From: Ornithinimicrobium sp.
GTDB taxonomy: Bacteria; Actinomycetota; Actinomycetes; Actinomycetales; Dermatophilaceae
Assembly: GCF_035267225.1 (NCBI RefSeq)
Contig: NZ_DATFMA010000052.1
Location: forward strand, 18,797-82,796
DNA length: 64,000 nucleotides
Direction: 5' to 3'
Made by a program: the position numbers and the translations under genes
Shown here: in pieces, positions 1 through 64,000 of the stretch
Position numbering within the stretch: the first letter of the stretch is position 1
Layout of the letters: each line of letters begins with the position of its first letter
Notes under the pieces: model-generated
Database searches by the model: none
What the model was told of the DNA's origin: nothing
Seen by the model: only the letters and a program-made list of their open reading frames with translations

Positions 1-929
1 GAGACGGCCCGTCGGCGGGGCGTCAGATGGATGCCGGCCAGCATGCACCGCACCGACCCGCCGGCCAGCTCGATGGTGGGCACCTCGACGTCGACGATGC
101 GGCAGCTGCGCTGGAGCACCTCGACCTGAGCGCGGTCCAGGCACGCGCGCGCCCGCCGCGACATCACCAGCAGGTGTCCGTCCGGGCCGTGCAGCTCGAT
201 CGCGTTGCCGGCGAACTCGTGCACCTGTTCAGGGCGCAGCGCCACCAGCTCGCGCCCGGAGTCCTCGACCGCAGCGACCACCTCGGCGCGGCGGCGCCGG
301 TCGGCGACCATGTCGATGCCGATGATGACGAAGTGGGTGCCGATGCACATCATGACGTTGGTGTGGTAGATCGGTTGCCCGCTGGAGTCGACGGCCTCAA
401 AGACCAGCGACTCGTAGCCGAAGCGGGTGCAGAACCGCTCGAGGGCCATCGGGTTCGCTCGGTTGGATCGGGCGGCATACACCACACGGTTCACGTGGTC
501 CAGCACCATCGCCCCGGTTCCCTCCAGGAAGATCTGGTCGTACTCCAGGCCCGAGTAGTCGGCCACCTCCTGCACCCGGTAGCTGCGTTTCAGCATCTCG
601 ATGATGTCGGTCCGCCGTTCGATCCGCCGGCTCTCCGAGTGCATCGGGTAGATCGCCACGTAGCCGCCCGCGTGGGTGGAGAACCAGTTGTTCGGGAAGA
701 CGCTGTCCGGGTGGGTGGCCAGCTCGTTCTCGAAGACGTGCACCCGGATGCCCTCCCGGGTCAGGGTCTCGGCCACCCCGGTGACCTCGGCGTAGGCGTC
801 CCGGGCGATCTGCTCGGCGCTTCGCGAGGGGTCCAGGGCCTGGAAGGCGTTGTCGACGGCGGTGGCCGGGTTGGGCGTGAAGTGGTGCGGGCGGATGAGC
901 AGGACGGCCGCGGGAGCTTGGGTGGACAC
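1..929 (-). CDS. ctlX: Citrulline utilization hydrolase CtlX / amidinotransferase-fold protein (3' end runs off the window)
   Basis: Hand translation from GTG 929: STQAPAAVLLIRPHHFTPNPATAVDNAFQ... ending ...TIELAGGSVRCMLAGIHL, typical N- and C-terminal motifs of the pentein family including the catalytic Cys. Missing from the ORF track because there is no stop in the window. Confidence 0.85.
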   Translation of the reverse strand, partial: MSTQAPAAVLLIRPHHFTPNPATAVDNAFQALDPSRSAEQIARDAYAEVTGVAETLTREGIRVHVFENELATHPDSVFPNNWFSTHAGGYVAIYPMHSESRRIERRTDIIEMLKRSYRVQEVADYSGLEYDQIFLEGTGAMVLDHVNRVVYAARSNRANPMALERFCTRFGYESLVFEAVDSSGQPIYHTNVMMCIGTHFVIIGIDMVADRRRRAEVVAAVEDSGRELVALRPEQVHEFAGNAIELHGPDGHLLVMSRRARACLDRAQVEVLQRSCRIVDVEVPTIELAGGSVRCMLAGIHLTPRRRAV

Positions 930-979
930 GCGGTCAGTATGCCTGCGCCCGCGGTCGCGCACGCACGAGTCGGCATGAC

Positions 980-2047
980 TCAGCGCAGAGTGGAGGTGGC
1001 TTCCACGAACGCCTCGCGCGCGGCGGCGAAGGCTCCGGTACGCGAGGCCAGATCGACGAGCAACGGGGTGAAGTCGGCCGAGAAGCTCACGCTGGCCTCG
1101 CGCGGCAGGAGCGAGGGCAGGTTGTCGATGGCGATCACGTCCAGGGGCCCACCGGTCGAGCTCTCGCCGAAGCGGCGGACCGGCTCGTCCCACGTGGTGG
1201 TGGCCGTGTTGAGCGGGATGAGGTTCGCCTCCGAGGTCACGTCGCAGGTCACGTCACCGATCACCCGGAGCCGCCGTGGCGCGTCGAGGTCCCGCGGGCG
1301 CACGAAGGGCTCCTGGCGGCCATAGGAGACGACGCAGTTGACCAGTAGGTCGTGGTCCAGCAGCCGCGCCCGGTCCAGCTCGCGGGTCTGGTCGATACCC
1401 CACCTGCTGATCTCCCAACCGACCCGGCCCAGCGCGTCCACCGCCCCACGGCCACTGCGACCGCGGGCGCCGAGAACCAGCGCGGAGCCGGGGGAGGAGG
1501 ACGACTGGGCGACGGCGTCGTCCAGGTCGAGCCTGGTGGCGGGCGCCAGCGGCGCCACCAGGGCTCCACGGTGGGCCAGCACGGCCAGACTGGCCCCGAC
1601 GTACCCCGCCCAGTACCCGAAGGCGACCACGCGCCGCTGGTTCACCGCCAGGTACTCGATATCGACCAGCTCACCGCCACCGTCCACGAAGCGTCGCAGC
1701 AACGCCCGCGACCCCTCCTGCTCCTTGTAGGCGTGAGCGAAGTAGATGTGGGTATGGCGCAGGGTGGCCGGCTGTTCGTCCAGCTCCTTGATGCCGACCA
1801 CGTAGGTGGTCAGAGGTGCCTCCACCCAGGACCGCGGATCGGCCACCGCACAGCCCACGTGCTCGTACTCCTCGATGGCGAAGACCCGCTGATGGGACCG
1901 CTCGACGGTCAGCGTGGCGCCGTGGTTGACGATCGTGCGGGCGTCGTCGGGAGTGATCGGGGCACGCCGTTCGGTGGGGCGGCTCTCGTGGCGCATCCAC
2001 AGGTGGAGGCCGTGCAGGTCGGTGGAGGCGGTCCCGGTCACGAGCAC
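980..2047 (-). CDS. Saccharopine dehydrogenase (NAD+, L-lysine-forming), fungal Lys1-like; AlaDh/PNT superfamily
   Basis: HLWMRHESRPTERRAPITP, GIKEL, HIYFAHAYKEQ, DIEYL, FGYWAGYVGA, DVTCD, IDNLPSLLPREAS motifs. Start placed at GTG 2047 from a TAGGCT -10 box 6 nt upstream (ORF track gives 2053). Confidence 0.85.
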   Translation of the reverse strand: MLVTGTASTDLHGLHLWMRHESRPTERRAPITPDDARTIVNHGATLTVERSHQRVFAIEEYEHVGCAVADPRSWVEAPLTTYVVGIKELDEQPATLRHTHIYFAHAYKEQEGSRALLRRFVDGGGELVDIEYLAVNQRRVVAFGYWAGYVGASLAVLAHRGALVAPLAPATRLDLDDAVAQSSSSPGSALVLGARGRSGRGAVDALGRVGWEISRWGIDQTRELDRARLLDHDLLVNCVVSYGRQEPFVRPRDLDAPRRLRVIGDVTCDVTSEANLIPLNTATTTWDEPVRRFGESSTGGPLDVIAIDNLPSLLPREASVSFSADFTPLLVDLASRTGAFAAAREAFVEATSTLR

Positions 2048-2078
2048 GCGCACAGCCTACGGGGCGGACAATGGCGTC

Positions 2079-3224
2079 ATGCTCTGGGACGTGGCGATCG
2101 TCGGTGCCGGTCCGGCGGGCTCGACGGCGGCGGTCGCGGCGCTGCGGGCCCGCCCGGATGCGCGGGTGCTGCTCCTGGACCGAGCGGACTTCCCTCGCGA
2201 CAAGGCGTGCGGCGACGGCATCGCTCCCCACGTGTTCGACGTCTGGAGCGCGATCGACGAGCCGCTCGACATCCCCGACCACCCTGAGGTGTGGTCACTG
2301 TCGCTGGACAGCGGACGGGTCCGCGTCCGGCGGGAGATGGCTCGCCCCGCGCGTGTGGTGCCGAGGACGACCTTCGACGACGCGCTGGTCGAGCGGGCAG
2401 TGCGACGAGGGGCCGTGCTGCGTCGCCACCGCGTGCGACAGGTGGACGTGACCGCCGATCACGTGGTGCTGGACGAACAGATCGCGGCCCGTGCCGTCGT
2501 CGCGGCCGACGGTGCGCACTCGGCTGTGGCGCGCCTAGCGGGCGCGACGGGCTGCTTCGCGGGTCGCTCGGCGTTCGCGCTGCGGGGGTACGCCCCGACA
2601 CCCGACTCCCGCCGAGGCATGCAGATCATCCGGTTCGGGCTCGAGCGTCAGCCCTCCTACGCCTGGTCCTTCGACTGCGGGGACGGCTGGTCCAACGTGG
2701 GATACGGCGAGGTGGTCCGGCAACGGCCCGGGCAGGCGCCGCTCACTCGGGAGCTGATGGTGCGAGGGGTCGAGATGCTGCTGCCGGGCGCCACGGACGG
2801 GGCAGTGCGATGGCTCGGGCATCACCTGCCGCTGTCCCGGGCTCGCTTCAACCACCCGGCGGGGCGGATCGTGTTCGCCGGCGACGCCGCGGGCCTGGTC
2901 AACCCGCTGACCGGGGAGGGCATCTACTACGCCGTCGCGACCGGGGCGCTGGCCGGGCGATGCGCGGTCACTCTGGCTCCGCACCTGCTGGGGCGGCGCT
3001 ACGAGAGCGTGGTGCGTCGCCTGCTCGCACGGCATCTACGCACCACGGCGACCGCTGCGAGGTTGGCTGGCCGGCCGCGGCTGCTCGACGTCGGCCTCAC
3101 GGCCGCCAGCGGCGACCAGCATGCGTTCGACGCGCTCGTGGAGATCGGGCTGGGCGCGGGGGTGGTGTCCCCGCGGCTGGTGTCGAGCCTGGCCAGAGCC
3201 GGGTCCGCCGCTGTGCTCAGATGA
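2079..3224 (+). CDS. Geranylgeranyl reductase-family NAD(P)/FAD-dependent oxidoreductase
   Basis: DVAIVGAGPAGS Rossmann motif, FPRDKACGDG, AGDAAGLVNPLTGEGIYYA. Confidence 0.85.
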   Translation: MLWDVAIVGAGPAGSTAAVAALRARPDARVLLLDRADFPRDKACGDGIAPHVFDVWSAIDEPLDIPDHPEVWSLSLDSGRVRVRREMARPARVVPRTTFDDALVERAVRRGAVLRRHRVRQVDVTADHVVLDEQIAARAVVAADGAHSAVARLAGATGCFAGRSAFALRGYAPTPDSRRGMQIIRFGLERQPSYAWSFDCGDGWSNVGYGEVVRQRPGQAPLTRELMVRGVEMLLPGATDGAVRWLGHHLPLSRARFNHPAGRIVFAGDAAGLVNPLTGEGIYYAVATGALAGRCAVTLAPHLLGRRYESVVRRLLARHLRTTATAARLAGRPRLLDVGLTAASGDQHAFDALVEIGLGAGVVSPRLVSSLARAGSAAVLR

Positions 3225-3891
3225 CGCCGAAGCCCTGGAGCGCCTTGGCCACGAACCAGGTGCCGAAGACCAGAGAGACCACGATCATGATGATCCGGTT
3301 GTTGTCCTCGAGCCATTGACCCACCACGGCCAGCACCTCGGCCGACTTCGCCGGTACGGCGAACGCCACGACGAGCACGGCGACGTGCAGACCCTCCGCC
3401 AGCACGACGAACAGCAGGAACACCAGCGTGCTCACGGGCTGGCCGACCGGGGACGCCTGGATGGCGGCGATGGCTCCCAGGGTGAACACCCAGAACTTGG
3501 GGGCGATCGCAAGCGTCAGCACCCCGAACCCGAAGGCACCCACGGGGCCCACGGTCTGCGTCATCGTCAGCCACTTCGGCGGCGGGTCGTCCGGGTCAGG
3601 ATCCTTGCGGATGCTCCGGACGCCGGAGACGAGGAAGAGCAGACCCATGATCAGCAGGATGACCGACGTCCGCGTGGTGTGGTCGTCCGAAGACATCGAG
3701 CTCCCGGAGGACAGGAGGATCCCGAAGAGGAGCCCTTGCAGCAGCCGGACCGTCGTCAGACCCCCGACGTAGCCGACCGCCGTCCGCCGCCCCTTCTCAG
3801 ACCGCAGCAGCAACACGGTGATGAGGACCTGGACCGGCACGAGGGCGCTGCCGATGATGATCGGCAGAAGGGTGGTCCACAACGATGTCAT
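3217..3891 (-). CDS. GAP/Sap family membrane protein (glycolipid-addressing protein-like)
   Basis: About six hydrophobic segments; DPDPDDPPPKWL loop, PK motif, and WLEDNNRIIMIVVSLVFG C-terminus typical of the family. Confidence 0.7.
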   Translation of the reverse strand: MTSLWTTLLPIIIGSALVPVQVLITVLLLRSEKGRRTAVGYVGGLTTVRLLQGLLFGILLSSGSSMSSDDHTTRTSVILLIMGLLFLVSGVRSIRKDPDPDDPPPKWLTMTQTVGPVGAFGFGVLTLAIAPKFWVFTLGAIAAIQASPVGQPVSTLVFLLFVVLAEGLHVAVLVVAFAVPAKSAEVLAVVGQWLEDNNRIIMIVVSLVFGTWFVAKALQGFGVI

Positions 3892-3927
3892 GACAGCGCC
3901 CTCTTCGTGCCTGCCGCGACTGCGTGC

Positions 3928-6900
3928 TCAGCCACTGCCCCCCCAGATGTCCTCGACGAACCGGTCCTGCGCCCGCAGGTCGGCCAGCCATTGCTCGGCC
4001 TGCTCCTCCGAGGAACCGGTGTGGTCGCGGTAGATCTGGCGCAAGGCGGCCCGCACCCCGGGGGCCATCGTGTTGGCGTTGCCGCAGATGAACACCGCCG
4101 CGCCCTGCTCCAGCAGCTCCCAGATCTCGTCGGCGCGGTAGGCCATCTCGTGCTGCACCCACGCCCGGCCCTCCACCGGCTCGCTGGAGTAGACGGTGTA
4201 CACCGTGGCTACCCCGTCACGCTGGTAGGCCGCCATCTCCTCGGCGTAGATATCGTCACTGGGCTCCCGGCACCCGAAGAAGACCAGTGACCGGCCGACC
4301 TCGGCCCCGTCCGCCTGCTCGGCGGCACGCTCCTGCAGGAAGCCCCGGAACGGCGCGAGCCCGGTGCCCGCGCCGACCATGATCATGGGCACCGAGGGGT
4401 CTTTTGGTGGGTGGAACGCAATGGTGGGCGTCCGCGTGAAGGCGAACACCGTGGCCCCCGGAGCCATGCCAGCCAGGTAGTTCGTGGCCACGCCAGCGAA
4501 CACCCCGTCGCGTCCGCGGTTGGGCCCGCGCACGACGGCTGCGGTGATGGCCGGTGCACGCGCGTCCGAGCGGGGGGAGGAGGAGATGGAGTAGTACCGC
4601 GGGCGCAACGGCGGCAACAGGTCCAGGTACTCCTCGAATGGCAACGCGCAGGAGGGGTTCTCCTCGAGCAGGTCGAGGACCGAGCGGTACGGCTGGACAA
4701 TCTGGCTGCGGTACCGCACCTGCGCCTCCTCGTCCTCGCCGATCAGGGCCTCCAACGCCGCACGCTCGCGAGGGTCCTCTGTGTACCGGGCGAGAGTCTC
4801 GATGCTGTCCCGGTTGGCCATGTCCTGCAGCTCGACGCAGGTGCCGAGCACCGCGAGCAACGGCACCGGCTCGTCGGTCGGCAGGTGCGTCTGGGTGCCG
4901 GGCTTCTCGGTGATGGTGATGAACATCCCGGCGTCGAGAGTGAAGCGAGCCATGACCCGCCGGATGAGCGAGATGTCGTTGCGCGGGACCACCCCGAGGT
5001 GGTCGCCGGCAGCGTAGGAGAACCCGTCGGGCAGTGCCACCTCCAAGTGCCGCACGGATCGGGCCAGCGGACTGCCGTTGGTGCTCTTCTCGAGCTCGCG
5101 GTTGACCGTCACCCGCGACGGAGCCGCCTCGTACGACATGACGACCGGGTTGGACGTCTGCTGGTTGACCGTCGTGACGCTCAGGCGAGGGCCGGTGTTC
5201 ACGGCCTGCGACGCCGTGTCCGGCAGGTCGAGAGCCTGCGCCAGGTCCGCCCAGAGCTCCTTGTGCCACGAGCGGTACTCGCCGTCGAAGTCGCCCCCGA
5301 CGTTGCCCTCTCCTCGGGGGTGCACGCGGGTCCCTCCGTGGGCCTCCAGCGCCGCATCCAGGTCGGTCGGAACCTTCTGGTACGTCGCGGCCCAGTCGCG
5401 GTCCCCGCATCCGAAGACGGCGAACCGGCCCCCGGAGAAGACGTCGCCCGGTGTCGCCGGCTCGGCCATCCACTCGACGAAGTCGCGGGCGTTCTCCGGC
5501 GGCATGCCGTTGTAGGACGACGCCACGACCAGCGTGGCTCCCTCGGTGGGCAGCTGCCGCGCGACCTCGTCCAGCGAGGCCAGGGTGACGTCGTACCCCC
5601 GCTCGGTGCCTTCAGCAGCGAGCTTGGTGGCGATCCCCTCGGCGGTGCCGAGGTTCGAGCCGTAGAGGACCCGCAGCGGCGTGGCGTGGTACTCCACGCC
5701 GGGGAGCACCGAGACCGCCGTCCCTTCGTCCTCGGCAGACTCCTTCCCGGCTGCGTCTGGGCCGCTGTGGTCGAGCTCGAAGCCGGGCCGGGGGACGATC
5801 CGGGCGTAGAACTCGTCGGGCTTGATCGTCAGCGCCGTCTTCAGCTTGAGCTCGTAGTCGAGCGCGTCCTCGATGTCGAAGCGCTGCACGACCATCCCCA
5901 GGATGAGCGCCGCCTCCTGGAGGGCGAACTGACGGCCGATGCAGGCCCGCATCCCCGTGCCGAACGGCTTGTAGCCGTGGACCGACCTTTCGGCCTTGCG
6001 CTCGGGGGACATGTGGTCGGGGTTGAACTCCAGCGCGTCCTCGCCGTACAGCTCGGTGCTGCGGTGCAGCATTGGCGTCAGGACGGTGACCGGAGTCTCG
6101 GCAGGGACCTCGTACATGCCTCCGAGCAGGGTGTCCTCGGACGGAGCCCGGTTGAACACGGGGGCCGTCGGCCAGAGGCGCAGCGACTCCTCCAGCACCT
6201 GGGTGATGTAGGTCAGCGAGTGCACCTGCTCGTACGTCGGCCAGGCGTCGTTTCCGAACACCTCGTCGACCTCCGCCCGGGCTCGCTCGAAGTACTCCGG
6301 GTTCTTCATGAGGAAGTACAACGTGAACGAGAGCAGGCCGCTGGTCGTCTCGTGGCCGGCGATGAGGAAGGTGAGGCACTGGGCGACGATGTTGTAGTCC
6401 GGCAGGCGCTGGCCGGTGCGAGGGTCGACACCGGTGAGCATGACTCCGAGGAGGTCGGACTGGTCTGCCTGTGCACCAGCGGCTCGGCGCCGGTCGATGA
6501 GCCCCTGTACCAGGCTCTTCATGTACTCCTGGTCGTCGTCGAGGCGCCGCCGCTCGCGGATGCGCATCTTGTTGGCCACCGACGGCCTCTTCTGCATGTC
6601 CTGTGCGGCCAGCAGTGTGCGCACCATGGCCCCGACGAAGGGGTGGAGCGACTCGCGGTGCAGGCTGTTGAACCGGTAGCCGAACCCGCACAGCGCGATG
6701 GTGTCGAGGGTCACGGAGGTCATGTCGTCGGTGATGTGCACGACGTTGTCGTCGTCGTTGAGCCGGGCCCACTTCGTCATCAGCTGGTCGGCGATGTCGA
6801 GCATGGCCGGCATGTAGTTCCGCATCGACGCCTGGCTGAACGGCGCCATGAGGATGTTGTGCGCCTGCTGCCAGATCGGGTCGTCGTTGGCGGTGGTGAA

Positions 6901-7176
6901 CAGGCCGCTGCCGGCCGCGCTATGGCTCGCCTGCTCGACCCCGCCGGCCAGCTTCTTGTGGAAGGTGGTGTCGTCGCAGACCTGGTCGACCATGCCCGGG
7001 TCGCTCACGAAGACCCGGGACTGCCCGGCCAGGGAGATCTTGAAGACCGGCCCGTGCTCCTCGCTCAGCTTCATCAGGCCTTCGATCGGGCTCGACATGT
7101 CCAGGTCGAAGATGTTGCCGAGGAGCGGCACGCCTTTGGGTCCTGGGATCTCGTCGAATGGAATGCTGTCCGCCAT
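3928..7176 (-). CDS. cyp102: Bifunctional cytochrome P450 / NADPH-P450 reductase, CYP102 (BM3-like)
   Basis: 1082 aa; FLIAGHETT I-helix, EESLR ExxR, PFGTGMRACIG heme ligand, LYGSNLGTAEG FMN loop, RYYSISSS, MVGAGTGLAPFRGF, C-terminal DIW. Confidence 0.95.
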   Translation of the reverse strand: MADSIPFDEIPGPKGVPLLGNIFDLDMSSPIEGLMKLSEEHGPVFKISLAGQSRVFVSDPGMVDQVCDDTTFHKKLAGGVEQASHSAAGSGLFTTANDDPIWQQAHNILMAPFSQASMRNYMPAMLDIADQLMTKWARLNDDDNVVHITDDMTSVTLDTIALCGFGYRFNSLHRESLHPFVGAMVRTLLAAQDMQKRPSVANKMRIRERRRLDDDQEYMKSLVQGLIDRRRAAGAQADQSDLLGVMLTGVDPRTGQRLPDYNIVAQCLTFLIAGHETTSGLLSFTLYFLMKNPEYFERARAEVDEVFGNDAWPTYEQVHSLTYITQVLEESLRLWPTAPVFNRAPSEDTLLGGMYEVPAETPVTVLTPMLHRSTELYGEDALEFNPDHMSPERKAERSVHGYKPFGTGMRACIGRQFALQEAALILGMVVQRFDIEDALDYELKLKTALTIKPDEFYARIVPRPGFELDHSGPDAAGKESAEDEGTAVSVLPGVEYHATPLRVLYGSNLGTAEGIATKLAAEGTERGYDVTLASLDEVARQLPTEGATLVVASSYNGMPPENARDFVEWMAEPATPGDVFSGGRFAVFGCGDRDWAATYQKVPTDLDAALEAHGGTRVHPRGEGNVGGDFDGEYRSWHKELWADLAQALDLPDTASQAVNTGPRLSVTTVNQQTSNPVVMSYEAAPSRVTVNRELEKSTNGSPLARSVRHLEVALPDGFSYAAGDHLGVVPRNDISLIRRVMARFTLDAGMFITITEKPGTQTHLPTDEPVPLLAVLGTCVELQDMANRDSIETLARYTEDPRERAALEALIGEDEEAQVRYRSQIVQPYRSVLDLLEENPSCALPFEEYLDLLPPLRPRYYSISSSPRSDARAPAITAAVVRGPNRGRDGVFAGVATNYLAGMAPGATVFAFTRTPTIAFHPPKDPSVPMIMVGAGTGLAPFRGFLQERAAEQADGAEVGRSLVFFGCREPSDDIYAEEMAAYQRDGVATVYTVYSSEPVEGRAWVQHEMAYRADEIWELLEQGAAVFICGNANTMAPGVRAALRQIYRDHTGSSEEQAEQWLADLRAQDRFVEDIWGGSG

Positions 7177-7262
7177 GTGGGCCCTCCCGCTGCGTCCACT
7201 GCCCCGGCCACCGTGACCGAGGCCGAGACCGCCCGTTTCCCCGCCCTTGCCCGCGCGGAAGC

Positions 7263-7317
7263 CGAGTCGAGCGTGACTCGAGGTCCTGACACGAGTCCCT
7301 GCGATCTCGTGTCAAGG
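7263..7317. promoter_or_regulatory. Two inverted repeats upstream of cyp102; one overlaps a minus-strand TTGACA
   Basis: CGAGTC-N6-GACTCG (7263-7280) and TGACACGAG-N10-CTCGTGTCA (7287-7314); TTGACA on the minus strand at 7310-7315. Confidence 0.45.
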
Positions 7318-7473
7318 AATGTTGCCACAGAATCCCCGACGAGACACCTGCTCAGAGGCCCGAGTGACCGGTGGGGCGACATCGGCCTTTCGGGTGGGCA
7401 GGACGCCGACATCCTGACACCATCGGTGCATCACCGGGCCGTGCAGCGGCGGCCCCCTCGAGAGGAGCCCGGA

Positions 7474-8139
7474 ATGAGCAGCACCCCGAACGAGCGCGGC
7501 TACGACGAGGACTCCGGTGATCGCACCCAACGGGTGCCGCAGTCCGAACGGACCTCCGGTGGGGGGTACTACGACGACCGGGACCGAGACCGCGAGTCGT
7601 TCGGCCGGGACATCGACCGTGAGCGGGAGGCCCACGGCGGCATCAAGTGGGGAGCGGCGTTCTTCGGATGGCTCACCGCCGTCGGCACCGCGGTATTTCT
7701 GGCCACCGCCGCCGCTGCCGCCGGAGCCCTTGTCGACGCGTTGACCAACACTGATCTGCAGGCCGTGACCGACGAGCCGGAGCAAGCCGGGGTGGTCGGA
7801 CTCGTGGCTGCCGTGGTCGTCCTGATCATCGTCAACGTCTGCGGAGGATATGTCGCGGGCCGAATGGCTCGGTTCGACGGGGGGAGGCAGGGTGTCGGCG
7901 TGTGGATCTGGACCTTGGTGATGGGGGCGATCGTGGCTGCGCTGAGCGTCTTCCTGGGGTCGCGCTTCGACGTCGCCGCGCAGCTGCCGGCCATGCCGTC
8001 GGGCATACCGCTCATCGCCGGGGACCCCAACGTGACCGGGATCGTGGCGGGTGCGGTGGCCCTGCTCGTGGCTCTGTTCAGCGCCGTCATCGGGGGCAAG
8101 ATGGGAATGAGGTTTCATCGCAAGGTGGACCGCTACTAG
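7474..8139 (+). CDS. Hypothetical membrane protein with charged N-terminus and four TM segments
   Basis: GAGGAG SD before ATG 7474; D/R/E-rich N-terminus, then GGIKWGAAFFGW and GGYVAGRMAR hydrophobic segments. Confidence 0.75.
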   Translation: MSSTPNERGYDEDSGDRTQRVPQSERTSGGGYYDDRDRDRESFGRDIDREREAHGGIKWGAAFFGWLTAVGTAVFLATAAAAAGALVDALTNTDLQAVTDEPEQAGVVGLVAAVVVLIIVNVCGGYVAGRMARFDGGRQGVGVWIWTLVMGAIVAALSVFLGSRFDVAAQLPAMPSGIPLIAGDPNVTGIVAGAVALLVALFSAVIGGKMGMRFHRKVDRY

Positions 8140-8166
8140 CGCCGGCCGAACGCTCCTCGGCCTTGC

Positions 8167-8598
8167 TCAGGTCAACAGGGCGGCGCTGGAGGCCAGGACG
8201 GCGACCAACGCCCCCACCAGGCGGATGCGGTCGGCGAGGATGAGCTGACGGACCAGGTCGGCCCGCCACTCACGCCCTAGTTTCGAGTGCGTGGGGGCGG
8301 CCCCGAGCGCGGTCGCCGCGAACGTCAGGAGTACGCCGCCTACGGCAACCCAGACCCAGAGGTCGGCGGGCCGGTCCCAGAGTGCAGCGGCAACGCCGAG
8401 CAGAAGCCCAGCGTAGGTCAGCAGCACCACCGGGGTGATCGCCCGCGAGTGGGCGTCATGGGCCACCGACCACGCGCCGGGTTCCACCGCGGCGAGCGCG
8501 GGGTAGACCACACAGGTGACGGTGAGCTGAAAACCGGCGTGCAGAGTCGTTGCCACGACCAGGAGCACGACGCCCACGTCACTGCCGGCCCACGCCAC
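8167..8598 (-). CDS. DUF1772-like (anthrone oxygenase-like) membrane protein
   Basis: HAGFQLTVTCVVYPAL, AHDAHSRAITPVV, AAPTHSKL, ADRIR motifs; start refined to GTG 8598, just after the upstream stop. Confidence 0.55.
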   Translation of the reverse strand: MAWAGSDVGVVLLVVATTLHAGFQLTVTCVVYPALAAVEPGAWSVAHDAHSRAITPVVLLTYAGLLLGVAAALWDRPADLWVWVAVGGVLLTFAATALGAAPTHSKLGREWRADLVRQLILADRIRLVGALVAVLASSAALLT

Positions 8599-8608
8599 GG
8601 CCAGGTGC

Positions 8609-8878
8609 TCAGGCGGTCTTCTTCTTCCCCGACATACCCTCAGCGACACCGATCAGCAGCACCGCCGCCACGAAGGCGACGATCGCTCCGAGGATGTTCA
8701 GCTCGAAGATGTCACCAGTGCCGAAGAAGCTGGCGACAAGCCCGCCGATGACCGATCCCGCGATGCCGAGCAGCAGGGTACCGAGGATGCTCAGGTTCTG
8801 GCGGCCTGGCTTGATGAGCCGGGCCACGGCCCCCACGACGAGCCCGAAGATCAGGAACCCGATGATGTCGATGATCAC
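8609..8878 (-). CDS. GlsB/YeaQ/YmgE family stress-response membrane protein
   Basis: IIGFLIFGLVVGAVARLIKPG...LLGIAGSVIGG pattern. Confidence 0.85.
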   Translation of the reverse strand: MIIDIIGFLIFGLVVGAVARLIKPGRQNLSILGTLLLGIAGSVIGGLVASFFGTGDIFELNILGAIVAFVAAVLLIGVAEGMSGKKKTA

Positions 8879-8968
8879 GTACTACTCCTAGACGAGGTCC
8901 GCGCCGCACATCGGCGCGAGGTCGAGCCGCCCACGGTACGCGACGATCGACATCGACCTGACCGAGTC

Positions 8969-9172
8969 TCAGCGCGGCGAGAGAGCAGACTCCTTGTGCG
9001 CGGCCTGGGAGCCGGTCTTCTCGGACTCCACGATGTAGTAGGGGTCGTCGTCGGTGGGCCGGAAGTTCTGGCCCTTGAACTCGAAGTCCTGGACACGCTT
9101 CTGCTTCACCACACCTTCGGTGGTGCCCTGCGACGTCTTCCAGGTGACCTTGTCTCCATTGCTGAATGCCAT
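8969..9172 (-). CDS. DUF2945 (HVA1 Tudor-like) small protein
   Basis: GDKVTW...G.V...DDPYYIVESEKTG..AAHKESAL signature. Confidence 0.85.
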   Translation of the reverse strand: MAFSNGDKVTWKTSQGTTEGVVKQKRVQDFEFKGQNFRPTDDDPYYIVESEKTGSQAAHKESALSPR

Positions 9173-9227
9173 ATCCCGATGGTAGGAGCACCGGTCACGG
9201 GCCGATGCGCCGCCCCTCGCCGCATTC

Positions 9228-9914
9228 TCAACGCGACAGCGCGGCCACGTCCTCGGCCGACACGTCCAGCCGACCCTCCTCGATGGCGGCCACGACCGCG
9301 TGAGCCACCCGGCCCGGCTCCAGCCCCTGACCCAGCTTCGGGGCCGATCCCGCCAAGGGCCGGTTGGCCAGACCGGTCTCGGTGTGCGGCGGTCGGATGT
9401 CGTAGACGCTGACCTTCGAGCGACGCAGCTCCCGGACCAGCGCCCGGTTGGCCGCGGTGAGCGCGGCCTTGGTCGCCGAGTACGCCGCCATGCCCGGGAG
9501 AGGCTGCTCCGCCACCACGGCCGAGAGCTGGGCGACGAAACCCGAGGACTCGCTCAGCAGCGGAACGGTCCGGCGCAGAAGCCACAGCGGACCGAGGACG
9601 TTGGTCAGGAACAGCTCCTCGATCACCGCGTCGTCGGTGTCCATCAACGACCCGAAAGCCACCACACCGGCCGCGTTGATCACACCGTCGAGTCGCCCGT
9701 GGGCCTCTTCGGCAACGCGAGCCAGATCCTCACCGGTGGAGGCATCGCCGAGATCCCCCACCACGATGCTTCGCTCTGCGATCTCGACCGCCTCAAGACG
9801 GCTCCGGTCACGACCGACGAGGATGACGGACCCGCCCCGAGCAGCCACTTCCGTGGCGATGAGTGATCCCAGGGCTCCGCTGGCGCCCACGACGGCGACC
9901 ACGGAATGACTCAT
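9228..9914 (-). CDS. SDR family oxidoreductase
   Basis: VVGASGALG, NAAG, YSATK catalytic motif. Confidence 0.9.
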   Translation of the reverse strand: MSHSVVAVVGASGALGSLIATEVAARGGSVILVGRDRSRLEAVEIAERSIVVGDLGDASTGEDLARVAEEAHGRLDGVINAAGVVAFGSLMDTDDAVIEELFLTNVLGPLWLLRRTVPLLSESSGFVAQLSAVVAEQPLPGMAAYSATKAALTAANRALVRELRRSKVSVYDIRPPHTETGLANRPLAGSAPKLGQGLEPGRVAHAVVAAIEEGRLDVSAEDVAALSR

Positions 9915-9981
9915 CGCATGACCAGGCATACCTCACTGTAGGTACCACAGCGGGACGGCGTGAACGGGGGTCCGGTGGCGC

Positions 9982-10812
9982 TCAGGTCGGGCTCGAAGCA
10001 ACCTGGTGCACGATCTCCCTAGCCACTGCCCGGGGGTGGGTCTCGGGGAGCCAGTGCCCCCCGGCGAGCTCGATGTAGCGGTAGTCGGCGTCGACATGGC
10101 GGGCGGTTCGCCCCGCGGCCGCCCGCTGCAAGGCGAAGTCGAGGTTGCCCCACAGATAGGTCGTCGGCACCGCCGAGCTCGGCGTGTGGCTCCGGTCGAC
10201 CGGAGCGGCCCGGTACCAGTTCAGCGGACCGGTGAGGTCTTGCGGAGCGGAGAACTTGCGAAGGTAGGTCGCTGCCGCCTCCGGTGGTAGCCCGCTTCGG
10301 TCGAAGAGTCGTGAGAGCCGCCTGACCAGCACGCGTTCCGGCAGTCCGGGCACCTGGAAGAACGCCATGTACGAGCTGGCCCATGCCTGCCGGCTGTGGG
10401 TCATCGACCACGCGAGCGCCCGGGGATGAGGGGTCGAGACGATGGTCACGCTGTGAACCCGCGCGCTGGTTCCGGCGAGGTGCCACGCGACCGCGCCGCC
10501 CCAGTCGTGACCCACCAGGTGGGCCGACGGCAGTCGCGCCTCGTCGAGCAGGGCGAGCACGTCCCCGGCCAGTGTCGGCAGCCGGTAGGCACGGCGGTCG
10601 CGCGGCGAGTTTCCTCTGGCGTATCCGCGCTGGTCCGGAGCCAGCGTGCGCAGGCCACGGCGATGCAGCTCTGGCACGACGGCGCTCCAGCTGCTGTGGT
10701 CCTGGGGAAAGCCGTGCAGCAGCACCACGGCCGGGCCCTGCACCGGCCCGTGGTCCTGCACGGGGAACGTCAGTCCGTCGCGATGAAAGCGGCGAACCCG
10801 GGTCGAGGTCAC
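9982..10812 (-). CDS. Alpha/beta hydrolase (epoxide hydrolase-like)
   Basis: LLHGFPQ, APDQRGY, GHDWGG (Asp nucleophile), LNWYRA, GGHWLPE. Confidence 0.9.
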   Translation of the reverse strand: MTSTRVRRFHRDGLTFPVQDHGPVQGPAVVLLHGFPQDHSSWSAVVPELHRRGLRTLAPDQRGYARGNSPRDRRAYRLPTLAGDVLALLDEARLPSAHLVGHDWGGAVAWHLAGTSARVHSVTIVSTPHPRALAWSMTHSRQAWASSYMAFFQVPGLPERVLVRRLSRLFDRSGLPPEAAATYLRKFSAPQDLTGPLNWYRAAPVDRSHTPSSAVPTTYLWGNLDFALQRAAAGRTARHVDADYRYIELAGGHWLPETHPRAVAREIVHQVASSPT

Positions 10813-10850
10813 GCTGCCCCGCTGCTCGCGGTCTCCATCGTGTGCGCGCC

Positions 10851-11129
10851 TCAGTGAGGGTGGGTCTCGACGCTGGTGCCGATGCTGTTCGAGACGTCAT
10901 GGTGTGGTGACCCGCGGCTCGCTCGGTTCTCGGGGGACGTTCCAGGCGCCCGGATGACGTCCTGCGCGCGGTCGACGATCGAGGCTGCCCGCTTCAGCCG
11001 CCACGAGATACTTTCGACGGCGAACATGGTGGTGCCGCACAGGAAGAGAATCGCGATCGCTTTCTCGCCTTCGAGGAGACTGACGACGCACGCGAGAAGG
11101 GTGAGTGCTATCCCGTATCTATTGCGCAT
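10851..11129 (-). CDS. Small hypothetical membrane protein
   Basis: ATG 11129: MRNRYGIALTLLACVVSLLEGEKAIAILFLCGTTMFAV..., two hydrophobic segments; lower GC than its neighbours. Confidence 0.4.
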   Translation of the reverse strand: MRNRYGIALTLLACVVSLLEGEKAIAILFLCGTTMFAVESISWRLKRAASIVDRAQDVIRAPGTSPENRASRGSPHHDVSNSIGTSVETHPH

Positions 11130-11237
11130 GGTGGACCTCACTGCCACCCGGCCCGAGGAGCCTGCCATCGATGATGCACGAGGGTCCTCCTTGGGTATGT
11201 CAGCACTCTAAAGCCAGGTCAGACCAGGGCCAAAAGT

Positions 11238-11253
11238 AGTTGCGAATGCAACT
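11238..11253. promoter_or_regulatory. Palindrome AGTTGC-GAAT-GCAACT in an AT-rich tract, operator-like
   Basis: Perfect 6-bp arms; about 110 bp upstream of the small ORF ending at 11129. Confidence 0.4.
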
Positions 11254-11436
11254 TTCTTCTATTGAACTACTACTCAGTCAAGTATTTCTCCGGCCGTGGT
11301 CATAGATCGGCCAAGGGCGCCCCATTTTTTTCCAGATTCTTCTCCCCAACAGCTCAAGAGTCGCGAACCGCGCCGCGCGGTAGTGCTTTTCGGCGGTCCC
11401 CCGCGGTGGCTCCTGGTCACTCGGGGCTTTCCTGTC

Positions 11437-12162
11437 TCAGGGCTGACAGGAGCAGGGCTCGGACGGGCGGGCCCGACGCCGCGCAGAACGGCGCTGACCG
11501 AGCTCGACGGTGAACCAGGGCAGCATCAGCTGGGTCAACGGCCCGATCGCCACCGCGTAGAGCACCGTCGCGAGTCCGACCGGACCCCCCAGGGCGTACC
11601 CGATGGCCACCACGACCACCTCGATCGAGGTGCGGACGAGCCGGATGGAGCGGCCGCTGACTCGGGCCAGACCCGTCATCAACCCGTCTCGAGGACCGGG
11701 ACCGAGCTGAGAGCCCACGTACATCGCAGTGGCCAGGGCGTTCAGAGTCACGCCGAGCACCATGAGCAGGACCCGAACGCCGATCTGCTCCGTGGGCGGG
11801 AACAGCGCGAGCGTGAGGTCCGCCGCCAGTCCGACCAGGACCGCGTTGGCGATGGTGCCCAAGCCCGGCTTCTGACGCAGGGGGACCCACAGCAGCAGAA
11901 GGGCCAGCGAAACAAGGATGAGCATTGTCCCGAAGCTGGTGGGGACGTGGCGGATGAGGCCGACGTGAAGCACGTCCCAGGGCACGACCCCTAAGCCGCC
12001 GCGGAGCACCATCGCCAGCGAGACACCGTAGATGAACAGACCTACCGCGAGCTGGACCAGCCGGCGGGGCAGTCGCCCGGCTCGCAGCTGTTCCACGGGG
12101 CCCAGGTTGGCGAGCTGGCGACGCTGCCGGGCAGGGTCGCCAGGCGGAGTTCGCGTCATCAC
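11437..12162 (-). CDS. yczE: YczE/YyaS/YitT family membrane protein
   Basis: GLGVVPWDVLHVGL, QKPGLGTIANAVLVG, SQLGPGPRDGLMTG, GGPVGLATV. Confidence 0.85.
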   Translation of the reverse strand: MMTRTPPGDPARQRRQLANLGPVEQLRAGRLPRRLVQLAVGLFIYGVSLAMVLRGGLGVVPWDVLHVGLIRHVPTSFGTMLILVSLALLLLWVPLRQKPGLGTIANAVLVGLAADLTLALFPPTEQIGVRVLLMVLGVTLNALATAMYVGSQLGPGPRDGLMTGLARVSGRSIRLVRTSIEVVVVAIGYALGGPVGLATVLYAVAIGPLTQLMLPWFTVELGQRRSARRRARPSEPCSCQP

Positions 12163-12179
12163 GACAAGCCTGACCAGAA

Positions 12180-12220
12180 GTGGACTGTTCGCACAGTTCC
12201 AACTGTGCCAGCGTGGACTG
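12180..12220. promoter_or_regulatory. Operator-like array upstream of yczE
   Basis: Direct repeats GTGGACTG at 12180 and 12213 flank the palindrome GCACAGTT-CC-AACTGTGC (12191-12208). Confidence 0.55.
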
Positions 12221-12293
12221 GGTGCAACGAATCGGTGAGCGAAGCCCGGCGACGCCGATCATCGCCTGAGCTCGTCGCGGTCACGGTGGCCCG

Positions 12294-12638
12294 CTAGGCG
12301 AGGATCACGAGCACCAGCCCGCAGGCGCCCAGGGCCCAGCACACGCCGACCAGAGCCAGCGACGGCCCGGCCTCGATCGGCTCCTCACGACCCTTGATCG
12401 CCTCGACGTCGTCCCGGATGCGGCGCTGCTGGGTCACGCTGATGACCACAGCGGCAAGGAGGGTCACAGCGGGCACGATGAGCACCGCCGCGCCGTAGAA
12501 CGACAGCCAGCGCAACATGAAGGCGCTCACGATGCAGCACGCCAGGGCCGTGCGCGCCCACGCCATCGCCGTGCGCTCCGGTTGCAGACCGGCGTCGAGG
12601 TGGGAGGCGGTATGCGGATGCTGGCCCGACAACGGCAC
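12294..12638 (-). CDS. DUF202 domain membrane protein (YidG-like)
   Basis: DAGLQPERTAMAWART signature. Confidence 0.85.
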   Translation of the reverse strand: MPLSGQHPHTASHLDAGLQPERTAMAWARTALACCIVSAFMLRWLSFYGAAVLIVPAVTLLAAVVISVTQQRRIRDDVEAIKGREEPIEAGPSLALVGVCWALGACGLVLVILA

Positions 12639-12641
12639 GAC

Positions 12642-13052
12642 TCAGCCCATGGCGATCACGACGATGACGACGAGTGCCCCTGCGGCGGCGCCGACCCCGA
12701 GCACGGGGGCGATGAGCGGCAGCGGCAGGGGGGCCTGATGTCGCATGGCTCGCTCCACGCCGATCCATCTCACGAAGGCGCCGCCGCTGATCAGCATGCC
12801 CAGGATCAGCAGCAGGATGGCCACGCCCTTGCGGTACGGGTCGTCCAGCACCGCGAAGGCCTCGACCGCGATCCCCCCCGCGAGCAAGGCCAGGGAGGTG
12901 CGTATCCAGGACAGGAAGGTGCGCTCGTTGGCCAGGCTGAAGCGAGGATCGGGCATGGAGCCGTCCGGGAAGAGGCGCCGCGCGAGCCACCCCCGCCGAT
13001 CCGGTGAGGCTGGCTCCGGCTCGGCGGGGGCGTCGCTGTCCCGAGCCGTCAT
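12642..13052 (-). CDS. yidH: YidH family (DUF202) membrane protein
   Basis: PDPRFSLANERTFLSWIRT signature. Confidence 0.9.
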   Translation of the reverse strand: MTARDSDAPAEPEPASPDRRGWLARRLFPDGSMPDPRFSLANERTFLSWIRTSLALLAGGIAVEAFAVLDDPYRKGVAILLLILGMLISGGAFVRWIGVERAMRHQAPLPLPLIAPVLGVGAAAGALVVIVVIAMG

Positions 13053-13097
13053 GGTTCCACGCTACGGCGTGCGGGCTGCTCCTCGGCGCAGCGAGCC

Positions 13098-14108
13098 TCA
13101 GGCGAGGCGGCTGCGGGGAGTGGTGCGAGCGGTCAACGCGGCGTCCCTCTCGACCACCTTGCCCAGCGCCTTGTCGATCGCCTTCATGGTCGACTTGTCC
13201 AAGCGCACGCCGGCGGCCTTGACGTTCTCGCCGACCTGCTCCGGTCGGGAGGCGCCCACCAGGGCCGTGGCGACGTTCTCGTTCTGCAGCACCCAGGCGA
13301 TGGCCAGCTGGGCCATCGACAGGCCGGTCTCCTCGGCCACCGGGCGGAGCTTCTGCACCCGCTTGAGCACGTCGTCGTTCATGAAGCGCTTGATCATGTC
13401 GGCGCCGCCGTTCTCGTCGGCGGCGCGGGATCCGGCCGGAGGCTGCGCCCCGGGCTCGTACTTGCCCGAGAGCACGCCCTGGGCCATGGGGCTCCACACG
13501 ATCTGGGAGACACCGAGCTCTTGCGCCGTCGGCACCACCTCGTCCTCGATCACCCGCCACAGCATCGAGTACTGCGGCTGGTTCGATACGAGCTGGAAGC
13601 CGAGCTCGCGTGACATCTCCACCCCGGCCCGCAGCTGGTCCGCCGTCCACTCGCTGACCCCGATGTAGAGCGCCTTGCCCTGGCGCACCACGTCGGCGAA
13701 CGCCAGCATGGTCTCCTCCAACGGGGTCGCGGTGTCGTAGCGGTGGGCCTGGTACAGGTCCACGTAGTCCGTCTGCAGCCGCTGGAGCGAGGCGTTGACG
13801 GACTCCATGATGTGCTTGCGAGACAGGCCGGTGTCGTTCTTGCCGCCCGGGCCGGTGGGGAAGTAGACCTTGGTGAAGATCTCCAGGCTCTCCCGGCGCT
13901 GGCCTCGCAGCGCCTCTCCCAGGACCGACTCCGCCACCGTGTTGGCGTAGACGTCCGCCGTGTCGAAGGTCGAGATTCCGGCGTCGAGAGCCGCGTGGAC
14001 GCACTGGGTGGCCACGTCGTTCTCGACCTGGGAGCCGTGGGTGAGCCAGTTGCCGTAGGTGATCTCGGAGATCTTCAGACCGCTGTTGCCGAGGTATCGA
14101 TATTCCAT
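13098..14108 (-). CDS. Aldo/keto reductase (KvBeta-like)
   Basis: YRYLGNSGLKISEITYG, FDTADVY, LQTDYVDLYQAHRYD, IGVSEW, WSPMAQG. Confidence 0.95.
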   Translation of the reverse strand: MEYRYLGNSGLKISEITYGNWLTHGSQVENDVATQCVHAALDAGISTFDTADVYANTVAESVLGEALRGQRRESLEIFTKVYFPTGPGGKNDTGLSRKHIMESVNASLQRLQTDYVDLYQAHRYDTATPLEETMLAFADVVRQGKALYIGVSEWTADQLRAGVEMSRELGFQLVSNQPQYSMLWRVIEDEVVPTAQELGVSQIVWSPMAQGVLSGKYEPGAQPPAGSRAADENGGADMIKRFMNDDVLKRVQKLRPVAEETGLSMAQLAIAWVLQNENVATALVGASRPEQVGENVKAAGVRLDKSTMKAIDKALGKVVERDAALTARTTPRSRLA

Positions 14109-14177
14109 ACGCGCACGCTACGGCCAGGAGCACGGCCGGTCGCAGCAGGGGGTCTGGGGCCGTGTGACGATGGGGCG

Positions 14178-15317
14178 ATGAGGTCGTTGCCGCCCCTGGT
14201 CACCCAGGGCCCGGAGCTGAGCCCGGCCCAGCTCGAGCGATACTCGCGCCACCTGCTGCTGCCGGGCCTGGGGATGTCGGGGCAGCGGCGGCTGCTGAAC
14301 GCCCGGGTGTGTGTGGTCGGGGCCGGCGGCCTGGGCTCACCCGCCCTGTTGTACCTGGCCGCGGCCGGCGTCGGGCATCTGACGGTGATCGACCACGACG
14401 TGGTGGAGGTCTCCAACCTGCAGCGCCAGGTGCTGCACCGCGCCGAGAGCGTGGGCACGAGCAAGGCGGAGAGCGCGCGGGCCGCGCTGCTGGGGCTGAA
14501 CCCCGGAATCGAGGTCATCTCCCGGCACGCGCAGGTGCGCGCGGACACGGTCCACGACCTCCTGGGGGGACACGACGTGGTCGTCGACGGCACTGACAAC
14601 TTCGCCACGCGCTACCTGGTCAACGACGCGTGCGTGCAGATGGGTCTGCCGCTGGTGTGGGGAGCGGTGCTGCGCTACGACGCCCAGGTGAGCACGTTCC
14701 TGCCGCCTGCCTTGGTCCCGCCGGCGGAGGCGGTCCAGCTGCGCGACCTCTTCCCGGCGATGCCGTCACCGGAGGCGGTCCCGTCGTGCGCGGAGGCCGG
14801 AGTGCTCGGCGCCCTGTGTGGCCAGGTGGGTTCGATGATGGCCAGCGAGGTGGTCAAGCTGGTCACCGGGGTGGGCGAGCCGGTGACCGGGCGGGTGCTG
14901 GTGATCGACGTTGCCAGCATGCGCACCCGCGAGATACCGCTGCGCCCGGCGTCAGACCGGGAAGCAACGACACCGCACTCGCCGACGCCCTCGGCTCCCT
15001 CCGCCCTGGCGAGCGCATCGCCCACGGAGGTCTCGGGCGAGCTGGCGTCGCTGACCGTGCTCGATGTGCGCGAGCCGGTCGAGCACCAGCTGGGCACGAT
15101 TCCGGGGGCACTGCTCGTGCCGCTGGGAGAGCTGCTGAGCTGGCGATCGGTGGGCGAGCTGCAGCGCCGTCGCGTGGTGGTCACCTGCAAGACGGGGCCA
15201 CGCGCCGAGCGTGCGGCACGGCACCTGCTCGAGCTGGGCCACGGCGACGTCCGCGTGCTCTCCGGGGGCATGCGTCGGTGGGTGGAAGAGGTCGACCCTT
15301 CGCTGCCGCGCTACTGA
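14178..15317 (+). CDS. moeB: Molybdopterin-synthase adenylyltransferase MoeB with C-terminal rhodanese domain (MoeZ-like)
   Basis: ERYSRHLLLP, VVGAGGLGSP, SNLQRQ, DGTDNFATRYLVND, PSCAEAGVLG; rhodanese LDVREP...CKTGPRA. Confidence 0.9.
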   Translation: MRSLPPLVTQGPELSPAQLERYSRHLLLPGLGMSGQRRLLNARVCVVGAGGLGSPALLYLAAAGVGHLTVIDHDVVEVSNLQRQVLHRAESVGTSKAESARAALLGLNPGIEVISRHAQVRADTVHDLLGGHDVVVDGTDNFATRYLVNDACVQMGLPLVWGAVLRYDAQVSTFLPPALVPPAEAVQLRDLFPAMPSPEAVPSCAEAGVLGALCGQVGSMMASEVVKLVTGVGEPVTGRVLVIDVASMRTREIPLRPASDREATTPHSPTPSAPSALASASPTEVSGELASLTVLDVREPVEHQLGTIPGALLVPLGELLSWRSVGELQRRRVVVTCKTGPRAERAARHLLELGHGDVRVLSGGMRRWVEEVDPSLPRY

Positions 15318-15378
15318 CGGACATGCGTGCTGCGATCGAGGGAGCAGTGAGACCATCGTCAGTCAGGAGGAACTACTG

Positions 15379-15618
15379 ATGCCGACACTGCGCTATTTCG
15401 CCGCCGCTGCCGAGGCGGCGGGCACCGATCACGAGGAGGTCGACGGCGTTGACGTGCAGGCCGTGCTGACCAGTGTCCGGCGGGCGCATGGACCGCGGCT
15501 GGCGCACGTCCTGGAGCACAGCTCGCTGTTGCTGGACGGCCAGTACGTCCGCGATCCCAGCACCGAGCTCAGCGAGAGCTCGGTGCTGGATGTGCTGCCG
15601 CCCTTCGCCGGGGGGTAG
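15379..15618 (+). CDS. moaD: MoaD/ThiS sulfur carrier
   Basis: LRYFAAAAEAAG...DVLPPFAGG C-terminal diglycine; AGGAGG SD. Confidence 0.9.
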   Translation: MPTLRYFAAAAEAAGTDHEEVDGVDVQAVLTSVRRAHGPRLAHVLEHSSLLLDGQYVRDPSTELSESSVLDVLPPFAGG

Positions 15619-15643
15619 GCGGCAAGGGCGGCAGCACTCGGCC

Positions 15644-16075
15644 TCAGGCCCGCGAGCCTTCGATGGCGTTCTGCTCCTCGCCGCGCTGGATCTCGATACG
15701 CCGGGGCTTGGCCTCTTCGGCGACGGGAATCGTCAGAGTCAGCACCCCATCCGCGTAGGTGGCGGTGATGTCCTCCAGCGAGACGCCACGTCCGACGGTC
15801 AGCTGCCGGGCGTAGGTGCCGGCCGGCCGCTCCTTGGCCAGCCACTGCACGTCCTTGTCGCTGTGGGTGGAGCGTTCTGCCCGGATGGTGAGCGTGCGGT
15901 CCTCCACGTTGACGTCGATCGAGCCCGGGTCGGCTCCGGGCAGGTCGATGAGCAGTACGTAGTGGTCGCCGGATCGGTAGAGGTCCATCGGCATCGTCGC
16001 CGCCGCCCGGGCCGTGCCGAACGCCTGGTTCATCAACCGGTCCATCTCACCGAAAGGGTCGAATCGCGTAGCCAT
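15644..16075 (-). CDS. hsp20: Hsp20/alpha-crystallin small heat-shock protein
   Basis: MATRFDPFGEMDRL, MPMDLYR, DLPG, ATYADGVLTLTIP; GAGGTGAGG SD. Confidence 0.95.
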   Translation of the reverse strand: MATRFDPFGEMDRLMNQAFGTARAAATMPMDLYRSGDHYVLLIDLPGADPGSIDVNVEDRTLTIRAERSTHSDKDVQWLAKERPAGTYARQLTVGRGVSLEDITATYADGVLTLTIPVAEEAKPRRIEIQRGEEQNAIEGSRA

Positions 16076-16168
16076 TCCCCTCACCTCCTCGATGACGAGG
16101 CCCAGACCTCCTGCGCCTCGGGACACGTCGAGGGCACCCAGCCCTCCACGGTGGCTATGGGCACCACG

Positions 16169-16195
16169 TTAGCACTCGGCAGCAGAGAGTGCCAG
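16169..16195. promoter_or_regulatory. CIRCE element (HrcA operator)
   Basis: TTAGCACTC-GGCAGCAGA-GAGTGCCAG versus consensus TTAGCACTC-N9-GAGTGCTAA, upstream of hsp20. Confidence 0.9.
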
Positions 16196-16200
16196 TCAAA

Positions 16201-16221
16201 GTTGAGTCTATCGGGCTCAAC
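16201..16221. promoter_or_regulatory. HAIR element (HspR operator)
   Basis: GTTGAGT-CTATCGG-GCTCAAC versus consensus CTTGAGT-N7-ACTCAAG. Confidence 0.8.
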
Positions 16222-16238
16222 CCGCGGGAGGCTTCGCG

Positions 16239-17258
16239 TCACCCGCCGATGGCGCTCATCGGCCGCGGCGGCTGCAAGAAGCCCGGCTCGTTGATCCCGT
16301 GGCCGGGCAGCTTGGCGCCGATGCTCGCCCGGAACACCTCGGCCAGCTCGTCGTCGCCGGCGCCTGCGCGCAGGGGCGTGCGAAGGTCCGACTCCCCGGT
16401 GGCGAAGAGGCAGTTGCGCAGCTGGCCGTCGGCGGTCAGGCGAACGCGGTCGCATGCCCCGCAGAAGGGTGCGGTCACCGAGGCGATCACCCCGACGGTG
16501 GCAGGGCCGCCGTCCACGTGGAACAGCTCCGCCGGGGCGCTTCCCCGGCCCGTCACGGGCGTGAGCTCGTAGACCTCTCCCAGCCGCGCGTGGATCTCCT
16601 CGCCGGTCACCATGGAGTCGCGATGCCAGGTGTGCCCGGCATCCAGCGGCATCTGCTCGATGAAGCGCAGCTGGTAGCCGTGCTCCAGCGCGAAGCCCAG
16701 CAGATCCACGGCCTCGTGGTCGTTCACCCCGCGCAGCAGCACGGTGTTCAGCTTGACCGGGGTCAGACCGGCGTCAGCGGCGGCTCGGATACCGGTCAGC
16801 GTGTCATCAAGACGGTCGCGCCGGGCCATGTGCCGGAAGGTCGCGGTCTGGAGAGTGTCGAGACTGATGTTCACCCGAGCCAGCCCGGCCTCGGCGAGAG
16901 CGTTCGCGGTCTTGTCCAGGCCCAGGGCGTTGGTCGTCATCGAGACCTCCACGGGGCCAGCCGGACCCTCCAGCGCGGCGATCCCCGCGACCACGTCCAC
17001 GATGTCGCGACGCAGGAGCGGCTCGCCGCCCGTCAGCCGCACCTCGGTGATTCCGAGGGACACGGCGACGGCGGTGAGCCGGAGCAGCTCGTCGGTGCTC
17101 AACATGGTGGTCTTGGCCAGCCACGGCACACCTTGCTCCGGCATGCAGTAGGTGCACCGCAGGGAGCAGCGGTCGGTCAGGGAGATCCGCAGGTCTCGAT
17201 GCACCCGGTCGAACCGGTCGGTCAACGGGGCGGCGGACGGCGGGACGGCGTCTGGCAT
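16239..17258 (-). CDS. moaA: GTP 3',8-cyclase MoaA
   Basis: LRISLTDRCSLRCTYCMP radical-SAM CxxxCxxC, PFCGACDRVRLTADG..RNCLF, C-terminal MSAIGG; start refined to ATG 17258 from a TACCAT -10 box. Confidence 0.95.
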   Translation of the reverse strand: MPDAVPPSAAPLTDRFDRVHRDLRISLTDRCSLRCTYCMPEQGVPWLAKTTMLSTDELLRLTAVAVSLGITEVRLTGGEPLLRRDIVDVVAGIAALEGPAGPVEVSMTTNALGLDKTANALAEAGLARVNISLDTLQTATFRHMARRDRLDDTLTGIRAAADAGLTPVKLNTVLLRGVNDHEAVDLLGFALEHGYQLRFIEQMPLDAGHTWHRDSMVTGEEIHARLGEVYELTPVTGRGSAPAELFHVDGGPATVGVIASVTAPFCGACDRVRLTADGQLRNCLFATGESDLRTPLRAGAGDDELAEVFRASIGAKLPGHGINEPGFLQPPRPMSAIGG

Positions 17259-17336
17259 TGGTTCCATGGTAGGTCGCGGCCGCAACCCCCGGCGTCCGGC
17301 TGGGGCGGGGTCAGCACGTTCGACGCCGGCGCCCCG

Positions 17337-18203
17337 TCATGAGCTCGCGACGAGGACCCGTTCCGGGTGGGTGTAGAGGTTGAGCGACTGGCCGCGGACG
17401 AAGCCGGCCAGCGTCACGCCCGCATGCTCGGCGGTGTCGAGGGCCAGCGAGCTGGGGGCCGAGACGGCGGAGAGCACCGGGACCCCGGCGAGGTAGGCCT
17501 TCTGCGTCAGCTCGAAGGACAGGCGCCCACTGACCTGCAGCACATGGCCCCGCAGCGGCAGCAGGTCCTTCTGGATCGCCCAGCCGATGACCTTGTCGAC
17601 CGCGTTGTGCCGGCCGACGTCCTCGCGGACCACCACCGGCTCGCCCTCGGCGGTGAACAGCCCCGCGGCGTGCAGACCCCCGGTGCGTTCGAAGGTGCTC
17701 TGCGCCTCACGAAGCCGGTCCGGCAGGGCGAGCAGGGTGCCGGCCTGGACACGGACGGAGTCGCCGGCCACGTCGTAGGACGCTCGCACGTCCAGGTCCT
17801 CGATGCTGGCCTTGCCGCACACTCCGCAGGCGCTGGAGGTGAAGAAGGAGCGAGTCCGCCCGTCGGCCACCGGATCGGCGACGTGGGGTGCGAGCTGCAC
17901 CTCGATGACGTTGTAGGTGTTGACCTCGACGCCGGTCCCGTCGTCCATCACCGCCCCCGCGCAGTAGCGGGCGGTCAGGACGTCGCGTGCCGCCGTGATG
18001 ATGCCCTCGGAGTGCAGGAACCCGTGCAGCCATTCGATGTCGTGCCCGGGGGTGCGCATGGTCACGGTCAGCGCGGTGCTGCCGATGCGCAGCTCCAGGG
18101 GTTCCTCCACCACGATGGTGTCCGGGCGGGAGCGCCCCTGCGGCTCGCCGGCGGAGTCGAGGGTGACGCGCTGGGTGCGCCGGCGCACGGTGACTCGTCC
18201 CAC
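17337..18203 (-). CDS. fdhD: Formate dehydrogenase accessory sulfurtransferase FdhD
   Basis: VVEEPLE, TMRTPGHD, SSACGVCGK, FERTGGLHAA, REDVGRHNAVDK, VSAPSSLA. Confidence 0.95.
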   Translation of the reverse strand: MGRVTVRRRTQRVTLDSAGEPQGRSRPDTIVVEEPLELRIGSTALTVTMRTPGHDIEWLHGFLHSEGIITAARDVLTARYCAGAVMDDGTGVEVNTYNVIEVQLAPHVADPVADGRTRSFFTSSACGVCGKASIEDLDVRASYDVAGDSVRVQAGTLLALPDRLREAQSTFERTGGLHAAGLFTAEGEPVVVREDVGRHNAVDKVIGWAIQKDLLPLRGHVLQVSGRLSFELTQKAYLAGVPVLSAVSAPSSLALDTAEHAGVTLAGFVRGQSLNLYTHPERVLVASS

Positions 18204-18210
18204 GGGACGC

Positions 18211-20532
18211 CTACTGGTCCTGCTCGGGTGAGCTGGCCGGGGCGGATGGGCGGGCCGCTTCCAACCGCACGACCAGAGACTTGGAAGTCGGCGTGTTGGA
18301 CACGTCCGCCACCGAGTCCAACGGCACCAGCACGTTGGTCTCGGGGAAGTAGGCCGCGGCACAGCCGCGGGCGGTCCGCTCGTAGGCGACCACACGGAAC
18401 GCCTCGGCCCGGCGCTCCCCGTCGTCGGCGACCGAGACGACGTCGACGACGGCGCCGTCGCGCAGGTCCAGCTCGCGAAGGTCCTGCGGGTGGACGAAGA
18501 CCACACGCCGGCCGTCGTGCACGCCGCGGTAGCGGTCGTTGAGGCCGTAGATCGTGGTGTTGTACTGGTCGTGGCTGCGCATGGTCTGCAACAGCAGATG
18601 TCCGTCCGGCACGTGGACCGAGGTCTGCTCGTTGACGGTCAGCCGGGCCTTGCCGGTGTCGGTGGGGAAGGTGCGCTCGTCGCGCACCGGGTTCGGCAGC
18701 ACGAACCCGTCACGCTGGGTGGCTCGCGCCTCGTAGTCCTCGCAGCCGGGGACGACGGCAGCGATGTGGTCGCGCACGACCGAGTAGTCCTCGCGCATCG
18801 AAGCCCAGCCGACGGGCGAGTCGGGGAAGCACGCCAGCGCCAGGGAGCAGACGATGTCGGTCTCCGAGCGCAGATGCGGGCTCACCGGGCGGACCCGACC
18901 GTAGGAGGCGTGCACCATGCTCATGGAGTCCTCCACCGTGACGAACTGCTCGATGCCCCCCGTCCTGTCGACCTCGGTGCGCCCGAACGTCGGCAGGATC
19001 AGCGCCTGTCGGCCCGTGACGGCGTGCGAGCCGTTGAGCTTGGTGGAGACGTGCACGGTGAGGTCGAGGTTGCGCAGCGCCGCCTGGGTCACCTCGGTGT
19101 CCGGGGTGGCCCGCACGAAGTTGCCCCCCATACCCATGAAGACGCGGATCGAGCCTTCGCGCATGGCGCGGATCCCGTCCACGACGTCCACGCCGTGCTC
19201 GCGTGGGCAGGTGATGCCGAAACGCTCGTCGAGGGTGTCGAGCCATGCGTCGCTCATCTGCTCCCAGATGCCCATGGTGCGGTCACCCTGGACGTTGGAG
19301 TGGCCGCGGACCGGGCACGCTCCGGCGCCGTCCTTGCCCAGGTTGCCGGTGAGCAGCAGGACGTTGACGATCTCGCGGATCGTGGCGACCGAGTTCTTGT
19401 GCTGGGTCAGCCCCATCGCCCAGCAGATGATCATGGTCTCGGCGTTGATGATCTGCGCGACGACTCGTTCGAGCTGCGTCATGGGTACGCCGGCGCCGGC
19501 CAGCAGGTCGTCCCACTGTAGTGCGTCGTAGTGCGCCGCCAGCTCGTCGTAGCCGTCGGTGTAGTCGGCGATGAAGGAGTGGTCCAGAGCGTTCTCGCCG
19601 CGGCGGTCCGCCTCGATGAGCAGCTTTCCGATCGCGGCGAAATAGGCCAGGTCGCCGTTGACCCGGATGTGGCAGTACTCGTCGGCCAGGTCCGTGCCCG
19701 CCCCGACCACCCCCGAAGGCTTCTGCGGGTTCTTGAACCGCTGCAGGCCCGCCTCGACGAGAGGGTTGATGGCCACGATCCGCCCGCCCGACCGCTTGAC
19801 GCGCTCGAGGGACGACAGCATCCGCGGGTGGTTGGTGCCTGGGTTCTGCCCGGCGATGAGGATCAGATCGGCAGTTTCGATGTCGTCGAGCGTCACCGTC
19901 CCCTTGCCCTCGCCCAGGGTCTGGGTCAATGCCGCACCGCTGGACTCGTGGCACATGTTCGAGCAGTCCGGCAGGTTGTTCGTCCCGAGCTCACGGGCAA
20001 AGAGCTGGTAGACGAAGGCAGCCTCGTTCGACGTGCGTCCCGAGGTGTAGAAGATGGCCTGGTCGGGGTCGTCGAGGCCGGTCAGGGCCTGTGCGAGCAG
20101 CGCGAAGGCGTCGTCCCAGGTGATCGGCTCGTAGTGAGAGGCGCCCTCGCGCAGCACCATGGGGCCCATGATGCGGCCCTGCTGGCCCAGCCAGTAGTCC
20201 GTCCGGGTGGCCAGCTCGGCCACCGAGTGCGCCGCGAAGAACTCCGGGGTCACTAGACGCTTGGTGGCTTCCTCGGCCACCGCCTTGGCGCCGTTCTCGC
20301 AGAACTCGGCCACGCTGCGGTCCCGCGGGTCGGGCCAGGCGCACCCCGGGCAGTCGTAGCCCCGGTGCTGGTTGAGCGCGGTCAGGGTCAGCGCCGTGCG
20401 CGTGACACCCATCTGCTGCTCCGAGTTGCGCAGGGAGGCGACGACGCCCGGCACCCCCGCCGCCCAGGACTTCGGCGTGCCGATGTCGAGGTCGCGGTCC
20501 CCGTGGTCGATCGCGGGCGGCTTCTGGGTCAT
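18211..20532 (-). CDS. FdhF/YdeP family molybdopterin oxidoreductase
   Basis: GYDCPGCAWPDP, FCENGAKA, FYTSGRTSNEAA, NNLPDCSNMCHES, PVRGHSNVQGDRT, RSHDQYNTTIYG. Confidence 0.92.
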   Translation of the reverse strand: MTQKPPAIDHGDRDLDIGTPKSWAAGVPGVVASLRNSEQQMGVTRTALTLTALNQHRGYDCPGCAWPDPRDRSVAEFCENGAKAVAEEATKRLVTPEFFAAHSVAELATRTDYWLGQQGRIMGPMVLREGASHYEPITWDDAFALLAQALTGLDDPDQAIFYTSGRTSNEAAFVYQLFARELGTNNLPDCSNMCHESSGAALTQTLGEGKGTVTLDDIETADLILIAGQNPGTNHPRMLSSLERVKRSGGRIVAINPLVEAGLQRFKNPQKPSGVVGAGTDLADEYCHIRVNGDLAYFAAIGKLLIEADRRGENALDHSFIADYTDGYDELAAHYDALQWDDLLAGAGVPMTQLERVVAQIINAETMIICWAMGLTQHKNSVATIREIVNVLLLTGNLGKDGAGACPVRGHSNVQGDRTMGIWEQMSDAWLDTLDERFGITCPREHGVDVVDGIRAMREGSIRVFMGMGGNFVRATPDTEVTQAALRNLDLTVHVSTKLNGSHAVTGRQALILPTFGRTEVDRTGGIEQFVTVEDSMSMVHASYGRVRPVSPHLRSETDIVCSLALACFPDSPVGWASMREDYSVVRDHIAAVVPGCEDYEARATQRDGFVLPNPVRDERTFPTDTGKARLTVNEQTSVHVPDGHLLLQTMRSHDQYNTTIYGLNDRYRGVHDGRRVVFVHPQDLRELDLRDGAVVDVVSVADDGERRAEAFRVVAYERTARGCAAAYFPETNVLVPLDSVADVSNTPTSKSLVVRLEAARPSAPASSPEQDQ

Positions 20533-20637
20533 GTTCGTGCCTCCTCAGGCCTGACCGCTCCAGTATGGAGCAGGGGTGGGTTCTGCCGACGACCGGCTGC
20601 TCAGGCGTCGCCAAGGCTCACGCGGCACGATGAGCGC

Positions 20638-21840
20638 ATGAGTACCTCACGCGACCTTGACCTGGTGCTGGTCGGAGCGACCGGCTTCGTCGGGCGGCTG
20701 ACCGCCGCCTACCTCGCTGCCAGCGCCCCGTCCGGGGTGCGCATCGGCCTGGCCGCCCGGTCCGGTGACCGGCTCGACAGGCTCGTCGCGCAGCTGCCCG
20801 ACCACGCGGCCTCCTGGCCGAGAGTCACGGTGGACGCCACGGACGCGTCCCAGGTGACCGACCTCGTGCGTCGGACCCGAGCGGTCGCGACCACCGTGGG
20901 CCCGTACGACCGCTACGGACACGAGCTGGTGGCTGCGTGTGCCGCCGCGGGTACCCACTACGCCGACCTCACCGGCGAGGTGCTCTTCGTGCGCAAGGTC
21001 ATCCAGCGTCATCATCGCCGGGCGCAGGACACCGGCGCGGTGATCGTGCCGTCGTGCGGCTTCGACTCGGTGCCGTCCGACCTCGCCGTCCTGCTGGCGG
21101 CCGACGCAGCGAGAGAGGACGGAGAGGGGCGGCTCGTCGAGGCCACCCTGCACGTGCGGGACGCGCGTGGGGGGATGGGCGGGGGCACCATCGACACGCT
21201 CCGAGGCCAAGTGGCCGCCATGCACGCCGACCCCGCCGCGCGACGGGTCGTGGGAGACCCGGACGCCCTGGCAGAAGCCCGCACCGCGTATGGCCGCGGT
21301 CCACGACCCATCGGCAAGGACACGGACTCCGGGCGCTGGCACGGCCCCTTCTTCATGTCGCCCTACAACACGCGGGTCGTGCGTCGTTCGTGGTCGCTGA
21401 CCGAAGGTGCGGCCCCGCTGGTCTACGAGGAGGTCGCGGACACGACGACGGGATGGAGGGGCGCGGCCACGGCCGCGGGCATCGGGCTCGGCACGGGCGC
21501 TCTTGCCGCCGTGATGGCGTTCCCGGTCACCCGGGGGCTGGCCGACCGGGTGCTGCCCTCCCCGGGCGAGGGTCCGAGCGAACGGACCCGGGCGGCGGGT
21601 CGGTTCGCGTTCGAGGTCGACGCCGTGACCACGACGGATGCGCGTTACCGCAGCCGCGTCGCCGCGCGGCTCGACCCCGGCTTCGACGCCACGGCGGTGA
21701 TGCTGGGCGAGTCCGGGCTCGCGCTGGCCTCTGGAGAGGCGGTGCAAGCAGGTGTGCTCACTCCGGCGACCGCTCTCGGGCAGACACTGCCTGACCGGCT
21801 GCGGTCGCACGGGTTCACCGTGGAGGTGACGCGGCAGTGA
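20638..21840 (+). CDS. Trans-acting enoyl reductase-like / saccharopine dehydrogenase NADP-binding domain protein
   Basis: LVGATGFVG, TTVGPYDRYG, GTHYADLTGE, CGFDSVPSD, GGVLTPA-like C-terminus. Confidence 0.8.
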   Translation: MSTSRDLDLVLVGATGFVGRLTAAYLAASAPSGVRIGLAARSGDRLDRLVAQLPDHAASWPRVTVDATDASQVTDLVRRTRAVATTVGPYDRYGHELVAACAAAGTHYADLTGEVLFVRKVIQRHHRRAQDTGAVIVPSCGFDSVPSDLAVLLAADAAREDGEGRLVEATLHVRDARGGMGGGTIDTLRGQVAAMHADPAARRVVGDPDALAEARTAYGRGPRPIGKDTDSGRWHGPFFMSPYNTRVVRRSWSLTEGAAPLVYEEVADTTTGWRGAATAAGIGLGTGALAAVMAFPVTRGLADRVLPSPGEGPSERTRAAGRFAFEVDAVTTTDARYRSRVAARLDPGFDATAVMLGESGLALASGEAVQAGVLTPATALGQTLPDRLRSHGFTVEVTRQ

Positions 21841-21859
21841 CGAGGCTCGCGGACAGCCG

Positions 21860-22585
21860 GTGAGTGAGGTCCTGGCCGAGATCTGGGCGCGAGCGACGAC
21901 TGCACAGCCGACCCCTCCTCCCCTCGTGGTGGCCCTGCTGGCCATCCTCGCCGTGGTCGCCGTGTCCAGCCCGCGTGGCTACCGGGTGGTCCGTCACGGC
22001 GTCACCGTGCTGCACGAGGTAGGGCACGCCGGCGTCGCTCTGCTGGTGGGCCGGCGTCTGTCGGGAATTCGCCTGCACTCCGACACCTCCGGGGTCACGG
22101 TCTCGCGGGGTCGAGCGCGCGGCCCGGGCATGGTCGCCACCGTGCTGGCCGGCTATCCCGCACCGTCGCTGGTTGCCCTCGCCACGACGCCAGTGCTCGG
22201 GGCCGGGTACGCAGTCGGCGTGCTCTGGGCACTCGTGGCCCTCACCGCGCTGCTGGTGGTCTTCGTGCGCAACCTCTACGGGCTCGGTGTCCTCGGGGTG
22301 GCGGGGTTCACGGTCGCGGCGGCGAGCTGGACGATGCCGGCGGTGGTGTTGTCGGGGCTGGCCTGGCTGTTGGTGTTCACGCTGCTGCTGGCGGCGCCAC
22401 GTTCGGTGCTGGAGCTGGCCGCGGATCGCGCCCGGATGTCCCGGCGGGGCTACCGCGACTCCACCTCAGACGTGGCCCAGCTGGCGGCACTGACCGGGGT
22501 GCCCGCAGCCCTGTGGGTAGGGATGCTGGGAATGGTGACCCTGGGCAGCGCTGCCGTGGGGGCCTGGCTCATGGTCGCGCCGTGA
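21860..22585 (+). CDS. M50 family (M50B-like) membrane metallopeptidase
   Basis: TVLHEVGHA zinc motif, LHSDTSGVT, AGYPAP, TSDVAQLA. Confidence 0.85.
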   Translation: MSEVLAEIWARATTAQPTPPPLVVALLAILAVVAVSSPRGYRVVRHGVTVLHEVGHAGVALLVGRRLSGIRLHSDTSGVTVSRGRARGPGMVATVLAGYPAPSLVALATTPVLGAGYAVGVLWALVALTALLVVFVRNLYGLGVLGVAGFTVAAASWTMPAVVLSGLAWLLVFTLLLAAPRSVLELAADRARMSRRGYRDSTSDVAQLAALTGVPAALWVGMLGMVTLGSAAVGAWLMVAP

Positions 22586-22639
22586 GCGGCCGGTGCCGGT
22601 AGTCGGCGCGGTTGTGCACCCGGTGTCGACGCCCGCGGG

Positions 22640-22816
22640 TCAGGGCGCGGAGTCGGAGTCCTTGTCGCAGTGCAGGTACTGCGCTTTGGCGGGTGGGGTG
22701 GTGTAGGAGCAGGCGTCGGGTACCGCGCGCTGCACGAGTACCGCCCAGCCGACGCAGAGAAGAAGGATCAGCGCCGACATTACGGCGACCAGGCGGTTCG
22801 TCAGACTCCGTCGCAC
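22640..22816 (-). CDS. Small single-TM protein with two Cys (58 aa), hypothetical
   Basis: GTG 22816 begins 1 nt after the upstream TGA; RRSLTNRLVAVMSALILLLCVGWAVLV then DACSYTTPPAKAQYLHC. Confidence 0.4.
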   Translation of the reverse strand: MRRSLTNRLVAVMSALILLLCVGWAVLVQRAVPDACSYTTPPAKAQYLHCDKDSDSAP

Positions 22817-22817
22817 G

Positions 22818-24146
22818 TCACACCATCGCGAAACGCTCGGAGTGGATGTGTTCTGCGGGCACGCCGATCTGCTGCAAGGCGCTCTCAACGGCGTCCATCA
22901 TGGGGTCGGGCCCACACAGGAAGTACTGGAACCGGTGGCGGACGTCACCGGTGGGACACAGCTCGTCCAGGAGGCCCACGTCGACACGGCCTCGGCGTCC
23001 GGCCCATCGGTCGGATGCTTCCGACAGGACGTGCACGACCGTGAGGTCGAGCCGCTCCTCGAGCTGTTCCAGCTCGGTACGCCCGATGAAGCCCTCGGCG
23101 CGGTTGCCGATGACGGCGATGCAGGGTCGTCGGTCCCCGCGGTCGGCGAGGGTCCCGAGCATCGAGAGCAGGGGAGTGATTCCCACGCCTCCGCCGACGA
23201 ACACGAACCCAGGCCCCTCGTGCTCGGCCATGGTGAATGCTCCCCACGGGCCGTCGAGGTAGACGGTGTCGCCGGGCTGGAAGTGATGCACACTCCGGGT
23301 GAACTCGCCGACGTCCTTGATCGTGAACTCCACCCACTCGTGGTTCTCCGCCGAGGAAGAGATGGAGAACGGGTGGTACGCGAGGGAGAACGGTGAGCGT
23401 CCGACGTTGATCCACGCGAACTGGCCGGCCCGGAAGGAGAACCCGCCCGGTCCGTACACCTCCGGACGTTCGGGCCGGATACGCACGGTGTGACCCAGGG
23501 GCTGCTCGGCGACGGACACCACGACCCACCGCAGTCGATGGCGGATCAGTGGCCGCACGATGCGTACCCACACGACGAGCCAGACGAAGGCCGCGGTGTA
23601 GAGCATCCACAGGGCGCGCTCCCACGGCTCGCGGATGTAGTAGCCGATGAGGATGACGTGCGCGAGGCCCAGCACGACGACGAGTGTGGCCAGGCTGACG
23701 TGGACCACCTGCCACAGCTGGTAGGACAGGCCGAACCTGCCGCGCCACAGGGAGGTGGCGATGAGCACGAGCAGCAACGCGACCGAGGCCACCGCGAACT
23801 TCGCACGCAGTGGAGCGGTGAAGACATTGAGCAGACTGAGGAAGCGGCTGTCCCAGACGAAGAGGATCAGCGGGTGCGCCAGCACGCAGAGAGCGATGAG
23901 GGGCGTCATGTTCCGGTGCACCTGGAGCGCGACGTCGTACCCGAACGGCGCGGTGACCCGGACGATCCGTGCCGCGATGACGAACTGGAGCCCCATGAGG
24001 GCGAGCCCCACGAAGCCGAGGGCGACCGAGAGGTTGACCCAGAAGCCGCGGCCCGGGTCGAGGCTGATCAGGCTGAGGACGAGCGGGGCGACGGCGACGA
24101 GGAAGTAGATGAGCACCCACAGAGGTGCGCTGACCGCACGCGGCAC
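22818..24146 (-). CDS. Ferric reductase-like transmembrane domain fused to a ferredoxin-NADP reductase (FAD/NAD-binding) domain
   Basis: Heme His residues in TM helices (VHR, AHP, VHV, AHV), HPFSISS, DGPWG, GGGVGITP, FLCGP; start approximate. Confidence 0.85.
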   Translation of the reverse strand: MPRAVSAPLWVLIYFLVAVAPLVLSLISLDPGRGFWVNLSVALGFVGLALMGLQFVIAARIVRVTAPFGYDVALQVHRNMTPLIALCVLAHPLILFVWDSRFLSLLNVFTAPLRAKFAVASVALLLVLIATSLWRGRFGLSYQLWQVVHVSLATLVVVLGLAHVILIGYYIREPWERALWMLYTAAFVWLVVWVRIVRPLIRHRLRWVVVSVAEQPLGHTVRIRPERPEVYGPGGFSFRAGQFAWINVGRSPFSLAYHPFSISSSAENHEWVEFTIKDVGEFTRSVHHFQPGDTVYLDGPWGAFTMAEHEGPGFVFVGGGVGITPLLSMLGTLADRGDRRPCIAVIGNRAEGFIGRTELEQLEERLDLTVVHVLSEASDRWAGRRGRVDVGLLDELCPTGDVRHRFQYFLCGPDPMMDAVESALQQIGVPAEHIHSERFAMV

Positions 24147-24180
24147 GACGCCCCACCCCCCCGGGTCAGTGCTTGAACGG

Positions 24181-24195
24181 CCCTCAACGTGAGGG
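24181..24195. promoter_or_regulatory. Palindrome CCCTCA-ACG-TGAGGG upstream of the ferric reductase gene
   Basis: Perfect 6-bp arms, just downstream of a minus-strand TATGCT -10-like box. Confidence 0.4.
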
Positions 24196-24336
24196 TGAGA
24201 GGAGCATAGTGGAGACGAGGGGCACGGCGCACCGGTCGGCCCCCGGGGTGGGCTGGGCGTCGCCCTCCTGCTCCTCCCTGAGGGTGCAGCCACCGACACA
24301 CCCCCGCGTGAGGAGCCTCGGCAGACCGCGGGCGCG

Positions 24337-25593
24337 TCAGAGGATGAACCGGAACATCGGGCTGTCCGGCGGGATCTGCTCGACGGTGATGGACGAGCTC
24401 CGCATCCGGGCCAGCAGGGGCCCCAGGTCAGCCGGGGAGCCCAGCTCGATGCCCACGAGCGCCGGGCCGATCTCGCGGTTGCTGCGCTTGACGTACTCGA
24501 ACAAGGCGATGTCGTCGTCCGGGCCGAGCACCTCGTCGAGGAACCTGCGCAGGGCTCCGGGCTCCTGCGGGAAGTTGACCAGGAAGTAGTGCTTCCGCCC
24601 TTCGTGGATCAGGGCGCGCTCCATCACCTCGGCGTAGCGCAGCACGTCGTTGTTGCCCCCTGAGAGCACGGCGACGACGCGCTCGCCCGGCGCGATGTCG
24701 ACCTGCTCCAACGCAGCCGCGGCCAAGGCGCCGGCCGGCTCGGCCACGATGCCTTCGGTCTGGTAGAGGGCGAGCATCTCCACACAGATGCGGCCCTCGG
24801 GCACACTGACCATGCTCGCTCCCGCCGCGCGGACCAGCGAGAAGGTCACCTCGCCGACGCGGCGCACCGCCGCACCGTCGACGAAGGGGTCGATCTCGGG
24901 GAGCAGCACCGGGCCGTCCGCCGCCAGCGCGGCCGTCATGCTCGCTGCGCCGGAGGGCTCGGCTCCGACCACCCGCAGATGAGGCGCTCGCTCGTGGGCG
25001 TACGTCGCGGCCCCGGCGAGCAGGCCCCCGCCGCCCACCGGGACGACCAGCACGTCGGCCGGCTCGGTGAGGTCCTCGGTGATCTCCCGAGCCAGGGTGC
25101 CCTGGCCGGCGATCGTCATCGGGTGGTCGAACGGCGGCACCAGCGTGATCCCGGAGTGTTCGGCGTACTCGCTGGCCGCGGTCGCGGCCGCGTCGTAGGT
25201 GTCGCCGCCGACCACGACCTCGACGTCGATGCCGCCGAGCGTCGACACCCGGTCGCGCTTCTGTCGCGGCGTCGTTCGGGGCAGGTAGATGCGGGCCGGC
25301 ACTCCCAGCTGGGCGCAGGCGAAGGCGACCCCCTGAGCGTGGTTGCCTGCGCTGGCGCACACCACACCCGCGCGCTGCTGGTCCTTGGACAGCTGCGCGA
25401 TGAAGTTGGTGGCGCCGCGGCCCTTGTAGGAGCGCACCTGCTGGAGGTCCTCACGCTTGAGCCACACGCGGGCTCCGGTCTGAGCGGAGAGGCGCTCGCT
25501 GTACGTCAGCGGGCTGCGCGCGATGCGCCCCGCCAGCCGGTCGGCGGCGGCGTCGACGTCGGCGGCGCTGACAGCAAGAGTGTCGTGCGGCAT
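24337..25593 (-). CDS. ilvA: Threonine ammonia-lyase IlvA (short form, single regulatory domain)
   Basis: LKREDLQQVRSYKGRGA, ASAGNHAQG, VGGGGL, SGGNND, FPQEPGALRRFL. Confidence 0.95.
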   Translation of the reverse strand: MPHDTLAVSAADVDAAADRLAGRIARSPLTYSERLSAQTGARVWLKREDLQQVRSYKGRGATNFIAQLSKDQQRAGVVCASAGNHAQGVAFACAQLGVPARIYLPRTTPRQKRDRVSTLGGIDVEVVVGGDTYDAAATAASEYAEHSGITLVPPFDHPMTIAGQGTLAREITEDLTEPADVLVVPVGGGGLLAGAATYAHERAPHLRVVGAEPSGAASMTAALAADGPVLLPEIDPFVDGAAVRRVGEVTFSLVRAAGASMVSVPEGRICVEMLALYQTEGIVAEPAGALAAAALEQVDIAPGERVVAVLSGGNNDVLRYAEVMERALIHEGRKHYFLVNFPQEPGALRRFLDEVLGPDDDIALFEYVKRSNREIGPALVGIELGSPADLGPLLARMRSSSITVEQIPPDSPMFRFIL

Positions 25594-25684
25594 ACCGAAA
25601 AGCGTGCCACACCCTCGGACGAGGGAATGCTGCGTCGGCGCGCAGCCAAGGGAGCGGGAACCGAGCGCAAGGCCGGCCTCCGCC

Positions 25685-26707
25685 TCAGCCGAAAAGGATG
25701 GAGGCCTCCTCGTAGCGGTGCTCGGGCACGGTCTTGAGCTGCCGGGTCGCCCGGTGCAGGGCCACGGTGCTGACGTCGATCCCGTCGAGAGAGACCATCG
25801 TGCCCCACTCGCTGTGTTGTACCGCGTCGACCGCCGCGGCGCCGAAGCGGGTGGCCAGCACGCGGTCGAAGGCGGTCGGCACCCCACCGCGCTGGAGGTA
25901 GCCGAGCATCATCGAGCGACTCTCGATCCCGGTGCGCTTCTCCAGCTCGGCCGCCAGGTACTGCCCGACGCCCCCCAGCCGCGGTCGGCCGAACCCGTCC
26001 ACGCCCCCGCTCGAGACGGCCTCGGTGTCTCCCTCGGGCACGAAGCCCTCGGCCACGACGACGACCGGGGCCCGGCCCCGGTCCTTCGCCGACTCGACCC
26101 ACCCCACGACCTCGTCCATGCCGACCCGCACCTCGGGGATGAGGATGGCGTGCGCCCCGCCCGCAAGGCCTGCGTGCAGCGCGATCCAGCCGACGTGGCG
26201 GCCCATCACCTCCACCACCATGCACCGGTGGTGGCTCTCGGCGGTGGTGCGCAGCCGGTCGATCGACTCCGTTGCGATGGCCACGGAGGTGTCGAACCCG
26301 AAGGTGTAGTCGGTCGCGGACAGGTCGTTGTCGATGGTCTTGGGCACACCGACGACCTTGACGCCGTCCTCGTGGAGCAGCTTGGCCACCGTGAGGGTGC
26401 CTTCACCACCGATGGCGATCACCGCGTCCATCTCGCGGCTCGCCATGACCTCCTTGACCCGGTCGCTGCCGCCGTGGTCGAAGGGGCTGGTGCGAGAGGT
26501 GCCCAGGATCGTCCCGCCCTGCCGGGAGAGCCCGCGCACGTCGTGACGGGGCAGGTCGCGCATGTCGTCCTCCACCAGCCCACGCCACCCGTCATGGACG
26601 CCGAGGAAAGTGTGACCGTAGATCCGGTCGCCCTTCATCACCGCCCCGCGGATCACCGAGTTCAGACCGGGGCAGTCGCCGCCGCTGGTGAGGATACCGA
26701 TGCGCAT
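25685..26707 (-). CDS. pfkA: 6-phosphofructokinase
   Basis: GILTSGGDCPGLN, GGTILGTSR, IGGEGT, PKTIDND, EVMGRHVGW. Confidence 0.95.
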   Translation of the reverse strand: MRIGILTSGGDCPGLNSVIRGAVMKGDRIYGHTFLGVHDGWRGLVEDDMRDLPRHDVRGLSRQGGTILGTSRTSPFDHGGSDRVKEVMASREMDAVIAIGGEGTLTVAKLLHEDGVKVVGVPKTIDNDLSATDYTFGFDTSVAIATESIDRLRTTAESHHRCMVVEVMGRHVGWIALHAGLAGGAHAILIPEVRVGMDEVVGWVESAKDRGRAPVVVVAEGFVPEGDTEAVSSGGVDGFGRPRLGGVGQYLAAELEKRTGIESRSMMLGYLQRGGVPTAFDRVLATRFGAAAVDAVQHSEWGTMVSLDGIDVSTVALHRATRQLKTVPEHRYEEASILFG

Positions 26708-26812
26708 CGGCTCAGTCTGGTGCCATCGCGGCGTGGGCGCCAATGTCCCCGAGCGCGTGGCCCTCAGGGCCCCCGCCAGGCCGGCCCGGAGTGATCGGGG
26801 TAGGTTCTCGCC

Positions 26813-27619
26813 GTGGCTGCGCCGGGAAAACTAGGAGACGACGAGGTCGAGGCAGAGGTGGAGGGGACGTTCGACCACAGCGTCTCCGAAGGGCGGGAGC
26901 GGCTGCACCGCTCGCTGCGCGTCATGCTGACGACCGGGTTCCTCGGTGGGGTCGAGATCGGCTTCGGGGTCCTGGCCTACCTCAGCGTCTACGACGTGAC
27001 GAAGAGCCCCTTCCTGGGTTCGATCGCCTTCGCCATCGGTTTCGCCGCGCTCTACCTCGCGCACTCAGAGCTCTTCACCGAAGGATTCTTCTACCCCATC
27101 GTCGCCATCTTCGCCGGGCAGGGCTCCATGCTGCAGCTTGCTCGTCTGTGGGGCCTGACGCTGGTAGCGAACCTCGCGGGAGGGTGGACGTTGATGTGGC
27201 TCGTCGTGCTGGCCTTCCCGAAGCTGCACGCGACCATCGCCGAGAAGTCGCGCGAGTTCGTGGACGCCCCGCTTGACCTGACCTCCATCGCGTTGGCGCT
27301 GCTCGGCGGCGGCGCGATCACTCTCATGACCCGGATGAAGGCCGGCAGCACCTCTCAGGTGGCTACCCTGGCGGCATCCCTGGCCGGTGCCTTCCTGCTG
27401 ATCGGTCTGGGTCTGTTCCACTCGATCCTGGACTCGGTGATCATCTTCGGGGCCCTGCACTCCGGCGCCGAGGGCGTGACCTACGGCAGCTGGCTCGCCT
27501 GGTTCTGGTACGTCACCCTCGCCAACGTGGTGGGCGGGCTCGCCTTGGTCACGGCGCCACGGCTGGTGCGCAGCAGCGCGCTGGTCTCGGGCAAGGCCGC
27601 CGACACGCCCCCGAGCTGA
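26813..27619 (+). CDS. Formate/nitrite transporter (FNT) family protein
   Basis: SELFTEGF, TLVANLAGG, LFHSI, TLANVVGG motifs; six TM segments. Confidence 0.8.
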   Translation: MAAPGKLGDDEVEAEVEGTFDHSVSEGRERLHRSLRVMLTTGFLGGVEIGFGVLAYLSVYDVTKSPFLGSIAFAIGFAALYLAHSELFTEGFFYPIVAIFAGQGSMLQLARLWGLTLVANLAGGWTLMWLVVLAFPKLHATIAEKSREFVDAPLDLTSIALALLGGGAITLMTRMKAGSTSQVATLAASLAGAFLLIGLGLFHSILDSVIIFGALHSGAEGVTYGSWLAWFWYVTLANVVGGLALVTAPRLVRSSALVSGKAADTPPS

Positions 27620-27729
27620 CTTCGCCGCTCCTTGGCGAGGCTGTCTGTCGTGCTGAGCCTGTGGCAGGCTGTCGCGCGAAGGCCGCACCCTCTGGCCCGC
27701 CCACCCTCCGCCCCTCAGGAGCCGCACTC

Positions 27730-28332
27730 GTGAGTACCGCAGCCGTTGCCCACCCCTCCGTTCTCGTCGACCGGCTGATCTCGCGGAGCCTGACGACCGA
27801 TATCGCGCTGGTACTGACGGGTGCGGTCGTGGTGGGGGCCCTTGCCCAGGTGAGCATCCCCATGTTCCCGGTGCCCATCACCGGTCAGACCCTGGCGGTG
27901 CTGCTGGTGGGTGGCAGTCTCGGGATGCGCCGTGGCGCGACCTCGCTGTTCACCTACCTGGTCGCCGGGGTCGCCGGGGTGCCGTGGTTCGCCGACTTCA
28001 CCGGGGGGCCGGCGGCGCTGCTCAAGCCGTCCTTCGGCTACATCATCGGCTTCGTCTTCGCCGCCGCCCTGGTCGGCTGGCTGGCCGAGCGCACCTGGGA
28101 CCGCCGTCCGGTGCTGGCGATGGCCGGGTTTCTTCTCGCCTCCCTGGTGCCCTTCCTGTTCGGCCTGCCTTACCTGGCCATGGTGACCGGGACCAGCGAC
28201 CCGGCCCTGGTCCTGGAGTACGGGTTCACCCCGTTCATCCTCGGCGGCGTGGTCAAGGCCGGTATCGCGGCCGTGGTCTTCCCCCTGGCGTGGAGCCTGG
28301 TGCGCAGGGCTGACTCACACAAGCACGGGTGA
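27730..28332 (+). CDS. bioY: Biotin transporter BioY
   Basis: PVPITGQTLAVLL, YLVAGVAGVPWFA, PSFGYIIGF, GFTPFILGGVVK. Confidence 0.9.
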   Translation: MSTAAVAHPSVLVDRLISRSLTTDIALVLTGAVVVGALAQVSIPMFPVPITGQTLAVLLVGGSLGMRRGATSLFTYLVAGVAGVPWFADFTGGPAALLKPSFGYIIGFVFAAALVGWLAERTWDRRPVLAMAGFLLASLVPFLFGLPYLAMVTGTSDPALVLEYGFTPFILGGVVKAGIAAVVFPLAWSLVRRADSHKHG

Positions 28333-28393
28333 CCGGTCCCCGGCGCGGGTCGGGGCAGGCCATCGTCGTGCCGTTCGCCCACCCAACGAACTC

Positions 28394-28411
28394 TTTCGAT
28401 TGTCGTAATAT
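28394..28411 (+). promoter_or_regulatory. Imperfect palindrome TTTCGA-TTG-TCGTAA overlapping a TAATAT -10 box of a leaderless mmpL transcript
   Basis: TAATAT at 28406-28411 lies 6 nt before GTG 28418; one mismatch between the arms. Confidence 0.55.
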
Positions 28412-28417
28412 TCTGCC

Positions 28418-30529
28418 GTGCTGAAGCTCGCCGACACGATCACCTCCCGCGTCTCGTCGCGCGTCGTCGCGGTGGTGGCGATCCTGTTGGCGGTCGGCGT
28501 CCTGGTCGGGGTCGGTCCCGGCGAGCGGTCACCGTCGCCGACCGACACCCTGGCGCAGGGCTACGGCAACACCGAGGGGGTGGAGCTCCTCGACCAGCTG
28601 CCGGCCGACGACACCACCACCGCCATCGCACTGTTCACGGTCCAGGACGAGGACATCACCGCCCGGCTCGGAACGCTGCAGCAGGTCGTCGACAGCCTGA
28701 CGACCACGCAGGGAGAGGAGTACCCCTCCGCCCAGGTCGTCCCGTCGGACGACGGCACCGCCGCGATCGCGGTGCTCACCGTGCCCTCGGCCACTGCCAC
28801 GGACACCTCCGCCGAGGTCACCGCCCTGCGCGACACCCTCGACGAGGAGGCCCCGGAGGCGGTGACCGCCGCGGTGACCGGACCCGCCGCGATCGAGGCC
28901 GACCTCGCTGCCGTCTTCGAGGGCGCGAACTTCACGCTCCTGCTCACCACGGCCTCCGTGGTGGCCGTTCTGCTGCTCGTCACCTACCGCAGCCCCACCC
29001 TGTGGCTGATTCCGCTGACGGTCATCGGCCTGGGCGACGTGTTCGCCTCCACCGCGGCCACCCGTGTGCTCGAGGTCGCGGGTGTGCCGTGGGACGAGTC
29101 GACCACGGGCATCCTGTCCGTCCTCGTCTTCGGGGCCGGCACCGACTATGCGCTGCTGCTCATCTCGCGGTACCGCGACGAGCTCAAGCGGCACGAGAGC
29201 CGGCACGAGGCCATGGCCTTGGCGCTTCGACGCACCTCCGAAGCGGTCTTCGCCAGCTCATCGACCGTGTTCCTCGGTCTGCTGACCCTGCTGTTGTCAG
29301 TCTTCCCCACCACGCGGGGTCTGGGCCTGGCGTGTGCGGTCGGCATCGTGATCGCGGCCGGGTTCGCGCTGGTCCTACTGCCGGCCGTGCTGGTCCAGTT
29401 CGGTCGGTGGGTGTTCTGGCCGCTCGTGCCCCGGGTGGGGCAGGCCGCCCTGGCCGACGGCACCTCCATCTGGAAGCGGGTCGGCAACGCCGTCGACAAG
29501 CGCCCGCCCCTGTTCATCGCCGCGACGGTGGTGGTGCTGGCCCTGGCGGCTGCCGGCGCCACGCGGATCGACCTCGGGCTGCCCACGAACGAACAGTTCC
29601 TCCAGGAGCCCGAGGCCATCAGCGCCGCCGAGCGTCTGGGGGAGTCGTTTCCGGCGGGGAGCGCAGACCCCACGACCATCGTCACCGACACGACCGACGA
29701 GCAACGGCTGGGCCAGATCCAGAGCGCGGTCGAGAGCGTCGACGTGGTGGAGTCGGTGCGTCCGGGCCAACAGGAGGCAGGGATCACGACCTTCCAGGCC
29801 GTGCTCTCCGTGGCACCGAGCACCAGCGGGGGTGAGCAGGCGGTGAAGGACCTGCGCAGCGCACTGGAGGACCAGCCGCGGACGTACGTGACCGGCGCCG
29901 ATGCCGAGGCGCTCGACACCGACGAGGGAACGGCGCGCGACCGGGTGCTCATCCTTCCGCTGATCCTCGGTCTCGTGTTGGTGGCCTTGTTCGGGCTGCT
30001 GCGCTCGTTCCTCGCCCCGGTCATCCTCGTGTCGACCGTGCTGTTGACCTACCTGTCCGCCCTGGGCATCTCCTGGCTGCTCTTCACCACCGTCTTCGGC
30101 TTCAGCGGGCTCGACTCCGGGGTCCCGCTGCTGGCGTTCCTGTTCCTGGTGGCGCTGGGCGTCGACTACAACATCTTCCTCATTACCCGTGCGCTCGAGG
30201 AGAGTGCCGTAGTCGGCGCCCGGGACGGGATCCTCCGCGGGCTGGCGGCCACCGGCGGGGTCATCACCAGTGCGGGCATCCTGCTGGCCGCCGTCTTCGC
30301 CGCACTGGGCGTCCTCCCGCTGGTGGTGCTGGCTCAGCTGGGGGTGGTCATCTTCGTCGGGGTGCTCATCGATACCCTGGTGGTCAGGACGGTGTTGGTG
30401 CCGGCCATCGTGCTGACCCTGGGCGAGACCTTCTACTGGCCTCGACGGCTGCGGCGGGGCAAGCACACCGAAGAAGCCGTCCGGGACGCCGACGATGAGC
30501 ACGACGAGGTCCGCCCGGCACAGAGATGA
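28418..30529 (+). CDS. mmpL: MMPL family (RND) transporter
   Basis: VTGPAAIEADL, GAGTDYALLLISRYRDE, ALGVDYNIFL, TGGVITSAG, DTLVVRTVLVPA. Confidence 0.92.
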   Translation: MLKLADTITSRVSSRVVAVVAILLAVGVLVGVGPGERSPSPTDTLAQGYGNTEGVELLDQLPADDTTTAIALFTVQDEDITARLGTLQQVVDSLTTTQGEEYPSAQVVPSDDGTAAIAVLTVPSATATDTSAEVTALRDTLDEEAPEAVTAAVTGPAAIEADLAAVFEGANFTLLLTTASVVAVLLLVTYRSPTLWLIPLTVIGLGDVFASTAATRVLEVAGVPWDESTTGILSVLVFGAGTDYALLLISRYRDELKRHESRHEAMALALRRTSEAVFASSSTVFLGLLTLLLSVFPTTRGLGLACAVGIVIAAGFALVLLPAVLVQFGRWVFWPLVPRVGQAALADGTSIWKRVGNAVDKRPPLFIAATVVVLALAAAGATRIDLGLPTNEQFLQEPEAISAAERLGESFPAGSADPTTIVTDTTDEQRLGQIQSAVESVDVVESVRPGQQEAGITTFQAVLSVAPSTSGGEQAVKDLRSALEDQPRTYVTGADAEALDTDEGTARDRVLILPLILGLVLVALFGLLRSFLAPVILVSTVLLTYLSALGISWLLFTTVFGFSGLDSGVPLLAFLFLVALGVDYNIFLITRALEESAVVGARDGILRGLAATGGVITSAGILLAAVFAALGVLPLVVLAQLGVVIFVGVLIDTLVVRTVLVPAIVLTLGETFYWPRRLRRGKHTEEAVRDADDEHDEVRPAQR

Positions 30530-30541
30530 AGGAGCTCGATC

Positions 30542-31474
30542 GTGGTGACCGATGCCATGCGCCATCAGGTGCGACGGGCCAGCGGATCGGTCCAGGTCAT
30601 GATCGGTCAGGCTTTGCGGGCCAAGGTGGCCGGCGAGGATGCCCCCCATCGGGCCCAGCGCATCTGGGGAGCGGAGGGCGAGCGCTGGTTCACCCGCGAG
30701 GACCCGGTCTGGCGAGTGCATGCCGATGCCGCCATGTTCCCCGCCGGGGTCACCGCCCTGCTCATGCAGATGCTGCACCCGATGGCGATGGCGGGAGTGG
30801 CCGGCCACAGCGGCTACAAGGGCGACCCGTGGGGACGGTTGCAACGCACCAGCAACTACCTGGCCACCACGACTTTCGGGACCGTGACCGATGCCGAGGA
30901 GATGATCGCCCACGTCCGCAGCATCCACGCGCGGGTGCGTGGCCGTGACGCTCACGGGCGGCCCTACCGCGCGAGCGACCCGCACCTGCTCATGTGGGTG
31001 CACATCGCGGAGATCGACGCCTTTCTGCGGGGCTTTCAGGCCTACGCCGCCGCGCCGCTGACCGACGCCGAGGCTGACACCTACGTCCGGCAGGCCGCGG
31101 TGTCCGCACGCCGGCTCGGTGTGGTCGAGCCGCCCCAGACCGTCGCGGAGCTGCGAGCCGAGCTGGAGTCGTTCCGTCCCGAGATGGAGACCACGCCCGC
31201 CGCGCGCGAGGCGGCGCGGTTCCTGCTTCTCTCCCCGCCCCTGCCGTGGGCCGCCCGGCCGGGCTATGGCGCTCTGGCCGCGGGCGGAGTGGCTCTGCTG
31301 CCCGTGTGGGCGCGCGAGATGCTGGGCCTGCCTCTGCCCGAGGTCGTGGCCCGCTGGGTGGCGCACCCGCTGGGTCAGGTCGGGACCTCCACCGTGCGGT
31401 GGGCGATGGCCGGGCTCGAACGCACCCGAGCCGCCGAGATCGCACCGGGCGCCGCGGAGCAAGAGGCCTCCTGA
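30542..31474 (+). CDS. MpaB/DUF2236 (Lcp-related) oxygenase-fold protein
   Basis: WRVHAD, LLMQMLHP, RLQRT, VRSIHARVRG, YRASDPHLLMWVH. Confidence 0.85.
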   Translation: MVTDAMRHQVRRASGSVQVMIGQALRAKVAGEDAPHRAQRIWGAEGERWFTREDPVWRVHADAAMFPAGVTALLMQMLHPMAMAGVAGHSGYKGDPWGRLQRTSNYLATTTFGTVTDAEEMIAHVRSIHARVRGRDAHGRPYRASDPHLLMWVHIAEIDAFLRGFQAYAAAPLTDAEADTYVRQAAVSARRLGVVEPPQTVAELRAELESFRPEMETTPAAREAARFLLLSPPLPWAARPGYGALAAGGVALLPVWAREMLGLPLPEVVARWVAHPLGQVGTSTVRWAMAGLERTRAAEIAPGAAEQEAS

Positions 31475-32772
31475 TGAGCCAGGAGGTGGTGCGGCCCTCG
31501 CACACCGACCACGCCCGAGGGGGCTTCGACGCCCAGGTCATCGTGGTCGGCGCCGGTATGTCCGGGCTCATGTGTGCCACCGTGCTCGAGTCGGCCGGGG
31601 TGGAGGTGCAGGTACTCGAAGCCGCCCCGGATGTCGGGGGCAGAATCACCACCGACGAGGTCGACGGCTTCCTGATGGACCGTGGCTTCCAGGTGCTCAA
31701 CCCCGCCTACCCGGCGGTCCAGGAGCACATCGACCTGACCGCACTCGGCATGCAGACCCTCGGCGCAGGCGTGGGGGTGCTGCGGGAGGACGGTCGTCGC
31801 GTCGTGCTGGCGGACCCGCTACGCGAGCCGGGGCACCTGCGCGACACCGTGACCAGCGGCTATCTGGCCCCCGCAGAGCTTCTCGCGCTGGCGCGCTGGG
31901 CGGGCCCCAGCCTGGGGCCGGTCGCGAACCTGACCCGTGGCCGGGATCTGCGACGGGGAGCCGCGATGGACCGTGCGGGCCTGACCGGCCCGTTGCGTCG
32001 CGTCGTCGACGGATTCCTGTCCGGAACGGTGCTGGAGGACGACGGCAGCACCTCGAACTCCTTCATCCGACTCCTGCTGCGTATGTTCGCCCTGGGCTCG
32101 CCCGGCCTTCCCCGACGCGGGATGCAGGCCCTGCCTCAGCAGCTGGCCGACGGTCTCGCCCGGCCGGTCCGGACCGGGGCCCGGGTCGACCAGGTGCGTG
32201 ACCTGGGCTCCGGGGCCGCCGTCGCGGTGGAGGGCAGCACGGCGCAGGCCGACCTCGTGGTGGTGGCGACGTCCGCCCCGGTCGCCGAGGAGCTTGTCGG
32301 CGTCCCGGTACCGGTGAGCAAGGGCGTCGTCACCGACTGGTTCACCATGGACGAGGCGCCGAGCCACCTGCCGATGCTGATCGTGGACGGACGCACCGCA
32401 GCCGGACCGATCAAGAACACCGCGGTCATCAGCGCGGGGGCTCCGTCCTACGCCCCCGCCGGACGGCCGCTGGTGCAGACGTCGGTCCTGCTGCCCGCCG
32501 GATCCCGCTCGCTCCCTCTCACCGATGTGCTGCGGCACGCGGGCGAGCTGTACGGCGTGGCGACGGACCGGTGGCAGCACGTGCATCGCCACGAGGTGCG
32601 GCATGCTCTGCCGGCCCAGCCACCGCCCCTGGCCACGAGGAAGCCGCTGCAGATCAGCGAGCGGGTGATCGTCTGCGGAGACCACCGCGACACCGCGTCG
32701 ATCCAGGGGGCGATGGTCAGTGGGAAGCGGGCCGCGCAAGGCTACCTGCGGCGGCATCCTCAGCGGCCCTGA
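31474..32772 (+). CDS. FAD-dependent oxidoreductase (amine oxidase / phytoene desaturase-like)
   Basis: VVGAGMSGL, GGRITTDEVDGFLMDRGFQV, CGDHRDTASIQGAMVSG; TGATG overlap with the upstream gene. Confidence 0.85.
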   Translation: MSQEVVRPSHTDHARGGFDAQVIVVGAGMSGLMCATVLESAGVEVQVLEAAPDVGGRITTDEVDGFLMDRGFQVLNPAYPAVQEHIDLTALGMQTLGAGVGVLREDGRRVVLADPLREPGHLRDTVTSGYLAPAELLALARWAGPSLGPVANLTRGRDLRRGAAMDRAGLTGPLRRVVDGFLSGTVLEDDGSTSNSFIRLLLRMFALGSPGLPRRGMQALPQQLADGLARPVRTGARVDQVRDLGSGAAVAVEGSTAQADLVVVATSAPVAEELVGVPVPVSKGVVTDWFTMDEAPSHLPMLIVDGRTAAGPIKNTAVISAGAPSYAPAGRPLVQTSVLLPAGSRSLPLTDVLRHAGELYGVATDRWQHVHRHEVRHALPAQPPPLATRKPLQISERVIVCGDHRDTASIQGAMVSGKRAAQGYLRRHPQRP

Positions 32773-34204
32773 CCAGCCCGCGGTGCATGGCGGCGAACGT
32801 CGGCTTGTGCCCCGCCCACAGTCCGCCCCAGTAGGTCAGGCCGGGAAGCCCGGCGGGGGTGAACTCGGCCTGCTGAGTGAGCACCGACTGCTGGGGCCGG
32901 GAGCCGGACTCGACCGACAGGATCATCCGCGCCACTCCGGGGGCCTTCATCCGCGAGCGCAGCCACACGCTCTCCCCGGGCCGCACCAGCTCCACCACCC
33001 ACGAGTCGACCTTCATTCCCTCGTGCAGCGGCCCTGGCTCGCGGCGGGCGACGTGGCCCTGGCCCCCCGCGGCTCGGTCCATGAGGCCACGCACGCGCCA
33101 CAGGAAGTCCGGGACGTGCCAGCCGTGCTCACCGCCGAGCTGCTCGATCTGGCTCCAGACCTGTTCGGGGGAGGCGTCGACGGTGGAGCGATGCTCGTCG
33201 ATGAAGACGGTCATCCCCGCCCACTGCGGGTCGGCGGCGCTGATGCGGCCCGGGTTCTCGGCGTCGACGTCGGGCCGTAGCGCGATCGGCTGAGGGCCGT
33301 CGAGCGCGCGCCTGATCGCTTCGTCGAAGCTGACGAACCCTCCCTCGGGATCAGGGATGTAGGTGGCGATGTCGTGCTCCTTGCAGATGACCTCGTGCAC
33401 CAGCGAGCCCACGAGGGGCTTGGCGATGCCGGAGGGGACCGGGGTGACCAGGCCGATCCAGTGGCTGGCCAGGCCGGGCGTCATCACCGGCAGCGTGCGG
33501 ACCCGCCGCTTGGCCAGCCGGGAGACGGCGGCGTACCGGTCGATCATGTCCTTGTAGGTCAGCACCTCGTTCGCACCGATGTCGAATCCGCGGTTCACCT
33601 CGCTCGGGAGCTCTGCTGCCTTGACCAGGTAGCGCAGCACGTCCTGGATGGCGATCGGCTGGATCCGCGTCGAGAGCCATTTCGGGGCGATCATGATGGG
33701 CAAGCGGTCGGTGAGGTGGCGCAGCATCTCGAACGAGGCCGAGCCCGCTCCGAGGATGACCGCCGCGCGGAGCACGGCGGTGGGCACCGCGGAGTCGAGG
33801 AAGACGTCCTCGACCTCCTTGCGGGAGCCCAAGTGGGTGGAGAGCTTCTCCCCGGGTGGGTAGAGGCCGCTGAGGTACACAATGCGCCGCACCCCCTGGG
33901 TCTCGGCGCATTGCGCGAAGGACTTCGCCAGGTTGCGGTCGCGCTCGACGAAGTCGCCGGAGCCGTCCATCGAGTGGATGAGGTAGTACGCGACCTCCAC
34001 CCCGGACATCGCCGAGCGCAGATCCTCCTCGTCGTCGGCGTTCCCTTCGGAGATCTCGACCTCGTCGTGCCATGGTCGGGACTCGACCTTCTCGGCGGTC
34101 CGGGTCAGGACCCGCACGGTCCACCCCTGCGCCAGCAGGGCGGGGACCAGTCGGGATCCGATGTACCCGGTGGCACCGGTCACGAGAGCGCGTCGTTCAG
34201 CCAC
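32717..34204 (-). CDS. Atypical SDR (NAD-dependent epimerase-like) with C-terminal DUF2867/SRPBCC-like domain (YbjT-like)
   Basis: LVTGATGYIG, YYLIHSM, HLGSRKEVE, LRAAVILGAGSASFEMLR, WRVRGLMD. Confidence 0.85.
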   Translation of the reverse strand: MAERRALVTGATGYIGSRLVPALLAQGWTVRVLTRTAEKVESRPWHDEVEISEGNADDEEDLRSAMSGVEVAYYLIHSMDGSGDFVERDRNLAKSFAQCAETQGVRRIVYLSGLYPPGEKLSTHLGSRKEVEDVFLDSAVPTAVLRAAVILGAGSASFEMLRHLTDRLPIMIAPKWLSTRIQPIAIQDVLRYLVKAAELPSEVNRGFDIGANEVLTYKDMIDRYAAVSRLAKRRVRTLPVMTPGLASHWIGLVTPVPSGIAKPLVGSLVHEVICKEHDIATYIPDPEGGFVSFDEAIRRALDGPQPIALRPDVDAENPGRISAADPQWAGMTVFIDEHRSTVDASPEQVWSQIEQLGGEHGWHVPDFLWRVRGLMDRAAGGQGHVARREPGPLHEGMKVDSWVVELVRPGESVWLRSRMKAPGVARMILSVESGSRPQQSVLTQQAEFTPAGLPGLTYWGGLWAGHKPTFAAMHRGLVRAAEDAAAGSLARPASH

Positions 34205-34225
34205 AGAGGCTCCTTGGTTGGTGGT

Positions 34226-35020
34226 TCATGACATCGGGGTGAGGGCCATCAGCAACGGCGGCAGAATGAACAACATGGACATCGACCACACCAGGTGGGT
34301 GATGATCGGGCCGAGAACCCCGCCGGTGACGCGTCGCTGGAGCCCTACCATCGTGCCGAGGACGACGGCGGCGAAGACCAGCATGAGGTTGCCAGTGCTG
34401 ATGGTCACCAGGCCGTAGAGGGCGGTGGAGATCTCCACCGGGTGTTTGCGCCCGATCGCCGCGAAGGCGGCCCCGCGGAAGAACAGCTCCTCGGCCAGCC
34501 CGTTGATCAGGGTGATGCTGGCCACGAGGGCGATCGGGGCGGCGCGAGCGTAGTCGAGGACGTCGTTCACCGGATCGCGCAGAAAGGCGAACTGGGCGAC
34601 GATCACCGCTCCCAGGCAGAAGACGGTGACGGCGAAGACGCCGAGCAGGAACGGCTGGAGCACCGGGCGAGCGTGCCGTTCGCCCATTCGCGTGTGGGCC
34701 CACCCCAGGTGCAGCGGGCCGGAGGCGAACGCCCCCACCGTCCAGACGCCGGCCAGGGCCGCCGTGGCGATGTAGAAGCTGATGTCACCCGGCTCCCGGG
34801 TCAGCCCGTAGCCCAAGAGGAACGAGCCCGCGAACAGCGTGCAGAGGACCACGATCCGCCGCCGGCGGAACTGGGCGTCGGTCTGCGAGTGGTCCCGGGG
34901 GACGGGCGTGACCAGCGCGGCGCGCAGAAACCGCAGAAGCTCCTTGGGGCTGTTGCTCGGCCGGTCGGGCAGCATGTCCTGCTCGGTGTCGGGCTCCTGT
35001 CCCGGTGGCGGCGCGGTCAT
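34226..35020 (-). CDS. CPBP family intramembrane glutamic endopeptidase
   Basis: AEELFFRG motif and C-terminal ITHLVW. Confidence 0.85.
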   Translation of the reverse strand: MTAPPPGQEPDTEQDMLPDRPSNSPKELLRFLRAALVTPVPRDHSQTDAQFRRRRIVVLCTLFAGSFLLGYGLTREPGDISFYIATAALAGVWTVGAFASGPLHLGWAHTRMGERHARPVLQPFLLGVFAVTVFCLGAVIVAQFAFLRDPVNDVLDYARAAPIALVASITLINGLAEELFFRGAAFAAIGRKHPVEISTALYGLVTISTGNLMLVFAAVVLGTMVGLQRRVTGGVLGPIITHLVWSMSMLFILPPLLMALTPMS

Positions 35021-35029
35021 CGGGGTGCC

Positions 35030-35575
35030 CTAGCGAGCGTCCGCGGCGGCGTTGGCCTCGGAGGTCGCACCCGCGTGCGTCAGCTGACCCCCGATGTCCT
35101 CCAGATGGGCGCGGATGAACCACTGGAACTTCTCCAGCTCCGCGGTGTGGCCGATCAGGATGTCCTCGGTGACCGGATCCAGGTCGCCGAGGAGGGCGAT
35201 GGCCTTGCGGTGGTCGGTGAGCAGACCGACGTAGACCAGGTCCAGCGCGGCCAGGTGGGCCAGCACACCGTCCCGCCCGATCGAGTAGTCGTCCCAGGTA
35301 CGGTCGGCTTCGATGGCTCCGGTGGTGCCCTGCGGTGAGCCACCCATCGTGGCGATGCGTTCGGCCACCTCGTCGGCGTAGCCGCGCACCAGATCGACCT
35401 GGGGGTCGAGCATCTCGTGGACGGCGATGAAGTGCGGGCCGACCACGTTCCAGTGCACGTGCTTCAGGGTCAGGTGCAGGTCGTTGTAGGCCGACAAGCG
35501 GTTCTGCAGGAGGCCGACGACGGTGCCGCTCTGCTCGTGGTCCAACCCCGGCACGGTGTAGGTGATCTCGGCCAT
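35030..35575 (-). CDS. dps: DNA starvation/stationary phase protection protein Dps
   Basis: LKHVHWNVVGPHFIAVHEMLD, DEVAERI, ELEKFQWFIRAH. Confidence 0.95.
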   Translation of the reverse strand: MAEITYTVPGLDHEQSGTVVGLLQNRLSAYNDLHLTLKHVHWNVVGPHFIAVHEMLDPQVDLVRGYADEVAERIATMGGSPQGTTGAIEADRTWDDYSIGRDGVLAHLAALDLVYVGLLTDHRKAIALLGDLDPVTEDILIGHTAELEKFQWFIRAHLEDIGGQLTHAGATSEANAAADAR

Positions 35576-35687
35576 GGCCCTGTCTGCTCCCTCTCCGGGT
35601 CGACGTATGGTGGTGGGTCCGACGGTACTCCCCGGTGCCGACGTCGATCATGGGACCCCTTGAGCGCCGCAGATGTGGAGGGACCTC

Positions 35688-36224
35688 GTGGCTGAGCAGC
35701 CAGTGCCGCCCCCGGAGTCGGTGTGGGACTACCCACGCCCGCCCGACGTCGTGCCCAGCGCCGAGCTGGTCGAGGTCCATCACGCCGGCCGGTGCATCGC
35801 GAGCACCTCGAGGAGCCTGCGAGTGCGGGAGACCTCGCATCCACCGACCTACTACCTCCCGGCACAGGCGTTCTCCCCGGGGGTGCTTCGTGCGGTTCCG
35901 GGTACGACGTTCTGTGAGTTCAAAGGCGTCGCGCACTACTTCGACCTCGTGGTCATCGAGTCCGGTGACGGTAGGACGGTCGGGCCGGCCGAGCGCGCTG
36001 CCGGCTCGGAGCGGGTCGCCGCCCGAGCCGCCTGGCACTACCCCCGGACGACGCCCGGCTTCGAGGCGCTACGTGGCCATGTCGCGGTGATGTCGGGAGC
36101 CGTAGACGCCTGCTACGTCGACGGCGAGCGCGTCCAGCCTCAGGACGGCTCGTTCTACGGCGGGTGGATCACCTCCCGCGTCGCCGGTCCGTTCAAGGGA
36201 GCGCCCGGGACGCGCGGGTGGTGA
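35688..36224 (+). CDS. DUF427 domain protein
   Basis: ESVWDYPRPP, ETSHPPTYY, TFCEFKG, FYGGWIT, GPFKG; GGAGG SD. Confidence 0.9.
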   Translation: MAEQPVPPPESVWDYPRPPDVVPSAELVEVHHAGRCIASTSRSLRVRETSHPPTYYLPAQAFSPGVLRAVPGTTFCEFKGVAHYFDLVVIESGDGRTVGPAERAAGSERVAARAAWHYPRTTPGFEALRGHVAVMSGAVDACYVDGERVQPQDGSFYGGWITSRVAGPFKGAPGTRGW

Positions 36225-36231
36225 GGCGCTG

Positions 36232-37737
36232 ATGTCGCCTGCCGGTCACGTGCGGCTGGTGTTCCCGCATCAGCTCTTCCTCGAGCACCTCGAGGCGCCC
36301 CGGGGCACGGTGTTCGTGCTGGTCGAGGACGACCTGTTCTTCCGGCAGTACTCCTTCCACGCCCAGAAGCTCATCCTGCACCGCGCCTCCATGCGGCGTT
36401 TCGCGGCTCGGCTCGGGGACGCGGGCTTCGGCGTCCACGTCGTCGAGAGCGACGCGGAGCGCTCAAGTGGCCAGCGGTGGCAGGAGCTGGTGGCCGAGCT
36501 GGATCCGCAGCGGGTCACGCTGTTCGACCCGGTCGACGACTGGCTCTCCCGGCGGACTCGCGCGATCCTCGATCGGCTGCGGCGACGCACGACCACGCGC
36601 TTGGAGTTCACCGTCGGCGAGGACGTGCTGGAGTCGCCGAACTTCCTCACCACCCGGGCCGAGCTGCGCCAGTGGTTCGCCGAGAACTCGGCGCGCATGC
36701 AGCACTTTTACTCCTGGCAGCGCCAGCGCCTCGGTATCCTTGTCGACGGGGACCAGCCGGTCGGCGGTCAGTGGTCGTTCGACACCGAGAACCGCAAGAA
36801 GCTGCCGAAGGAGCACCCTGTGCCGGCGGTGAGCCTCCCCGGACGCGCGCAGGAGGTCACCGACGCGATCGCCTGGGTGAAGCAGGAGTTCCCGGATGCT
36901 CCTGGCGAGCCCGACGCCTTCGCCTGGCCGACCTGCCACGAGGAGGCAGAAGAGGCATTCGGGCAGTTCCTCGACGAGCGGTTCGCCGAGTTCGGCCCGT
37001 ACGAGGACGCCATGAGCACCGAGCACCGGTTCGTCTTCCACGCCGTCCTCACCCCCGGGCTCAACATCGGGCTGGTCGACCCTCGCTCGGTGGTGGACCA
37101 GGCGCTGGCCGCCGCGGAGGAGCAGGACATCGCCTTGGCCTCGCTCGAAGGGTTCGTGCGTCAGGTCATCGGCTGGCGGGAGTACATGCGCGCCACCTAC
37201 GTCCTGTGGGGCGCGCAGATGCGCACGTCCAACGCGCTGGAGCACTCTCGCTCGCTGGCGCCAGGGTGGTGGCACACCGACGTGGGCCTGCCCCCGGTGG
37301 ACCACGTCCTGCGCTCGGTGGAGCAGACGGCGTACGCGCACCACATCGAGAGGCTCATGGTCTTCGGCAACCTCATGTGCCTGCTGCGGACCGATCCGAC
37401 CGCCGTCTACGAGTGGTTCATGGAGATGTTCATCGACGCCTACGACTGGGTGATGGTGCCGAACGTCTACGGCATGAGCCAGTTCGCTGCCGGCGAGGCG
37501 ATCACCACCAAGCCCTACGTCTCCGGGAGCAACTACCTGCGCAAGATGTCCGACTTCGGCTCCGGCGAGTGGACCGCCTCCTGGGACGGGCTCTACTGGA
37601 GCTTCGTGGCCGACCACCGGGAGGTTTTCGAGGCGAACTTCCGCTCACGCATGATGACCCGCATGTGGGACGGGATGGACGAGGACAAGCAGGCCGAGCA
37701 CCGTCGTCAGGCTGACCGCTGGCTCGGTTCCCGGTAG
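36232..37737 (+). CDS. Bacterial cryptochrome/(6-4) photolyase (PhrB-like), Fe-S-less subtype
   Basis: LVFPHQLF, HAQKL, GGQWSFDTENR, FGPYEDAM, EGFVRQVIGWRE, YAHHIERLM, KPYVSGSNYLRKMSD; no Fe-S cysteines. Confidence 0.88.
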   Translation: MSPAGHVRLVFPHQLFLEHLEAPRGTVFVLVEDDLFFRQYSFHAQKLILHRASMRRFAARLGDAGFGVHVVESDAERSSGQRWQELVAELDPQRVTLFDPVDDWLSRRTRAILDRLRRRTTTRLEFTVGEDVLESPNFLTTRAELRQWFAENSARMQHFYSWQRQRLGILVDGDQPVGGQWSFDTENRKKLPKEHPVPAVSLPGRAQEVTDAIAWVKQEFPDAPGEPDAFAWPTCHEEAEEAFGQFLDERFAEFGPYEDAMSTEHRFVFHAVLTPGLNIGLVDPRSVVDQALAAAEEQDIALASLEGFVRQVIGWREYMRATYVLWGAQMRTSNALEHSRSLAPGWWHTDVGLPPVDHVLRSVEQTAYAHHIERLMVFGNLMCLLRTDPTAVYEWFMEMFIDAYDWVMVPNVYGMSQFAAGEAITTKPYVSGSNYLRKMSDFGSGEWTASWDGLYWSFVADHREVFEANFRSRMMTRMWDGMDEDKQAEHRRQADRWLGSR

Positions 37738-37794
37738 CGTCCCGGCCCCCCGAACGATGTCGGACCGCAGACCCCGTACCCTGGGACGTTGGTG

Positions 37795-37862
37795 GGCAGG
37801 CAGGGTCGACCATGCTGGTCTAGGCATGCCGGTGTCCCTGCCGGTTGTCGACCCTGCCTGCC
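37795..37862. repeat. Perfect 16-bp inverted repeat enclosing two small hairpins
   Basis: GGCAGGCAGGGTCGAC (37795-37810) and GTCGACCCTGCCTGCC (37847-37862), 36-nt spacer. Confidence 0.85.
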
Positions 37863-38026
37863 GCGTGCTCCAGCGACCGGTACGTGTCGCGAGCGGGTTC
37901 ATCGTCGCACAGCAAGGGCCGAACACGAAACCCGGATCGCCTGTGTCGCAGAAAAAGAGGCTCATCCGTAACAATGGCCGCACATCCGCCCGCGGGCCCG
38001 TCGGCGGGGACGCCTAGTCTGGCCGC

Positions 38027-39394
38027 ATGCCTACCGCGATGCTGTGGCTGCGGCGCGACCTGCGTCTGCACGACCTGCCGGCTCTGACGGCGGCCTGGAA
38101 GGCCGCTGACGGGGGAAGAGTGCTCCCGGTGTTCGTGCTCGACCCCGATCTGCTCGAACAGTCGGACGTGCGCACCCACTGCCTGCTGTCGGCGCTGGAG
38201 GAGGCACAGCAGGCCTACGAGGGGGCGATCGTGCTGCGCCGCGGCAAGCCGGCCGAGGTGCTCCCGACGTTGGTGCAGGAGTCGGGTGCGCAGTCGGTGC
38301 ACATCTCCGCCGAGTCGACGCCCTACGGCCGCCGTCGCGACGAGCAGGTCAGCGACGCCCTGGGTCAGGTGCCCCTGGTGGCGACCGGATCGGCCTACGC
38401 GGTGGGACCGGGCACGATCTTCAACGGCTCAGGGGAGCCCTACAAGGTGTTCACGCCGTTCTCGAACGCCTGGCGCGACCACGGCTGGCCCGACCCGGCC
38501 CAGCCACCGTCCGACGTGCGCTGGCACCGGCAGGTCTCCTCCGAGCCGATGCCGGGAAAGCCGGAGCTCGTCGACGGGGTGGAGCTGCCGGCGGTGGGGG
38601 AGCAGGCGGCCCTGGAGCGCTGGCACGACTTTCTCGACGGAGGTGTCGGTGAGTACGACGACGAGCGGGACCGGCCCGACCACGACGGAACGAGCCAGCT
38701 GTCGGTGCAGCTGAAGTACGGCACGATCCATCCGAGGACCCTGCTGGCGGACCTCAAGGGACGCCGCGGCAAGGGGGTGTACGGGTTCGCCACCGAGATC
38801 GCCTGGCGCGAGTTCTACGCCGACGTGCTCTGGCACAACCCCAGCTCCGCGTGGCAGGACCTCAAGCCCCAGCTGTCGGCGATGGTCTATGACGACCCGG
38901 ACACCGACGACCAGGTGGCGCAGATGGTGCAGGCCTGGCGTGAGGGGAGGACCGGTTACCCGTTCGTGGACGCGGGGATGCGCCAGCTGCTGGCCGAGGG
39001 GTGGATGCACAACCGGGTGCGGATGGTCACCGCGAGCTTCCTGTGCAAGCACCTGCACGTGTGGTGGCCGCACGGAGCACGGCACTTCCTGCGGCACCTT
39101 CGCGACGGTGACATCGCCTCGAACAACCACGGTTGGCAGTGGGTGGCGGGGACAGGCACGGACGCCGCCCCGTACTTTCGCATCTTCAACCCCACCACGC
39201 AGGGGCAGCGGTTCGACCCGAGCGGTGACTACGTGCGCCGTTATGTGCCCGAGCTACGTCATCTGAGCGGCAAGTCGGTGCACGAGCCGTGGAAAGCCGA
39301 CGACGGCTACGAGCACGGCTATCCGGAGCGGGTCGTGGACCACAAAGAGGCGCGTTCCGAGGCGTTGGCGCGTTACGAGCAGTCCCGCTCCTGA
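38027..39394 (+). CDS. phr: Deoxyribodipyrimidine photolyase (CPD photolyase)
   Basis: WLRRDLRLHD, TSQLSVQLKYG, EIAWREFY, GRTGYPFVDAGMRQL..EGWMHNRVRM, DIASNNHGWQW, FRIFNP. Confidence 0.95.
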   Translation: MPTAMLWLRRDLRLHDLPALTAAWKAADGGRVLPVFVLDPDLLEQSDVRTHCLLSALEEAQQAYEGAIVLRRGKPAEVLPTLVQESGAQSVHISAESTPYGRRRDEQVSDALGQVPLVATGSAYAVGPGTIFNGSGEPYKVFTPFSNAWRDHGWPDPAQPPSDVRWHRQVSSEPMPGKPELVDGVELPAVGEQAALERWHDFLDGGVGEYDDERDRPDHDGTSQLSVQLKYGTIHPRTLLADLKGRRGKGVYGFATEIAWREFYADVLWHNPSSAWQDLKPQLSAMVYDDPDTDDQVAQMVQAWREGRTGYPFVDAGMRQLLAEGWMHNRVRMVTASFLCKHLHVWWPHGARHFLRHLRDGDIASNNHGWQWVAGTGTDAAPYFRIFNPTTQGQRFDPSGDYVRRYVPELRHLSGKSVHEPWKADDGYEHGYPERVVDHKEARSEALARYEQSRS

Positions 39395-39642
39395 CTACAC
39401 GCCGGCAGCTCGGCCTGTGCGTGCCCACACGGCGTAGGTCGCCCGGCGCTGCCGTGCCCCGACCCCACACCGCTCGGGTATGAGAGCAGAACGGACGGTG
39501 TGGCTCGAGCCACTCGACTGGGCGCACCAATGAGAGGACTGAGTACGAGTACGCCGAAAGGTGTGGCGGTTCTTCAATCGCGGCGCAAAAAGGCGCATAC
39601 CAAGCCGTAAGAATCCGGGCAAGGCTTTAGGCTTCTGTTCAT

Positions 39643-40857
39643 ATGGCAATCCGGCCGTTGGTGCGATCACCATTGACGACATCTTTGGTGGTGATGACGG
39701 TGGTGGCCGCGGGGTGCACTGCCTTCTCGACCGGCCGAACATCCATGCCGACCCCGAGTGCCGAATCGGCCCAGTCCGGGCCCAGCGCAGCCGGCGAAAC
39801 CGCGGCACACTGGCCCCCCGAGCGATCGACGGCTCCGTCCTCCACCTCGAAGGGCCCGGACCTCGCCCCGAAGACCGGCCCCGAACCCGAACCCGAACCC
39901 GAACCTGACCCGGAACCTGAACCCGACCCCGAACCCGTGGAGATCGCCTTCGTCGGCGACATCATGCTGGACCGCAACGTCGGGGCGCGCATCGACCGGG
40001 ACGGCCCGAGGGCGGTCCTGAAGAGCGTGCGAGGCGTGCTGCGTGAGGCCGACCTCACGGTGGGCAACCTCGAGACCCCCTTGGGCACCACCGGCACCAG
40101 AGCGCCGAAACGGTTCACCTTCCTGTCCGACCCTGAGACGGTCGAGGTGCTGACCGATGGAGGCTTCGACCTGGTGTCTCTGGCCAACAACCACATCCTG
40201 GACTACGGGCCCACGGCCCTCCGTAGCACGACCGACATCCTGGACCAGGCCGGGATCGCTCACGTAGGGGTCGGGGAGAACAGTCGCCAGGCTCATGCCC
40301 CGACCACGATCGAGGTGGGGGGCCAGCGCATCGCCTTCTTGGCCTACCTGAACATGCCGGTAGAGCGTTCGGGCTTCGACAGCAGGTCGTGGACCGCTGG
40401 CCCCGACTCACCGGGGGTGGCCTGGGGTGAGCCGGACCGGGTCGCTGAGGATGTGACCGCGGCCAGCGCACGAGCAGACCAGGTCATCGTGCTGCTGCAC
40501 AGTGGCTGGGAGAAGACCGAGACCTTGAGCCCCGAGCAGCAGGCGCTGGGCCGGGCCGCTCTGCGAGCGGGGGCCACCGCCGTTGTCGGAGCGCATCCGC
40601 ATCGCCTGCAGGCCCACGGGTACGCGGATCGCTCCTTCGTGGCGTGGAGTCTCGGCAACTTCGTCTTCGACTACCCGGACGGGACCCCAGAGACAGCCAG
40701 CGCCGTGCTCCACCTGACCCTCGAGGTCAGCGGTGTGAACGAGGCCCGCTGGACACCGGTGCGCATCGTGAACGGCTATCCCCGTGCCCAGGATCCGGAC
40801 ACGGACGGAGCCCAGATCATGCAGACCATCGAGCGGCTCGCGGTCACCGACAGGTGA
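39643..40857 (+). CDS. capA: CapA family (metallophosphoesterase-fold) lipoprotein
   Basis: Lipobox VAAG-C; FVGDIML, VGNLETP, LANNHILDYG, LHSG.E, GAHPH, SLGNFVF. Confidence 0.85.
   Translation: MAIRPLVRSPLTTSLVVMTVVAAGCTAFSTGRTSMPTPSAESAQSGPSAAGETAAHWPPERSTAPSSTSKGPDLAPKTGPEPEPEPEPDPEPEPDPEPVEIAFVGDIMLDRNVGARIDRDGPRAVLKSVRGVLREADLTVGNLETPLGTTGTRAPKRFTFLSDPETVEVLTDGGFDLVSLANNHILDYGPTALRSTTDILDQAGIAHVGVGENSRQAHAPTTIEVGGQRIAFLAYLNMPVERSGFDSRSWTAGPDSPGVAWGEPDRVAEDVTAASARADQVIVLLHSGWEKTETLSPEQQALGRAALRAGATAVVGAHPHRLQAHGYADRSFVAWSLGNFVFDYPDGTPETASAVLHLTLEVSGVNEARWTPVRIVNGYPRAQDPDTDGAQIMQTIERLAVTDR
39880..39936 (+). repeat. Hexamer CCNGAN tandem repeat encoding a (PE/PD)n linker in CapA
   Basis: cccgaacccgaacccgaacccgaacctgacccggaacctgaacccgaccccgaaccc. 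Confidence 0.9.
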
Positions 40858-40957
40858 ACTCTGCGGCGAGGTGTCCCCCCACCGGGCCTCGCGTCGTGGC
40901 AGCTGCCGCGAGGGACCCTGGATGGTCGCAGCGGCGGAGGGCGACGCTGGCCCGGGA

Positions 40958-42166
40958 CTACTCCTGTTGCGCGCGACGGAGGGCGACGCTGGCGAGCCAG
41001 GCGGCGGCATCCGGGAGCACCGAGTCGTCGAACGCCGCCCGCGAGGAGTGGTTGTCCTGCGCGTCGGCGACGTCGCCGGTGGCGTGAGCGCCCAGCCAGA
41101 AGAAGGCGCCGGGCACCTGCTGCAGCACGTACGACATGTCCTCCGAGCCCATCAACGGCACCTCCGCCTCCTCGTAGCGCTCCTCACCGAAGAGGTCGAC
41201 GCAGACCTGACGGCCGAGCTCGTACTCGGCCTCGTCGTTGACGGTCGCCGGATAGCCCTCGCTGTAGGCGACCGCGGCGGTCATCCCGTGAGCGGCGCTG
41301 ACTCCGGCGGCGACGCGCTCGACCGCGGCGCAGGCGACCTGGCGCACCTCAGGAGAGAACGTCCGCAAGGTGGCCGCCAGCTCGGCGGTGTCCGGGATGA
41401 TGTTCTCCTTCGTCCCGGCGGTGACTCGGCCTACCGTCAGCACGACCGACTCGAAGGCGTCGAACGTGCGGGTCACCATGGTCTGCAGGGCCAGCACGAT
41501 CTCGCAGGCGACCGGCACCGGGTCGGCTGCACGATGAGGCGTGGACCCGTGGCCGCCGCGGCCGGTCACGGTGATCGTGATGGTGTCGACCGCGGCCATC
41601 AAGCGTCCCGGCCTGGCCGACCACTGCCCCCGCTCCAGCCGTGACGAGAACACGTGCAGCGCGTACGCCCCGTCGACCGGGCGCCCCGCCGCGTCCAGCA
41701 CCCCCTCGGCGAGCATCGGCTCCGCGCCGCCGGGCCCCTCCTCGCCGGGCTGGAACATGAACACGACGTCGCCGGCCAGCTCGTCGCGGTGGGCGTGCAG
41801 CAGGCGGGCCGCGCCGATCAGTGCAGTGGTGTGCAGGTCGTGGCCGCAGGCGTGCATCGCTCCGGGTCGCTGGGAGGCGTAGGGGAGGTCGACCTCCTCG
41901 GCAACCGGCAGGGCGTCCATGTCGCCACGCAGCAGCACCACGGGCCCAGGTGGGTCGGAGGACCCGCCCTGCCCGCGCAGCACCGCGACCACCGAGGACA
42001 ACGCGGCGCCGGTAGCCACCTCCAGGTCAAGACCCTCGAGCTCGGCCAGCACGCGCGCCTGGGTCTTCGGCAGGTCCAGGCCTACCTCGGGGATCCGGTG
42101 CAGGTCACGCCGCAGCGCCTGCAGCTCACCTGCCATCGAGCGGGCCCGGTCGAGGAGAGAAGACAT
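40958..42166 (-). CDS. M20 family amidohydrolase (hippurate hydrolase-like)
   Basis: RRDLHRIPE, LLRGDMDALP, MHACGHD, FQPGEEG, GRGGHGS, GSEDMS. Confidence 0.92.
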   Translation of the reverse strand: MSSLLDRARSMAGELQALRRDLHRIPEVGLDLPKTQARVLAELEGLDLEVATGAALSSVVAVLRGQGGSSDPPGPVVLLRGDMDALPVAEEVDLPYASQRPGAMHACGHDLHTTALIGAARLLHAHRDELAGDVVFMFQPGEEGPGGAEPMLAEGVLDAAGRPVDGAYALHVFSSRLERGQWSARPGRLMAAVDTITITVTGRGGHGSTPHRAADPVPVACEIVLALQTMVTRTFDAFESVVLTVGRVTAGTKENIIPDTAELAATLRTFSPEVRQVACAAVERVAAGVSAAHGMTAAVAYSEGYPATVNDEAEYELGRQVCVDLFGEERYEEAEVPLMGSEDMSYVLQQVPGAFFWLGAHATGDVADAQDNHSSRAAFDDSVLPDAAAWLASVALRRAQQE

Positions 42167-42192
42167 GGGCACAGTCTCGCTGGCCGGCGCGG

Positions 42193-43572
42193 TTACGCCG
42201 AGACGCCTCGCAGTGTCGGCCGCTCCATCGTGCGCCAGGAGACGAGCGCCGTCGCCAAGGTCAGACCTCCGGTGAGGACGAACACCGGCCAGTAGGTGCC
42301 GGTGAACACGAACAAGGGCGTGCACACGGCGATGGCGAGGGTCCCGCCCAGCATCTGGATGCTGAGGTTCAGGCCACTGGCCTGGCCTTGCTTGTCGGCC
42401 GACACGGCGCCCATCACCATGGGCCGGGTCGTCACCGCGATGAACGGCATCACGGCGCCCCAGGCGATGAGCACGGTGACGATGAGCACCTGGCTGCGCA
42501 GCACCGTGGCCACCCCGATGAGCACCAGCGTCGTGGCCGTGAGGATGAGCGCCAGGGTGACCGGTGCCCGGGCGCGTCCGGCGTCGCGGACCCTGCCGGC
42601 GAGCCGAGAGGTGGCCAGCGTGGGCAGGATGGCGACGCTGAGGACCAGGCCCGCCTCGATGGGCCCCATCCCCGCGACGTGCTGCAGGTACAGCGCCATG
42701 AAGACGAAGACGATCATCTTCTCGAACTGGAACATCGCGAAGACCACATTGCCCCCGGCGAACGGGGGGATCGACAGCAGGTCGAGCTCGATCAGGGGGT
42801 CGGAGCGACGGAGCTCTGTCATCACGAAAACCGCGAGCAGCACGCTGCCTCCCATCAGGGAGCCGAGGACCCGCACCGAGCCCCACCCCCAGTCGGTGGC
42901 TTCCATGAGGGCGACGGTGATGCCGGTCAGGCCGATCGTCAGGGCAAGCAGGCCGGGGTAGTCGAACCGTGGCAGCGCGCGCAGGCGGGTGCCGCCCGGT
43001 CCCGGCGCCTCCGGGGGAAGGAGCAGCAGGAGGATGCCCGCCGTGATGGCCACTACCGGCAGGTTGACGAAGAAGATCCACCGCCAGGAGACCAGCTCGG
43101 AGAACACCCCGCCCACCAAGGGCCCCGCAGCCATGAAGCAGGCCGCGATGGTGGACTGGACGCCGAAGGCGAAGCCGCGGCGCTCCGGCGGGAAGGCGGA
43201 GGACACGATGGCCATCGACGCCGGGAAGGTCACCGCAGCCCCCACGCCCTGCAGTGCGCGGCCCGCGACGAGCCACCCGCCGGTCGGTGCGGCACCGGCC
43301 ACCAGAGATCCCAGCGCGAAGAGGCAGGCGCCGGCGGGAAAAACGCTGCGCCTGCCGAGCAGGTCACCAAGCCTGCCTCCCGTGGCCAGGAAGCAGCTGA
43401 AGGTGAGCAGGTAGGCGTTCACGACCCAGTGGCTGGCCAGGGTGGACATGCCGAGGTCGGAGCGCATCGTCGGAAGGGCGACGCCGACCACGGTCTCGTC
43501 GAGCACCACGAGTCCGAGCACGGTGCTGGCCGAGATGAGGACCCACCAGGGGCGGTTGAGGTCGGTGATCAC
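42193..43572 (-). CDS. MFS transporter, DHA2 (14-TM) family
   Basis: VVNAYLLTFS, GRLGDLLGRR, GPLVGG...WRWIFFVNLP. Confidence 0.9.
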   Translation of the reverse strand: MITDLNRPWWVLISASTVLGLVVLDETVVGVALPTMRSDLGMSTLASHWVVNAYLLTFSCFLATGGRLGDLLGRRSVFPAGACLFALGSLVAGAAPTGGWLVAGRALQGVGAAVTFPASMAIVSSAFPPERRGFAFGVQSTIAACFMAAGPLVGGVFSELVSWRWIFFVNLPVVAITAGILLLLLPPEAPGPGGTRLRALPRFDYPGLLALTIGLTGITVALMEATDWGWGSVRVLGSLMGGSVLLAVFVMTELRRSDPLIELDLLSIPPFAGGNVVFAMFQFEKMIVFVFMALYLQHVAGMGPIEAGLVLSVAILPTLATSRLAGRVRDAGRARAPVTLALILTATTLVLIGVATVLRSQVLIVTVLIAWGAVMPFIAVTTRPMVMGAVSADKQGQASGLNLSIQMLGGTLAIAVCTPLFVFTGTYWPVFVLTGGLTLATALVSWRTMERPTLRGVSA

Positions 43573-43626
43573 CGATCCGCTCCTCTCATGGGGAAGACTC
43601 TGAGGCCCTATGACGATGAAACACCC

Positions 43627-44868
43627 ATGACCACCCCTGTGTCCCGCCCCCCGACGCTCGCTGCCGAGAGCGCGGACGCGACGACGATCCGCCTGGCCAG
43701 CATCGCACTGGTCGTCGGCGGCTTCGGCATCGGCGTGACCGAGTTCGTCACCATGGGCCTGCTGCCGCAGATCGCCCGCGGCATCGGCGTCGACATCCCG
43801 ACCGCGGGACACACCATCTCCGCGTACGCCCTGGGCGTGGTCCTCGGCGCGCCGTTGCTGTCCATCCTGGGCGCGAAGGCGCCGCGCCGGGCCATGTTGC
43901 TCGGCCTGATGTCGGCCTTCGCCGTCGGCAACGCCCTCGCCGCGATGGCGCCGAACTACGAGACGTTGATGCTGGCCCGGTTCGTCTCCGGCGTCCCCCA
44001 CGGCGCCTTCTTCGGCATGGCCTCGCTGGTCGCGGTGAGCCTGGCCCCCACGGGCCGCAGCGGTCGGGCTGTCGGGCGGATCATGCTCGGCATCCCGCTG
44101 GCGAACATCGTCGGCGTCCCGGCGGTGACCTGGCTCGGCCAGCTCTACGGCTGGCGCACCGCGTACTGGGTCGTGGCCGGCGTCGGGGTGCTGACGGTCG
44201 TGCTGGTGCGCCGCTGGGTGCCGCGCACCGACGCCGACCCCGAGCAGAACTGGCACCGTGAGCTGCAGGCCTTCCGCAGCGCCCAGGTATGGCTGACGAT
44301 CGGTGTCGGTGCCGTCGGTTTCGGCGGGATGTTCGCGATGTACTCCTACATCGCCCCGACGGTCACCGAGGTCACCGGTCGGCCGGAGAGCTGGGTGCCG
44401 GTGTTCCTGCTCGCCTTCGGTCTCGGCTCGATCGTCGGCACCTGGCTCGGCGGCGTGCTCGCGGACTGGTCGGTGCTGCGGTCTCTGGCCATCAACGGTG
44501 CGATCATGACCCTGCTGCTGCTGGCGTTCTCGGTGACCGCCCAGTGGACCGTGCCCGCCATGCTCACGGTGTTCGCGGTGTCTGTGGTCACCGGCGCGTG
44601 GGTCATCGGGCTGCAGATGCGGCTGATGAGCGTCGCCGGGGCGGCGCGCAACCTGGGCGCCGCGATGAACCACGCGTCGCTGAACTTCGCCAACGCCACG
44701 GGCGCGTTCCTCGGCGGATCGGTCATCGCCGCGGGGTACGGCTACCGCGCTCCGAGCGTCGTCGGCGCGGCGCTCGCCCTCGGTGGCCTGCTCCTACTGG
44801 CCTGCTCCGTCGCCGTGCACCGGCGCGACACCGCGCTCGAGCTGGGCGCCGTCGACCCCGCGCAGTGA
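43627..44868 (+). CDS. MFS transporter, DHA1/AraJ-YdhP-like
   Basis: GFGIGVTEFVTMGLLP, ISAYALGVVLGAP, RFVSGVPHGAFFG. Confidence 0.9.
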   Translation: MTTPVSRPPTLAAESADATTIRLASIALVVGGFGIGVTEFVTMGLLPQIARGIGVDIPTAGHTISAYALGVVLGAPLLSILGAKAPRRAMLLGLMSAFAVGNALAAMAPNYETLMLARFVSGVPHGAFFGMASLVAVSLAPTGRSGRAVGRIMLGIPLANIVGVPAVTWLGQLYGWRTAYWVVAGVGVLTVVLVRRWVPRTDADPEQNWHRELQAFRSAQVWLTIGVGAVGFGGMFAMYSYIAPTVTEVTGRPESWVPVFLLAFGLGSIVGTWLGGVLADWSVLRSLAINGAIMTLLLLAFSVTAQWTVPAMLTVFAVSVVTGAWVIGLQMRLMSVAGAARNLGAAMNHASLNFANATGAFLGGSVIAAGYGYRAPSVVGAALALGGLLLLACSVAVHRRDTALELGAVDPAQ

Positions 44869-44870
44869 GC

Positions 44871-45566
44871 ATGTCCGAGCCGGCGCGGCGGGGTCTGCGC
44901 ACCGCCCTGCCGCTCGCGGTCAGCGCCCTGCCCTTCGGCCTCGTCTACGGCGTGGTCGTGGTGGACAGCTCGATCTCGCCGTGGGTGGGGTTGGCCGGCT
45001 CCTGGCTGATCCTGGCAGGCGCAGCGCAGATCAGCATGGTCGAGCTGCTCCACGCCGGAGCGGCATGGCCCGTGGTCATCGGCACCGCTCTGGTCATCAA
45101 CACCAGGATGGCCCTGTACAGCGCCGCACTCGCCCCCGCCTTCTCCGCCTTCGACCGCAGGTGGCGGTGGACACTGCCCTACTTGCTCACCGACCAGGCC
45201 GCGGTCGTCTCGATCAGCGAGTTCGAGCACCGCCGCGACCCGCGGGAGCGGCGCGTCTTCTACACCGCGGCCGCCTTGCTCATTGCCGGGTTCTGGTGGG
45301 TCGGTTCGGTACTGGGTGTCCTCGCGGGTGGCTCGATCCCGGAGGAGACCAACATCGGATTCGCGGTCCCGGCCATGTTCCTGGCCTTGCTCGTCCCGTC
45401 CTTGTCCAACCGCCCGACGGTCCTCGCGGCGGTGACGGCCGCGGTCGTGAGCGTGGCTGCAGCCGGGTTGCCCAACGGTGTCAACATCACCGTGGCCGCG
45501 CTGGCCGGGATCGCCTCGGGTCGACTGGCGCTGGGTCGCAGCCGCTCCGCGGAGGCCATGCCATGA
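44871..45566 (+). CDS. azlC: AzlC family branched-chain amino acid exporter permease
   Basis: PFGLVYG, AGAAQI, INTRMALYS, LLTDQA, FAVPAMFLALL. Confidence 0.9.
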   Translation: MSEPARRGLRTALPLAVSALPFGLVYGVVVVDSSISPWVGLAGSWLILAGAAQISMVELLHAGAAWPVVIGTALVINTRMALYSAALAPAFSAFDRRWRWTLPYLLTDQAAVVSISEFEHRRDPRERRVFYTAAALLIAGFWWVGSVLGVLAGGSIPEETNIGFAVPAMFLALLVPSLSNRPTVLAAVTAAVVSVAAAGLPNGVNITVAALAGIASGRLALGRSRSAEAMP

Positions 45567-45880
45567 GTCCCTTGCTCCAGATCATCATCGCGGGCGTCGG
45601 GACCTACCTGCTGCGTCTGTCCTTCATCGGGCTGTCCGCCCGGCTGGGCGCGCCCTCCGCCCGCACCGAGGCGACCCTGGGCCTGATCGCGCCCGCCGTG
45701 CTCGCGGCGATCATCGCCGACCAGCTCTTCGTCGGCGACCAAGGGCTGGTCGTGCAGTGGAGCTGGTGGATCGGCGGCGTCATCGCCGGTCTGGTCGCCT
45801 GGCGGTGGCGCTCGGCCGGCATCACGATGGTGGTCGGGCTGGTCTGCGTGTGGGTGCTCGACGCGATGCTGGGCATGTGA
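45563..45880 (+). CDS. azlD: AzlD domain protein
   Basis: GVGTYLLRLSF, IAPAVLAAII; ATGA overlap with azlC. Confidence 0.85.
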   Translation: MSPLLQIIIAGVGTYLLRLSFIGLSARLGAPSARTEATLGLIAPAVLAAIIADQLFVGDQGLVVQWSWWIGGVIAGLVAWRWRSAGITMVVGLVCVWVLDAMLGM

Positions 45881-46001
45881 CCCCGACCGAGCTCGGCGAT
45901 GCTTCCCGGTGGCGTCGCGGCCGACGCTGGGCACCCGCGACCCCGCCGAGTGGGGTGGCGCACACCGGCTCTGCGCGGGCTGATCGCCGCAAGGGCAGGG
46001 A

Positions 46002-46370
46002 GTGGGTCACAGTTTCCCCAGGACGAATGGGGCACGTCCGGCCGAGGAGCCGAGCGCCGAGGGTGGGGAACAGCCGCCGGAGCAGGCCGGTCGCACGCGT
46101 GAGGAGAGCTCCAGCACCGCCACGGGGGTCGACGACTGGCGCGTCGAGAGCGACCCCGCCTCGGAGGTGACGGCGGCCACCGGGCAGGGCGGGTCCGACC
46201 CCGTCGGTGGGCAGGCGAGCCACCCCGGGCCGGACAACAGCGAGGGGACGCTCGTGCAGGCACCAGCCGGGGGCAAGATGGGCAGCGAGGAGCCGGCCAG
46301 CGACCAGGAGGCGGAGGAGCTGCAGTCCTTCGCCGCTCGGGCGACCGACGAGATGCACGAACAGTCGTGA
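46002..46370 (+). CDS. Acidic low-complexity hypothetical protein (start uncertain)
   Basis: High GC at third codon positions; E/D/S/G-rich; stop overlaps the next start (GTGA). Confidence 0.5.
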   Translation: MGHSFPRTNGARPAEEPSAEGGEQPPEQAGRTREESSSTATGVDDWRVESDPASEVTAATGQGGSDPVGGQASHPGPDNSEGTLVQAPAGGKMGSEEPASDQEAEELQSFAARATDEMHEQS

Positions 46371-47527
46371 TCGCCGACCTTCCCGACTTCGAGCTGGAGG
46401 CGTACTTCTCACGGTGGCAGGGGTCGATGACCCACTCGTTCACCGCCTCGGAGGCTGAGACCATGACCGTGGGCGAACTGCTCGCCCTCGCCGGGGAGCC
46501 GCTCGAGGCGCTCGCCGAGGTCGACCTGGGTTACCGGTCCAGCGCCGGTTCGCCGTCGCTGCGCTCGGAGATCGCCGCCACCTACGGCCAGGTCGGCGCC
46601 GGCGGCGTCCTCACCTTCGCCGGAGCGCAGGAGGGCTTGTTCTGGACGCTGGCCGAGCTGCTGCGCGGCGGCGGACACGCGGTGGTCACCGTACCCAACT
46701 ACCAGTCCATGGAGTCACTGCCCCTGTCGAGCCCGGCCGAGGTGACGGGCCTGCCACTGTGGCGCGGCTCCGGCGCAGACCTGCGTTGGGAGCTGGACCT
46801 GGACCGCCTGGAGGACATGCTGCGCCCCGACACGCGCGTGGTAGCGGTCAACTTCCCGAACAACCCCACCGGATACCTGCCCGGTGAGGCGACGTTCCGC
46901 ACGCTGGCCGCGATGTGCGAGGAGCGGGGGATCTACCTGGTCAGCGACGAGGTCTACCGAGGGGTCGAGATCGACCCGGCCGACACCTTGCCGCAGGTGG
47001 CTGACCTGAGCCCACTAGGGGTGAGCATCAACGTGATGTCCAAGTCGTTCGGGCTGCCCGGAGTGCGCGTGGGTTGGGTGGCGAGCCAGGACACGGCGCT
47101 GCTGGCCCGGCTGGAGGGCCGTAAGCACTACACGAGCATCTGCAACCCCGGGCCCAGCGAGTATCTCGCCACGCTCGCCTTGCGTCACGCCGACCAGATC
47201 CACGAACGGGTGCGGGGGCTGATCGCGAGCAACGTCGAGCTCGCCGCCGACTTCTTCGCCGAGTTCGGTGACCTGGTCGCGTTCGAGTCCCCGCGGGGAG
47301 GGTCGGTCAGCTTCCCGCGCTATCTCGGCACGGACGGTGTCGAGACGTTCGTGCGGCGATCGGTCGAGGAAGCCGGGGTGATGATGCTGCCGGCGTCGGT
47401 GTACCAGAGCCGACTCGCGCCCACTCCCCTGGACCGCTTTCGCCTGGGGTTCGGCCGCGTGGGGGTGCCGGCCGCGATCCGGGCGCTGCGGTCCCATCTG
47501 AACGGCGAGGACCGCCTGTCCGCCTGA
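46367..47527 (+). CDS. PLP-dependent class I/II aminotransferase-fold enzyme
   Basis: NFPNNPTG, SDEVYR, NVMSKSFGLPGVRVGW (PLP Lys). Confidence 0.9.
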   Translation: MIADLPDFELEAYFSRWQGSMTHSFTASEAETMTVGELLALAGEPLEALAEVDLGYRSSAGSPSLRSEIAATYGQVGAGGVLTFAGAQEGLFWTLAELLRGGGHAVVTVPNYQSMESLPLSSPAEVTGLPLWRGSGADLRWELDLDRLEDMLRPDTRVVAVNFPNNPTGYLPGEATFRTLAAMCEERGIYLVSDEVYRGVEIDPADTLPQVADLSPLGVSINVMSKSFGLPGVRVGWVASQDTALLARLEGRKHYTSICNPGPSEYLATLALRHADQIHERVRGLIASNVELAADFFAEFGDLVAFESPRGGSVSFPRYLGTDGVETFVRRSVEEAGVMMLPASVYQSRLAPTPLDRFRLGFGRVGVPAAIRALRSHLNGEDRLSA

Positions 47528-47642
47528 CCCGACGCGAAGCGGGCCGGATGGCCGTGGTGGGATGACGGGAACGACGACGCGGGCGTGCCGCGTTGTGAAC
47601 CAGCATCCGCATCCCCTCTACCGCGAAGGATCCGCTCGTCGC

Positions 47643-50312
47643 ATGGCCTCTTCCCGCCTCGGTGCCGCTGCGCGTACGGCCCGCGCACGCCTCGCTGTCG
47701 CCGTGGCGGTCGCGGTCGCGGTGGCAGGTATCGCCGTAGCGCCTCTGGTGCTCCCGTGGCCCGCGCTGGCTGCCGCCGAGCGCACGGAGATCGAAAGCAT
47801 GCGGGTGCCGGTCGGCGACGAGCCGGACGGCTCCTCGGTGCAGCTCGACGTCGACCTCTACCGCCCCGACGAGACGGGGTCGGCGCCCGCCGTCGTCCTG
47901 GGTCACGGGTTCGGGGGCAGCAAGGACGACGTGGCCGACCGGGCACAGCGCCTCGCCGGTGAGGGCTTCGTGGTGCTGGCCTACTCGGCTCGAGGTTTCG
48001 GCGACTCCGGCGGGCGGGTCCACCTCAACGACCCTGACTACGAGATCGCCGACGCGCAGGTGTTGATCGACGAGCTGGCCGACGATGACCAGGTGCGCCA
48101 GGACGCCGCCGGCGATCCCCGGGTCGCGGTGGTCGGCGGCAGCTACGGCGGCGCCATGGCGCTGATGACGGCGGGTGCTGACTCCCGGGTCGACTCTGTC
48201 GTCGCCTCGATCACCTGGAACGACCTTGGCCGCGCCTTCTACCCGCAGGCCGCTGCCGGGGTCGGCGACCCTGGGCCGTTCAAGAAGCTGTGGGCCTCGA
48301 CGTTCTTCACCGCTGCCCTCGGCGAAGGCGTCGACCCGGGTGCAGCCGGGCAGGTGTGCGGCCGCTTCGACCCCGAGCTGTGCGCGCAGTTCCGTGCCGC
48401 CATGGAGTCTGGGGACAGTGGGGACGATGGAGGTGACGCCAACGCCGTCCTGCGCGAGCGGTTGCGTGAGCACAGCCCCGCGCCAACGCTGGCTGACGTC
48501 ACGGCGCCGACCTATCTCATGCAGGGCATGTCGGACAGCCTCTTCGGCCTCGACCAGGCCGACGCCACCGCGCGCGCTCTGCTGGAAGCGGGGGCTCCGG
48601 TGGCCGTCGACTGGTTCAACGGCGGCCACGACGGTCAGACCTCGGTCGCCACCGCACAGCAGGACGAGGGTGGCCCGCCCGGCAACGACGGCTCGACGCT
48701 CGCCAGCGAAGAGGGCAGCAACATCGAGGAGGAGCAGTTCCAAGACACGCTGACCTGGCTGCGGGGGACCTTGGCCGGGCGGGACAGTCTGGGTCAGGGC
48801 AGCCTTCCCCTACCCGCATTCACCTACCGTGCGCCACCCCCGCGCGGTGATGAAGCCGCGCCGGCGTACACCCTGGACGCCTATCCCGGTCTGGGCGGCG
48901 TGCGCGGGGAAGCGACATCGGTGCCGCTACGCGAGCCTGCCGTCCCTGCTCTGGTCAGCCCGCCCGGGGCGGTTCCGGAGTCGCTGACCATCGTGCCTGG
49001 CGTGGGTGGAGCACTGGCCGCCGTGTCGACCTATCAGCTCGCCGCCCTGCCCGGGCAGCACGTGGCCGTGGACACCGAGCCGGTGGAGGAAGCCACCCTG
49101 GTGGTCGGCGCGCCGGAGATCAGCCTGCAGGTCACCTCCTCGGCATCACAGAGCAGCCTGTTCGTCTCGCTGTGGGAGGTGCAGCCAGGTGGCCCGGTGC
49201 TGCCGCGTCGCCTGGTCGCCCCGGTCGAGGTGCCGCTCAGCCCCGGCGAGCCGCAGCGGGTCGATCTCACCCTTCCGGGCGGTACCTGGCAGATGTCGGC
49301 CGGATCGACCTGGCGTGTGCTGGTCAGCGCCACGGACGGCTCGTTCCGGGTCGACCCGGCGACGCGGGTCGACCAGATCGCCCTCGCTGAGCCGGCCTTG
49401 ACCCTGCCCGTCGCCGAAGGGACCGAAGTCAGCACCGCCAGCGGCGTGGATACCGAGGTCGTGGGTGTCGCCTCGGCGCTCGGCGTGCTCCTGCTCGTCG
49501 TCGCGGTGGCCGGTCTGCGGGCTCGTCGGCGGCCCCACCCCGAGGCGCCGCAGTGGCGCGACGTCCCCCTCGTGGTCAGCGGGCTCACGAAGGCGTACCC
49601 GGACGGTCACCGCGCGGTGAACGACGTCTCCTGGCGGGCCGAACGCGGGCAGGTGGTCGGGCTCCTGGGTCCCAACGGTGCCGGCAAGACGACGACGCTG
49701 CGGATGGTGATGGGCCTGATCACCCAGGACGCAGGCACGGTGCATGTCCTGGGGCAGCGGGTCAGCGCAGGGGCTCCGGTGCTGCAGCGAGTGGGCGCGC
49801 TCGTCGAGGGCCCGGGCTTCCTGCCGCACCTGTCGGGGCGCGACAACCTCCTGGCGTACTGGGCGGCCACCGGTCGCCCCGCGGGCGAGGCTCGTCTGGC
49901 GGAGGCGCTGGAGATCGCGGCGCTCGGTGATGCGGTCGAGCGCCCGGTGAAGTCCTACAGCCACGGCATGCGCCAGCGTCTGGGCATCGCCCAGGCGATG
50001 CTCGGCCTGCCCGAGGTGCTGATCCTGGACGAGCCGACGAACGGTCTCGACCCGCCGCAGATCGCGGCGATGAGGCCCATCCTGCAGGACTATGCCGCCG
50101 AGGGGCGCACCGTCGTCGTGTCCAGCCACCTACTCGCCGAGGTGGAGATGACGTGCTCCCACGTGGTCGTCATGCACGCCGGAGAGGTGCTGGCCGCGGG
50201 GTCGGTGAAGGAGGTCGGGGTGGCCGAGGGTCGCAACCTCGAAGAGGTGTTCCTGAGCACGATCGCCGGCGCCGCGCCTGGTTCGGCGCTCAACGCGGTG
50301 CGGCCCCGATGA
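47643..50312 (+). CDS. Secreted CocE/NonD-S15-type serine hydrolase fused through a TM helix to an ABC ATPase
   Basis: Signal-like N-terminus; GHGFGGS, YSARGFG, GGSYGG, QGMSD, GGHD; TM SALGVLLLVVAVAGL; GPNGAGKT, YSHGMRQRLG, ILDEPT, VSSH. Confidence 0.9.
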   Translation: MASSRLGAAARTARARLAVAVAVAVAVAGIAVAPLVLPWPALAAAERTEIESMRVPVGDEPDGSSVQLDVDLYRPDETGSAPAVVLGHGFGGSKDDVADRAQRLAGEGFVVLAYSARGFGDSGGRVHLNDPDYEIADAQVLIDELADDDQVRQDAAGDPRVAVVGGSYGGAMALMTAGADSRVDSVVASITWNDLGRAFYPQAAAGVGDPGPFKKLWASTFFTAALGEGVDPGAAGQVCGRFDPELCAQFRAAMESGDSGDDGGDANAVLRERLREHSPAPTLADVTAPTYLMQGMSDSLFGLDQADATARALLEAGAPVAVDWFNGGHDGQTSVATAQQDEGGPPGNDGSTLASEEGSNIEEEQFQDTLTWLRGTLAGRDSLGQGSLPLPAFTYRAPPPRGDEAAPAYTLDAYPGLGGVRGEATSVPLREPAVPALVSPPGAVPESLTIVPGVGGALAAVSTYQLAALPGQHVAVDTEPVEEATLVVGAPEISLQVTSSASQSSLFVSLWEVQPGGPVLPRRLVAPVEVPLSPGEPQRVDLTLPGGTWQMSAGSTWRVLVSATDGSFRVDPATRVDQIALAEPALTLPVAEGTEVSTASGVDTEVVGVASALGVLLLVVAVAGLRARRRPHPEAPQWRDVPLVVSGLTKAYPDGHRAVNDVSWRAERGQVVGLLGPNGAGKTTTLRMVMGLITQDAGTVHVLGQRVSAGAPVLQRVGALVEGPGFLPHLSGRDNLLAYWAATGRPAGEARLAEALEIAALGDAVERPVKSYSHGMRQRLGIAQAMLGLPEVLILDEPTNGLDPPQIAAMRPILQDYAAEGRTVVVSSHLLAEVEMTCSHVVVMHAGEVLAAGSVKEVGVAEGRNLEEVFLSTIAGAAPGSALNAVRPR

Positions 50313-51121
50313 GCGGCACCGCGCTGTCGGTGCGCGTGGAGGCGCGGCGACAGCTGACCAGGCTGCGCACCAGGTGGACGTTCGCGGTCCTGTTGGTGCT
50401 GCCGCTCGTCGTCGTCGGCGCCTACGCCCTCGGCGACGGCGACGGGGAGGGCCAGCGCTTCTCCGACCTCGCGACGCTCGGGTCGGCGAACTTCGCCATC
50501 TTCATGCTCTTCGTCACGGCCCCGCTGCTGTTGCTGATCGTGGCCGCGCTGTTCGTCGGTGACCCCGTGCCCTCGGAGGCCTCGTGGGCGTCGTTGCGCT
50601 ACCTGCTCATCGCTCCGGTCTCCCGTGCGCGGCTGCTCACGAGCACGTTGCTGGTGGGGCTGGGCGCGACGGTGGTCGCCATGCTCACGCTGCTGCTCTG
50701 GGTCCTGCTCGTGGGTGGCCTGTTCTACGGGTGGGACTCGCTCACCCTTCCGGTGGGGGGCACCCTCGACTGGCCGACGATGCTGGGCCGCCTGGCGGTG
50801 GCCTCCGCCTATATCTTCGTCGGCCTCCTGCCGTTCGCGGCCATCGCCTTCTGGATGGGAGTGCGCACCGACGCGCCCCTCGGCGCGGTCGGAGTCGCGG
50901 TGCTCGCCTCCATTGTCTCTTCGATCCTGGACGCACTGGACGCGTTGGGAGACTGGCGCCGCGGGTTGCCCAACCACTACGCGTTCGAATGGGTGGGCCT
51001 GTTCTCGCCCGAGGCGGACTACGGGGCGCTGTTGCCGGGGGTGCTGTGGGCCCTGCTGTGGGCCACGGTGTTCGTTGCCCTCGCGTACCGACACTTCTCC
51101 CGCAAGGACATCGTGAGCTGA
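50309..51121 (+). CDS. ABC-2 type transporter permease
   Basis: Six TM segments, EASWASLRYLLIAPVSRARLL EAA-like loop; ATGA overlap with the fusion gene. Confidence 0.88.
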   Translation: MSGTALSVRVEARRQLTRLRTRWTFAVLLVLPLVVVGAYALGDGDGEGQRFSDLATLGSANFAIFMLFVTAPLLLLIVAALFVGDPVPSEASWASLRYLLIAPVSRARLLTSTLLVGLGATVVAMLTLLLWVLLVGGLFYGWDSLTLPVGGTLDWPTMLGRLAVASAYIFVGLLPFAAIAFWMGVRTDAPLGAVGVAVLASIVSSILDALDALGDWRRGLPNHYAFEWVGLFSPEADYGALLPGVLWALLWATVFVALAYRHFSRKDIVS

Positions 51122-51294
51122 GGGCCACTTCTCAAGCCGCCTTCCTCGCCGTCGAGGGGAGCTCAGCGCCCCGCGCGCCACGGCTCCTGGGTGCACGTGC
51201 GCGGACAGCGGCGGGATCGACCGTGGCAGGCTGGCCAGATGAGCAGGCTGTCCGGTGCCGATGGAGCCGGCGGAGACCGTGACGGGCAGGCGCG

Positions 51295-52551
51295 ATGACC
51301 GAGGTGCTGCTCATCGCGACGGTGGTGTTCGCCTACGCGCTGGTCTCCGCTCCGCTGTCCGCGTCGGTGGTGACCGCCCCGATGGTGTACACGACGGTGG
51401 GCTTGCTGTTCGGCGCAGCCGGCACGGGTTGGTTCGGTCTCCAGGCCGACAGCGAGGCCATCTCGATCGTGGTGGAGGCCACGCTCGTGCTGGTGCTGTT
51501 CACCGACGCCGCTCGGATGAACGTGCCCTCCCTACGCCACGACATCGCCATCCCGGCGCGCCTGCTGGGTCTCGGGCTGCCCCTCACCCTGCTCGCAGGC
51601 ACGGTGACCGCGGCGTGGCTGCTGCCCGAGATCTCCTGGTCCGGTGCGTTCCTGCTCGCCGCGGTGCTGACCCCGACCGACGCCGCGCTCGGACAGGCAG
51701 TGGTCAGCGACCAGCGGTTGCCCGTGCGAGTGCGGCAGAGCCTGAACGTGGAGAGCGGCCTGAACGACGGCCTCATGGTCCCGGTCGTGGCGGTGGCCAT
51801 CGCCTTGGCGGCCAGCGAGGACAACCCCGCCGCGCCGAGCGACTGGTTCTCCTTCGCTGCGCAGCAGATTGTGGTGGGGGTCTCATGCGGCCTCCTGGTG
51901 GGTCTGGTCGGAGGCAGGCTCCTGCGACGGGCGGCCCGGGCCGGAAGGGCCGAAGGGGTCAGCCGACAGCTGGCCACCCTGTCGCTCGCCGCAGCGGCGT
52001 ACGCCAGCGCAGAGCTGCTCGAAGGCAACGGGTTCGTGGCCGCTTTCCTGGCCGGGATGGTGTTCAGCGTGGCCGCCGGCGCCCAGCATGTGGAGGCGTC
52101 GGACTTCACCGAGGACGAAGGAGACCTGCTGAGTGCGGTGACGTTCGTGGTGTTCGGGGCGGTGCTGATCCCACCGGCGCTGTCATCACTGAGCTGGCCG
52201 GTGATGGGGTACGCCGTGCTCAGCCTCACCTTCGTCCGTGTCCTTCCTGCGCTCCTGGCGCTGCTCGGGTCGGGTCTGCTCGTCCAGACGCGCCTCTTCC
52301 TCGGCTGGTTCGGGCCACGCGGCCTGGCCACGATCCTCTTCGCCCTCCTCGTCGCTCAGGAGGTCGACGGCCCCGAGGCCGCTCTCATCGTCGATGTGGC
52401 GACCTGGACCGTGTTGGTCAGCGTCTACGTGCACGGCGCCACGGCCAGCATCTGGACGGGCCGGTTGGGTGCCCGCCTTGCCGCAGCCCCGGCCGACCAC
52501 GCGGAGGCGGCGCCCAGCGTGGTGCGGCCCACCCGGCGCAGGCTCGGTTGA
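51295..52551 (+). CDS. Cation:proton antiporter (CPA1/NhaP-like)
   Basis: LVLFTDA, AVLTPTDAAL, LNVESGLNDG, GWFGPRGLA. Confidence 0.92.
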   Translation: MTEVLLIATVVFAYALVSAPLSASVVTAPMVYTTVGLLFGAAGTGWFGLQADSEAISIVVEATLVLVLFTDAARMNVPSLRHDIAIPARLLGLGLPLTLLAGTVTAAWLLPEISWSGAFLLAAVLTPTDAALGQAVVSDQRLPVRVRQSLNVESGLNDGLMVPVVAVAIALAASEDNPAAPSDWFSFAAQQIVVGVSCGLLVGLVGGRLLRRAARAGRAEGVSRQLATLSLAAAAYASAELLEGNGFVAAFLAGMVFSVAAGAQHVEASDFTEDEGDLLSAVTFVVFGAVLIPPALSSLSWPVMGYAVLSLTFVRVLPALLALLGSGLLVQTRLFLGWFGPRGLATILFALLVAQEVDGPEAALIVDVATWTVLVSVYVHGATASIWTGRLGARLAAAPADHAEAAPSVVRPTRRRLG

Positions 52552-52643
52552 GCTGCGCAGCCTCGGCACGAGCCGAGCGCTCAGGGGGCAGTCAGGGTCC
52601 TCCCCGGTGGTCCGTCGCCCCCGTGGGGCATAGCGTGCACTGT

Positions 52644-52832
52644 ATGAGATCTACGACGCTGTACCGCCCTCGCTCCAACCGGATCATCGCCGGCGTCTGC
52701 GCGGGCCTGGCCTACAGGTTCGGCCTGAGCCCCACCCTGGTGCGCATCCTCACGGTGCTGTCGTGTCTGCTGCCCGGCCCCCAGTTCGTCGCCTACATCG
52801 TGATGTGGATCATCATGCCCAAGGGTGACTGA
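52644..52832 (+). CDS. pspC: PspC domain protein
   Basis: LYRPRSNRIIAGVCAGLAYRFG...VR...AYIVMWIIMP. Confidence 0.9.
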   Translation: MRSTTLYRPRSNRIIAGVCAGLAYRFGLSPTLVRILTVLSCLLPGPQFVAYIVMWIIMPKGD

Positions 52833-52847
52833 CCCCCACGACCTCGC

Positions 52848-54047
52848 TCAGCCCTGGGTCTCCCACGCCATGGTGGCGATGATCTCCCGCGGACGTGCGA
52901 GGAGGAAGTAGAAGGCCAGCGAAGCCACGCTGCACCCCACCATGATCGCCGCCATGGGCACCGCGTTGGTGGTGTCGAACGCGCCGGAGATGGGGGAGAT
53001 GAGCGCGCCGAAGGTGAAGTTGCTGGCGCCGAGCACGGCCGCCGCCGACCCGGCGCGCCTGCCGTGGTCGTTCAGCGCGATCACCGGGCAGTTGGGCATG
53101 ACGAAGCCTACGGTGCCCATCACCAGCACGACTCCCACGACCACCGGCCACACGCCGAGGCCCAGGAGCGAGGTGATGAGAAGCGAGGTGGTGATCACGA
53201 CCGCCGCCGGCAGAGCCACCATGACGATCCGGGCCGGGTGCACCCGCTTGACCAGCGAGCCGTTGACCTGGCTCGCTATCGTCAGGGCACCGGCACCGGC
53301 GGCGAACACGATCGCGTACTGCTGCACGCTCATGCCGTACAGGTCTTGGAAGATGAACGTCGCGCTCGAGATGTAGGCGAACAACGACCCCATCGCCGTA
53401 CACGCCGTCAGCACCAGCCCGACGTACCGGCGGTCGGTCAACAGCACCCGGTACGAGGCCAGCGCCGGACGCGGCCCCGCCGCTGACCGCCGAGCGGGCG
53501 GCAGGGTCTCCTGCGCGCGTAGGACGGTCACCGCGAGCAGGACGACCCCGAAGGCGGCCAGTCCCCAGAAGATGCTGCGCCACGGCCAGAAGTGCAGGAA
53601 CTGGGCGCCGAGTGTGGGCGCGATGATGGGAGCCACCCCGACGATGAGGAAGAGCCGCGAGATGAAGGTGGCCATGGCGGAGCCGCTGTACAGGTCCCGC
53701 ACCATGGCCTGGGCCAGCACCATCCCGGAGGCAGCGGTGAACCCCTGGAGGAACCGCAGGAGGAGCAGGGTCTCCACGCTCGCGGTGACCGCGATGGCGA
53801 TGGAGGTGACCACGTACACGCTCAGCGCCGTGAGCAGAGGGATCCGGCGTCCGACCGCGTCCGAGACGGCCCCGATCGTCAGCTGTCCGGTCGCCAACCC
53901 GACCAGGGTGGCGGTCAGCGTGAGCTGAACGACCGCCTCCGTGGTCCCCAACTCCTCGACCACCGTGGGGAAGGCCGCGAGGTACATGTCGATGGTCAGC
54001 GGCCCGATGGCCACCAAGGCGCCGAACAGCAGCAGACGCGACAGCAT
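52848..54047 (-). CDS. Bcr/CflA family multidrug efflux MFS transporter
   Basis: GPLTIDMYLAAFP, GAVSDAVGRR, APIIAPTLG. Confidence 0.92.
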   Translation of the reverse strand: MLSRLLLFGALVAIGPLTIDMYLAAFPTVVEELGTTEAVVQLTLTATLVGLATGQLTIGAVSDAVGRRIPLLTALSVYVVTSIAIAVTASVETLLLLRFLQGFTAASGMVLAQAMVRDLYSGSAMATFISRLFLIVGVAPIIAPTLGAQFLHFWPWRSIFWGLAAFGVVLLAVTVLRAQETLPPARRSAAGPRPALASYRVLLTDRRYVGLVLTACTAMGSLFAYISSATFIFQDLYGMSVQQYAIVFAAGAGALTIASQVNGSLVKRVHPARIVMVALPAAVVITTSLLITSLLGLGVWPVVVGVVLVMGTVGFVMPNCPVIALNDHGRRAGSAAAVLGASNFTFGALISPISGAFDTTNAVPMAAIMVGCSVASLAFYFLLARPREIIATMAWETQG

Positions 54048-54136
54048 CGACGGCTCGCGCCCCGCGGAGGACGGAGCCGTCGATGCTGGTGATGACAGCC
54101 CGGAGGGCTCACCTCGGGCCGGGGACTCGCGCAGAC

Positions 54137-55156
54137 TCACTGACGAGGCAAGGCCGCACCGCGGTCGGGATATTCCTGGCCGCCGAGCCGGGTGGACTCG
54201 CGGCGACCGGCGAACGCACTCGCCGGCGGTGTCTGTCCGTCTGGTTCCTCGTCGAGCTTGACGGCGACGACACCGGCCAGGATGACCGCCCCGCCGAGCA
54301 GCTGGATGAGCCCGGGCAGCTGGCCGAGCAACAGCCAGGCGAACAGCACGGAGAAGAGCACCTCGGTGAGGCCCACGAACGAGGCCATCTTCGAACCCAG
54401 CTGTCGCGTGGCGACGACGCCGATCCCGTAGGCCACGGCGGCCGCTCCCACTCCCACGCTGACCAGGCTCACCCAGAAGGGCATCGTCGTTCCGGCGAGC
54501 ACCACCGGTGCGGTGGACCACGACCACTCGGCCCAGCCCAGCGCCCCGGCTGCTGCCAGGCTGACCGCGCCGAAGACGAGCCCACCTGTCGCGATGGCGA
54601 GCGGGGGAGTCCCGTGCGTGTCGTCGCTGCCGAGCACGAAGTAGGAAGCCAGACCGACTGCGGCCAGCAGGCCCCAGAACAGGCCCATCGAGCTGATCGC
54701 GGTCGCACCGAAGACGTTGAGCACCAGCGCCAGGCCGACGACGGCGAGGGCCATGCCGACGACCGTCAGCGTGCGCGGTCGTTGCCCGTGCACGCCCCAC
54801 AGCCACAGCACCACCAGCAGGATGCCCAGATACTCCAGCATGATCGCCACGCCGACGTCGATGTGCTGAACAGCCTGGTAGAAGGCCCCTTGAGCGACAC
54901 CGACACCGAGCGCACCGAAGAGGACCATCGTGGGCCAGCTCCGGCGGAGGCTCTCCCAGCGTCCACGCATCACCACGACGGCGGGAGCGAGCAGAACCAG
55001 CGCTCCGATGGCTGCCCGTCCGGCGACTGCGGCCACGGGGCTCCATCCGGTCTCGAGCAGTGACTTGCCCAGGGCGCCCGAGCTGCCGAAGGCGGCTGCC
55101 GACACCAGCGCCAGGACCAGGCCTCGCTGGGGCGAGATCGTGTGGACAGCGGTCAT
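54137..55156 (-). CDS. EamA/DMT family transporter
   Basis: AAAFGSSG, VGVAIMLEYL, GLTEVLFSVLFAWLLLGQ. Confidence 0.9.
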   Translation of the reverse strand: MTAVHTISPQRGLVLALVSAAAFGSSGALGKSLLETGWSPVAAVAGRAAIGALVLLAPAVVVMRGRWESLRRSWPTMVLFGALGVGVAQGAFYQAVQHIDVGVAIMLEYLGILLVVLWLWGVHGQRPRTLTVVGMALAVVGLALVLNVFGATAISSMGLFWGLLAAVGLASYFVLGSDDTHGTPPLAIATGGLVFGAVSLAAAGALGWAEWSWSTAPVVLAGTTMPFWVSLVSVGVGAAAVAYGIGVVATRQLGSKMASFVGLTEVLFSVLFAWLLLGQLPGLIQLLGGAVILAGVVAVKLDEEPDGQTPPASAFAGRRESTRLGGQEYPDRGAALPRQ

Positions 55157-55195
55157 CGTCGTGCCTCCTTCAGGATGCGGTAGGGCCGGGGGACG

Positions 55196-55270
55196 CGATG
55201 ACAGATCAACCCGTCATCGGTCATACGCGTTACACTCATGACGATATGACCTCGTACCGTCAGGAGTCAA
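55196..55270. promoter_or_regulatory. Cluster of ATGAC/GTCAT half-sites in the EamA-CGNR divergent promoter
   Basis: CGATGAC-N10-GTCATCG (55196-55219), further GTCAT at 55220 and ATGAC at 55238 and 55246. Confidence 0.5.
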
Positions 55271-55271
55271 A

Positions 55272-55829
55272 ATGGTTTTCGCTCATGACACCGAGGAGGC
55301 GTTGATCGCCGCGGCGGCGCTGGCCAACACGGCCATCGAGCCCGACTCGCTGACCACAGTGAGAGAGCTGGACACCTTCTACGAGGAGTGCGGGTGGAAA
55401 GGGCGCCACGCACGCACCGCGGCCGAGCTGCGCGACGTGCGCTCGCTGCGACCGACGTTGCGGTCCTTGTGGCTAGCTGAGGTCGAAGAGCAGGTCGCGG
55501 GCATCAACAGCCTTCTGCGTGAGGCGGACGCGCTGCCTCAGGTCGTGCGGCACGACGGTTTCGACTGGCACCTGCACGCCACCACCCACGACCAGCCACT
55601 GGCCACCCGGATGGCGGTGGAAGCCTCGATGGCCATGGTCGATGTCATCCGCATGGGTGAGACGCAGCGGTTGAAGACCTGCGAGGCGGACGGGTGTGAG
55701 TGCATCTTCGTCGACCTCTCCCGGAACCGTTCGCGGCGCTACTGCAGCACCGCGTGCAGCAACCGCATGGCCGCGGCCGCCTACCGGGAGCGGCGGAGCG
55801 AGTCCGACGGGGAAGAGGACGGACAGTGA
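55272..55829 (+). CDS. CGNR zinc finger / ABATE (DUF1470) domain protein
   Basis: LKTCEADGCECIFVDLSRNRSRRYCSTACSNRMAAAAYRER. Confidence 0.92.
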   Translation: MVFAHDTEEALIAAAALANTAIEPDSLTTVRELDTFYEECGWKGRHARTAAELRDVRSLRPTLRSLWLAEVEEQVAGINSLLREADALPQVVRHDGFDWHLHATTHDQPLATRMAVEASMAMVDVIRMGETQRLKTCEADGCECIFVDLSRNRSRRYCSTACSNRMAAAAYRERRSESDGEEDGQ

Positions 55830-56959
55830 CGACCGCAGACGGCGACCGGTGGTCGCTGGAGACCGAGACGGTGGCGGCGGGCCGCCCCCCGCGGGAGCCC
55901 GGCGCCCCGGTGAATGCTCCGGTGACCTTCACCTCGACCTACGTCGCCGACGCCGACGACGTAGACCGTCTCGCCTACGCCCGCGTCGGCAACCCCACCT
56001 GGACGGCCTTCGAGGAGGCCGTGGGAACCCTCGAAGGTGGGCACGCGCTCGCGTTCGCCTCCGGGATGGGGGCGATCTCGGCCGTGCTGGGTCAGGTCCC
56101 GTACGGCGGGGTGGTGCTCGCACCACACCGCGCCTACAGCGGGACGACGAGCCTGCTCGACGAGATGGCCGCCACTGGAGCGCTACGGGTGCGACGCGTC
56201 GATATCGCGGACACCGAGGACGTACGCCATGGCCTCACCGCTGGACCTGCAGTCGACCTGGTCCTGGCGGAGTCCCCGACCAACCCGATGCTGGAGGTCG
56301 CCGACCTGGCCGCCGTCGCCGAGGCGGCACACGCGGCCGGGGCGATCGTCGCGGTGGACAACACCTTTGCCACGCCGCTGCGTCAGCGGCCGCTGGAGAC
56401 GGGGGCCGACATGGTGGTCCACTCGGCGACGAAGTACCTGTCCGGACACTCCGACGTGCTGCTCGGTGCGGTGGTCACCCCGCACACCGCCCGGGGTCGG
56501 GCGGACCGGGAACGGCTGGCGTCCCACCGCACCTCCCGCGGCGCGATCCCGGGGCCGATGGAGGTGTGGCTGGCCTTACGCGGGCTGCGCACGTTGGCCC
56601 TGCGGGTCGATCGCAGCGAGGCCACGGCTCAGATGCTGGCCTCACGGCTGGGCGACCACCCGGCGGTTGCCCGCGTGCGCTACCCGGGATGGGGCGCGGT
56701 CGTGAGCATCGAGATCGCCCACGACGTGCCCACCGCTGAGCTGGTCTGTGCCTCCACCCGCCTGTGGTTGCCCTCGACCAGTCTGGGTGGGGTGGAGTCC
56801 CAGATCGAGCGGCGCCGACGACACGAGGCGGAGGTCCACACGGTGCCCGACACGTTGCTGCGCCTGTCGGTCGGCATCGAGAACGGGGAGGATCTGTGGC
56901 GCGATCTGCGCGCCGCGCTGGACCACGCCCGCCGCGCCCCGGCTGACAGGATGCCCTGA
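55826..56959 (+). CDS. metB: Cystathionine gamma-synthase / Cys-Met metabolism PLP enzyme
   Basis: YARVGNPTW, FASGMGA, ESPTNP, DNTFATP, HSATKYLSGHSD, SLGGVES, LRLSVGIE. Confidence 0.8.
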   Translation: MTTADGDRWSLETETVAAGRPPREPGAPVNAPVTFTSTYVADADDVDRLAYARVGNPTWTAFEEAVGTLEGGHALAFASGMGAISAVLGQVPYGGVVLAPHRAYSGTTSLLDEMAATGALRVRRVDIADTEDVRHGLTAGPAVDLVLAESPTNPMLEVADLAAVAEAAHAAGAIVAVDNTFATPLRQRPLETGADMVVHSATKYLSGHSDVLLGAVVTPHTARGRADRERLASHRTSRGAIPGPMEVWLALRGLRTLALRVDRSEATAQMLASRLGDHPAVARVRYPGWGAVVSIEIAHDVPTAELVCASTRLWLPSTSLGGVESQIERRRRHEAEVHTVPDTLLRLSVGIENGEDLWRDLRAALDHARRAPADRMP

Positions 56960-57255
56960 TGACGACCTACCTGGTGACGTACACCTACAGCGGCGACGCG
57001 GGGCTGCGGGACGAGCACCGGCCGGTGCACCGGGAGTTCCTGCGCGACCTGGCCGCTGACGGCGCCCTCCTGGTGGCCGGTCCCCTGCCCGATGCGGAGC
57101 CGCCCGTGGCGGTGCTCGTGCTCCGCGCCAGCGGGGAGGAGGAGGTCCGTGAGCTGCTGCGCGAGGACCCGTTCCAGCAGCAGGGACTCCTCGAGTCGGT
57201 CCAGGTGCAGGAGTGGACGACGGCGGTCGGCGGCTGGCCGCCGTCCGAGGGCTAG
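56959..57255 (+). CDS. YciI family protein
   Basis: HRPVHREFL, LLVAGP, DPF motifs. Confidence 0.85.
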   Translation: MTTYLVTYTYSGDAGLRDEHRPVHREFLRDLAADGALLVAGPLPDAEPPVAVLVLRASGEEEVRELLREDPFQQQGLLESVQVQEWTTAVGGWPPSEG

Positions 57256-58172
57256 GAGAGCTCGGCCGTGACGTAGGTCCCGGCTTCGCCGCGGAGCAGG
57301 TCGACCGCGGCGTCCAGGGTCCCGATCGCGGCAGCCTTGCCCTTGCCCCCGTGCTCGACGAACCGGCACACCGCCTCGACCTTGGGCCGCATCGACCCTG
57401 CGGGGAGGTCGAGGGCCCTCATCTCGGCCGGTGTCGTGTGCCGGATCGGGCGGGCCGCCTCGGTGCCGTAGTGGGCGACGACGTGCGGCACGTCGGTCAG
57501 CACCAGCAACCGGTCGGCCTGCAGGCGGCTGGCCAGCAGCGCGGCAGAGAGGTCCTTGTCGATCACCGCTTCGACCCCGAGGAGGTCGCCGGTCTGCGTG
57601 CGCATCACCGGGACTCCGCCGCCTCCCGCGCAGACGACGATGATGCTCTCGTCGAGGAGATGGTCGATGAGCTGGGTCTCGATGACCTCCTGCGGCTTCG
57701 GCGAGGGGACGACCCGGCGCCAGTGCTCACCGTCGGCCTTGACCTGCCAGCCGTTCTTGGCCGCCATCGCCTTGGCCTCGGCCTCGGGGTAGACCTCGCC
57801 GACGAACTTGGTCGGGTCAGCGAAGGCCGGGTCGGCTGCGTCGACCAAGGTCTGGTTGATGATGGAGGCGAACTGGCGGTAGGGCCGCTGGTTGCCCATG
57901 GACTGCAGGATCCAGTAGCCGATCAGCCCCTGCGTCATCGCCCCGAGCGCATCGAACGGGTAGGACTTGGTCAACCGGGGGTCGGCGGCGCTCTCCATCG
58001 CCAGCACACCCACCTGCGGCCCGTTGCCGTGGGTGATCACGACCTGGTGCTCGTCCACCAGCGGTGCCAGGGCGCGCGCAGCCGCCTGGATGTTCTGCAG
58101 CTGGCTGTGTGCATCCGGAACCTGCCCCCGCTGCAACAGGGCGTTGCCGCCGAGCGCTACCACGACCCTCAT
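57252..58172 (-). CDS. arcC: Carbamate kinase
   Basis: VVALGGNALL, THGNGPQVG, DPAFADPTKFVG, WRRVVPSP, GGGGVP, AVIDKD, GSMRPKV. Confidence 0.95.
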   Translation of the reverse strand: MRVVVALGGNALLQRGQVPDAHSQLQNIQAAARALAPLVDEHQVVITHGNGPQVGVLAMESAADPRLTKSYPFDALGAMTQGLIGYWILQSMGNQRPYRQFASIINQTLVDAADPAFADPTKFVGEVYPEAEAKAMAAKNGWQVKADGEHWRRVVPSPKPQEVIETQLIDHLLDESIIVVCAGGGGVPVMRTQTGDLLGVEAVIDKDLSAALLASRLQADRLLVLTDVPHVVAHYGTEAARPIRHTTPAEMRALDLPAGSMRPKVEAVCRFVEHGGKGKAAAIGTLDAAVDLLRGEAGTYVTAELS

Positions 58173-58305
58173 GTCCTTGCTCCCGTCACACCGTGCAGGG
58201 TATGCCGTGCGCACCGGTCGCATCGCGGCGCGCTGTATCACCGAGCGCCGCAGGTGCTCTGTCTGATCAGCCCACCCACCCGGGTGAGCCGATAGCGAGG
58301 AGACA

Positions 58306-59142
58306 GTGATGAACGTCGAACCATGGATGGACCTGGCGGCCGGCGACCCCTCCGAGGGCGTGGTCCGTGCCGCCCAGCACCTGCTCAACGCCGCTGGCGC
58401 CGGCATCGTCGCTGACGGCATCTTCGGCCCCCAGACCAGCGCCGCCGTCAGTGACCGCCAGAGCGCGGAAGGCCTCCCGGTGACCGGAGCCATCGACCCG
58501 CCGACCTGGATCCACCTCGTTCGCACGGTCCGGCGCGGCGACACCGGGGATGTCGTGCGCGCGGTGCAGTCGGTTCCCCCCGCCTCGGTCGCGGCGCCAC
58601 CCCTGACGGTCGACGGAGTGTTCGACTCCGAGACGGAGAGCTATGTCGAGTTCCTGCAGGGGCTGTACGGGCTCACTCGCGACGGGGTCGTCGGACGGCA
58701 GACCTGGTCGTTCGCCCAGGCGCTGCGACCCGGGGTCGCGCTCTGGCCCCTCGTCGGGCCCTCGCCATACGCCCGCACTCGCGCTGCGTGTGTGCAGCAT
58801 CTCCTGAACGCGGCCGGGGCCGGCCTGGAGGTGGACGGGATCTACGGGCCGCTGACCGGTGAAGCCACCAGGGTGTTTCAGCAGACGCTGCGGGCGCTGT
58901 ACATCGGGAGGGTGGTCGGCCAGCTCGACTGGCCGGCCTTGATCGAGACGGTGGGACCGGGAAGCTCCGGAGATGTCGTCCGAGCCGCGCAGGTGCTGCT
59001 GGGGGGTGTCGAGGTCGACGGGGTCTTCGGGCCCCTGACCCAGCAGGCGGTCGAGATCGCCCAGTCTTTCCAGCTGGTACCGGTGGACGGTGTGGTCGGC
59101 CCACAGACCTGGCTCGCGATGCTCGTCGGGACCCACGAGTGA
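58306..59142 (+). CDS. Protein made of four tandem peptidoglycan-binding (PG_binding_1) domains
   Basis: Four repeats of the V..(A)Q.LL...DG.FG..T..A....Q......(D)G......W pattern; no catalytic domain or signal peptide seen. Confidence 0.8.
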   Translation: MMNVEPWMDLAAGDPSEGVVRAAQHLLNAAGAGIVADGIFGPQTSAAVSDRQSAEGLPVTGAIDPPTWIHLVRTVRRGDTGDVVRAVQSVPPASVAAPPLTVDGVFDSETESYVEFLQGLYGLTRDGVVGRQTWSFAQALRPGVALWPLVGPSPYARTRAACVQHLLNAAGAGLEVDGIYGPLTGEATRVFQQTLRALYIGRVVGQLDWPALIETVGPGSSGDVVRAAQVLLGGVEVDGVFGPLTQQAVEIAQSFQLVPVDGVVGPQTWLAMLVGTHE

Positions 59143-59308
59143 GGCTGTCTGCCGCAGCGCACGCTGCGAGTGCTGCTGGGGGCTGATGCATCGGCGACCG
59201 CGGAGGGACGCCCGGCGCGAGGTCGCTTCCTCGTGAGCGGCACCGACCTGCGCTGCGGTCGCGATACGTTGAGCCCGGCTCTTCGCTTCCGCAGATCGGA
59301 GTGTGCAG

Positions 59309-60973
59309 ATGAAGGTCGACGTCGCCGTAGTCGGTGCGGGACTCGCTGGGCTGGTCGCGACCGGCGAGCTTCTCCGGGCCGGTCGCAGCGTGGCGCTGCT
59401 CGACCAGGAGTCGACGGACCACCTGGGTGGGCAGGCGTGGTGGTCCTTCGGTGGGCTCTTCCTGGTCGACTCCCCGGAGCAGCGGCGGATGGGGATCAAG
59501 GACAGCGCCGAGCTGGCCTGGTCGGACTGGCAGGGGTCCGCGGAGTTCGACCGCTTGAGCGGCCCGGACGCCCAGGACCGGTGGGCGGTGCCGTGGGCCA
59601 AGGCGTACGTCGACTGGGCGGCCGGAGAGAAGCGCGGCTGGCTGCGCAAGCGGGGTGTGTCCTTCTTCCCCGTGGTGGGGTGGGCTGAGCGAGGTGACGG
59701 CACGGCCCGTGGTCACGGCAACTCGGTCCCCCGGTTCCATCTGACATGGGGCACCGGGCCCGGGGTGGTAGAGCCCTTCGAGCGGTCGGTGCGCGAAGGC
59801 GTGCGATCCGGTCGAGTCCGGCTCCTCGGCCGCCACCGGGTCCGCGAGCTGCTCACCACCGACGGTTCCGTGAGCGGAGTCCGCGGCGACGTGCTGGTGA
59901 CCGACCGGGCCGAGCGGGGGGCCGCCAGCAGCCGCAGCGTGGTCGACTCCTTCGAGATCGGCGCCCAGGCCGTGGTCGTCACCAGCGGAGGCATCGGCGC
60001 CAATGTGGCGCTGATCCGCGAGTTCTGGCCCGAGCGGCTCGGCGCCGCGCCGGAGCACATGCTCACCGGGGTGCCGGCATACGTTGACGGCTCGATGCTC
60101 AGCGTCGCCTCCGAGGTGGGGGCGCGCATCGTCAACCGCGACCGGATGTGGCACTACACGGAGGGTCTGGGCAACCACACGCCGGTCTGGGCCGGGCATG
60201 GGGTTCGGGTGCTGGCCGGGCCTTCCGGAATGTGGCTGGATGCCACCGGGGCCCGGCTTCCGCCCCCCTACTTTCCCGGGTTCGACACCCTCGGGACCCT
60301 GCGCCATCTGCGCATGACGGGCTACGACCACTCCTGGATGGTGTTGACCCGCTCCATGCTGGCCAAGGAATGGGCGCTGTCGGGGTCCGAGCAGAACCCG
60401 GACCTGACCGGGCGGTCCGTGCCCGGGGTGATCGAACGCGCTCGCACGGACGTGCCCGCCCCGGTGCGTGCGTTCGTCGAGGCCGGGATCGACATCGTGT
60501 CCGGCAACTCGGTGGCCGAGCTGGCGGCGCGGATGAACAGCCTGGCCGGCTCGGCGCTCATCGACCGGCGAGAGCTGCAGAGCACCATCACGGCTCGGGA
60601 CGCCCAGCTGGCCAACCCGTTCGGCAAGGACTCCCAGCTGTCCGCCGTCAACGCAGCCCGGGAGTACCGCGGAGACCGGCTCATGCGCACCGCCAAGCCG
60701 CACCGGCTGACCGACCCCCACCACGGCCCCCTCCTGGCCGCTCGCATGCGCACCCTGACCCGCAAGACGCTCGGCGGTCTGCAGACCGACCTTCGCTCGC
60801 GGGTGCAGTCCTCCGAGGCGGCTCCCGTCCCGGGGCTTTACGCGGCTGGCGAGGTCGCCGGATTCGGCGGCGGCGGCATGCACGGCTACCGCAGCCTCGA
60901 GGGCACCTTCCTGGGCGGCTGCCTGTACTCCGGTCGCAGCGCCGGCCGTGCTGTCGCCGAGGATCTGCGCTAG
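59309..60973 (+). CDS. FAD-binding dehydrogenase (KstD/SdhA-like flavoprotein)
   Basis: VVGAGLAGL, LGGQAWWSFGG, TRKTLGGLQTD, GLYAAGE..GFGGGG.HGYRSLEGTFLGGC. Confidence 0.88.
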   Translation: MKVDVAVVGAGLAGLVATGELLRAGRSVALLDQESTDHLGGQAWWSFGGLFLVDSPEQRRMGIKDSAELAWSDWQGSAEFDRLSGPDAQDRWAVPWAKAYVDWAAGEKRGWLRKRGVSFFPVVGWAERGDGTARGHGNSVPRFHLTWGTGPGVVEPFERSVREGVRSGRVRLLGRHRVRELLTTDGSVSGVRGDVLVTDRAERGAASSRSVVDSFEIGAQAVVVTSGGIGANVALIREFWPERLGAAPEHMLTGVPAYVDGSMLSVASEVGARIVNRDRMWHYTEGLGNHTPVWAGHGVRVLAGPSGMWLDATGARLPPPYFPGFDTLGTLRHLRMTGYDHSWMVLTRSMLAKEWALSGSEQNPDLTGRSVPGVIERARTDVPAPVRAFVEAGIDIVSGNSVAELAARMNSLAGSALIDRRELQSTITARDAQLANPFGKDSQLSAVNAAREYRGDRLMRTAKPHRLTDPHHGPLLAARMRTLTRKTLGGLQTDLRSRVQSSEAAPVPGLYAAGEVAGFGGGGMHGYRSLEGTFLGGCLYSGRSAGRAVAEDLR

Positions 60974-61957
60974 GTGGAGACCGAGGAGCACGGGCCATTC
61001 CCACCCGGAGCCTTCGCCTCGTTGCTCGGCGCCCGGGTGCACTGGGTCGACTTCGGCGGGCCGAGCGAGCCCGGGGCCCCACTGTGCGTCCTCGTGCACG
61101 GTCTGGGTGGCTCCACCGTGAACTGGGAGTCGGTGGTGCCGCACCTGCTGGGCCGGTTTCGCTGCGTGGCGCTGGACCTGGCCGGCTTCGGCCGCACCGA
61201 CCCGGGACCACGCCGCGGGACGGTCGAAGACAACACGGCGCTGCTCGCCTCCTTCGTCTCGATGGTGACCGCGGACTCCCTCTCCCGGACGGTGGTGCTG
61301 GTCGGGAACTCCATGGGCGGCCTGATCTGCGCGCGCTACGCCTGCTCGGTGGCGCCGCCCGGTGACGTGGGGGCGGCCTCGGCGCGGCCGGCCATCGCGG
61401 GCGTCGTCCTGCTGGACCCCACGGTCCCGCCGGCGCGCCTGGTGCCCGGTCCCGGCGGGGTCCTGGCCGCCGGGCTGTACGCGGTTCCCGCCGTCGGGCG
61501 TGCGGCGGCTCGAGCCCGCCGTTCCTGGCGCACACCTGAGCAGAACGTCGGGGACACCCTGCGGTTGTGCACGGTCGACCCGGCGCGGGTGGACCCCGAC
61601 GTGGTGGCTCGACATCTTCCCGTGGCGCGGCGGCGTGTGACGCATCCTGAGATGGACCGGTTCTACAGCGACGCGGCACGCTCGATCCTGTGGCACCTGG
61701 CTCACCGCTGGGCCACCGACGCGACCTACGCGAGCCTGACGATGCCGGTGCTGCTGGTGCATGGCACCCGTGATCGGCTGGTGCCCTTCTCCGGCGCCGT
61801 CAGGATCGCCGGTCAGAACCCCGGGTGGCGGTTCGTGCCGGCGGCTGACTGCGGGCACCTGCCGATGCTCGAGCATCCGCGGTGGCTGGCAGGCCACATG
61901 CACCGATGGTGGAGCGACATCGCCGGGGACGCCGGGTCCGTTCCTGTGGTGGACTGA
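60974..61957 (+). CDS. Alpha/beta hydrolase
   Basis: VHGLGGS, LDLAGFG, GNSMGG, HGTRDRLVP, CGHLP. Confidence 0.9.
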   Translation: METEEHGPFPPGAFASLLGARVHWVDFGGPSEPGAPLCVLVHGLGGSTVNWESVVPHLLGRFRCVALDLAGFGRTDPGPRRGTVEDNTALLASFVSMVTADSLSRTVVLVGNSMGGLICARYACSVAPPGDVGAASARPAIAGVVLLDPTVPPARLVPGPGGVLAAGLYAVPAVGRAAARARRSWRTPEQNVGDTLRLCTVDPARVDPDVVARHLPVARRRVTHPEMDRFYSDAARSILWHLAHRWATDATYASLTMPVLLVHGTRDRLVPFSGAVRIAGQNPGWRFVPAADCGHLPMLEHPRWLAGHMHRWWSDIAGDAGSVPVVD

Positions 61958-61961
61958 CGCC

Positions 61962-62468
61962 ATGGGCGACGTGACGGCGTGGCAGCGCAAGGCGCTGACC
62001 GCTGCCCTGCTCGTCTTCCAGCGGCTTCCGGAGCGGCTGAAGCGGGTCCTGGTCCGTGCCGGAACGCCGCACTACACCGTGGGGGCGGTCTGTGCCGTGC
62101 AGCACGACCAGGCCGTGCTGATGCTGAGCCAGCCGCACCGCGCCGGCTGGAGCCTGCCCGGAGGCCTGCTGGAGACGGGCGAGACCCCGACCGAGGCCGT
62201 GGTCAGGGAGGTTCTGGAGGAGACGGGCTTGCGGATCGACCCGGGTGACCAGGTCGCGGTGGGTGTGCATCCCGAGGGTCAGAGCGTGGACGTGATCTTC
62301 CGCGTCGTCGTGGACCACCGCCCCGACCTCGAGCTGTCCTCGGAGGCGCGACGGGCACGGTGGTTCGCTCTGGACGACCTGGCGGACATGGACGAGGACA
62401 CCTCGCGCATCCTTGCCGTGCTCCGCGGGGCAGGGGCGGATCCCGTTCCCGGGCGGCTGCGCTCCTGA
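61962..62468 (+). CDS. NUDIX hydrolase
   Basis: Nudix box GGLLETGETPTEAVVREVLEETGL. Confidence 0.9.
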   Translation: MGDVTAWQRKALTAALLVFQRLPERLKRVLVRAGTPHYTVGAVCAVQHDQAVLMLSQPHRAGWSLPGGLLETGETPTEAVVREVLEETGLRIDPGDQVAVGVHPEGQSVDVIFRVVVDHRPDLELSSEARRARWFALDDLADMDEDTSRILAVLRGAGADPVPGRLRS

Positions 62469-62489
62469 CCAGGCGAACGGGAAACGCGG

Positions 62490-63470
62490 TCAGAGGGTGA
62501 GCAGGATCTTGCCGATGTGCTGGCTGTCCTCCATGGCCCGATGGGCTTGCGCCACCTGCTCCAGCGGGTAGGTCGCGTGCACCAGCGGGCGCACCGTTCC
62601 TGCCTCGATGAGCGGCCAGACACGCTCGCGGACGGCGCCGACGATGGCCGCCTTCTCCGGCGTCGACCGTGCCCGCAGGCTGGTGGCGCTGATGCGACCT
62701 CGCTTGCCGAGCAGCCGCGCGAGGTTCAGCTCGCCCTTGACGCCGCCGAGCAGGCCGATGACGACAAGCCGTCCCCCGGGCGCCAGAGCCCTGACGTTGC
62801 CGTCCAGGTACTTCGCCCCGACGACGTCGAGGATCACGTCCGCCCCCGCGCCCTCGGTGATTTCTTGCACTCGCTCGACGAAGTCCTCGTCCCGGTAGTT
62901 GATGCCGGCGTCGGCTCCCAGAGCACGGCAGGCGCGGAGCTTCTCCGTCGATCCCGCCGTCACCACCACCGTGGCTCCCAGGGCGTGGCCCACCTGGATG
63001 GCCATGGTTCCGATGCCGCTGGACCCTCCGTGCACCAGCAGGGTCTGCCCGCGGCTCAGGCCCGCCTCGATGACCACGTTGCTCCAGACCGTGCAGGCCA
63101 CCTCGGGAAGGGCCGCGGCGTCACGCAGGCTCACCCCGCTCGGCACCGGCAGTACCTGACCGGCCGGGACGGCGACCTGCTCGGCGTACCCACCCCCCGC
63201 GAGCAGGGCGCAGACCTGGTCGCCGGGGTTCCACGCGCTGACTGCCTCGCCGACGCGGCTGACCGTGCCACTGACCTCCAGGCCGGGCAGCTCGGAGACA
63301 CCATCCGGTGGCGGGTACACGCCCATCCGTTGCATCACATCGGCCCGGTTCACCCCGGCCGCCACGACGTCGATGACGATCTCCCGGGGGCCGGCCTGCG
63401 GAGGCGGCACGTCGTCCCGCACCGTCAGGACGTCGGCGTCTCCGAACTCGGGGAGGGTGACTGCTCGCAT
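62490..63470 (-). CDS. NAD(P)H-quinone oxidoreductase (PIG3-like MDR family)
   Basis: AAGVNRAD, PGLEVSG, ALLAGGGYAE, HGGSSGIG, GGRLVVIG. Confidence 0.92.
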   Translation of the reverse strand: MRAVTLPEFGDADVLTVRDDVPPPQAGPREIVIDVVAAGVNRADVMQRMGVYPPPDGVSELPGLEVSGTVSRVGEAVSAWNPGDQVCALLAGGGYAEQVAVPAGQVLPVPSGVSLRDAAALPEVACTVWSNVVIEAGLSRGQTLLVHGGSSGIGTMAIQVGHALGATVVVTAGSTEKLRACRALGADAGINYRDEDFVERVQEITEGAGADVILDVVGAKYLDGNVRALAPGGRLVVIGLLGGVKGELNLARLLGKRGRISATSLRARSTPEKAAIVGAVRERVWPLIEAGTVRPLVHATYPLEQVAQAHRAMEDSQHIGKILLTL

Positions 63471-63493
63471 GGGCCCCGACCGTGGGAAGGGTG

Positions 63494-64000
63494 TCAACCG
63501 ATGAGGATGCCCGCGATGGCCGCGCTCATCAGGTTGGCCAGGGTCGCGGCCGCGATCGCGCGCAAGCCCAGCTCGGCGATGTCGCGGCGCCGGTCCGGCG
63601 CGATTCCGCCCAGGCCACCGAGCAGGATGCCCAGCGAGCCGAGGTTGGCGAAGCCGGTCAGGGCGAACGTGATGATTGCCCCGGTCTTCTCGCTGAACGA
63701 GTCGATCTGCGGCGCGAAGTCGGCGAAGGCCACGAACTCGTTGACCACGATCTTCTGCCCGACGAAGCTGCCCGCCTGCACGGCCTCGTCCCAACCGACG
63801 CCGATGACGAACATGATCGGCGCGAACACATAGCCGAGAATCTTCTCGAAGGTGAGGTCGCCGGCGCCGAACCAGCCGCCCACCAGGCCGATGAAGAGGT
63901 TGATGAGGGCGATGAGCGCGATGAAGGCGAGCAACATCGCCCCGATGTTCAGCGCCAGCCGGAGGCCATCGGCGGCTCCGGACGCAGCCGCGTCGATGAC
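63494..64000 (-). CDS. nupC: Concentrative nucleoside transporter NupC/CNT, C-terminal part (5' end outside the window)
   Basis: MLLAFIALIALIN, GQKIVVNEFVAF, FALTGFANLGS, ATLANLMSAAIAG. Confidence 0.92.
   Translation of the reverse strand, partial: VIDAAASGAADGLRLALNIGAMLLAFIALIALINLFIGLVGGWFGAGDLTFEKILGYVFAPIMFVIGVGWDEAVQAGSFVGQKIVVNEFVAFADFAPQIDSFSEKTGAIITFALTGFANLGSLGILLGGLGGIAPDRRRDIAELGLRAIAAATLANLMSAAIAGILIG

Follow-up and report, generated by a model that had tools for sequence, protein, structure and literature searches.

The closest described relative of the dehydrogenase analyzed here is Lys1 of Saccharomyces cerevisiae, the NAD+-dependent, L-lysine-forming saccharopine dehydrogenase. 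The acid-base pair of the yeast enzyme is presumably K77/H96, and the residues E16, R18, E78, K99, E122, R131 and D319 are taken here to bind the substrate. By the general rule for Rossmann folds, the acidic residue D227 would bind NAD at its adenosine ribose; nothing on this particular residue was obtained from a literature search. Where strand β2 of a Rossmann fold ends in an acidic residue, NAD is expected rather than NADP. The same chemistry is carried out in the reductive direction with NADPH by lysine-ketoglutarate reductase (LKR). To the same superfamily belongs N5-(carboxyethyl)ornithine synthase of Lactococcus lactis (EC 1.5.1.24), which condenses ornithine or lysine with a 2-oxo acid in an NADPH-dependent reductive reaction.

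The protein encoded next to the dehydrogenase belongs to the CtlX family, whose published gene neighborhood contains ocd (the ornithine cyclodeaminase gene) or aruG (Price et al. 2022, PLoS Genet, PMC9007349). Two motifs, FPNN and HTN, in which Asn takes the place of the Asp residues that bind the guanidino group, distinguish CtlX from arginine deiminases (PMC9007349). Hydrolysis of citrulline to ornithine by CtlX is a putative activity, for the founding members of the family too (PMC9007349).

The locus lies at the edge of the window (the whole stretch of 64,000 nucleotides that was analyzed) and belongs to a genome assembly of 2.56 Mb in 127 contigs, 97% complete, whose nearest named relatives are Ornithinimicrobium MAGs. 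Both genes are located on the minus strand. Their shared direction and the 50-bp gap between them agree with the sequence-only reading of this DNA, which named no strand. The features are as follows.

1..929 (cut by the window edge), minus strand: ctlX, putative citrullinase (citrulline to ornithine), assigned by NCBIfam NF046062 and motifs
930..979, minus strand: dehydrogenase-ctlX spacer of 50 bp, separating the stop codon of the dehydrogenase gene (980-982) from the start of ctlX
936..941, minus strand: -10-like hexamer CATACT, 6 nt before the ctlX GTG
980..2053, minus strand: Lys1-type saccharopine dehydrogenase homolog with AlaDh_PNT_N and Rossmann domains, matching the Lys1 structure
2054..2059, minus strand: -10-like hexamer TAGGCT, 6 nt before the dehydrogenase GTG at 2047
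2079..3224, plus strand: divergent gene of a geranylgeranyl-reductase-family flavoprotein (TIGR02032, 167 bits against a cut-off of 158.8)

Beyond the window ctlX is followed by genes for a 477-aa permease, a thiamine-binding-protein-like protein and topoisomerase IB. The only family signal of the permease, referred to below as GltS-like, is a weak Glt_symporter match at 2e-11, and no conserved neighbors of its gene were found in nine other genomes.

Counted from the first GTG, the open reading frame of the dehydrogenase (980-2053, minus strand) comprises 357 amino acids. The start is probably the GTG at 2047, the third codon, which yields the same 355 residues as the database protein (P0001) and would make the gene leaderless. 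The AlaDh_PNT_N domain (Pfam PF05222) is recognized at 1e-19 with 71.5 bits (cut-off 30.4), and the yeast Lys1 structures (PDB 3UGK) match the protein over residues 17-340 with an E-value of 2e-56. The fold assignment is decisive because it follows from sequence homology to solved Lys1 structures, and the Lys1-type identity proposed from the letters alone is thereby confirmed. Within the actinobacterial Lys1-type family the protein is unexceptional.

The active-site residues were examined in an alignment to the yeast Lys1 structure and in an alignment of 87 actinobacterial homologs, both linked to ctlX and not. The equivalents of yeast E16, R18, K77, E78, H96, K99, E122, R131, F135 and D319 are all kept in the present protein and are invariant in the 87 homologs, so that none of the Lys1 substrate-binding residues checked carries a substitution specific to the linkage. 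The homology to yeast Lys1 (PDB 3UGK, 2Q99, 2QRJ) is thus full-length with the substrate residues kept; the bacterial protein differs from it by Gly in place of D227, Asn in place of H320 and Arg in place of K13, the last being found throughout the 87 actinobacterial homologs. The enzyme most likely interconverts saccharopine with L-lysine and 2-oxoglutarate. A Lys1-like substrate is favored over one of the N5-(carboxyethyl)ornithine synthase type because the Lys1 residues binding the dicarboxylate (2-oxoglutarate/saccharopine) are all retained. The LKR domain of AASS (PDB 8E8T, 8DDA) shares an AlaDh_PNT_N-type domain with the dehydrogenase (E about 2e-14, residues 21-160), but this domain and the bacterial LKR/SDH proteins are far more distant from it than Lys1 is, and no Lys9-type domain is fused or adjacent to it here.

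The substitution at the NAD-ribose position deserves a closer look. Residue G219 of the dehydrogenase aligns with yeast D227 at the end of strand β2. All 10 members of the ctlX-linked clade have Gly at this position rather than an acidic residue, as do 30 of the 120 nearest homologs. In the tree the ctlX-linked clade is nested in a larger Gly group of Lys1-like proteins; a subgroup of the bacterial Lys1 homologs has lost the NAD-specifying Asp. The Asp-to-Gly change was considered as a marker of the linkage to ctlX and rejected, as three Gly variants that were checked (P0116, P0063 and P0045) are encoded in other gene contexts. Since the Asp is replaced by Gly, the coenzyme preference of the dehydrogenase may be relaxed towards NADP(H), which would favor the reductive direction, and an LKR-like, NADPH-using reductive reaction might be permitted.

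The identity of CtlX, likewise proposed earlier, is equally firm. The ctlX gene starts with GTG at 929-927 and crosses the window edge, its last 55 bases lying outside (full gene L002:12743-13726); 309 of its 327 codons lie inside the window. The protein scores 400.1 bits with the NCBIfam equivalog NF046062 (cut-off 334) and 6e-91 with Pfam DDAH_eukar. It contains FPNN at residue 78, HTN at residue 189 and RCM, with the C-terminal Cys, at residue 294; these motifs are kept in 26-27 of 27 family sequences. Four substitutions are specific to the clade (D68N, A150V, Y151F and L221I), and all signature motifs are retained alongside them. In sequence the protein is therefore like the CtlX described in PMC9007349. 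Its surroundings are different: neither ocd nor aruG adjoins the gene, which is flanked instead by the Lys1-like gene and the gene of the GltS-like permease.

The 50-bp spacer bears on the question whether the two genes form one transcription unit. The box CATACT at 936-941, pointed out by the sequence-only reading as a -10 box belonging to ctlX, proved to be conserved: in 8/8 related loci it is followed by 6-7 nt and then by the ATG or GTG of ctlX, while the remaining spacer is variable. The box is retained in the locus where a csbD gene is inserted upstream of ctlX, and in L004 it lies inside the end of the dehydrogenase reading frame. A similar element precedes the dehydrogenase gene: 10 related loci share TAGGGT, TAGGCT, TAGAGT or TACAGT, followed by 6-7 nt and GTG. 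A -10 box located so close to the start codon is, in Actinobacteria, the usual signature of a leaderless mRNA. Presumably, then, each of the two genes would be transcribed from its own leaderless promoter. Among the sequencing runs searched for window positions 1-6000 there was no RNA; the three runs listed were DNA metagenomes, one of them probably the source of the assembly. An operon without internal promoters whose genes are never separated is not what was found, given the conserved CATACT box and the csbD insertion in L085/86.

Read-through from the dehydrogenase gene into ctlX is nevertheless possible, because the genes of the core lie close together, with gaps of about 4-53 bp, and the searches revealed no terminator. 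The RNA of the spacer folds here no better than shuffled sequence (z = -0.44); in five loci the z-scores range from -0.44 to +1.41, and none of these spacers shows a conspicuous terminator-like structure. A promoter and terminator scan of L002 10800-15001, based on an E. coli-type consensus, gave nothing useful and no terminator in the spacer.

The order divergent flavoprotein gene, dehydrogenase gene, ctlX, permease gene is found in this genome and at L003, L004, L083/84, L085/86, L088, L089 and L090. Across these loci the dehydrogenases are 58-76% identical, the CtlX proteins 77-85% and the permeases 80-92%. The flavoprotein gene is syntenic in all loci of the clade and so is part of the conserved four-gene core, although in function it is probably unrelated. 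Both flanks of the core differ among the members of the clade while the core itself persists, and gene order is rarely so long-lived without selection. The core is not closed to insertions. In L085/86 the dehydrogenase gene is parted from ctlX by csbD, which codes for 60 amino acids. L088 has a MazE/PIN-like pair separating ctlX from the permease gene, and two further genes stand between its flavoprotein and dehydrogenase genes. The place of ctlX in L005 is occupied by what inspection by eye suggests is an IS remnant, a broken transposase-like element, while the dehydrogenase gene is kept and the permease gene duplicated. In a quick maximum-likelihood tree all ctlX-linked dehydrogenases fall into one clade of 22 rows (SH-aLRT 97). 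Since all linked proteins belong to this one clade, of uncultured Ornithinimicrobium-like genomes, the dehydrogenase gene and ctlX became adjacent a single time.

Outside the clade the two genes go separate ways. At 77 of the 80 best actinobacterial Lys1-like loci ctlX is absent within 6 kb. In a family sample of 121 genomes CtlX is present in 20 and the dehydrogenase in 14; both are present in four genomes and adjacent in the present one only, the genes being 155 kb apart in one of the other three and on separate contigs in two. The linkage, in other words, has one origin and does not recur in independent lineages. A survey of gene neighborhoods, suggested along with the original proposal, thus finds the linkage in one clade and nowhere else among the 80 best loci and the samples of 120-400 genomes, which comes close to the absence of conserved linkage that had been named as the result speaking against the proposal. 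The dehydrogenase itself, with the present genome excluded, is matched in 13/120 family, 5/300 order and 11/400 class genomes sampled (6/301 and 12/401 for order and class with this genome included). The Lys1-like protein family is represented in Actinomycetota by at least 572 species-level genomes and at least 1273 protein clusters. Bacterial Lys1 homologs are therefore patchy but numerous in this phylum, and the earlier statement that they are rare in bacteria holds roughly as a proportion, whereas their absolute number is large.

The neighbors of the two genes elsewhere are instructive. In the 19 other family genomes with ctlX, the gene stands beside a divergent Lrp/AsnC regulator gene in 9 and directly downstream of ocd in 4; in the nearest ctlX relatives outside the clade ocd occupies the upstream position. 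The fact that ctlX of the family travels with ocd and the Lrp regulator supports the published reading of a path from citrulline through ornithine to proline. The Lys1-like gene has no consistent neighbor in Micrococcales and Propionibacteriales, and outside Streptomyces its neighbors are mutually unrelated (RIO kinase, GFO/IDH/MocA, GlgC-like, PEP mutase, Sir2 and M24 peptidase). In 17-19 Streptomyces loci, however, it is found downstream of genes of an OCD/mu-crystallin-family protein and a DAO-type flavoprotein, an arrangement which suggests a route through lysine, saccharopine and a cyclic imine (pipecolate-type). The dehydrogenases of these Streptomyces clusters are 53-57% identical to the present one, but neither type of neighbor is present at our locus. 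As for the DAO-type neighbor, its best match in this genome is just 30% identical and was for this reason judged to be generic.

The metabolic context of the genome offers ordinary fates for ornithine produced by CtlX, since both RocD (ornithine aminotransferase, 482 bits against an equivalog cut-off of 378) and ArgF (ornithine carbamoyltransferase) are encoded elsewhere in it. There is no metabolic gap on ornithine for the dehydrogenase to fill. No OCD-family match was obtained in this genome (97% complete). A search of the same genome for a Lys9-type (glutamate-forming) saccharopine dehydrogenase as a partner found none. The sole PF03435 protein above the cut-off, encoded at window positions 20365-21840, is not hit by Sacchrp_dh_C, and nothing in the PDB matches it at E <= 0.001; lacking the Lys9 C-terminal domain and a structure match, it does not make a complete two-step saccharopine pathway evident. 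Because no Lys9-type partner was found, a role of the dehydrogenase in fungal-style lysine biosynthesis appears unlikely. The genome presumably makes lysine by the diaminopimelate route, as one PF02784 match indicates.

The arrangement is probably best understood as a set of separately promoted accessory genes which became neighbors once, in the ancestor of the clade, and have been co-inherited since, and not as a new pathway. CtlX would then hydrolyze citrulline to ornithine, which would feed RocD or arginine synthesis, and perhaps the cell wall, with the GltS-like permease encoded after ctlX as a possible uptake system serving CtlX; the Lys1-type enzyme would act on saccharopine, or on L-lysine and 2-oxoglutarate in the opposite direction, independently of CtlX. 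The insertions tolerated in the trio of dehydrogenase, ctlX and permease genes (csbD, the MazE/PIN pair and the IS remnant) count for such independence. The preservation of the four-gene core despite changing flanks and dehydrogenase identities as low as 58-63% counts against it, and this persistence at 58-81% identity, with short gaps and varying flanks, is what recommends a coupling specific to the clade: the product of CtlX would be condensed reductively with 2-oxoglutarate or pyruvate by the Lys1-like enzyme, and the permease would import the substrate. The reaction sequence could run from citrulline through ornithine to N5-(dicarboxypropyl or carboxyethyl)ornithine, or from homocitrulline through lysine to saccharopine, the dehydrogenase replacing ocd. 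Since this genome yielded no ocd, the gene that stands upstream of ctlX in the closest relatives outside the clade, the dehydrogenase could indeed hold the ornithine-consuming role, and a reductive enzyme working with NADPH would be consistent with Gly at the NAD-ribose position. The same Gly, however, is present in homologs without adjoining ctlX, the Lys1 substrate residues checked are unchanged, and the CtlX motifs are canonical with an equivalog-level score. Moreover, the adjacency goes back to a single origin and is missing at the 77 loci mentioned as well as from the samples taken at family, order and class level. A conserved -10 box precedes each of the two genes, and csbD intervenes in some members. 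With RocD available for ornithine and no enzyme found for a second cleavage step, we consider such a coupling unlikely. Its most specific form, in which a Gly-bearing Lys1-type enzyme was recruited to the position of ocd and, with NADPH, joins 2-oxoglutarate to the ornithine released by CtlX (or to lysine derived from homocitrulline) to form a saccharopine-like opine, would be an undescribed fate of citrulline in bacteria; this seems to us distinctly improbable.

It could also be supposed that permease and dehydrogenase work together in scavenging, so that an external saccharopine-like or opine-like compound is imported and then cleaved with NAD(P)+ to an amino acid and 2-oxoglutarate; ctlX would be an incidental neighbor or would serve to trim a ureido group. 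In the family sample 5 of the 6 other genomes with the GltS-like permease also possess the dehydrogenase, against a base rate of 13/120, but the two genes are not adjacent in those genomes, which are related and hence non-independent samples. At class level none of the 9 permease holders has the dehydrogenase, and for this reason the co-occurrence is read as a lineage effect. L005, where the dehydrogenase and two copies of the permease outlived the loss of ctlX, fits a scavenging pair, as does the fact that the Lys1 direction from saccharopine to lysine and 2-oxoglutarate needs no Lys9, of which none was found. Yet the permease lacks conserved neighbors elsewhere and is recognized by its weak Glt_symporter match only, and we regard this explanation as very improbable. 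The reading of separately promoted, co-inherited genes is the one retained here. The undescribed route from citrulline/ornithine to an opine, or through homocitrulline/lysine, that the sequence-only reading had put forward is not supported by the linkage in a single clade, the unchanged substrate residues and the presence of RocD; at the level of sequence the idea appears weakened.

Each of the two genes adds a new member to a known family, from an actinobacterium not yet in culture, and in this case gene neighborhood alone is weak evidence of a shared pathway. If the pathway were true, it would represent a new branch in citrulline/ornithine metabolism and would give a role to bacterial Lys1-type enzymes; the finding would matter more if the enzyme prefers ornithine.

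The residue of the dehydrogenase (P0001) that corresponds to the acidic residue of Rossmann strand beta2 in yeast Lys1 (Asp227) is a glycine, Gly219. The sites concerned are as follows:

window 1397-1399, codon of Gly219 of the dehydrogenase, aligned with yeast Lys1 Asp227
homologs listed with Asp227 replaced: P0001-P0019, P0034, P0036, P0037, P0045, P0051, P0056, P0061, P0063, P0067, P0096, P0116 and P0119

Asp227 is replaced in 30 of the 120 nearest homologs of the dehydrogenase, and within a subgroup of actinobacterial Lys1-like proteins its position is occupied by Gly, or by Asn in one of them. Since it is the acidic residue of strand beta2 that is replaced, the alignment suggests a coenzyme preference switched, or relaxed, towards NADP(H) in this subgroup.

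The dehydrogenase and the divergently oriented flavoprotein gene start only ~25–31 bp apart (window 2047-2079), and the -10 box on the dehydrogenase side of this gap is kept in relatives. In Streptomyces the Lys1-like gene is directly preceded by a gene of the OCD/mu-crystallin family and one for an FAD oxidoreductase of the DAO type (L017:3792-7014 and ~17–19 other loci among L017-L082), and the three together may constitute a module of lysine, saccharopine and pipecolate-type metabolism. At other loci (e.g. the plasmid-borne L022) it is accompanied by Lys/Orn N-monooxygenase, P450 and heme-oxygenase-like genes, surroundings that look like a natural-product cluster.

Two further genes, one within the window and one just beyond it, were considered:

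window 20365-21840, protein with a Sacchrp_dh_NADP domain
G000:C52:17230-18660 (L002:11228-12661 in the locus numbering of this genome), GltS-like permease of 477 aa with a weak Glt_symporter match

The former lacks the Lys9 C-terminal domain and has no match among solved structures; its gene is adjoined by molybdopterin oxidoreductase and M50B peptidase genes. The permease matches no NCBIfam family and is patchily distributed (7 of 120 family genomes, 9 of 400 class genomes). A Lys1-like gene is also present, non-adjacently, in five of the six strong permease holders within the family; at the class level, with the permease in 9/400, no such co-occurrence was found.

In the clade relative L005 the place of ctlX is taken, as judged by eye, by a broken transposase-like element (L005:7238-8264) consisting of two overlapping minus-strand frames, with the dehydrogenase gene on one side and, on the other, the GltS-like permease gene in two tandem copies. 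Among the 19 other ctlX-bearing genomes of the family, ctlX is accompanied by a divergent Lrp/AsnC regulator in nine and immediately preceded by ocd in four:

L091:7019-9563, L092, L093, L095 and five more among L102-L109, ctlX loci with the regulator and/or ocd

The already published ocd-ctlX association is therefore extended to Actinomycetota.

Follow-up and report, generated by a model that had tools for sequence, protein, structure and literature searches.

Transporter genes of the MMPL class have been seen to be light-induced twice experimentally, in both cases without any phenotype (PMC6739363, PMC9861118). The crt operon of Corynebacterium glutamicum includes an RND/MMPL gene that is induced by light and is under the MarR-type regulator CrtR (PMC6739363). 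In Mycobacterium kansasii, exposure to light induces two loci with MMPL genes, crtEIBYcYd-mmpL1-crtR by at least 41-fold and phrB-tspO-mmpL2 by 27- to 32-fold (PMC9861118). Knockouts of crt-linked MMPL genes left pigmentation unchanged (PMC6739363, PMC9861118), and the authors of the C. glutamicum study reported that carotenoids were unaffected when the RND gene was inactivated (PMC6739363). A second point of reference is Pfam family PF09995 (DUF2236), in which all characterised members, namely Lcp, MpaB' and Gordonia Nro1, an actinobacterial protein of 323 aa, cleave C=C bonds (PMC5522427, PMC6311187, PMC12724181). Lcp is described as secreted or extracellular (PMC5522427, PMC6311187), and the characterised DUF2236 members that we found in the literature are catabolic or secondary-metabolite enzymes. 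The family belongs to the most expanded Pfam families of mycobacteria (PMC3388012), and it is very widespread in Actinomycetota.

Here we analyse a 64-kb stretch of Ornithinimicrobium sp. DNA (hereafter the window) in which genes for an MMPL transporter, a DUF2236/MpaB-Lcp protein and an amine-oxidase-fold FAD protein are packed tightly on the plus strand between 28418 and 32772. The trio is a lineage-specific operon at the edge of a photolyase island, and it probably handles an unsaturated isoprenoid-type lipid. Our best explanation, to which we give a probability of roughly 40%, is that this is a young operon of the Ornithinimicrobium clade that lies beside a light or photo-oxidative-stress island and acts on an isoprenoid-type membrane compound.

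Organisation of the operon and its promoter

The first gene encodes an MMPL-family RND transporter of 703 aa (PF03176; 28418..30529, + strand) with a GTG start that is probably leaderless. It is followed by a gene for a cytoplasmic, MpaB/Lcp-type DUF2236 protein, a putative haem b oxygenase of 310 aa with a GTG start (PF09995; 30542..31474, +), and by one for an FAD oxidoreductase of the amine-oxidase/PDS/PPO fold, 432 aa long with an ATG start (PF01593; 31474..32772, +). The first-pass annotation had described three linked genes, the first two separated by 12 bp and the last two overlapping at TGATG, and the coordinates and junctions in the window confirm this. The 12 bp between the MMPL stop and the DUF2236 start contain an AAGGAG Shine-Dalgarno sequence, and at the TGATG junction the DUF2236 TGA and the FAD ATG have one base in common. 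Both the second and the third gene are preceded by a Shine-Dalgarno sequence, and we infer that the three genes are co-transcribed.

A leaderless TAATAT promoter had also been proposed, and this holds up. The -10-like hexamer TAATAT (28406-28411) stands exactly 6 nt ahead of the MMPL GTG, and no purine-rich Shine-Dalgarno sequence precedes that GTG in the window. The hexamer is part of a promoter block, TCGATTGTCGTAATAT (28396..28411, +), which occurs once in the 64-kb window and recurs with the same spacing in 10 clade loci. The arrangement t-TCGATTGTC(G/A)-TA-NN-AT, 6 nt, GTG is kept in 10 of the 11 Ornithinimicrobium-clade species loci; the eleventh (L011) ends before the MMPL start, so the comparison covers 10 loci. 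Conservation of the block is far above chance expectation, sequence upstream of it is unconserved among the clade loci, and the MMPL N-terminus is conserved among orthologues from residue 3 on. Since the window and 10 of the 11 related loci all show TANNAT-N6-GTG without a Shine-Dalgarno sequence, a leaderless start is well supported, and the MMPL mRNA is probably leaderless. The upstream half of the block probably serves as an operator or as an extended -10 element. The near-palindrome said to overlap the promoter, TTnCGAnnnTCGnAA, is present, but it is weak, with 10 of 15 positions symmetric, and a repeat search with a 6-nt seed at this site reported nothing. A sigma-70 two-hexamer scan at the MMPL promoter was empty because there is no -35 element. 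Within the clade loci, a stricter form of the promoter pattern matched the MMPL promoter only, and looser forms gave two single matches elsewhere. The block is absent from the photolyase and dps/DUF427 promoters, so there is no sequence evidence of co-regulation with those genes. Two sequencing runs contain this sequence, both of metagenome DNA, and no RNA run does.

Downstream, an NmrA/3-beta-HSD-like SDR fused to DUF2867 (32717..34204, -; Pfam NAD_binding_10, NmrA, 3Beta_HSD, DUF2867) is encoded convergently with the FAD gene, and the 3' ends overlap by 56 bp. Upstream of the SDR gene and in the same direction are genes for an Rce1-like CPBP intramembrane protease (34226-35020, -) and Dps (35030-35575, -), and these are followed by DUF427 (35673-36224, +), a (6-4)-photolyase-related DPRP protein (36232-37737, +) and a CPD photolyase (38027-39394, +), all assigned by Pfam. 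The MMPL gene and the two photolyase-family genes thus fall within 11 kb in the window but, unlike those of M. kansasii, are not contiguous. The isoprenoid-related gene nearest to the trio encodes a geranylgeranyl-reductase-family flavoprotein (1914-3224), 26 kb off. No CarH/LitR, MarR or crt gene was found among the scanned ORFs of the 64-kb window, which agrees with the earlier statement that crt and MarR genes are absent, for most although not all of its confident ORFs. A similarity search found no crt genes in the 11 clade loci, and tblastn with a Pfam-confirmed LitR found no CarH/LitR in the window or the clade loci. Membership in a CarH/LitR regulon was rejected on the latter result, and the crt-MMPL-CrtR(MarR) locus type on the lack of crt and MarR in the scanned window ORFs and of crt in the 11 clade loci.

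Protein families of the unit

The earlier domain-level reading of the three proteins is sound, as judged by Pfam matches and predicted folds. In the MMPL protein, PF03176 matches two stretches that correspond to both halves (E 2.3e-99), and TIGR00833 (actII subfamily) scores 395 bits, under its 875-bit cutoff. Its solved relatives are MmpL4/MmpL5 (E 1e-50 to 1e-42) and MmpL3 (E 1e-20); its 703 aa fall well short of the ~965 aa of a complete MmpL4/5 chain. The nearest NCBIfam relatives, all weak, are HpnN for the MMPL protein, HpnE for the FAD protein and HpnA/SdmB for the SDR, and all of these are isoprenoid-lipid proteins.

The DUF2236 protein matches PF09995 (MPAB_Lcp_cat) over profile positions 1-221 of 231 (E 2e-61). 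The only confident Foldseek matches of its AlphaFold model (pLDDT 88.5) were Lcp (5O1L; TM 0.55, prob 1.0) and t-anethole oxygenase (8S1J; TM 0.48, prob 0.99), both of them haem enzymes that cleave C=C bonds with oxygen; the next ones had a probability of ~0.1, and the similarity to Lcp-fold structures is moderate (rmsd ~7 A). Across 53 orthologues, R99, T103, H129 and R133 are invariant and R126 nearly so, and the spacings R99-x3-T103 and R126-x2-H129-x3-R133 match R164-x3-T168 and R195-x2-H198-x3-R202 of Lcp, as mapped by motif and helix position only. In Lcp, R164, T168 and H198 form an essential, near-invariant triad, with the His as proximal haem ligand. A profile of the 53 orthologues found no sequence similarity to Lcp among PDB sequences at E <= 10, and inspection by eye of the N-terminus, VVTDAMRHQVRRASGS..., showed no signal peptide and no hydrophobic segment. 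We therefore ruled against a secreted rubber oxygenase (Lcp proper). We also saw no membrane anchor in this protein, which sets it apart from MpaB', presumably a membrane-anchored enzyme.

The FAD protein has an N-terminal GxGxxG motif and a full-length PF01593 match (E 1e-39). Its predicted model (pLDDT 94) superposed best on rice PDS (5MOG, TM 0.80), with TM-scores of 0.70-0.72 to PPO/CgoX structures (B. subtilis PPO/CgoX, 3I6D, 0.70), and its best Foldseek E-values were to coproporphyrinogen/protoporphyrinogen oxidases. Identity with the CrtI, PDS, HpnE or PPO equivalogs was rejected, as the scores are far under the curated cutoffs (HpnE, 53.8 vs 283 bits; CrtI family, 45.7 vs 238; PPO, 45 vs 97.9; PDS, 26 vs 569), and superfamily membership alone holds.

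Distribution and light-related neighbourhoods

We surveyed 80 species loci spanning +/-10 kb around the DUF2236 orthologue, 11 from the Ornithinimicrobium clade and 69 non-collinear. The full trio is present in 11 of the 80, all from the Ornithinimicrobium clade, where the region is collinear over ~15 kb. As the trio was found only where the whole region is collinear, its conservation is inseparable from shared ancestry. An opposite-strand TspO-like gene, with a marginal Pfam score (25 vs 24 bits), lies between MMPL and DUF2236 in L015 and L016 of the O. sediminis subclade, the only clade loci to have it, and in L001 the DUF2236-FAD gap is 111 bp; the coupling has thus not been maintained. The collinear clade loci have the DUF427, DPRP and CPD photolyase genes, apart from L010 and L014, which lack DPRP, and some loci whose contigs stop early.

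Outside the clade, the three families have other partners. DUF2236 orthologues, which are 59-87% identical across families and many genera, form a broadly conserved, single-copy-looking gene in Micrococcales and Propionibacteriales. Most stand without an MMPL or FAD partner, and their commonest neighbours are unrelated to light (a DUF853-like ATPase, a PNPOx-like protein and an aldehyde dehydrogenase, read as MMSDH). A MarR gene adjoins three of the four MMPL orthologues of other genera, in divergent orientation and with no crt genes there, and in Serinicoccus, Knoellia and Nocardioides the MMPL orthologue and its MarR form an ordinary pair without a link to DUF2236 or FAD. For the FAD family (80 loci, 52 of them with at least 3 kb of flank), the partner seen most consistently is neither DUF2236 nor MMPL but an atypical SDR, and such SDRs adjoin FAD homologues in about 20 of the 80 loci; the commonest neighbours, a YfcH-type SDR with sucB/lpdA/S51, are unrelated to light. 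SDR-DUF2867 -> CAAX -> FAD is co-directional in L123 and L145, as is SDR-TspO -> FAD in L092 and L129, where TspO is fused to the SDR, and an Rce1-like gene recurs with the SDR and FAD genes in all four. In Arsenicicoccus, the order Rce1 -> SDR-TspO -> FAD -> GT2 lies 4 kb from C50-carotenoid-type genes, and DUF427 overlaps the FAD start in two Mycobacterium loci (L086, L097).

The proposal that one operon represents one pathway thus stands only in part: the genes are adjacent, but the trio is limited to one collinear genus-level clade, with different partners elsewhere. An accidental juxtaposition would fit this distribution: a rearrangement in one lineage would have joined three genes that are unrelated and each widespread, one for a generic efflux pump (the MarR-type MMPL) and two for housekeeping proteins (DUF2236 and the flavoprotein), and that have a transcript in common but not a pathway. 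The restriction to 11 collinear loci, two of them split by an opposite-strand gene, is what this predicts, as are MMPL orthologues that elsewhere are paired with MarR and unrelated genes, DUF2236 orthologues that are usually partnerless, and an FAD family whose main partner is an SDR. We nevertheless consider it somewhat unlikely. The DUF2236 -> FAD order recurs on a distant actinobacterial contig of 55% GC (gaps of 8 bp and 11 bp; identity 41% and 36%), and in 5 of the 69 non-collinear loci the DUF2236 orthologue has an MMPL gene beside it, these cases covering two orientations and two MMPL paralogues. Across the clade the new promoter block is conserved, and all three families are independently linked to light-response loci.

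These linkages are found in a minority of loci. DUF2236 orthologues lie beside CarH/LitR or photolyase-family genes in 5 of the 69 non-collinear loci (a raw count), always within 3.5 kb: a Pfam-confirmed CarH/LitR gene at 0.6-0.9 kb in L059 and L066, a (6-4)-type photolyase gene (DPRP) 0.65 kb after the orthologue in L033 and L043, and a CPD photolyase at 3.4 kb in L060. Of the 80 loci with FAD homologues, 11 (again a raw count) have a CarH/LitR, photolyase-family or crt gene nearby. Six of these have CarH/LitR (L103, L109, L131, L140, L151, L169), six have photolyase-family genes, with DPRP abutting FAD in L099, L131 and L135, and three have crtB or GGPP synthase at 0.4-1.8 kb (L103, L109, L128); they are dispersed over the whole family tree. 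The other 64 DUF2236-orthologue loci and most FAD loci have no light-related neighbour. Linkage to crt and photolyase loci, whose absence would have spoken against the first-pass annotation, does nonetheless recur: both enzyme families are found beside CarH/LitR, photolyase-family and crt genes in other Actinomycetota. Since relatives of each gene recur beside light sensors, photolyases or carotenoid genes, a role in light protection is plausible.

Proposed function of the unit and comparison with known systems

According to the favoured reading of a young operon acting on an isoprenoid-type membrane compound, the gene for a proton-driven MMPL exporter would have lost its usual divergent MarR partner, gained a new leaderless promoter with an operator-like block, and come to lie ahead of the DUF2236 and FAD genes. 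The trio would form the left arm of an ~11-kb island (FAD / SDR-DUF2867 - CPBP protease - Dps / DUF427 - (6-4)-type photolyase - CPD photolyase) that we read as a light or photo-oxidative-stress gene set. The cytoplasmic DUF2236 enzyme, with haem b and O2, might cleave C=C bonds of a hydrophobic isoprenoid-type membrane compound, such as a carotenoid or polyprenyl quinone. Dehydrogenation or oxidation of the same substrate class would fall to the flavoprotein, probably in partnership with the atypical SDR next to it, and the MMPL pump would remove the substrate or its product from the cytoplasmic membrane. We infer both the chemistry of these predicted enzymes and light regulation in this organism. 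A broader proposal, which we regard as doubtful, is that DUF2236, the PDS-like FAD protein and SDR-DUF2867/TspO make up an as yet undescribed, light-regulated Actinomycetota pathway that, by oxidative cleavage and remodelling, turns an endogenous polyprenyl compound (a carotenoid or the side chain of photolabile menaquinone) into a protective or signalling lipid, with the Ornithinimicrobium MMPL exporting the product.

The first-pass annotation had favoured a carotenoid- or isoprenoid-derived substrate and its export; in the specific form of carotenoid tailoring (apocarotenoid formation or extra desaturation) with MMPL export, as a satellite of the crt regulon, this seems rather unlikely. The superposition on phytoene desaturase would suit it, as would the FAD homologues near crtB/GGPP synthase and, in Arsenicicoccus, C50-type crt genes. 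The MMPL gene of the C. glutamicum crt operon, cited as a precedent, is real and light-inducible, and M. kansasii has another (PMC6739363, PMC9861118). However, no crt gene was found in the window or the 11 clade loci, the CrtI, CrtD and PDS equivalog models score far under cutoff, carotenoid production is not near-universal in the families where DUF2236 orthologues are, and knockouts of crt-linked MMPL genes left pigmentation unaltered (PMC6739363, PMC9861118).

Tetrapyrrole handling, in which a PPO/CgoX-like FAD enzyme would oxidise a porphyrinogen, DUF2236 would bind or open a tetrapyrrole, and MMPL would export a porphyrin photosensitiser, draws on the best Foldseek E-values of the FAD model. 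The porphyrin binder TspO is fused to the SDR in two loci (L092, L129), and in two others (L015, L016) a TspO-like gene separates MMPL from DUF2236. Dps in the island, the PNPOx-like genes that adjoin DUF2236 orthologues in Terrabacter and Humibacillus and lie near one in Serinicoccus, and light induction of phrB-tspO-mmpL2 in M. kansasii (PMC9861118) also agree with it. Nevertheless, the match to the PPO equivalog model is confined to the N-terminal FAD-binding stretch, PDS gives a higher TM-score than PPO does, and there are no haem-biosynthesis genes nearby, all of which makes this reading improbable. Activity on tetrapyrroles is not known to us for any characterised DUF2236 member. In a catabolic or xenobiotic role, the unit would cleave an exogenous alkene (polyisoprene, a phenylpropene or a synthetic compound resembling rubber) and expel toxic aldehydes. 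Lcp, t-anethole oxygenase and Nro1, members of the fold or family that cleave C=C bonds in catabolism, speak for this role. It is highly improbable, given that the DUF2236 protein has no signal peptide, in contrast to secreted Lcp (PMC5522427, PMC6311187), that the window has neither an aldehyde dehydrogenase gene nor beta-oxidation genes next to the trio, and that the 59-87% identity of DUF2236 orthologues across many genera suggests an endogenous substrate.

If the substrate proves to be physiological and conserved and the link with light stress is borne out, the DUF2236 family would gain its first housekeeping role. The pairing of the FAD protein with an atypical SDR is widespread beside photolyases and B12 photoreceptor genes, and we found no functional study of it in the literature. 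A defined enzyme pair acting ahead of such an MMPL pump would offer a concrete route to the pump's cargo; if the association is merely positional, the unit is an ordinary lineage-specific operon.

Among described systems, the M. kansasii loci likewise have an actinobacterial MMPL clustered with a photolyase, and also with TspO (in the O. sediminis subclade, a TspO-like gene), whereas the window lacks crt, MarR/CrtR and TspO, and the paper's description of those loci names neither DUF2236 nor the FAD enzyme (PMC9861118). In the C. glutamicum crt operon an MMPL-class gene shares a transcript with isoprenoid-pigment genes, and orthologues of the window MMPL elsewhere keep a divergent MarR; the window clade, in contrast, has lost MarR and the ACTTAGT-type palindromes and has a leaderless promoter with another conserved block instead. 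The DUF2236 protein shares its Pfam family, globin-like fold and putative Arg/Thr/His haem-site pattern with MpaB', Lcp, t-anethole oxygenase and Nro1, and is similar in size to Nro1, but it has no secretion signal as Lcp does, and its orthogroup is broadly conserved, unlike a catabolic or secondary-metabolite gene. With PDS, CrtI, HpnE and CgoX, the FAD protein shares the GxGxxG motif, full-length PF01593 and fold; it is shorter than CrtI, and only its family, not those pathways, has the atypical SDR partner (DUF2867-, TspO- or YfcH-type). No DUF1365 or cyclopropane-fatty-acid-synthase-like genes were among the recurrent annotated neighbour clusters of the 80 FAD-family loci, so a furan-fatty-acid pathway is unsupported. 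A further parallel is the sigmaE-ChrR regulon of R. sphaeroides with UfaD, which we take to join an SDR, an amine-oxidase-like FAD enzyme and a photolyase in the response to singlet oxygen and light, and which the Ornithinimicrobium locus resembles in having an SDR and an amine-oxidase-fold flavoprotein beside a photolyase in a context of photo-oxidative stress.

Organization of the operon and its surroundings

The window has a GC content of about 70% and derives from a soil-metagenome Ornithinimicrobium-like actinobacterium whose sequence is present only in two metagenome DNA runs. Third-position GC picked out three co-directional plus-strand genes with clear Pfam matches, namely an MMPL transporter (28418-30529; PF03176, E 2e-99), a DUF2236 protein (30542-31474; PF09995 MPAB_Lcp_cat, E 2e-61), and an FAD oxidoreductase (31474-32772; PF01593 Amino_oxidase, E 1e-39). 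The tight junctions reported by the first-pass annotation are present, with a 12-bp gap containing AAGGAG between MMPL and DUF2236 and a TGATG overlap between DUF2236 and FAD. A 508-aa version of the third ORF was dropped because the close homologues listed are 406-456 aa long, mostly 410-435. Genes for PFK, a formate/nitrite transporter, and BioY lie upstream of MMPL. Downstream of FAD, the minus strand carries a convergent SDR (NmrA/3-beta-HSD-like) fused to DUF2867, then a CPBP protease and Dps, beyond which DUF427, a (6-4)-photolyase-related protein (DPRP), and a CPD photolyase are encoded on the plus strand. The FAD and SDR-DUF2867 3' ends share 56 bp (32717-32772), and this overlap is ~18-50 bp in nine collinear loci of the same clade without an insertion (tblastn coordinates). 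As these 3' ends overlap with no terminator between the two genes, antisense interference is possible. The window also holds, 26 kb from the operon, a group of genes related to isoprenoids or lipids, in which a geranylgeranyl-reductase-family flavoprotein (1914-3224, plus strand; TIGR02032 above cutoff, MenJ similarity weak) adjoins a Sap/SfLAP-family membrane protein (3217-3891, minus strand) and a P450-BM3-like P450/flavodoxin/FNR fusion (3928-7176, minus strand).

Leaderless mRNAs starting with ATG or GTG are common in actinobacteria, and the leaderless start proposed for MMPL is well supported, as TAATAT lies 6 nt 5' of the GTG and a Shine-Dalgarno sequence is absent. We compared this promoter across 11 species-level relatives, 10 of whose contigs reach the MMPL start (locus L011 is cut off). 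The block t-TCGATTGTC(G/A)-TA-NN-AT, followed by 6 nt and GTG, is kept in all 10; the conserved block is TCGATTGTCGTA, and the DNA farther 5' is variable. It makes a good phylogenetic footprint of a -10-only leaderless promoter, and the conserved element in its spacer is possibly an operator. Such a layout is not special in itself, since the clade CPD photolyase has it too (CCTACCCTGG-N4-ATG, that is TACCCT, 6 nt, and ATG, in 7 clade loci); at the position compared in L006-L014, the window (38007-38029) reads TAGTCT-GGCCGC-ATG. Of the near-palindrome originally described at the MMPL promoter, only a partial symmetry stands (10 of 15 positions), and an inverted-repeat search returned no match; a sigma-70 two-hexamer scan and Rfam also gave none there. 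The lack of a conserved -35 element led us to drop an ECF-sigma-type promoter. The block is single-copy in the window, and across the clade loci its stricter pattern was found at the MMPL promoter alone, plus two looser matches elsewhere. Because the block is confined in this way, a regulator shared by the operon and the rest of the island lacks sequence support in the window and clade loci, and no operator was common to the MMPL promoter and the photolyase or dps/DUF427 promoters. The divergent dps/DUF427 intergenic region (35576-35672) has two boxes of its own, GTCGA(A/C)GTA and CGACGGTAC, ~20 nt apart in 12/12 clade sequences, a candidate operator pair for the dps and DUF427-photolyase promoters that is unlike the MMPL block.

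Predicted identities of the three proteins

The AlphaFold model of the DUF2236 protein (pLDDT 88.5) had only two confident fold matches, latex-clearing protein (Lcp; 5O1L, TM 0.55) and t-anethole oxygenase (8S1J, TM 0.48). PDB sequence searches with DUF2236 profiles recovered neither, and the link to Lcp comes from the fold search only. Lcp requires R164, T168, and H198, the last being the proximal haem ligand, with R195 and R202 in supporting roles (PMC5522427, PMC6311187). In the window protein, one helix bears R99-x3-T103 and the following helix R126-x2-H129-x3-R133, a mapping to Lcp that is based on spacing rather than on structural alignment; across 53 orthologues these five residues vary little or not at all, and a 41%-identical homologue retains them. 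Every characterised family member that we found is a C=C-cleaving enzyme, the actinobacterial Nro1 of Gordonia (323 aa; PMC12724181) among them, and no paper was found on a physiological, non-catabolic role or a light link of bacterial DUF2236 proteins. As no signal peptide was seen, the DUF2236 protein should be cytoplasmic, and a secreted rubber oxygenase was rejected.

The FAD protein model (pLDDT 94) reached its highest TM-score with rice phytoene desaturase (0.80), and its best E-values with PPO/CgoX. Against the equivalog models for HpnE, CrtI, PPO, and PDS, all scores fell far below the curated cutoffs, and a genuine HpnE, CrtI, or PPO identity was rejected. The closest solved relatives of MMPL are MmpL4 and MmpL5. 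The nearest named NCBIfam relatives are HpnN for MMPL, HpnE for FAD, and HpnA/SdmB for the SDR; all are isoprenoid-lipid proteins, a coherent if weak observation.

Conservation of the trio and neighbours of its members

Scanning one genome per species with an alignment of DUF2236 orthologues gave 80 loci at 59-87% identity. The trio occurs in only 11 of them, all from one Ornithinimicrobium clade and collinear between PFK and the photolyases (~15 kb), with DUF2236-FAD spacing running from an overlap up to 111 bp; in two of these, from O. sediminis and a MAG, MMPL and DUF2236 are separated by a TspO-like gene on the opposite strand. This TspO/MBR-like insert encodes a 271-aa membrane protein (9078-9893 in locus L015 and 9162-9890 in L016, both minus strand; Pfam 25 bits against a cutoff of 24). 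The O. sediminis subclade also has an extra ~2.3-2.7 kb between FAD and SDR; in L015 this insert contains an ORF of 791 aa that Pfam does not match. The other 69 loci have lineage-specific neighbours instead, namely a large ATPase (read as DUF853/HerA-like), a PNPOx-like protein, and an aldehyde dehydrogenase (read as methylmalonate-semialdehyde dehydrogenase). A small PNPOx-like gene lies directly 5' of DUF2236 in about 10 Terrabacter/Humibacillus loci (L017-L030), and in one Serinicoccus locus (L033) such a gene lies just beyond the DPRP gene that comes after DUF2236; it may be a flavin, F420, or haem-related partner.

In Serinicoccus, Knoellia, and Nocardioides, each MMPL orthologue (56-61% identity) is divergent to a MarR gene and has a normal leader, indicating that in the clade the MarR partner was lost and a new promoter acquired. 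Palindromes of the ACTTAGT..ACTAAG type, likely MarR operators, are found in the MarR-MMPL intergenic regions of L088, L089, and L090 (6900-7000) and 5' of MMPL in L078 (~3850-3940), and were not found in the window clade. In O. cryptoxanthini, a dodecin gene precedes the MMPL orthologue. The only co-directional MMPL-DUF2236 pair outside the clade is that of Marihabitans asiaticum (L031, 6882-10846), in which the genes (57% and 70% identity) are ~18 bp apart, a MerR-family gene (196 aa, lacking a B12 domain) is divergent to them, and the FAD gene is absent.

A metagenome scan for FAD homologues gave 80 loci (32-56% identity to the window protein), 52 of them flanked by 3 kb or more on one or both sides; neighbours in fetched loci were called by tblastn (at least 40% query coverage) and crude ORF clustering, and some contigs are short. 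Neighbours of FAD included a CarH/LitR light sensor (MerR plus B12) in 6 loci (Pfam-confirmed in L131 and L151), photolyase-family genes in 6, crtB or GGPP synthase in 3, MMPL in 4, DUF2236 in 2, and SDR-DUF2867 or SDR-TspO in 5 (twice as SDR, CPBP, FAD). A TIGR01777/YfcH-type SDR lies directly upstream in 15 loci (L114-L127, L147, L148, L158, L160, L164, L172). The light-related and other neighbours are dispersed throughout the family tree rather than on one branch; L103 and L109 were counted with caution because of their very long branches, probably ORF-extraction errors. The convergent SDR-DUF2867 gene, rather than MMPL, is the firmest functional partner of the FAD enzyme.

Several further arrangements were seen. 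The TIGR01777/YfcH-type SDR (Epimerase plus DUF1731) also resembles the cyanobacterial ThyD model, and its loci often carry sucB/lpdA on the upstream side and a peptidase S51 gene on the downstream side. An SRPBCC gene follows the FAD orthologue in Arthrobacter and Nocardioides, one Mycobacterium orthologue is overlapped by DUF427 with an SDR after it, and those of Serinicoccus and Cellulomonas have no telling neighbour. In Arsenicicoccus dermatophilus (L092, 3789-13233), an Rce1-like protease, an SDR-TspO fusion, the FAD orthologue, a GT2+NUDIX fusion, and DUF2238 are co-directional; a UbiA prenyltransferase, phytoene synthase (crtB), and two ORFs of ~106-109 aa, which look like a C50-carotenoid-type cluster, lie 4 kb away. 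Metagenome locus L161 (GC ~55%), one of the two in which DUF2236 neighbours FAD, encodes a 767-aa membrane protein, DUF2236 after an 8-bp gap, and FAD after 11 bp; the first (3152-5455, plus strand) combines a signal peptide and a large extracytoplasmic domain with a polytopic membrane domain at the C-terminus, and it has no Pfam match. A UfaD-type furan-fatty-acid pathway was rejected because neither DUF1365 nor CFA-synthase is among the recurrent neighbour clusters annotated.

Links to light-response loci and interpretation

Outside the clade, DUF2236 orthologues lie 0.6-0.9 kb from a CarH/LitR gene in two loci, 0.65 kb from a (6-4)-type photolyase gene in two Serinicoccus species, and 3.4 kb from a CPD photolyase in one; MMPL is adjacent or close in five, in two orientations. 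All five light-related neighbours fall within 3.5 kb in loci spanning +/-10 kb, which speaks against random placement; the enrichment is an uncontrolled, order-of-magnitude judgement. Absence of crt/photolyase linkage, named beforehand as refuting the proposal, is not what was seen: in other Actinomycetota, some FAD and DUF2236 homologues lie near CarH/LitR and photolyase genes, and some FAD homologues near crt genes.

Conservation of the trio by itself says little about function, and chance juxtaposition of the MMPL, DUF2236, and FAD genes is a serious rival. We consider it most economical to view the trio as a lineage-specific operon in which an MMPL pump has been joined to a DUF2236-FAD pair on the border of an island centred on photolyases. 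The MMPL, DUF2236, and FAD families are each repeatedly and independently tied to light-response loci; this supports a photoprotective role for the operon, which would act on an unsaturated isoprenoid-type membrane compound. A carotenoid, a polyprenyl quinone (our own suggestion), or a tetrapyrrole could serve as its substrate, and carotenoid tailoring and export, as first proposed, is a candidate hypothesis.

Among published systems, a pigmentation screen in M. kansasii yielded no mmpL1 mutants, which its authors read as no pigmentation effect (PMC9861118), and inactivating the crt-linked RND gene of C. glutamicum left carotenoids unaffected, according to its authors (PMC6739363). Light raises expression of crtEIBYcYd-mmpL1-crtR and of a phrB-tspO-mmpL2 cluster in M. 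kansasii 27- to 300-fold (PMC9861118), and the C. glutamicum gene is likewise light-induced, with the MarR-type CrtR as its regulator (PMC6739363).

What the first reader, a model, noticed from the sequence alone, without database searches (positions are those of the whole stretch)
47568..51121. Extracytoplasmic serine hydrolase covalently fused across the membrane to an ABC ATPase, plus a permease
Seen: one ORF runs signal peptide, S15/CocE-type hydrolase with apparent Ser-Asp-His triad (GGSYGG, QGMSD, GGHD), a C-terminal beta domain, one TM helix, and a complete NBD (Walker A, signature, Walker B, H-loop). It overlaps an ABC-2 permease gene. An ECF-sigma-like GGAAC-N18-CGTT sits upstream (47568-47594, spacing slightly long). 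Known: ABC NBDs are normally separate or fused to TM domains, not to outward-facing enzymes; FtsEX/MacB systems transmit ATP-driven motion across membranes. Inference: an uncharacterized machine in which ATP hydrolysis controls or is coupled to an external peptidase/esterase, for example antimicrobial detoxification, envelope remodelling or processing of exported cargo. I know of no functional study, though similar fusions probably occur in other Actinobacteria.
Basis: partly seen in the sequence, partly recalled or inferred. Interest (0 to 1): 0.75.

Follow-up and report, generated by a model that had tools for sequence, protein, structure and literature searches.

The report
Surface hydrolase fused to ABC ATPase
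One gene encodes an exported serine hydrolase joined through a single membrane helix to an ABC-transporter ATPase, followed by its permease gene; the pair is conserved across Actinomycetota and I found no functional study of it.

Summary
CDS 47643-50312 (889 aa) encodes a Sec-type signal peptide, a CocE/NonD (S15-like) alpha/beta hydrolase, a PepX_C beta domain, one TM helix with an RRRR stop-transfer, and a complete ABC ATPase. An ATGA overlap couples it to a 270-aa, 6-TM ABC-2 permease (50309-51121).

The fusion is not an artefact. In the 80 best-matching species genomes, 74 have it in one reading frame; five others stop at contig ends and one is frameshifted. These genomes cover many actinobacterial orders. 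The permease is the only conserved neighbour.

The hydrolase triad (S167/D298/H329), a Cys pair and the ATPase catalytic residues are invariant in 75 sequences. Linker lengths on both sides of the TM helix are tightly conserved.

The permease fold is type V; NosY of NosDFY is the closest solved structure. It is not FtsX/MacB type. The hydrolase is closest to the PaL lipase and CocE.

Best reading: a 2:2 ABC-2 machine holds two hydrolases at the outer membrane face and couples the ATP cycle to cleavage of a membrane-associated ester or peptide. The substrate and the mode of coupling are inferred, not shown.

The ECF-like promoter motif is real, but recurs only in three close relatives.

The parts
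47568..47594 (+). ECF-sigma-like promoter motif GGAAC-N18-CGTT, about 50 nt upstream of the start codon
   Evidence: the only match in the window, against 1.09 expected by chance. GGAAC-N17-CGTT at the equivalent position in L004, L005 and L014 only (3 loci against 0.9 expected).
47625..47630 (+). Ribosome-binding site GAAGGA, 12 nt before ATG 47643
   Evidence: Read directly from the sequence.
47643..50312 (+). Fusion gene, 889 aa: signal peptide, CocE/NonD-type hydrolase, PepX_C beta domain, TM helix, ABC ATPase
47643..47777 (+). Sec-type signal peptide: positively charged n-region, A/V-rich h-region, ALA-AA cleavage-like site at about aa 43-45
   Evidence: hydropathy; 43 of 46 homologues have an N-terminal hydrophobic segment, and on reading their N-termini most show an AxA-like site; helix 6-31.
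47787..48632 (+). Alpha/beta-hydrolase catalytic domain (aa 49-330) with a helical cap insertion. Features: HG oxyanion motif (H88 G89), Ser167 (48141-48143), Cys239/Cys247 (48357-48359 and 48381-48383), Asp298 (48534-48536), His329 (48627-48629)
   Evidence: Pfam; these residues are invariant in 75 sequences; similarity to PaL lipase and CocE.
48819..49430 (+). C-terminal beta jelly-roll domain (PepX_C type), aa 393-596
   Evidence: PF08530, 40.9 bits; all-beta region in the model; aligns to the beta domains of PaL and CocE.
49452..49529 (+). Single transmembrane helix (aa 604-629) ending in the conserved RxRRR stop-transfer
   Evidence: the helix sequence is poorly conserved, while the Arg cluster is 57-93% conserved (four of five positions at 80% or more); linker lengths are conserved on both sides.
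49569..50282 (+). ABC nucleotide-binding domain (aa 643-880) with Walker A, signature, Walker B and H-loop
   Evidence: K682 is invariant, and D796, E797 and H829 are invariant wherever the position is present.
50309..51121 (+). ABC-2 (type V) permease, 270 aa, 6 TM helices, translationally coupled through an ATGA overlap

Best explanation
The locus is a self-contained two-gene ABC-2 (type V) machine. Shown: the first protein is exported at its N-terminus by a Sec-type signal peptide. This leaves a catalytically intact CocE/NonD-type serine hydrolase and its beta domain on the outer face of the membrane. A single TM helix with short linkers of fixed length ties that enzyme to a cytoplasmic ABC ATPase. 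A 6-TM NosY-like permease is made by translational coupling. Inferred: two fusion subunits and two permeases assemble as an ordinary ABC dimer, giving 14 TM helices. That would hold two hydrolase domains directly over the outer mouth or lateral gate of the permease. The ATP cycle would extract or expose a membrane-associated amphipathic substrate, such as a lipid or other ester, or a peptide lodged in the membrane, and hand it to the tethered hydrolase for cleavage ('extract and cleave'). In this organism and a few close relatives, transcription probably depends on an ECF-type (envelope-stress-type) sigma factor. The substrate is unknown. The fold relatives point to an esterase or lipase at least as strongly as to a peptidase.
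For: Architecture and motifs. Topology: the signal peptide is present in 43 of 46 homologues. The stop-transfer is Arg-rich and the ATP-dependent NBD must be cytoplasmic. The Cys239/Cys247 pair is invariant in the hydrolase; I read it as a likely disulfide, which would fit an exported domain. The nearest non-fused relatives carry CWB2 cell-wall-binding repeats. The fusion is genuine: 74 of 80 species genomes have one reading frame, all 120 listed database hits carry an ABC_tran domain and nearly all also Peptidase_S15, and a complete Tsukamurella record has the same pair. The module is self-contained: the permease is the only conserved neighbour. Both activities are under selection: the hydrolase catalytic residues and Walker A K682 are invariant in 75 sequences, and the other ATPase catalytic residues are invariant wherever present. 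Geometry is constrained: the P589-to-R626 spacing is 34-40 aa in 73 of 75 sequences and the R626-to-P642 spacing is 11-17 aa in 64 of 75, although the sequence there is poorly conserved. Transporter class: the permease fold is closest to NosY, then to PmtD, ABCG25, KpsM, TarG and Wzm. The NBD is closest to ABCA proteins, TM0544, NosF and Rv1218c. Its best NCBIfam hits are lantibiotic-protection and DrrA-type ATPases. Hydrolase class: PaL lipase, CocE, amino-acid ester hydrolase and PepX.
Against: Nothing here shows transport, hydrolysis or their coupling. The TM helix sequence is poorly conserved. The external loops of the permease are only moderately conserved, 0.50-0.58 against 0.87 for the cytoplasmic coupling loop, so I saw no clear docking surface. 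A stand-alone relative with only a C-terminal TM anchor and no ABC genes exists (P0213), so the enzyme type can work without an ATPase. The closest solved transporter, NosFY, is thought not to translocate a substrate across the membrane (my own knowledge of the NosDFY structural work). No complex model could be computed here. No conserved neighbour or regulator points to a substrate.
Confidence: 0.45

Rival explanations
1. ATP-gated ecto-enzyme with no transport. The ABC-2 module translocates nothing. ATP binding and hydrolysis move the TM helix and permease loops, and that motion switches the external hydrolase on or off or repositions it. This would resemble the way NosFY drives periplasmic NosD, or FtsEX activates cell-wall hydrolases.
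For: NosY is the best structural match of the permease, and NosF is among the best sequence matches of the NBD. Both linkers flanking the TM helix are short and tightly length-conserved. Both catalytic sets are invariant. Mechanotransmission is an accepted mode for ABC systems (PMC10094684).
Against: The match to NosY is weak (E 1e-3, TM-score 0.54-0.61 normalised to the query, about 20% identity), and genuine exporters follow closely. The TM helix has no conserved face, and external loops are only moderately conserved. The permease has no large ectodomain of the FtsX/MacB kind.
Confidence: 0.3
2. Specific version of the main model: an immunity or detoxification device against membrane-active antimicrobial peptides or other amphipathic toxins. 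The ABC-2 part would expel the compound from the membrane, as LanFEG, BcrAB and PmtCD do, and the tethered hydrolase would destroy it.
For: The best NCBIfam hit of the NBD is the lantibiotic-protection ATPase family TIGR03740 (172.9 bits). The permease matches ABC2_membrane_4, and its second structural match is the phenol-soluble-modulin exporter PmtD. An ECF-type promoter lies upstream here and in three relatives. A PspC envelope-stress gene lies 1.5 kb downstream.
Against: The TIGR03740 score is far below its cut-off of 309.75. No sensor kinase, regulator or biosynthetic genes are linked. The module is chromosomal and spread across many actinobacterial orders; it is almost absent from plasmids, with 8 of 72,556 records. 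That pattern looks more like a housekeeping envelope function than an accessory resistance gene. The ECF motif is absent in most loci.
Confidence: 0.15
3. Passive tether. The fusion only anchors a surface hydrolase and fixes its stoichiometry and expression with an unrelated ABC-2 exporter. The two activities would be mechanistically independent.
For: The TM helix sequence is generic. A stand-alone relative anchored by a C-terminal TM helix exists. Other relatives are anchored by CWB2 repeats instead.
Against: The fusion is kept in 74 of 80 species genomes across orders, and I saw no clean split into separate genes. Linker lengths are tightly conserved rather than long and variable as in simple tethers. 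The permease is always coupled and is the only conserved neighbour.
Confidence: 0.1
4. Assembly artefact or pseudogene: two genes wrongly joined.
For: Two related loci, L040 and L085, do show frame breaks.
Against: An identical gene call exists on an independent JGI contig. Complete genomes have the same single ORF. The reading frame is unbroken and all catalytic motifs are intact.
Confidence: 0.01

Closest known systems
NosDFY (NosF ATPase, NosY ABC-2 permease, periplasmic NosD) of nitrous-oxide reductase maturation
   Same: The permease fold is the best PDB match (7o0y_D) and hits the Pfam family PF12679, which I recall as the one containing NosY. NosF is among the top NBD matches (E 2e-36). 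In both systems an ABC-2 engine carries an extracytoplasmic protein module; NosD passes copper from NosL to NosZ within the NosDFY complex (bioRxiv 10.64898/2025.12.16.694761).
   Different: The external module here is a serine hydrolase, not a beta-helix copper carrier. It is covalently joined to the NBD through its own TM helix rather than docked on the permease. No nos genes are nearby. Similarity is low, about 20% identity.
CocE/NonD (peptidase S15) hydrolases: PaL lipase (8yzn), cocaine esterase CocE, alpha-amino-acid ester hydrolase, PepX
   Same: The two-part build is the same: an alpha/beta hydrolase with a helical cap plus a C-terminal jelly-roll domain. It has the GxSYxG nucleophile motif and a Ser-Asp-His triad.
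   Different: As far as I know, the solved relatives are soluble enzymes. This one is exported and membrane-tethered, and it has an HG oxyanion-type motif more typical of S33/DLH esterases. Identity to solved structures is only 16-20%. Substrate unknown.
TCDB family 3.A.1.145: ABC-2 permease fused to an M1 aminopeptidase, e.g. Myxococcus xanthus Q1D520
   Same: An ABC-2 transporter covalently fused to a hydrolase, also functionally uncharacterized. [quoted passage not shown]
   Different: There the peptidase is a zinc M1 enzyme at the C-terminus of a 13-TMS permease. Here a serine S15-type hydrolase is fused to the ATPase subunit through one TM helix, and the permease is a separate plain 6-TM protein.
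Type VII mechanotransmission ABC systems (MacB, LolCDE, FtsEX)
   Same: The concept is shared: cytoplasmic ATP hydrolysis does work on the other side of the membrane (PMC10094684). From my own knowledge, FtsEX controls external cell-wall hydrolases.
   Different: The permease here has 6 TM helices of the ABC-2 fold, no FtsX domain and no large periplasmic domain. The enzyme is part of the ATPase polypeptide, not a recruited partner.
ABC-2 peptide exporters and immunity systems (LanFEG, BcrAB, PmtCD) and the NSR protease with NsrFP pairing
   Same: The NBD and permease families are the nearest named ones. A transporter plus an external protease is a known logic for lantibiotic resistance (my own knowledge).
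   Different: Family cut-offs are not reached. There are no linked regulators. Here the enzyme and the ATPase are one polypeptide.

Membership tests
CocE/NonD (peptidase S15-type) alpha/beta hydrolase | Alpha/beta-hydrolase domain matching PF02129 above the gathering score | tested here: met
   60.6 bits against a cut-off of 23. All ten relatives scanned also match, and the listed database hits carry the domain almost without exception.
CocE/NonD (peptidase S15-type) alpha/beta hydrolase | GxSYxG nucleophile motif and a Ser-Asp-His triad | tested here: met
   GGSYGG with S167, D298 and H329, all invariant in 75 sequences. The Ser aligns with the PaL nucleophile motif.
CocE/NonD (peptidase S15-type) alpha/beta hydrolase | C-terminal PepX_C jelly-roll domain | tested here: met
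   PF08530, 40.9 bits against 22.5. Beta domain at aa 393-596 in the model. Full-length Foldseek matches to PaL and CocE.
CocE/NonD (peptidase S15-type) alpha/beta hydrolase | Measured esterase or peptidase activity | not testable with these tools
   Needs enzyme assays.
ABC ATPase (nucleotide-binding domain) | Walker A, signature LSGGQ-like motif, Walker B with catalytic Glu, H-loop | tested here: met
   PF00005, 102.4 bits. Motif positions. Conservation: K682 is in all 75 sequences, and S773, D796, E797 and H829 are invariant wherever the position is present.
Type V (ABC-2) transporter | Separate 6-TM permease of the ABC-2 fold with an N-terminal amphipathic helix and a cytoplasmic coupling helix | tested here: met
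   PF12679 and PF12730 are matched by 12 of 12 members. The model (pLDDT 89) shows 6 TM helices. Top Foldseek hits are NosY, PmtD, ABCG25, KpsM, TarG and Wzm. The coupling loop is 87% conserved.
Type V (ABC-2) transporter | Assembly of two NBDs with two permeases | not testable with these tools
   No multimer prediction was available. Inferred from translational coupling and co-occurrence in 72 loci.
Type VII mechanotransmission ABC (MacB/FtsEX/LolCDE) | 4-TM FtsX-type permease with a large periplasmic domain between TM1 and TM2 | tested here: not met
   No FtsX domain hit. The permease has 6 TM helices and external loops of about 30 residues or fewer. No type VII permease appears among the 50 listed fold matches.
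NosDFY copper-delivery system | NosD beta-helix partner and nos gene-cluster context | tested here: not met
   The neighbours are an aminotransferase, AzlCD, MFS transporters and a Na/H exchanger. No conserved third gene in 80 loci.
Lantibiotic-protection ABC ATPase (TIGR03740) and DrrA (TIGR01188) | Score above the NCBIfam curated cut-off | tested here: not met
   172.9 against 309.75, and 163.8 against 312.45.
TCDB 3.A.1.145 (peptidase-fused ABC-2) | M1 zinc aminopeptidase fused to the C-terminus of a multi-TMS ABC-2 permease | tested here: not met
   The permease here is a plain 270-aa protein. The hydrolase is an S15-type serine enzyme fused to the NBD. Family description from PMC3924187.
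ECF-sigma-dependent promoter | GGAAC and CGTT elements with 16-18 nt spacing, suitably upstream of the start and conserved in orthologous loci | tested here: inconclusive
   Present here with N18 and in L004, L005 and L014 with N17, all about 45-60 nt before the ATG. Absent from the other 77 loci: 3 found against 0.9-2.6 expected. No transcription data.

The most novel reading that the evidence does not exclude
A new mode of ABC function. The ATPase subunit itself reaches across the membrane through one helix and directly drives or gates a covalently attached extracellular serine hydrolase. ATP hydrolysis in the cytoplasm would power or license a hydrolytic (or acyl-transfer) reaction on the cell surface, with the NosY-like permease acting as stator or substrate gate rather than as a transport channel. 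Its spread across many actinobacterial orders would then point to a conserved envelope-maintenance reaction not yet recognised.
Probability: 0.25. Interest if true: 0.85.

Novelty: new variant of a known kind. Interest (0 to 1): 0.6.

Why it matters
ABC ATPases are almost always free subunits or are fused to their own membrane domain. Here the ATPase polypeptide carries an exported, catalytically intact enzyme. The arrangement is kept in many actinobacterial orders: Micrococcales, Mycobacteriales (including Rhodococcus and Tsukamurella), Streptosporangiales, Pseudonocardiales, Propionibacteriales, Acidimicrobiales, Nanopelagicales and Thermoleophilia. I found no functional study of it.

If the two activities are coupled, this would be a compact two-gene model for how energy from cytoplasmic ATP is used for chemistry outside the cell. 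Until now that question has been studied mainly in multi-protein systems such as FtsEX, Lol, Lpt and NosDFY. It may also reveal an unrecognised step in actinobacterial envelope maintenance or defence. The module is small and present in cultivable genera such as Rhodococcus, Janibacter and Terrabacter, so the question is directly testable.

Tried and rejected
1. Literature. Ten full-text searches found no paper on this fusion. My recollection that TCDB 3.A.1.145 might be this family was wrong: that family is an M1 peptidase fused to the permease.

2. A permease profile searched against PDB sequences gave no hit at E of 10 or below. Only fold comparison worked.

3. Search for a third conserved gene. 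All-against-all clustering of ORFs in 82 loci found only the two genes and their antisense shadow ORFs. Lineage-level neighbours do not extend across the family: uvrB, a helicase and Usp in Rhodococcus, and a divergent MFS gene in 14 loci.

4. A family-wide ECF promoter is rejected, both for the strict pattern and for relaxed ones.

5. 'Split' homologues. Short representatives turned out to be contig-truncated or 'partial' or frameshifted (L085; L040). One real stand-alone anchored hydrolase has no ABC genes beside it.

6. The first diverse hydrolase alignment (A2) was too divergent for the genome scan. A closer one (A3) worked.

7. A conserved face on the TM helix, or a strongly conserved external docking surface on the permease, was not found.

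8. Plasmid carriage is negligible.

9. A 2:2 complex prediction could not be run.


Full report
**1. What is in the sequence**

The ORF list gives a 916-aa frame at 47562-50312 on the + strand. The likely start is ATG 47643. A GAAGGA ribosome-binding site lies 12 nt upstream. An independent JGI gene call on another contig gives the identical 889-aa product, P0001. From that start the N-terminus looks like those of the homologues. All numbering below uses the 889-aa protein.

Pfam matches, all above the curated cut-offs:
- Peptidase_S15, 60.6 bits (cut-off 23)
- PepX_C, 40.9 bits (cut-off 22.5)
- ABC_tran, 102.4 bits (cut-off 25)

- GGSYGG, containing Ser167
- QGMSD, containing Asp298
- GGHD, containing His329
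- Walker A GPNGAGKT
- signature SHGMRQ
- Walker B LILDEP
- the H-loop His

Hydropathy shows exactly two hydrophobic segments. One is N-terminal. The other is at aa 604-629 and is followed by RARRRP.

The second gene starts at ATG 50309, which overlaps the TGA stop at 50310-50312. It encodes a 270-aa protein with six TM helices that matches ABC2_membrane_2 and ABC2_membrane_4.

**2. The fusion is genuine and widespread**

- All 120 listed database relatives (48-100% identity) carry an ABC_tran domain, and nearly all also Peptidase_S15; the one that lacks it is annotated 'partial'. Their sources name them only 'alpha/beta fold hydrolase', 'CocE/NonD family hydrolase' or 'ABC transporter ATP-binding protein'.
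- A scan of one genome per species returned at least 568 relatives. The best 80 come from Dermatophilaceae/Intrasporangiaceae, Nocardioides, Rhodococcus, Williamsia, Actinomadura, Nonomuraea, Microbispora, Pseudonocardia, Saccharopolyspora, Acidimicrobiales and Nanopelagicales. A Thermoleophilia member appears.
- In 74 of those 80 loci the hydrolase and the NBD lie in one uninterrupted frame. Five of the others stop at a contig end and one (L040) is frameshifted.
- Shorter 'representatives' proved to be partial or frameshifted copies.
- The gene is almost never on plasmids: 8 of 72,556 records. A complete Tsukamurella replicon shows the same pair with a 4-nt overlap.

**3. The module is two genes**

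I clustered all ORFs from 82 loci. Only the fusion gene, the permease directly downstream (74 loci by clustering; full-length matches in 72) and their antisense shadow ORFs are shared. Flanking genes differ even among close relatives.

**4. Topology**

The ATPase needs cytoplasmic ATP. It follows a TM helix that ends in an Arg cluster conserved at 57-93%, with four of the five positions at 80% or more. Everything N-terminal to that helix must therefore be outside.

- Of 46 homologues, 43 have an N-terminal hydrophobic segment. Most have basic residues before it. On reading their N-termini, most show an AxA-like site, as Sec-type signal peptides do.
- Two cysteines in the cap region (C239, C247; CGRFxPxxC) are invariant in 75 sequences. 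I read them as a likely disulfide, which would fit an exported domain.
- The nearest relatives that lack an ATPase carry three CWB2 cell-wall-binding repeats or just a C-terminal TM anchor. Both are surface-display arrangements.

I regard the external location of the hydrolase as well supported, though not experimentally shown.

**5. Both enzymes look active and geometrically constrained**

- Ser167, Asp298, His329, the HG motif and Walker A Lys682 are invariant in all 75 aligned sequences. Asp796, Glu797 and His829 are invariant wherever the position is present, in 72-73 of 75.
- The TM helix itself is poorly conserved in sequence.
- Spacing is tight. From the last conserved beta-domain proline to the stop-transfer arginine there are 34-40 residues in 73 of 75 sequences. 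From that arginine to the first NBD strand there are 11-17 residues in 64 of 75.
- In the AlphaFold model (pLDDT 83) the jelly-roll domain ends about 7 residues before the helix.

Short linkers of fixed length argue against a loose tether. They suggest the enzyme is held at a defined position on the membrane surface.

**6. What the parts resemble**

Hydrolase:
- The best sequence and fold match is the PaL lipase (8yzn/8yzo; E 2e-15 and 6.5e-29).
- Next come cocaine esterase, alpha-amino-acid ester hydrolases and X-prolyl dipeptidyl peptidases.
- An esterase or lipase activity is therefore at least as likely as a peptidase activity.

NBD:
- The best PDB sequence matches are ABCA proteins, TM0544, NosF and Rv1218c.
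- The best NCBIfam hits are the lantibiotic-protection and DrrA families, both far below their cut-offs.

Permease:
- The model (pLDDT 89) is closest to NosY of NosDFY (TM-score 0.54-0.61 normalised to the query).
- Next come PmtD, ABCG25, KpsM, TarG and Wzm.
- This is the type V (ABC-2) fold.
- Conservation is highest in the cytoplasmic coupling loop (0.87) and only moderate in the external loops (0.50-0.58).

**7. Mechanism**

Shown:
- a coupled two-gene ABC-2 system
- an external, triad-intact hydrolase on the ATPase polypeptide
- constrained linkers on both sides of the TM helix

Inferred:
- Two fusion subunits and two permeases assemble as a 2:2 complex with two hydrolases seated at the outer face.
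- My preferred model (0.45) is 'extract and cleave'. The type V module uses ATP to lift an amphipathic, membrane-associated molecule out of the bilayer, as its exporter relatives do. It then presents that molecule to the tethered hydrolase.
- The main rival (0.3) is a NosDFY- or FtsEX-like engine that transports nothing and uses ATP to gate the enzyme.
- A specific version of the main model is antimicrobial-peptide immunity (0.15). It has some support from family resemblances and the stress-type promoter. The chromosomal spread across many orders and the lack of linked regulators argue against it.
- A purely passive tether (0.1) fits the generic TM helix and the stand-alone relative. It does not fit the persistent fusion or the fixed linker lengths.

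**8. Promoter**

GGAAC-N18-CGTT at 47568-47594 is the only such site in the window, and about one is expected by chance. It lies about 50 nt before the start codon. GGAAC-N17-CGTT lies at the same relative place in L004, L005 and L014. It is absent from the other 77 loci. An ECF-type promoter is plausible for this small lineage but is not a family trait.

**9. Novelty**

- I found no functional or structural paper on this architecture.
- The only catalogued 'peptidase-fused ABC-2' family I could verify is TCDB 3.A.1.145. It is a different build: an M1 aminopeptidase at the end of a 13-TMS permease. It is also uncharacterized (PMC3924187).
- The genes are present in public databases under generic names, so the sequence family is not new.
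- What is undescribed is the design: an enzyme outside, covalently linked to the ATPase inside.

I rate it a new variant of a known kind, an ABC-2 system with an extracytoplasmic accessory module. Interest is 0.6.

Noticed in passing
window 52644-52832 (+): A 62-aa PspC-domain gene (PF04024, 89 bits), which I take to be envelope-stress related. It lies just after the Na+/H+ exchanger gene, 1.5 kb downstream of the permease.
   Followed up: partly
window 3931-7311 (-): A 1127-aa self-sufficient cytochrome P450 fused to flavodoxin, FAD-binding and NAD-binding reductase domains, which to my knowledge is a CYP102/P450-BM3-like architecture.
   Followed up: no
L032:2226-5039(-), L076:1802-4375(-) and 12 other loci: In 14 related loci (Actinomadura, Spirillospora, Thermomonospora, Pseudonocardia, Acidimicrobiales, Nanopelagicales) an MFS_1 transporter gene lies within a few kb of the fusion gene. 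In most of them it is upstream and divergent. In the Actinomadura and Acidimicrobiales examples scanned it ends in CarboxypepD_reg repeats. MFS genes are common, so the link may be chance.
   Followed up: partly
window 48657-48701 (aa 339-353 of the fusion protein): An acidic, low-complexity insertion (QQDEGGPPGNDGSTLASEEGSNIEEE) between the catalytic His and the linker helix. It is absent from the distant homologues in alignment A2 and has pLDDT below 50 in the model.
   Followed up: no
alignment A1, C-terminal end of the NBD (homologues such as P0062 and P0097): Many homologues carry an extra segment of roughly 60-80 residues between the NBD core and the conserved C-terminal LEEVFL motif. 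It may be a regulatory domain. This window's protein lacks it.
   Followed up: no
window 49806-49808 (aa 722 of the fusion protein): The position I take to be the Q-loop holds Glu, not Gln, in all 75 family members (VGALVEGPGF). The alignment of this position to the canonical Q-loop was not verified structurally.
   Followed up: no
L086:5001-6998 and L087:5001-6998 (P0213): A 665-aa stand-alone relative: signal peptide, the same hydrolase and beta domains, and a C-terminal TM anchor, with no ABC genes nearby. This may be the ancestral or a degenerate form of the fusion.
   Followed up: partly
L085:5001-8533 and L040:5815-8704: Two related loci where the NBD part is out of frame with the hydrolase part while the permease is intact. 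These are either sequencing indels in metagenome assemblies or real pseudogenes.
   Followed up: partly
window 28409-30526 (+); 36106-39391 (+): An MMPL-family transporter gene, and a pair of genes: a DPRP (photolyase-related) protein followed by a DNA photolyase.
   Followed up: no
L030, L033, L035, L038, L039, L047, L060, L064, L066, L072, L074: In Rhodococcus and related Nocardiaceae the module sits in a fixed neighbourhood: a UvrD-like helicase and a universal stress protein gene upstream, and uvrB downstream.
   Followed up: partly
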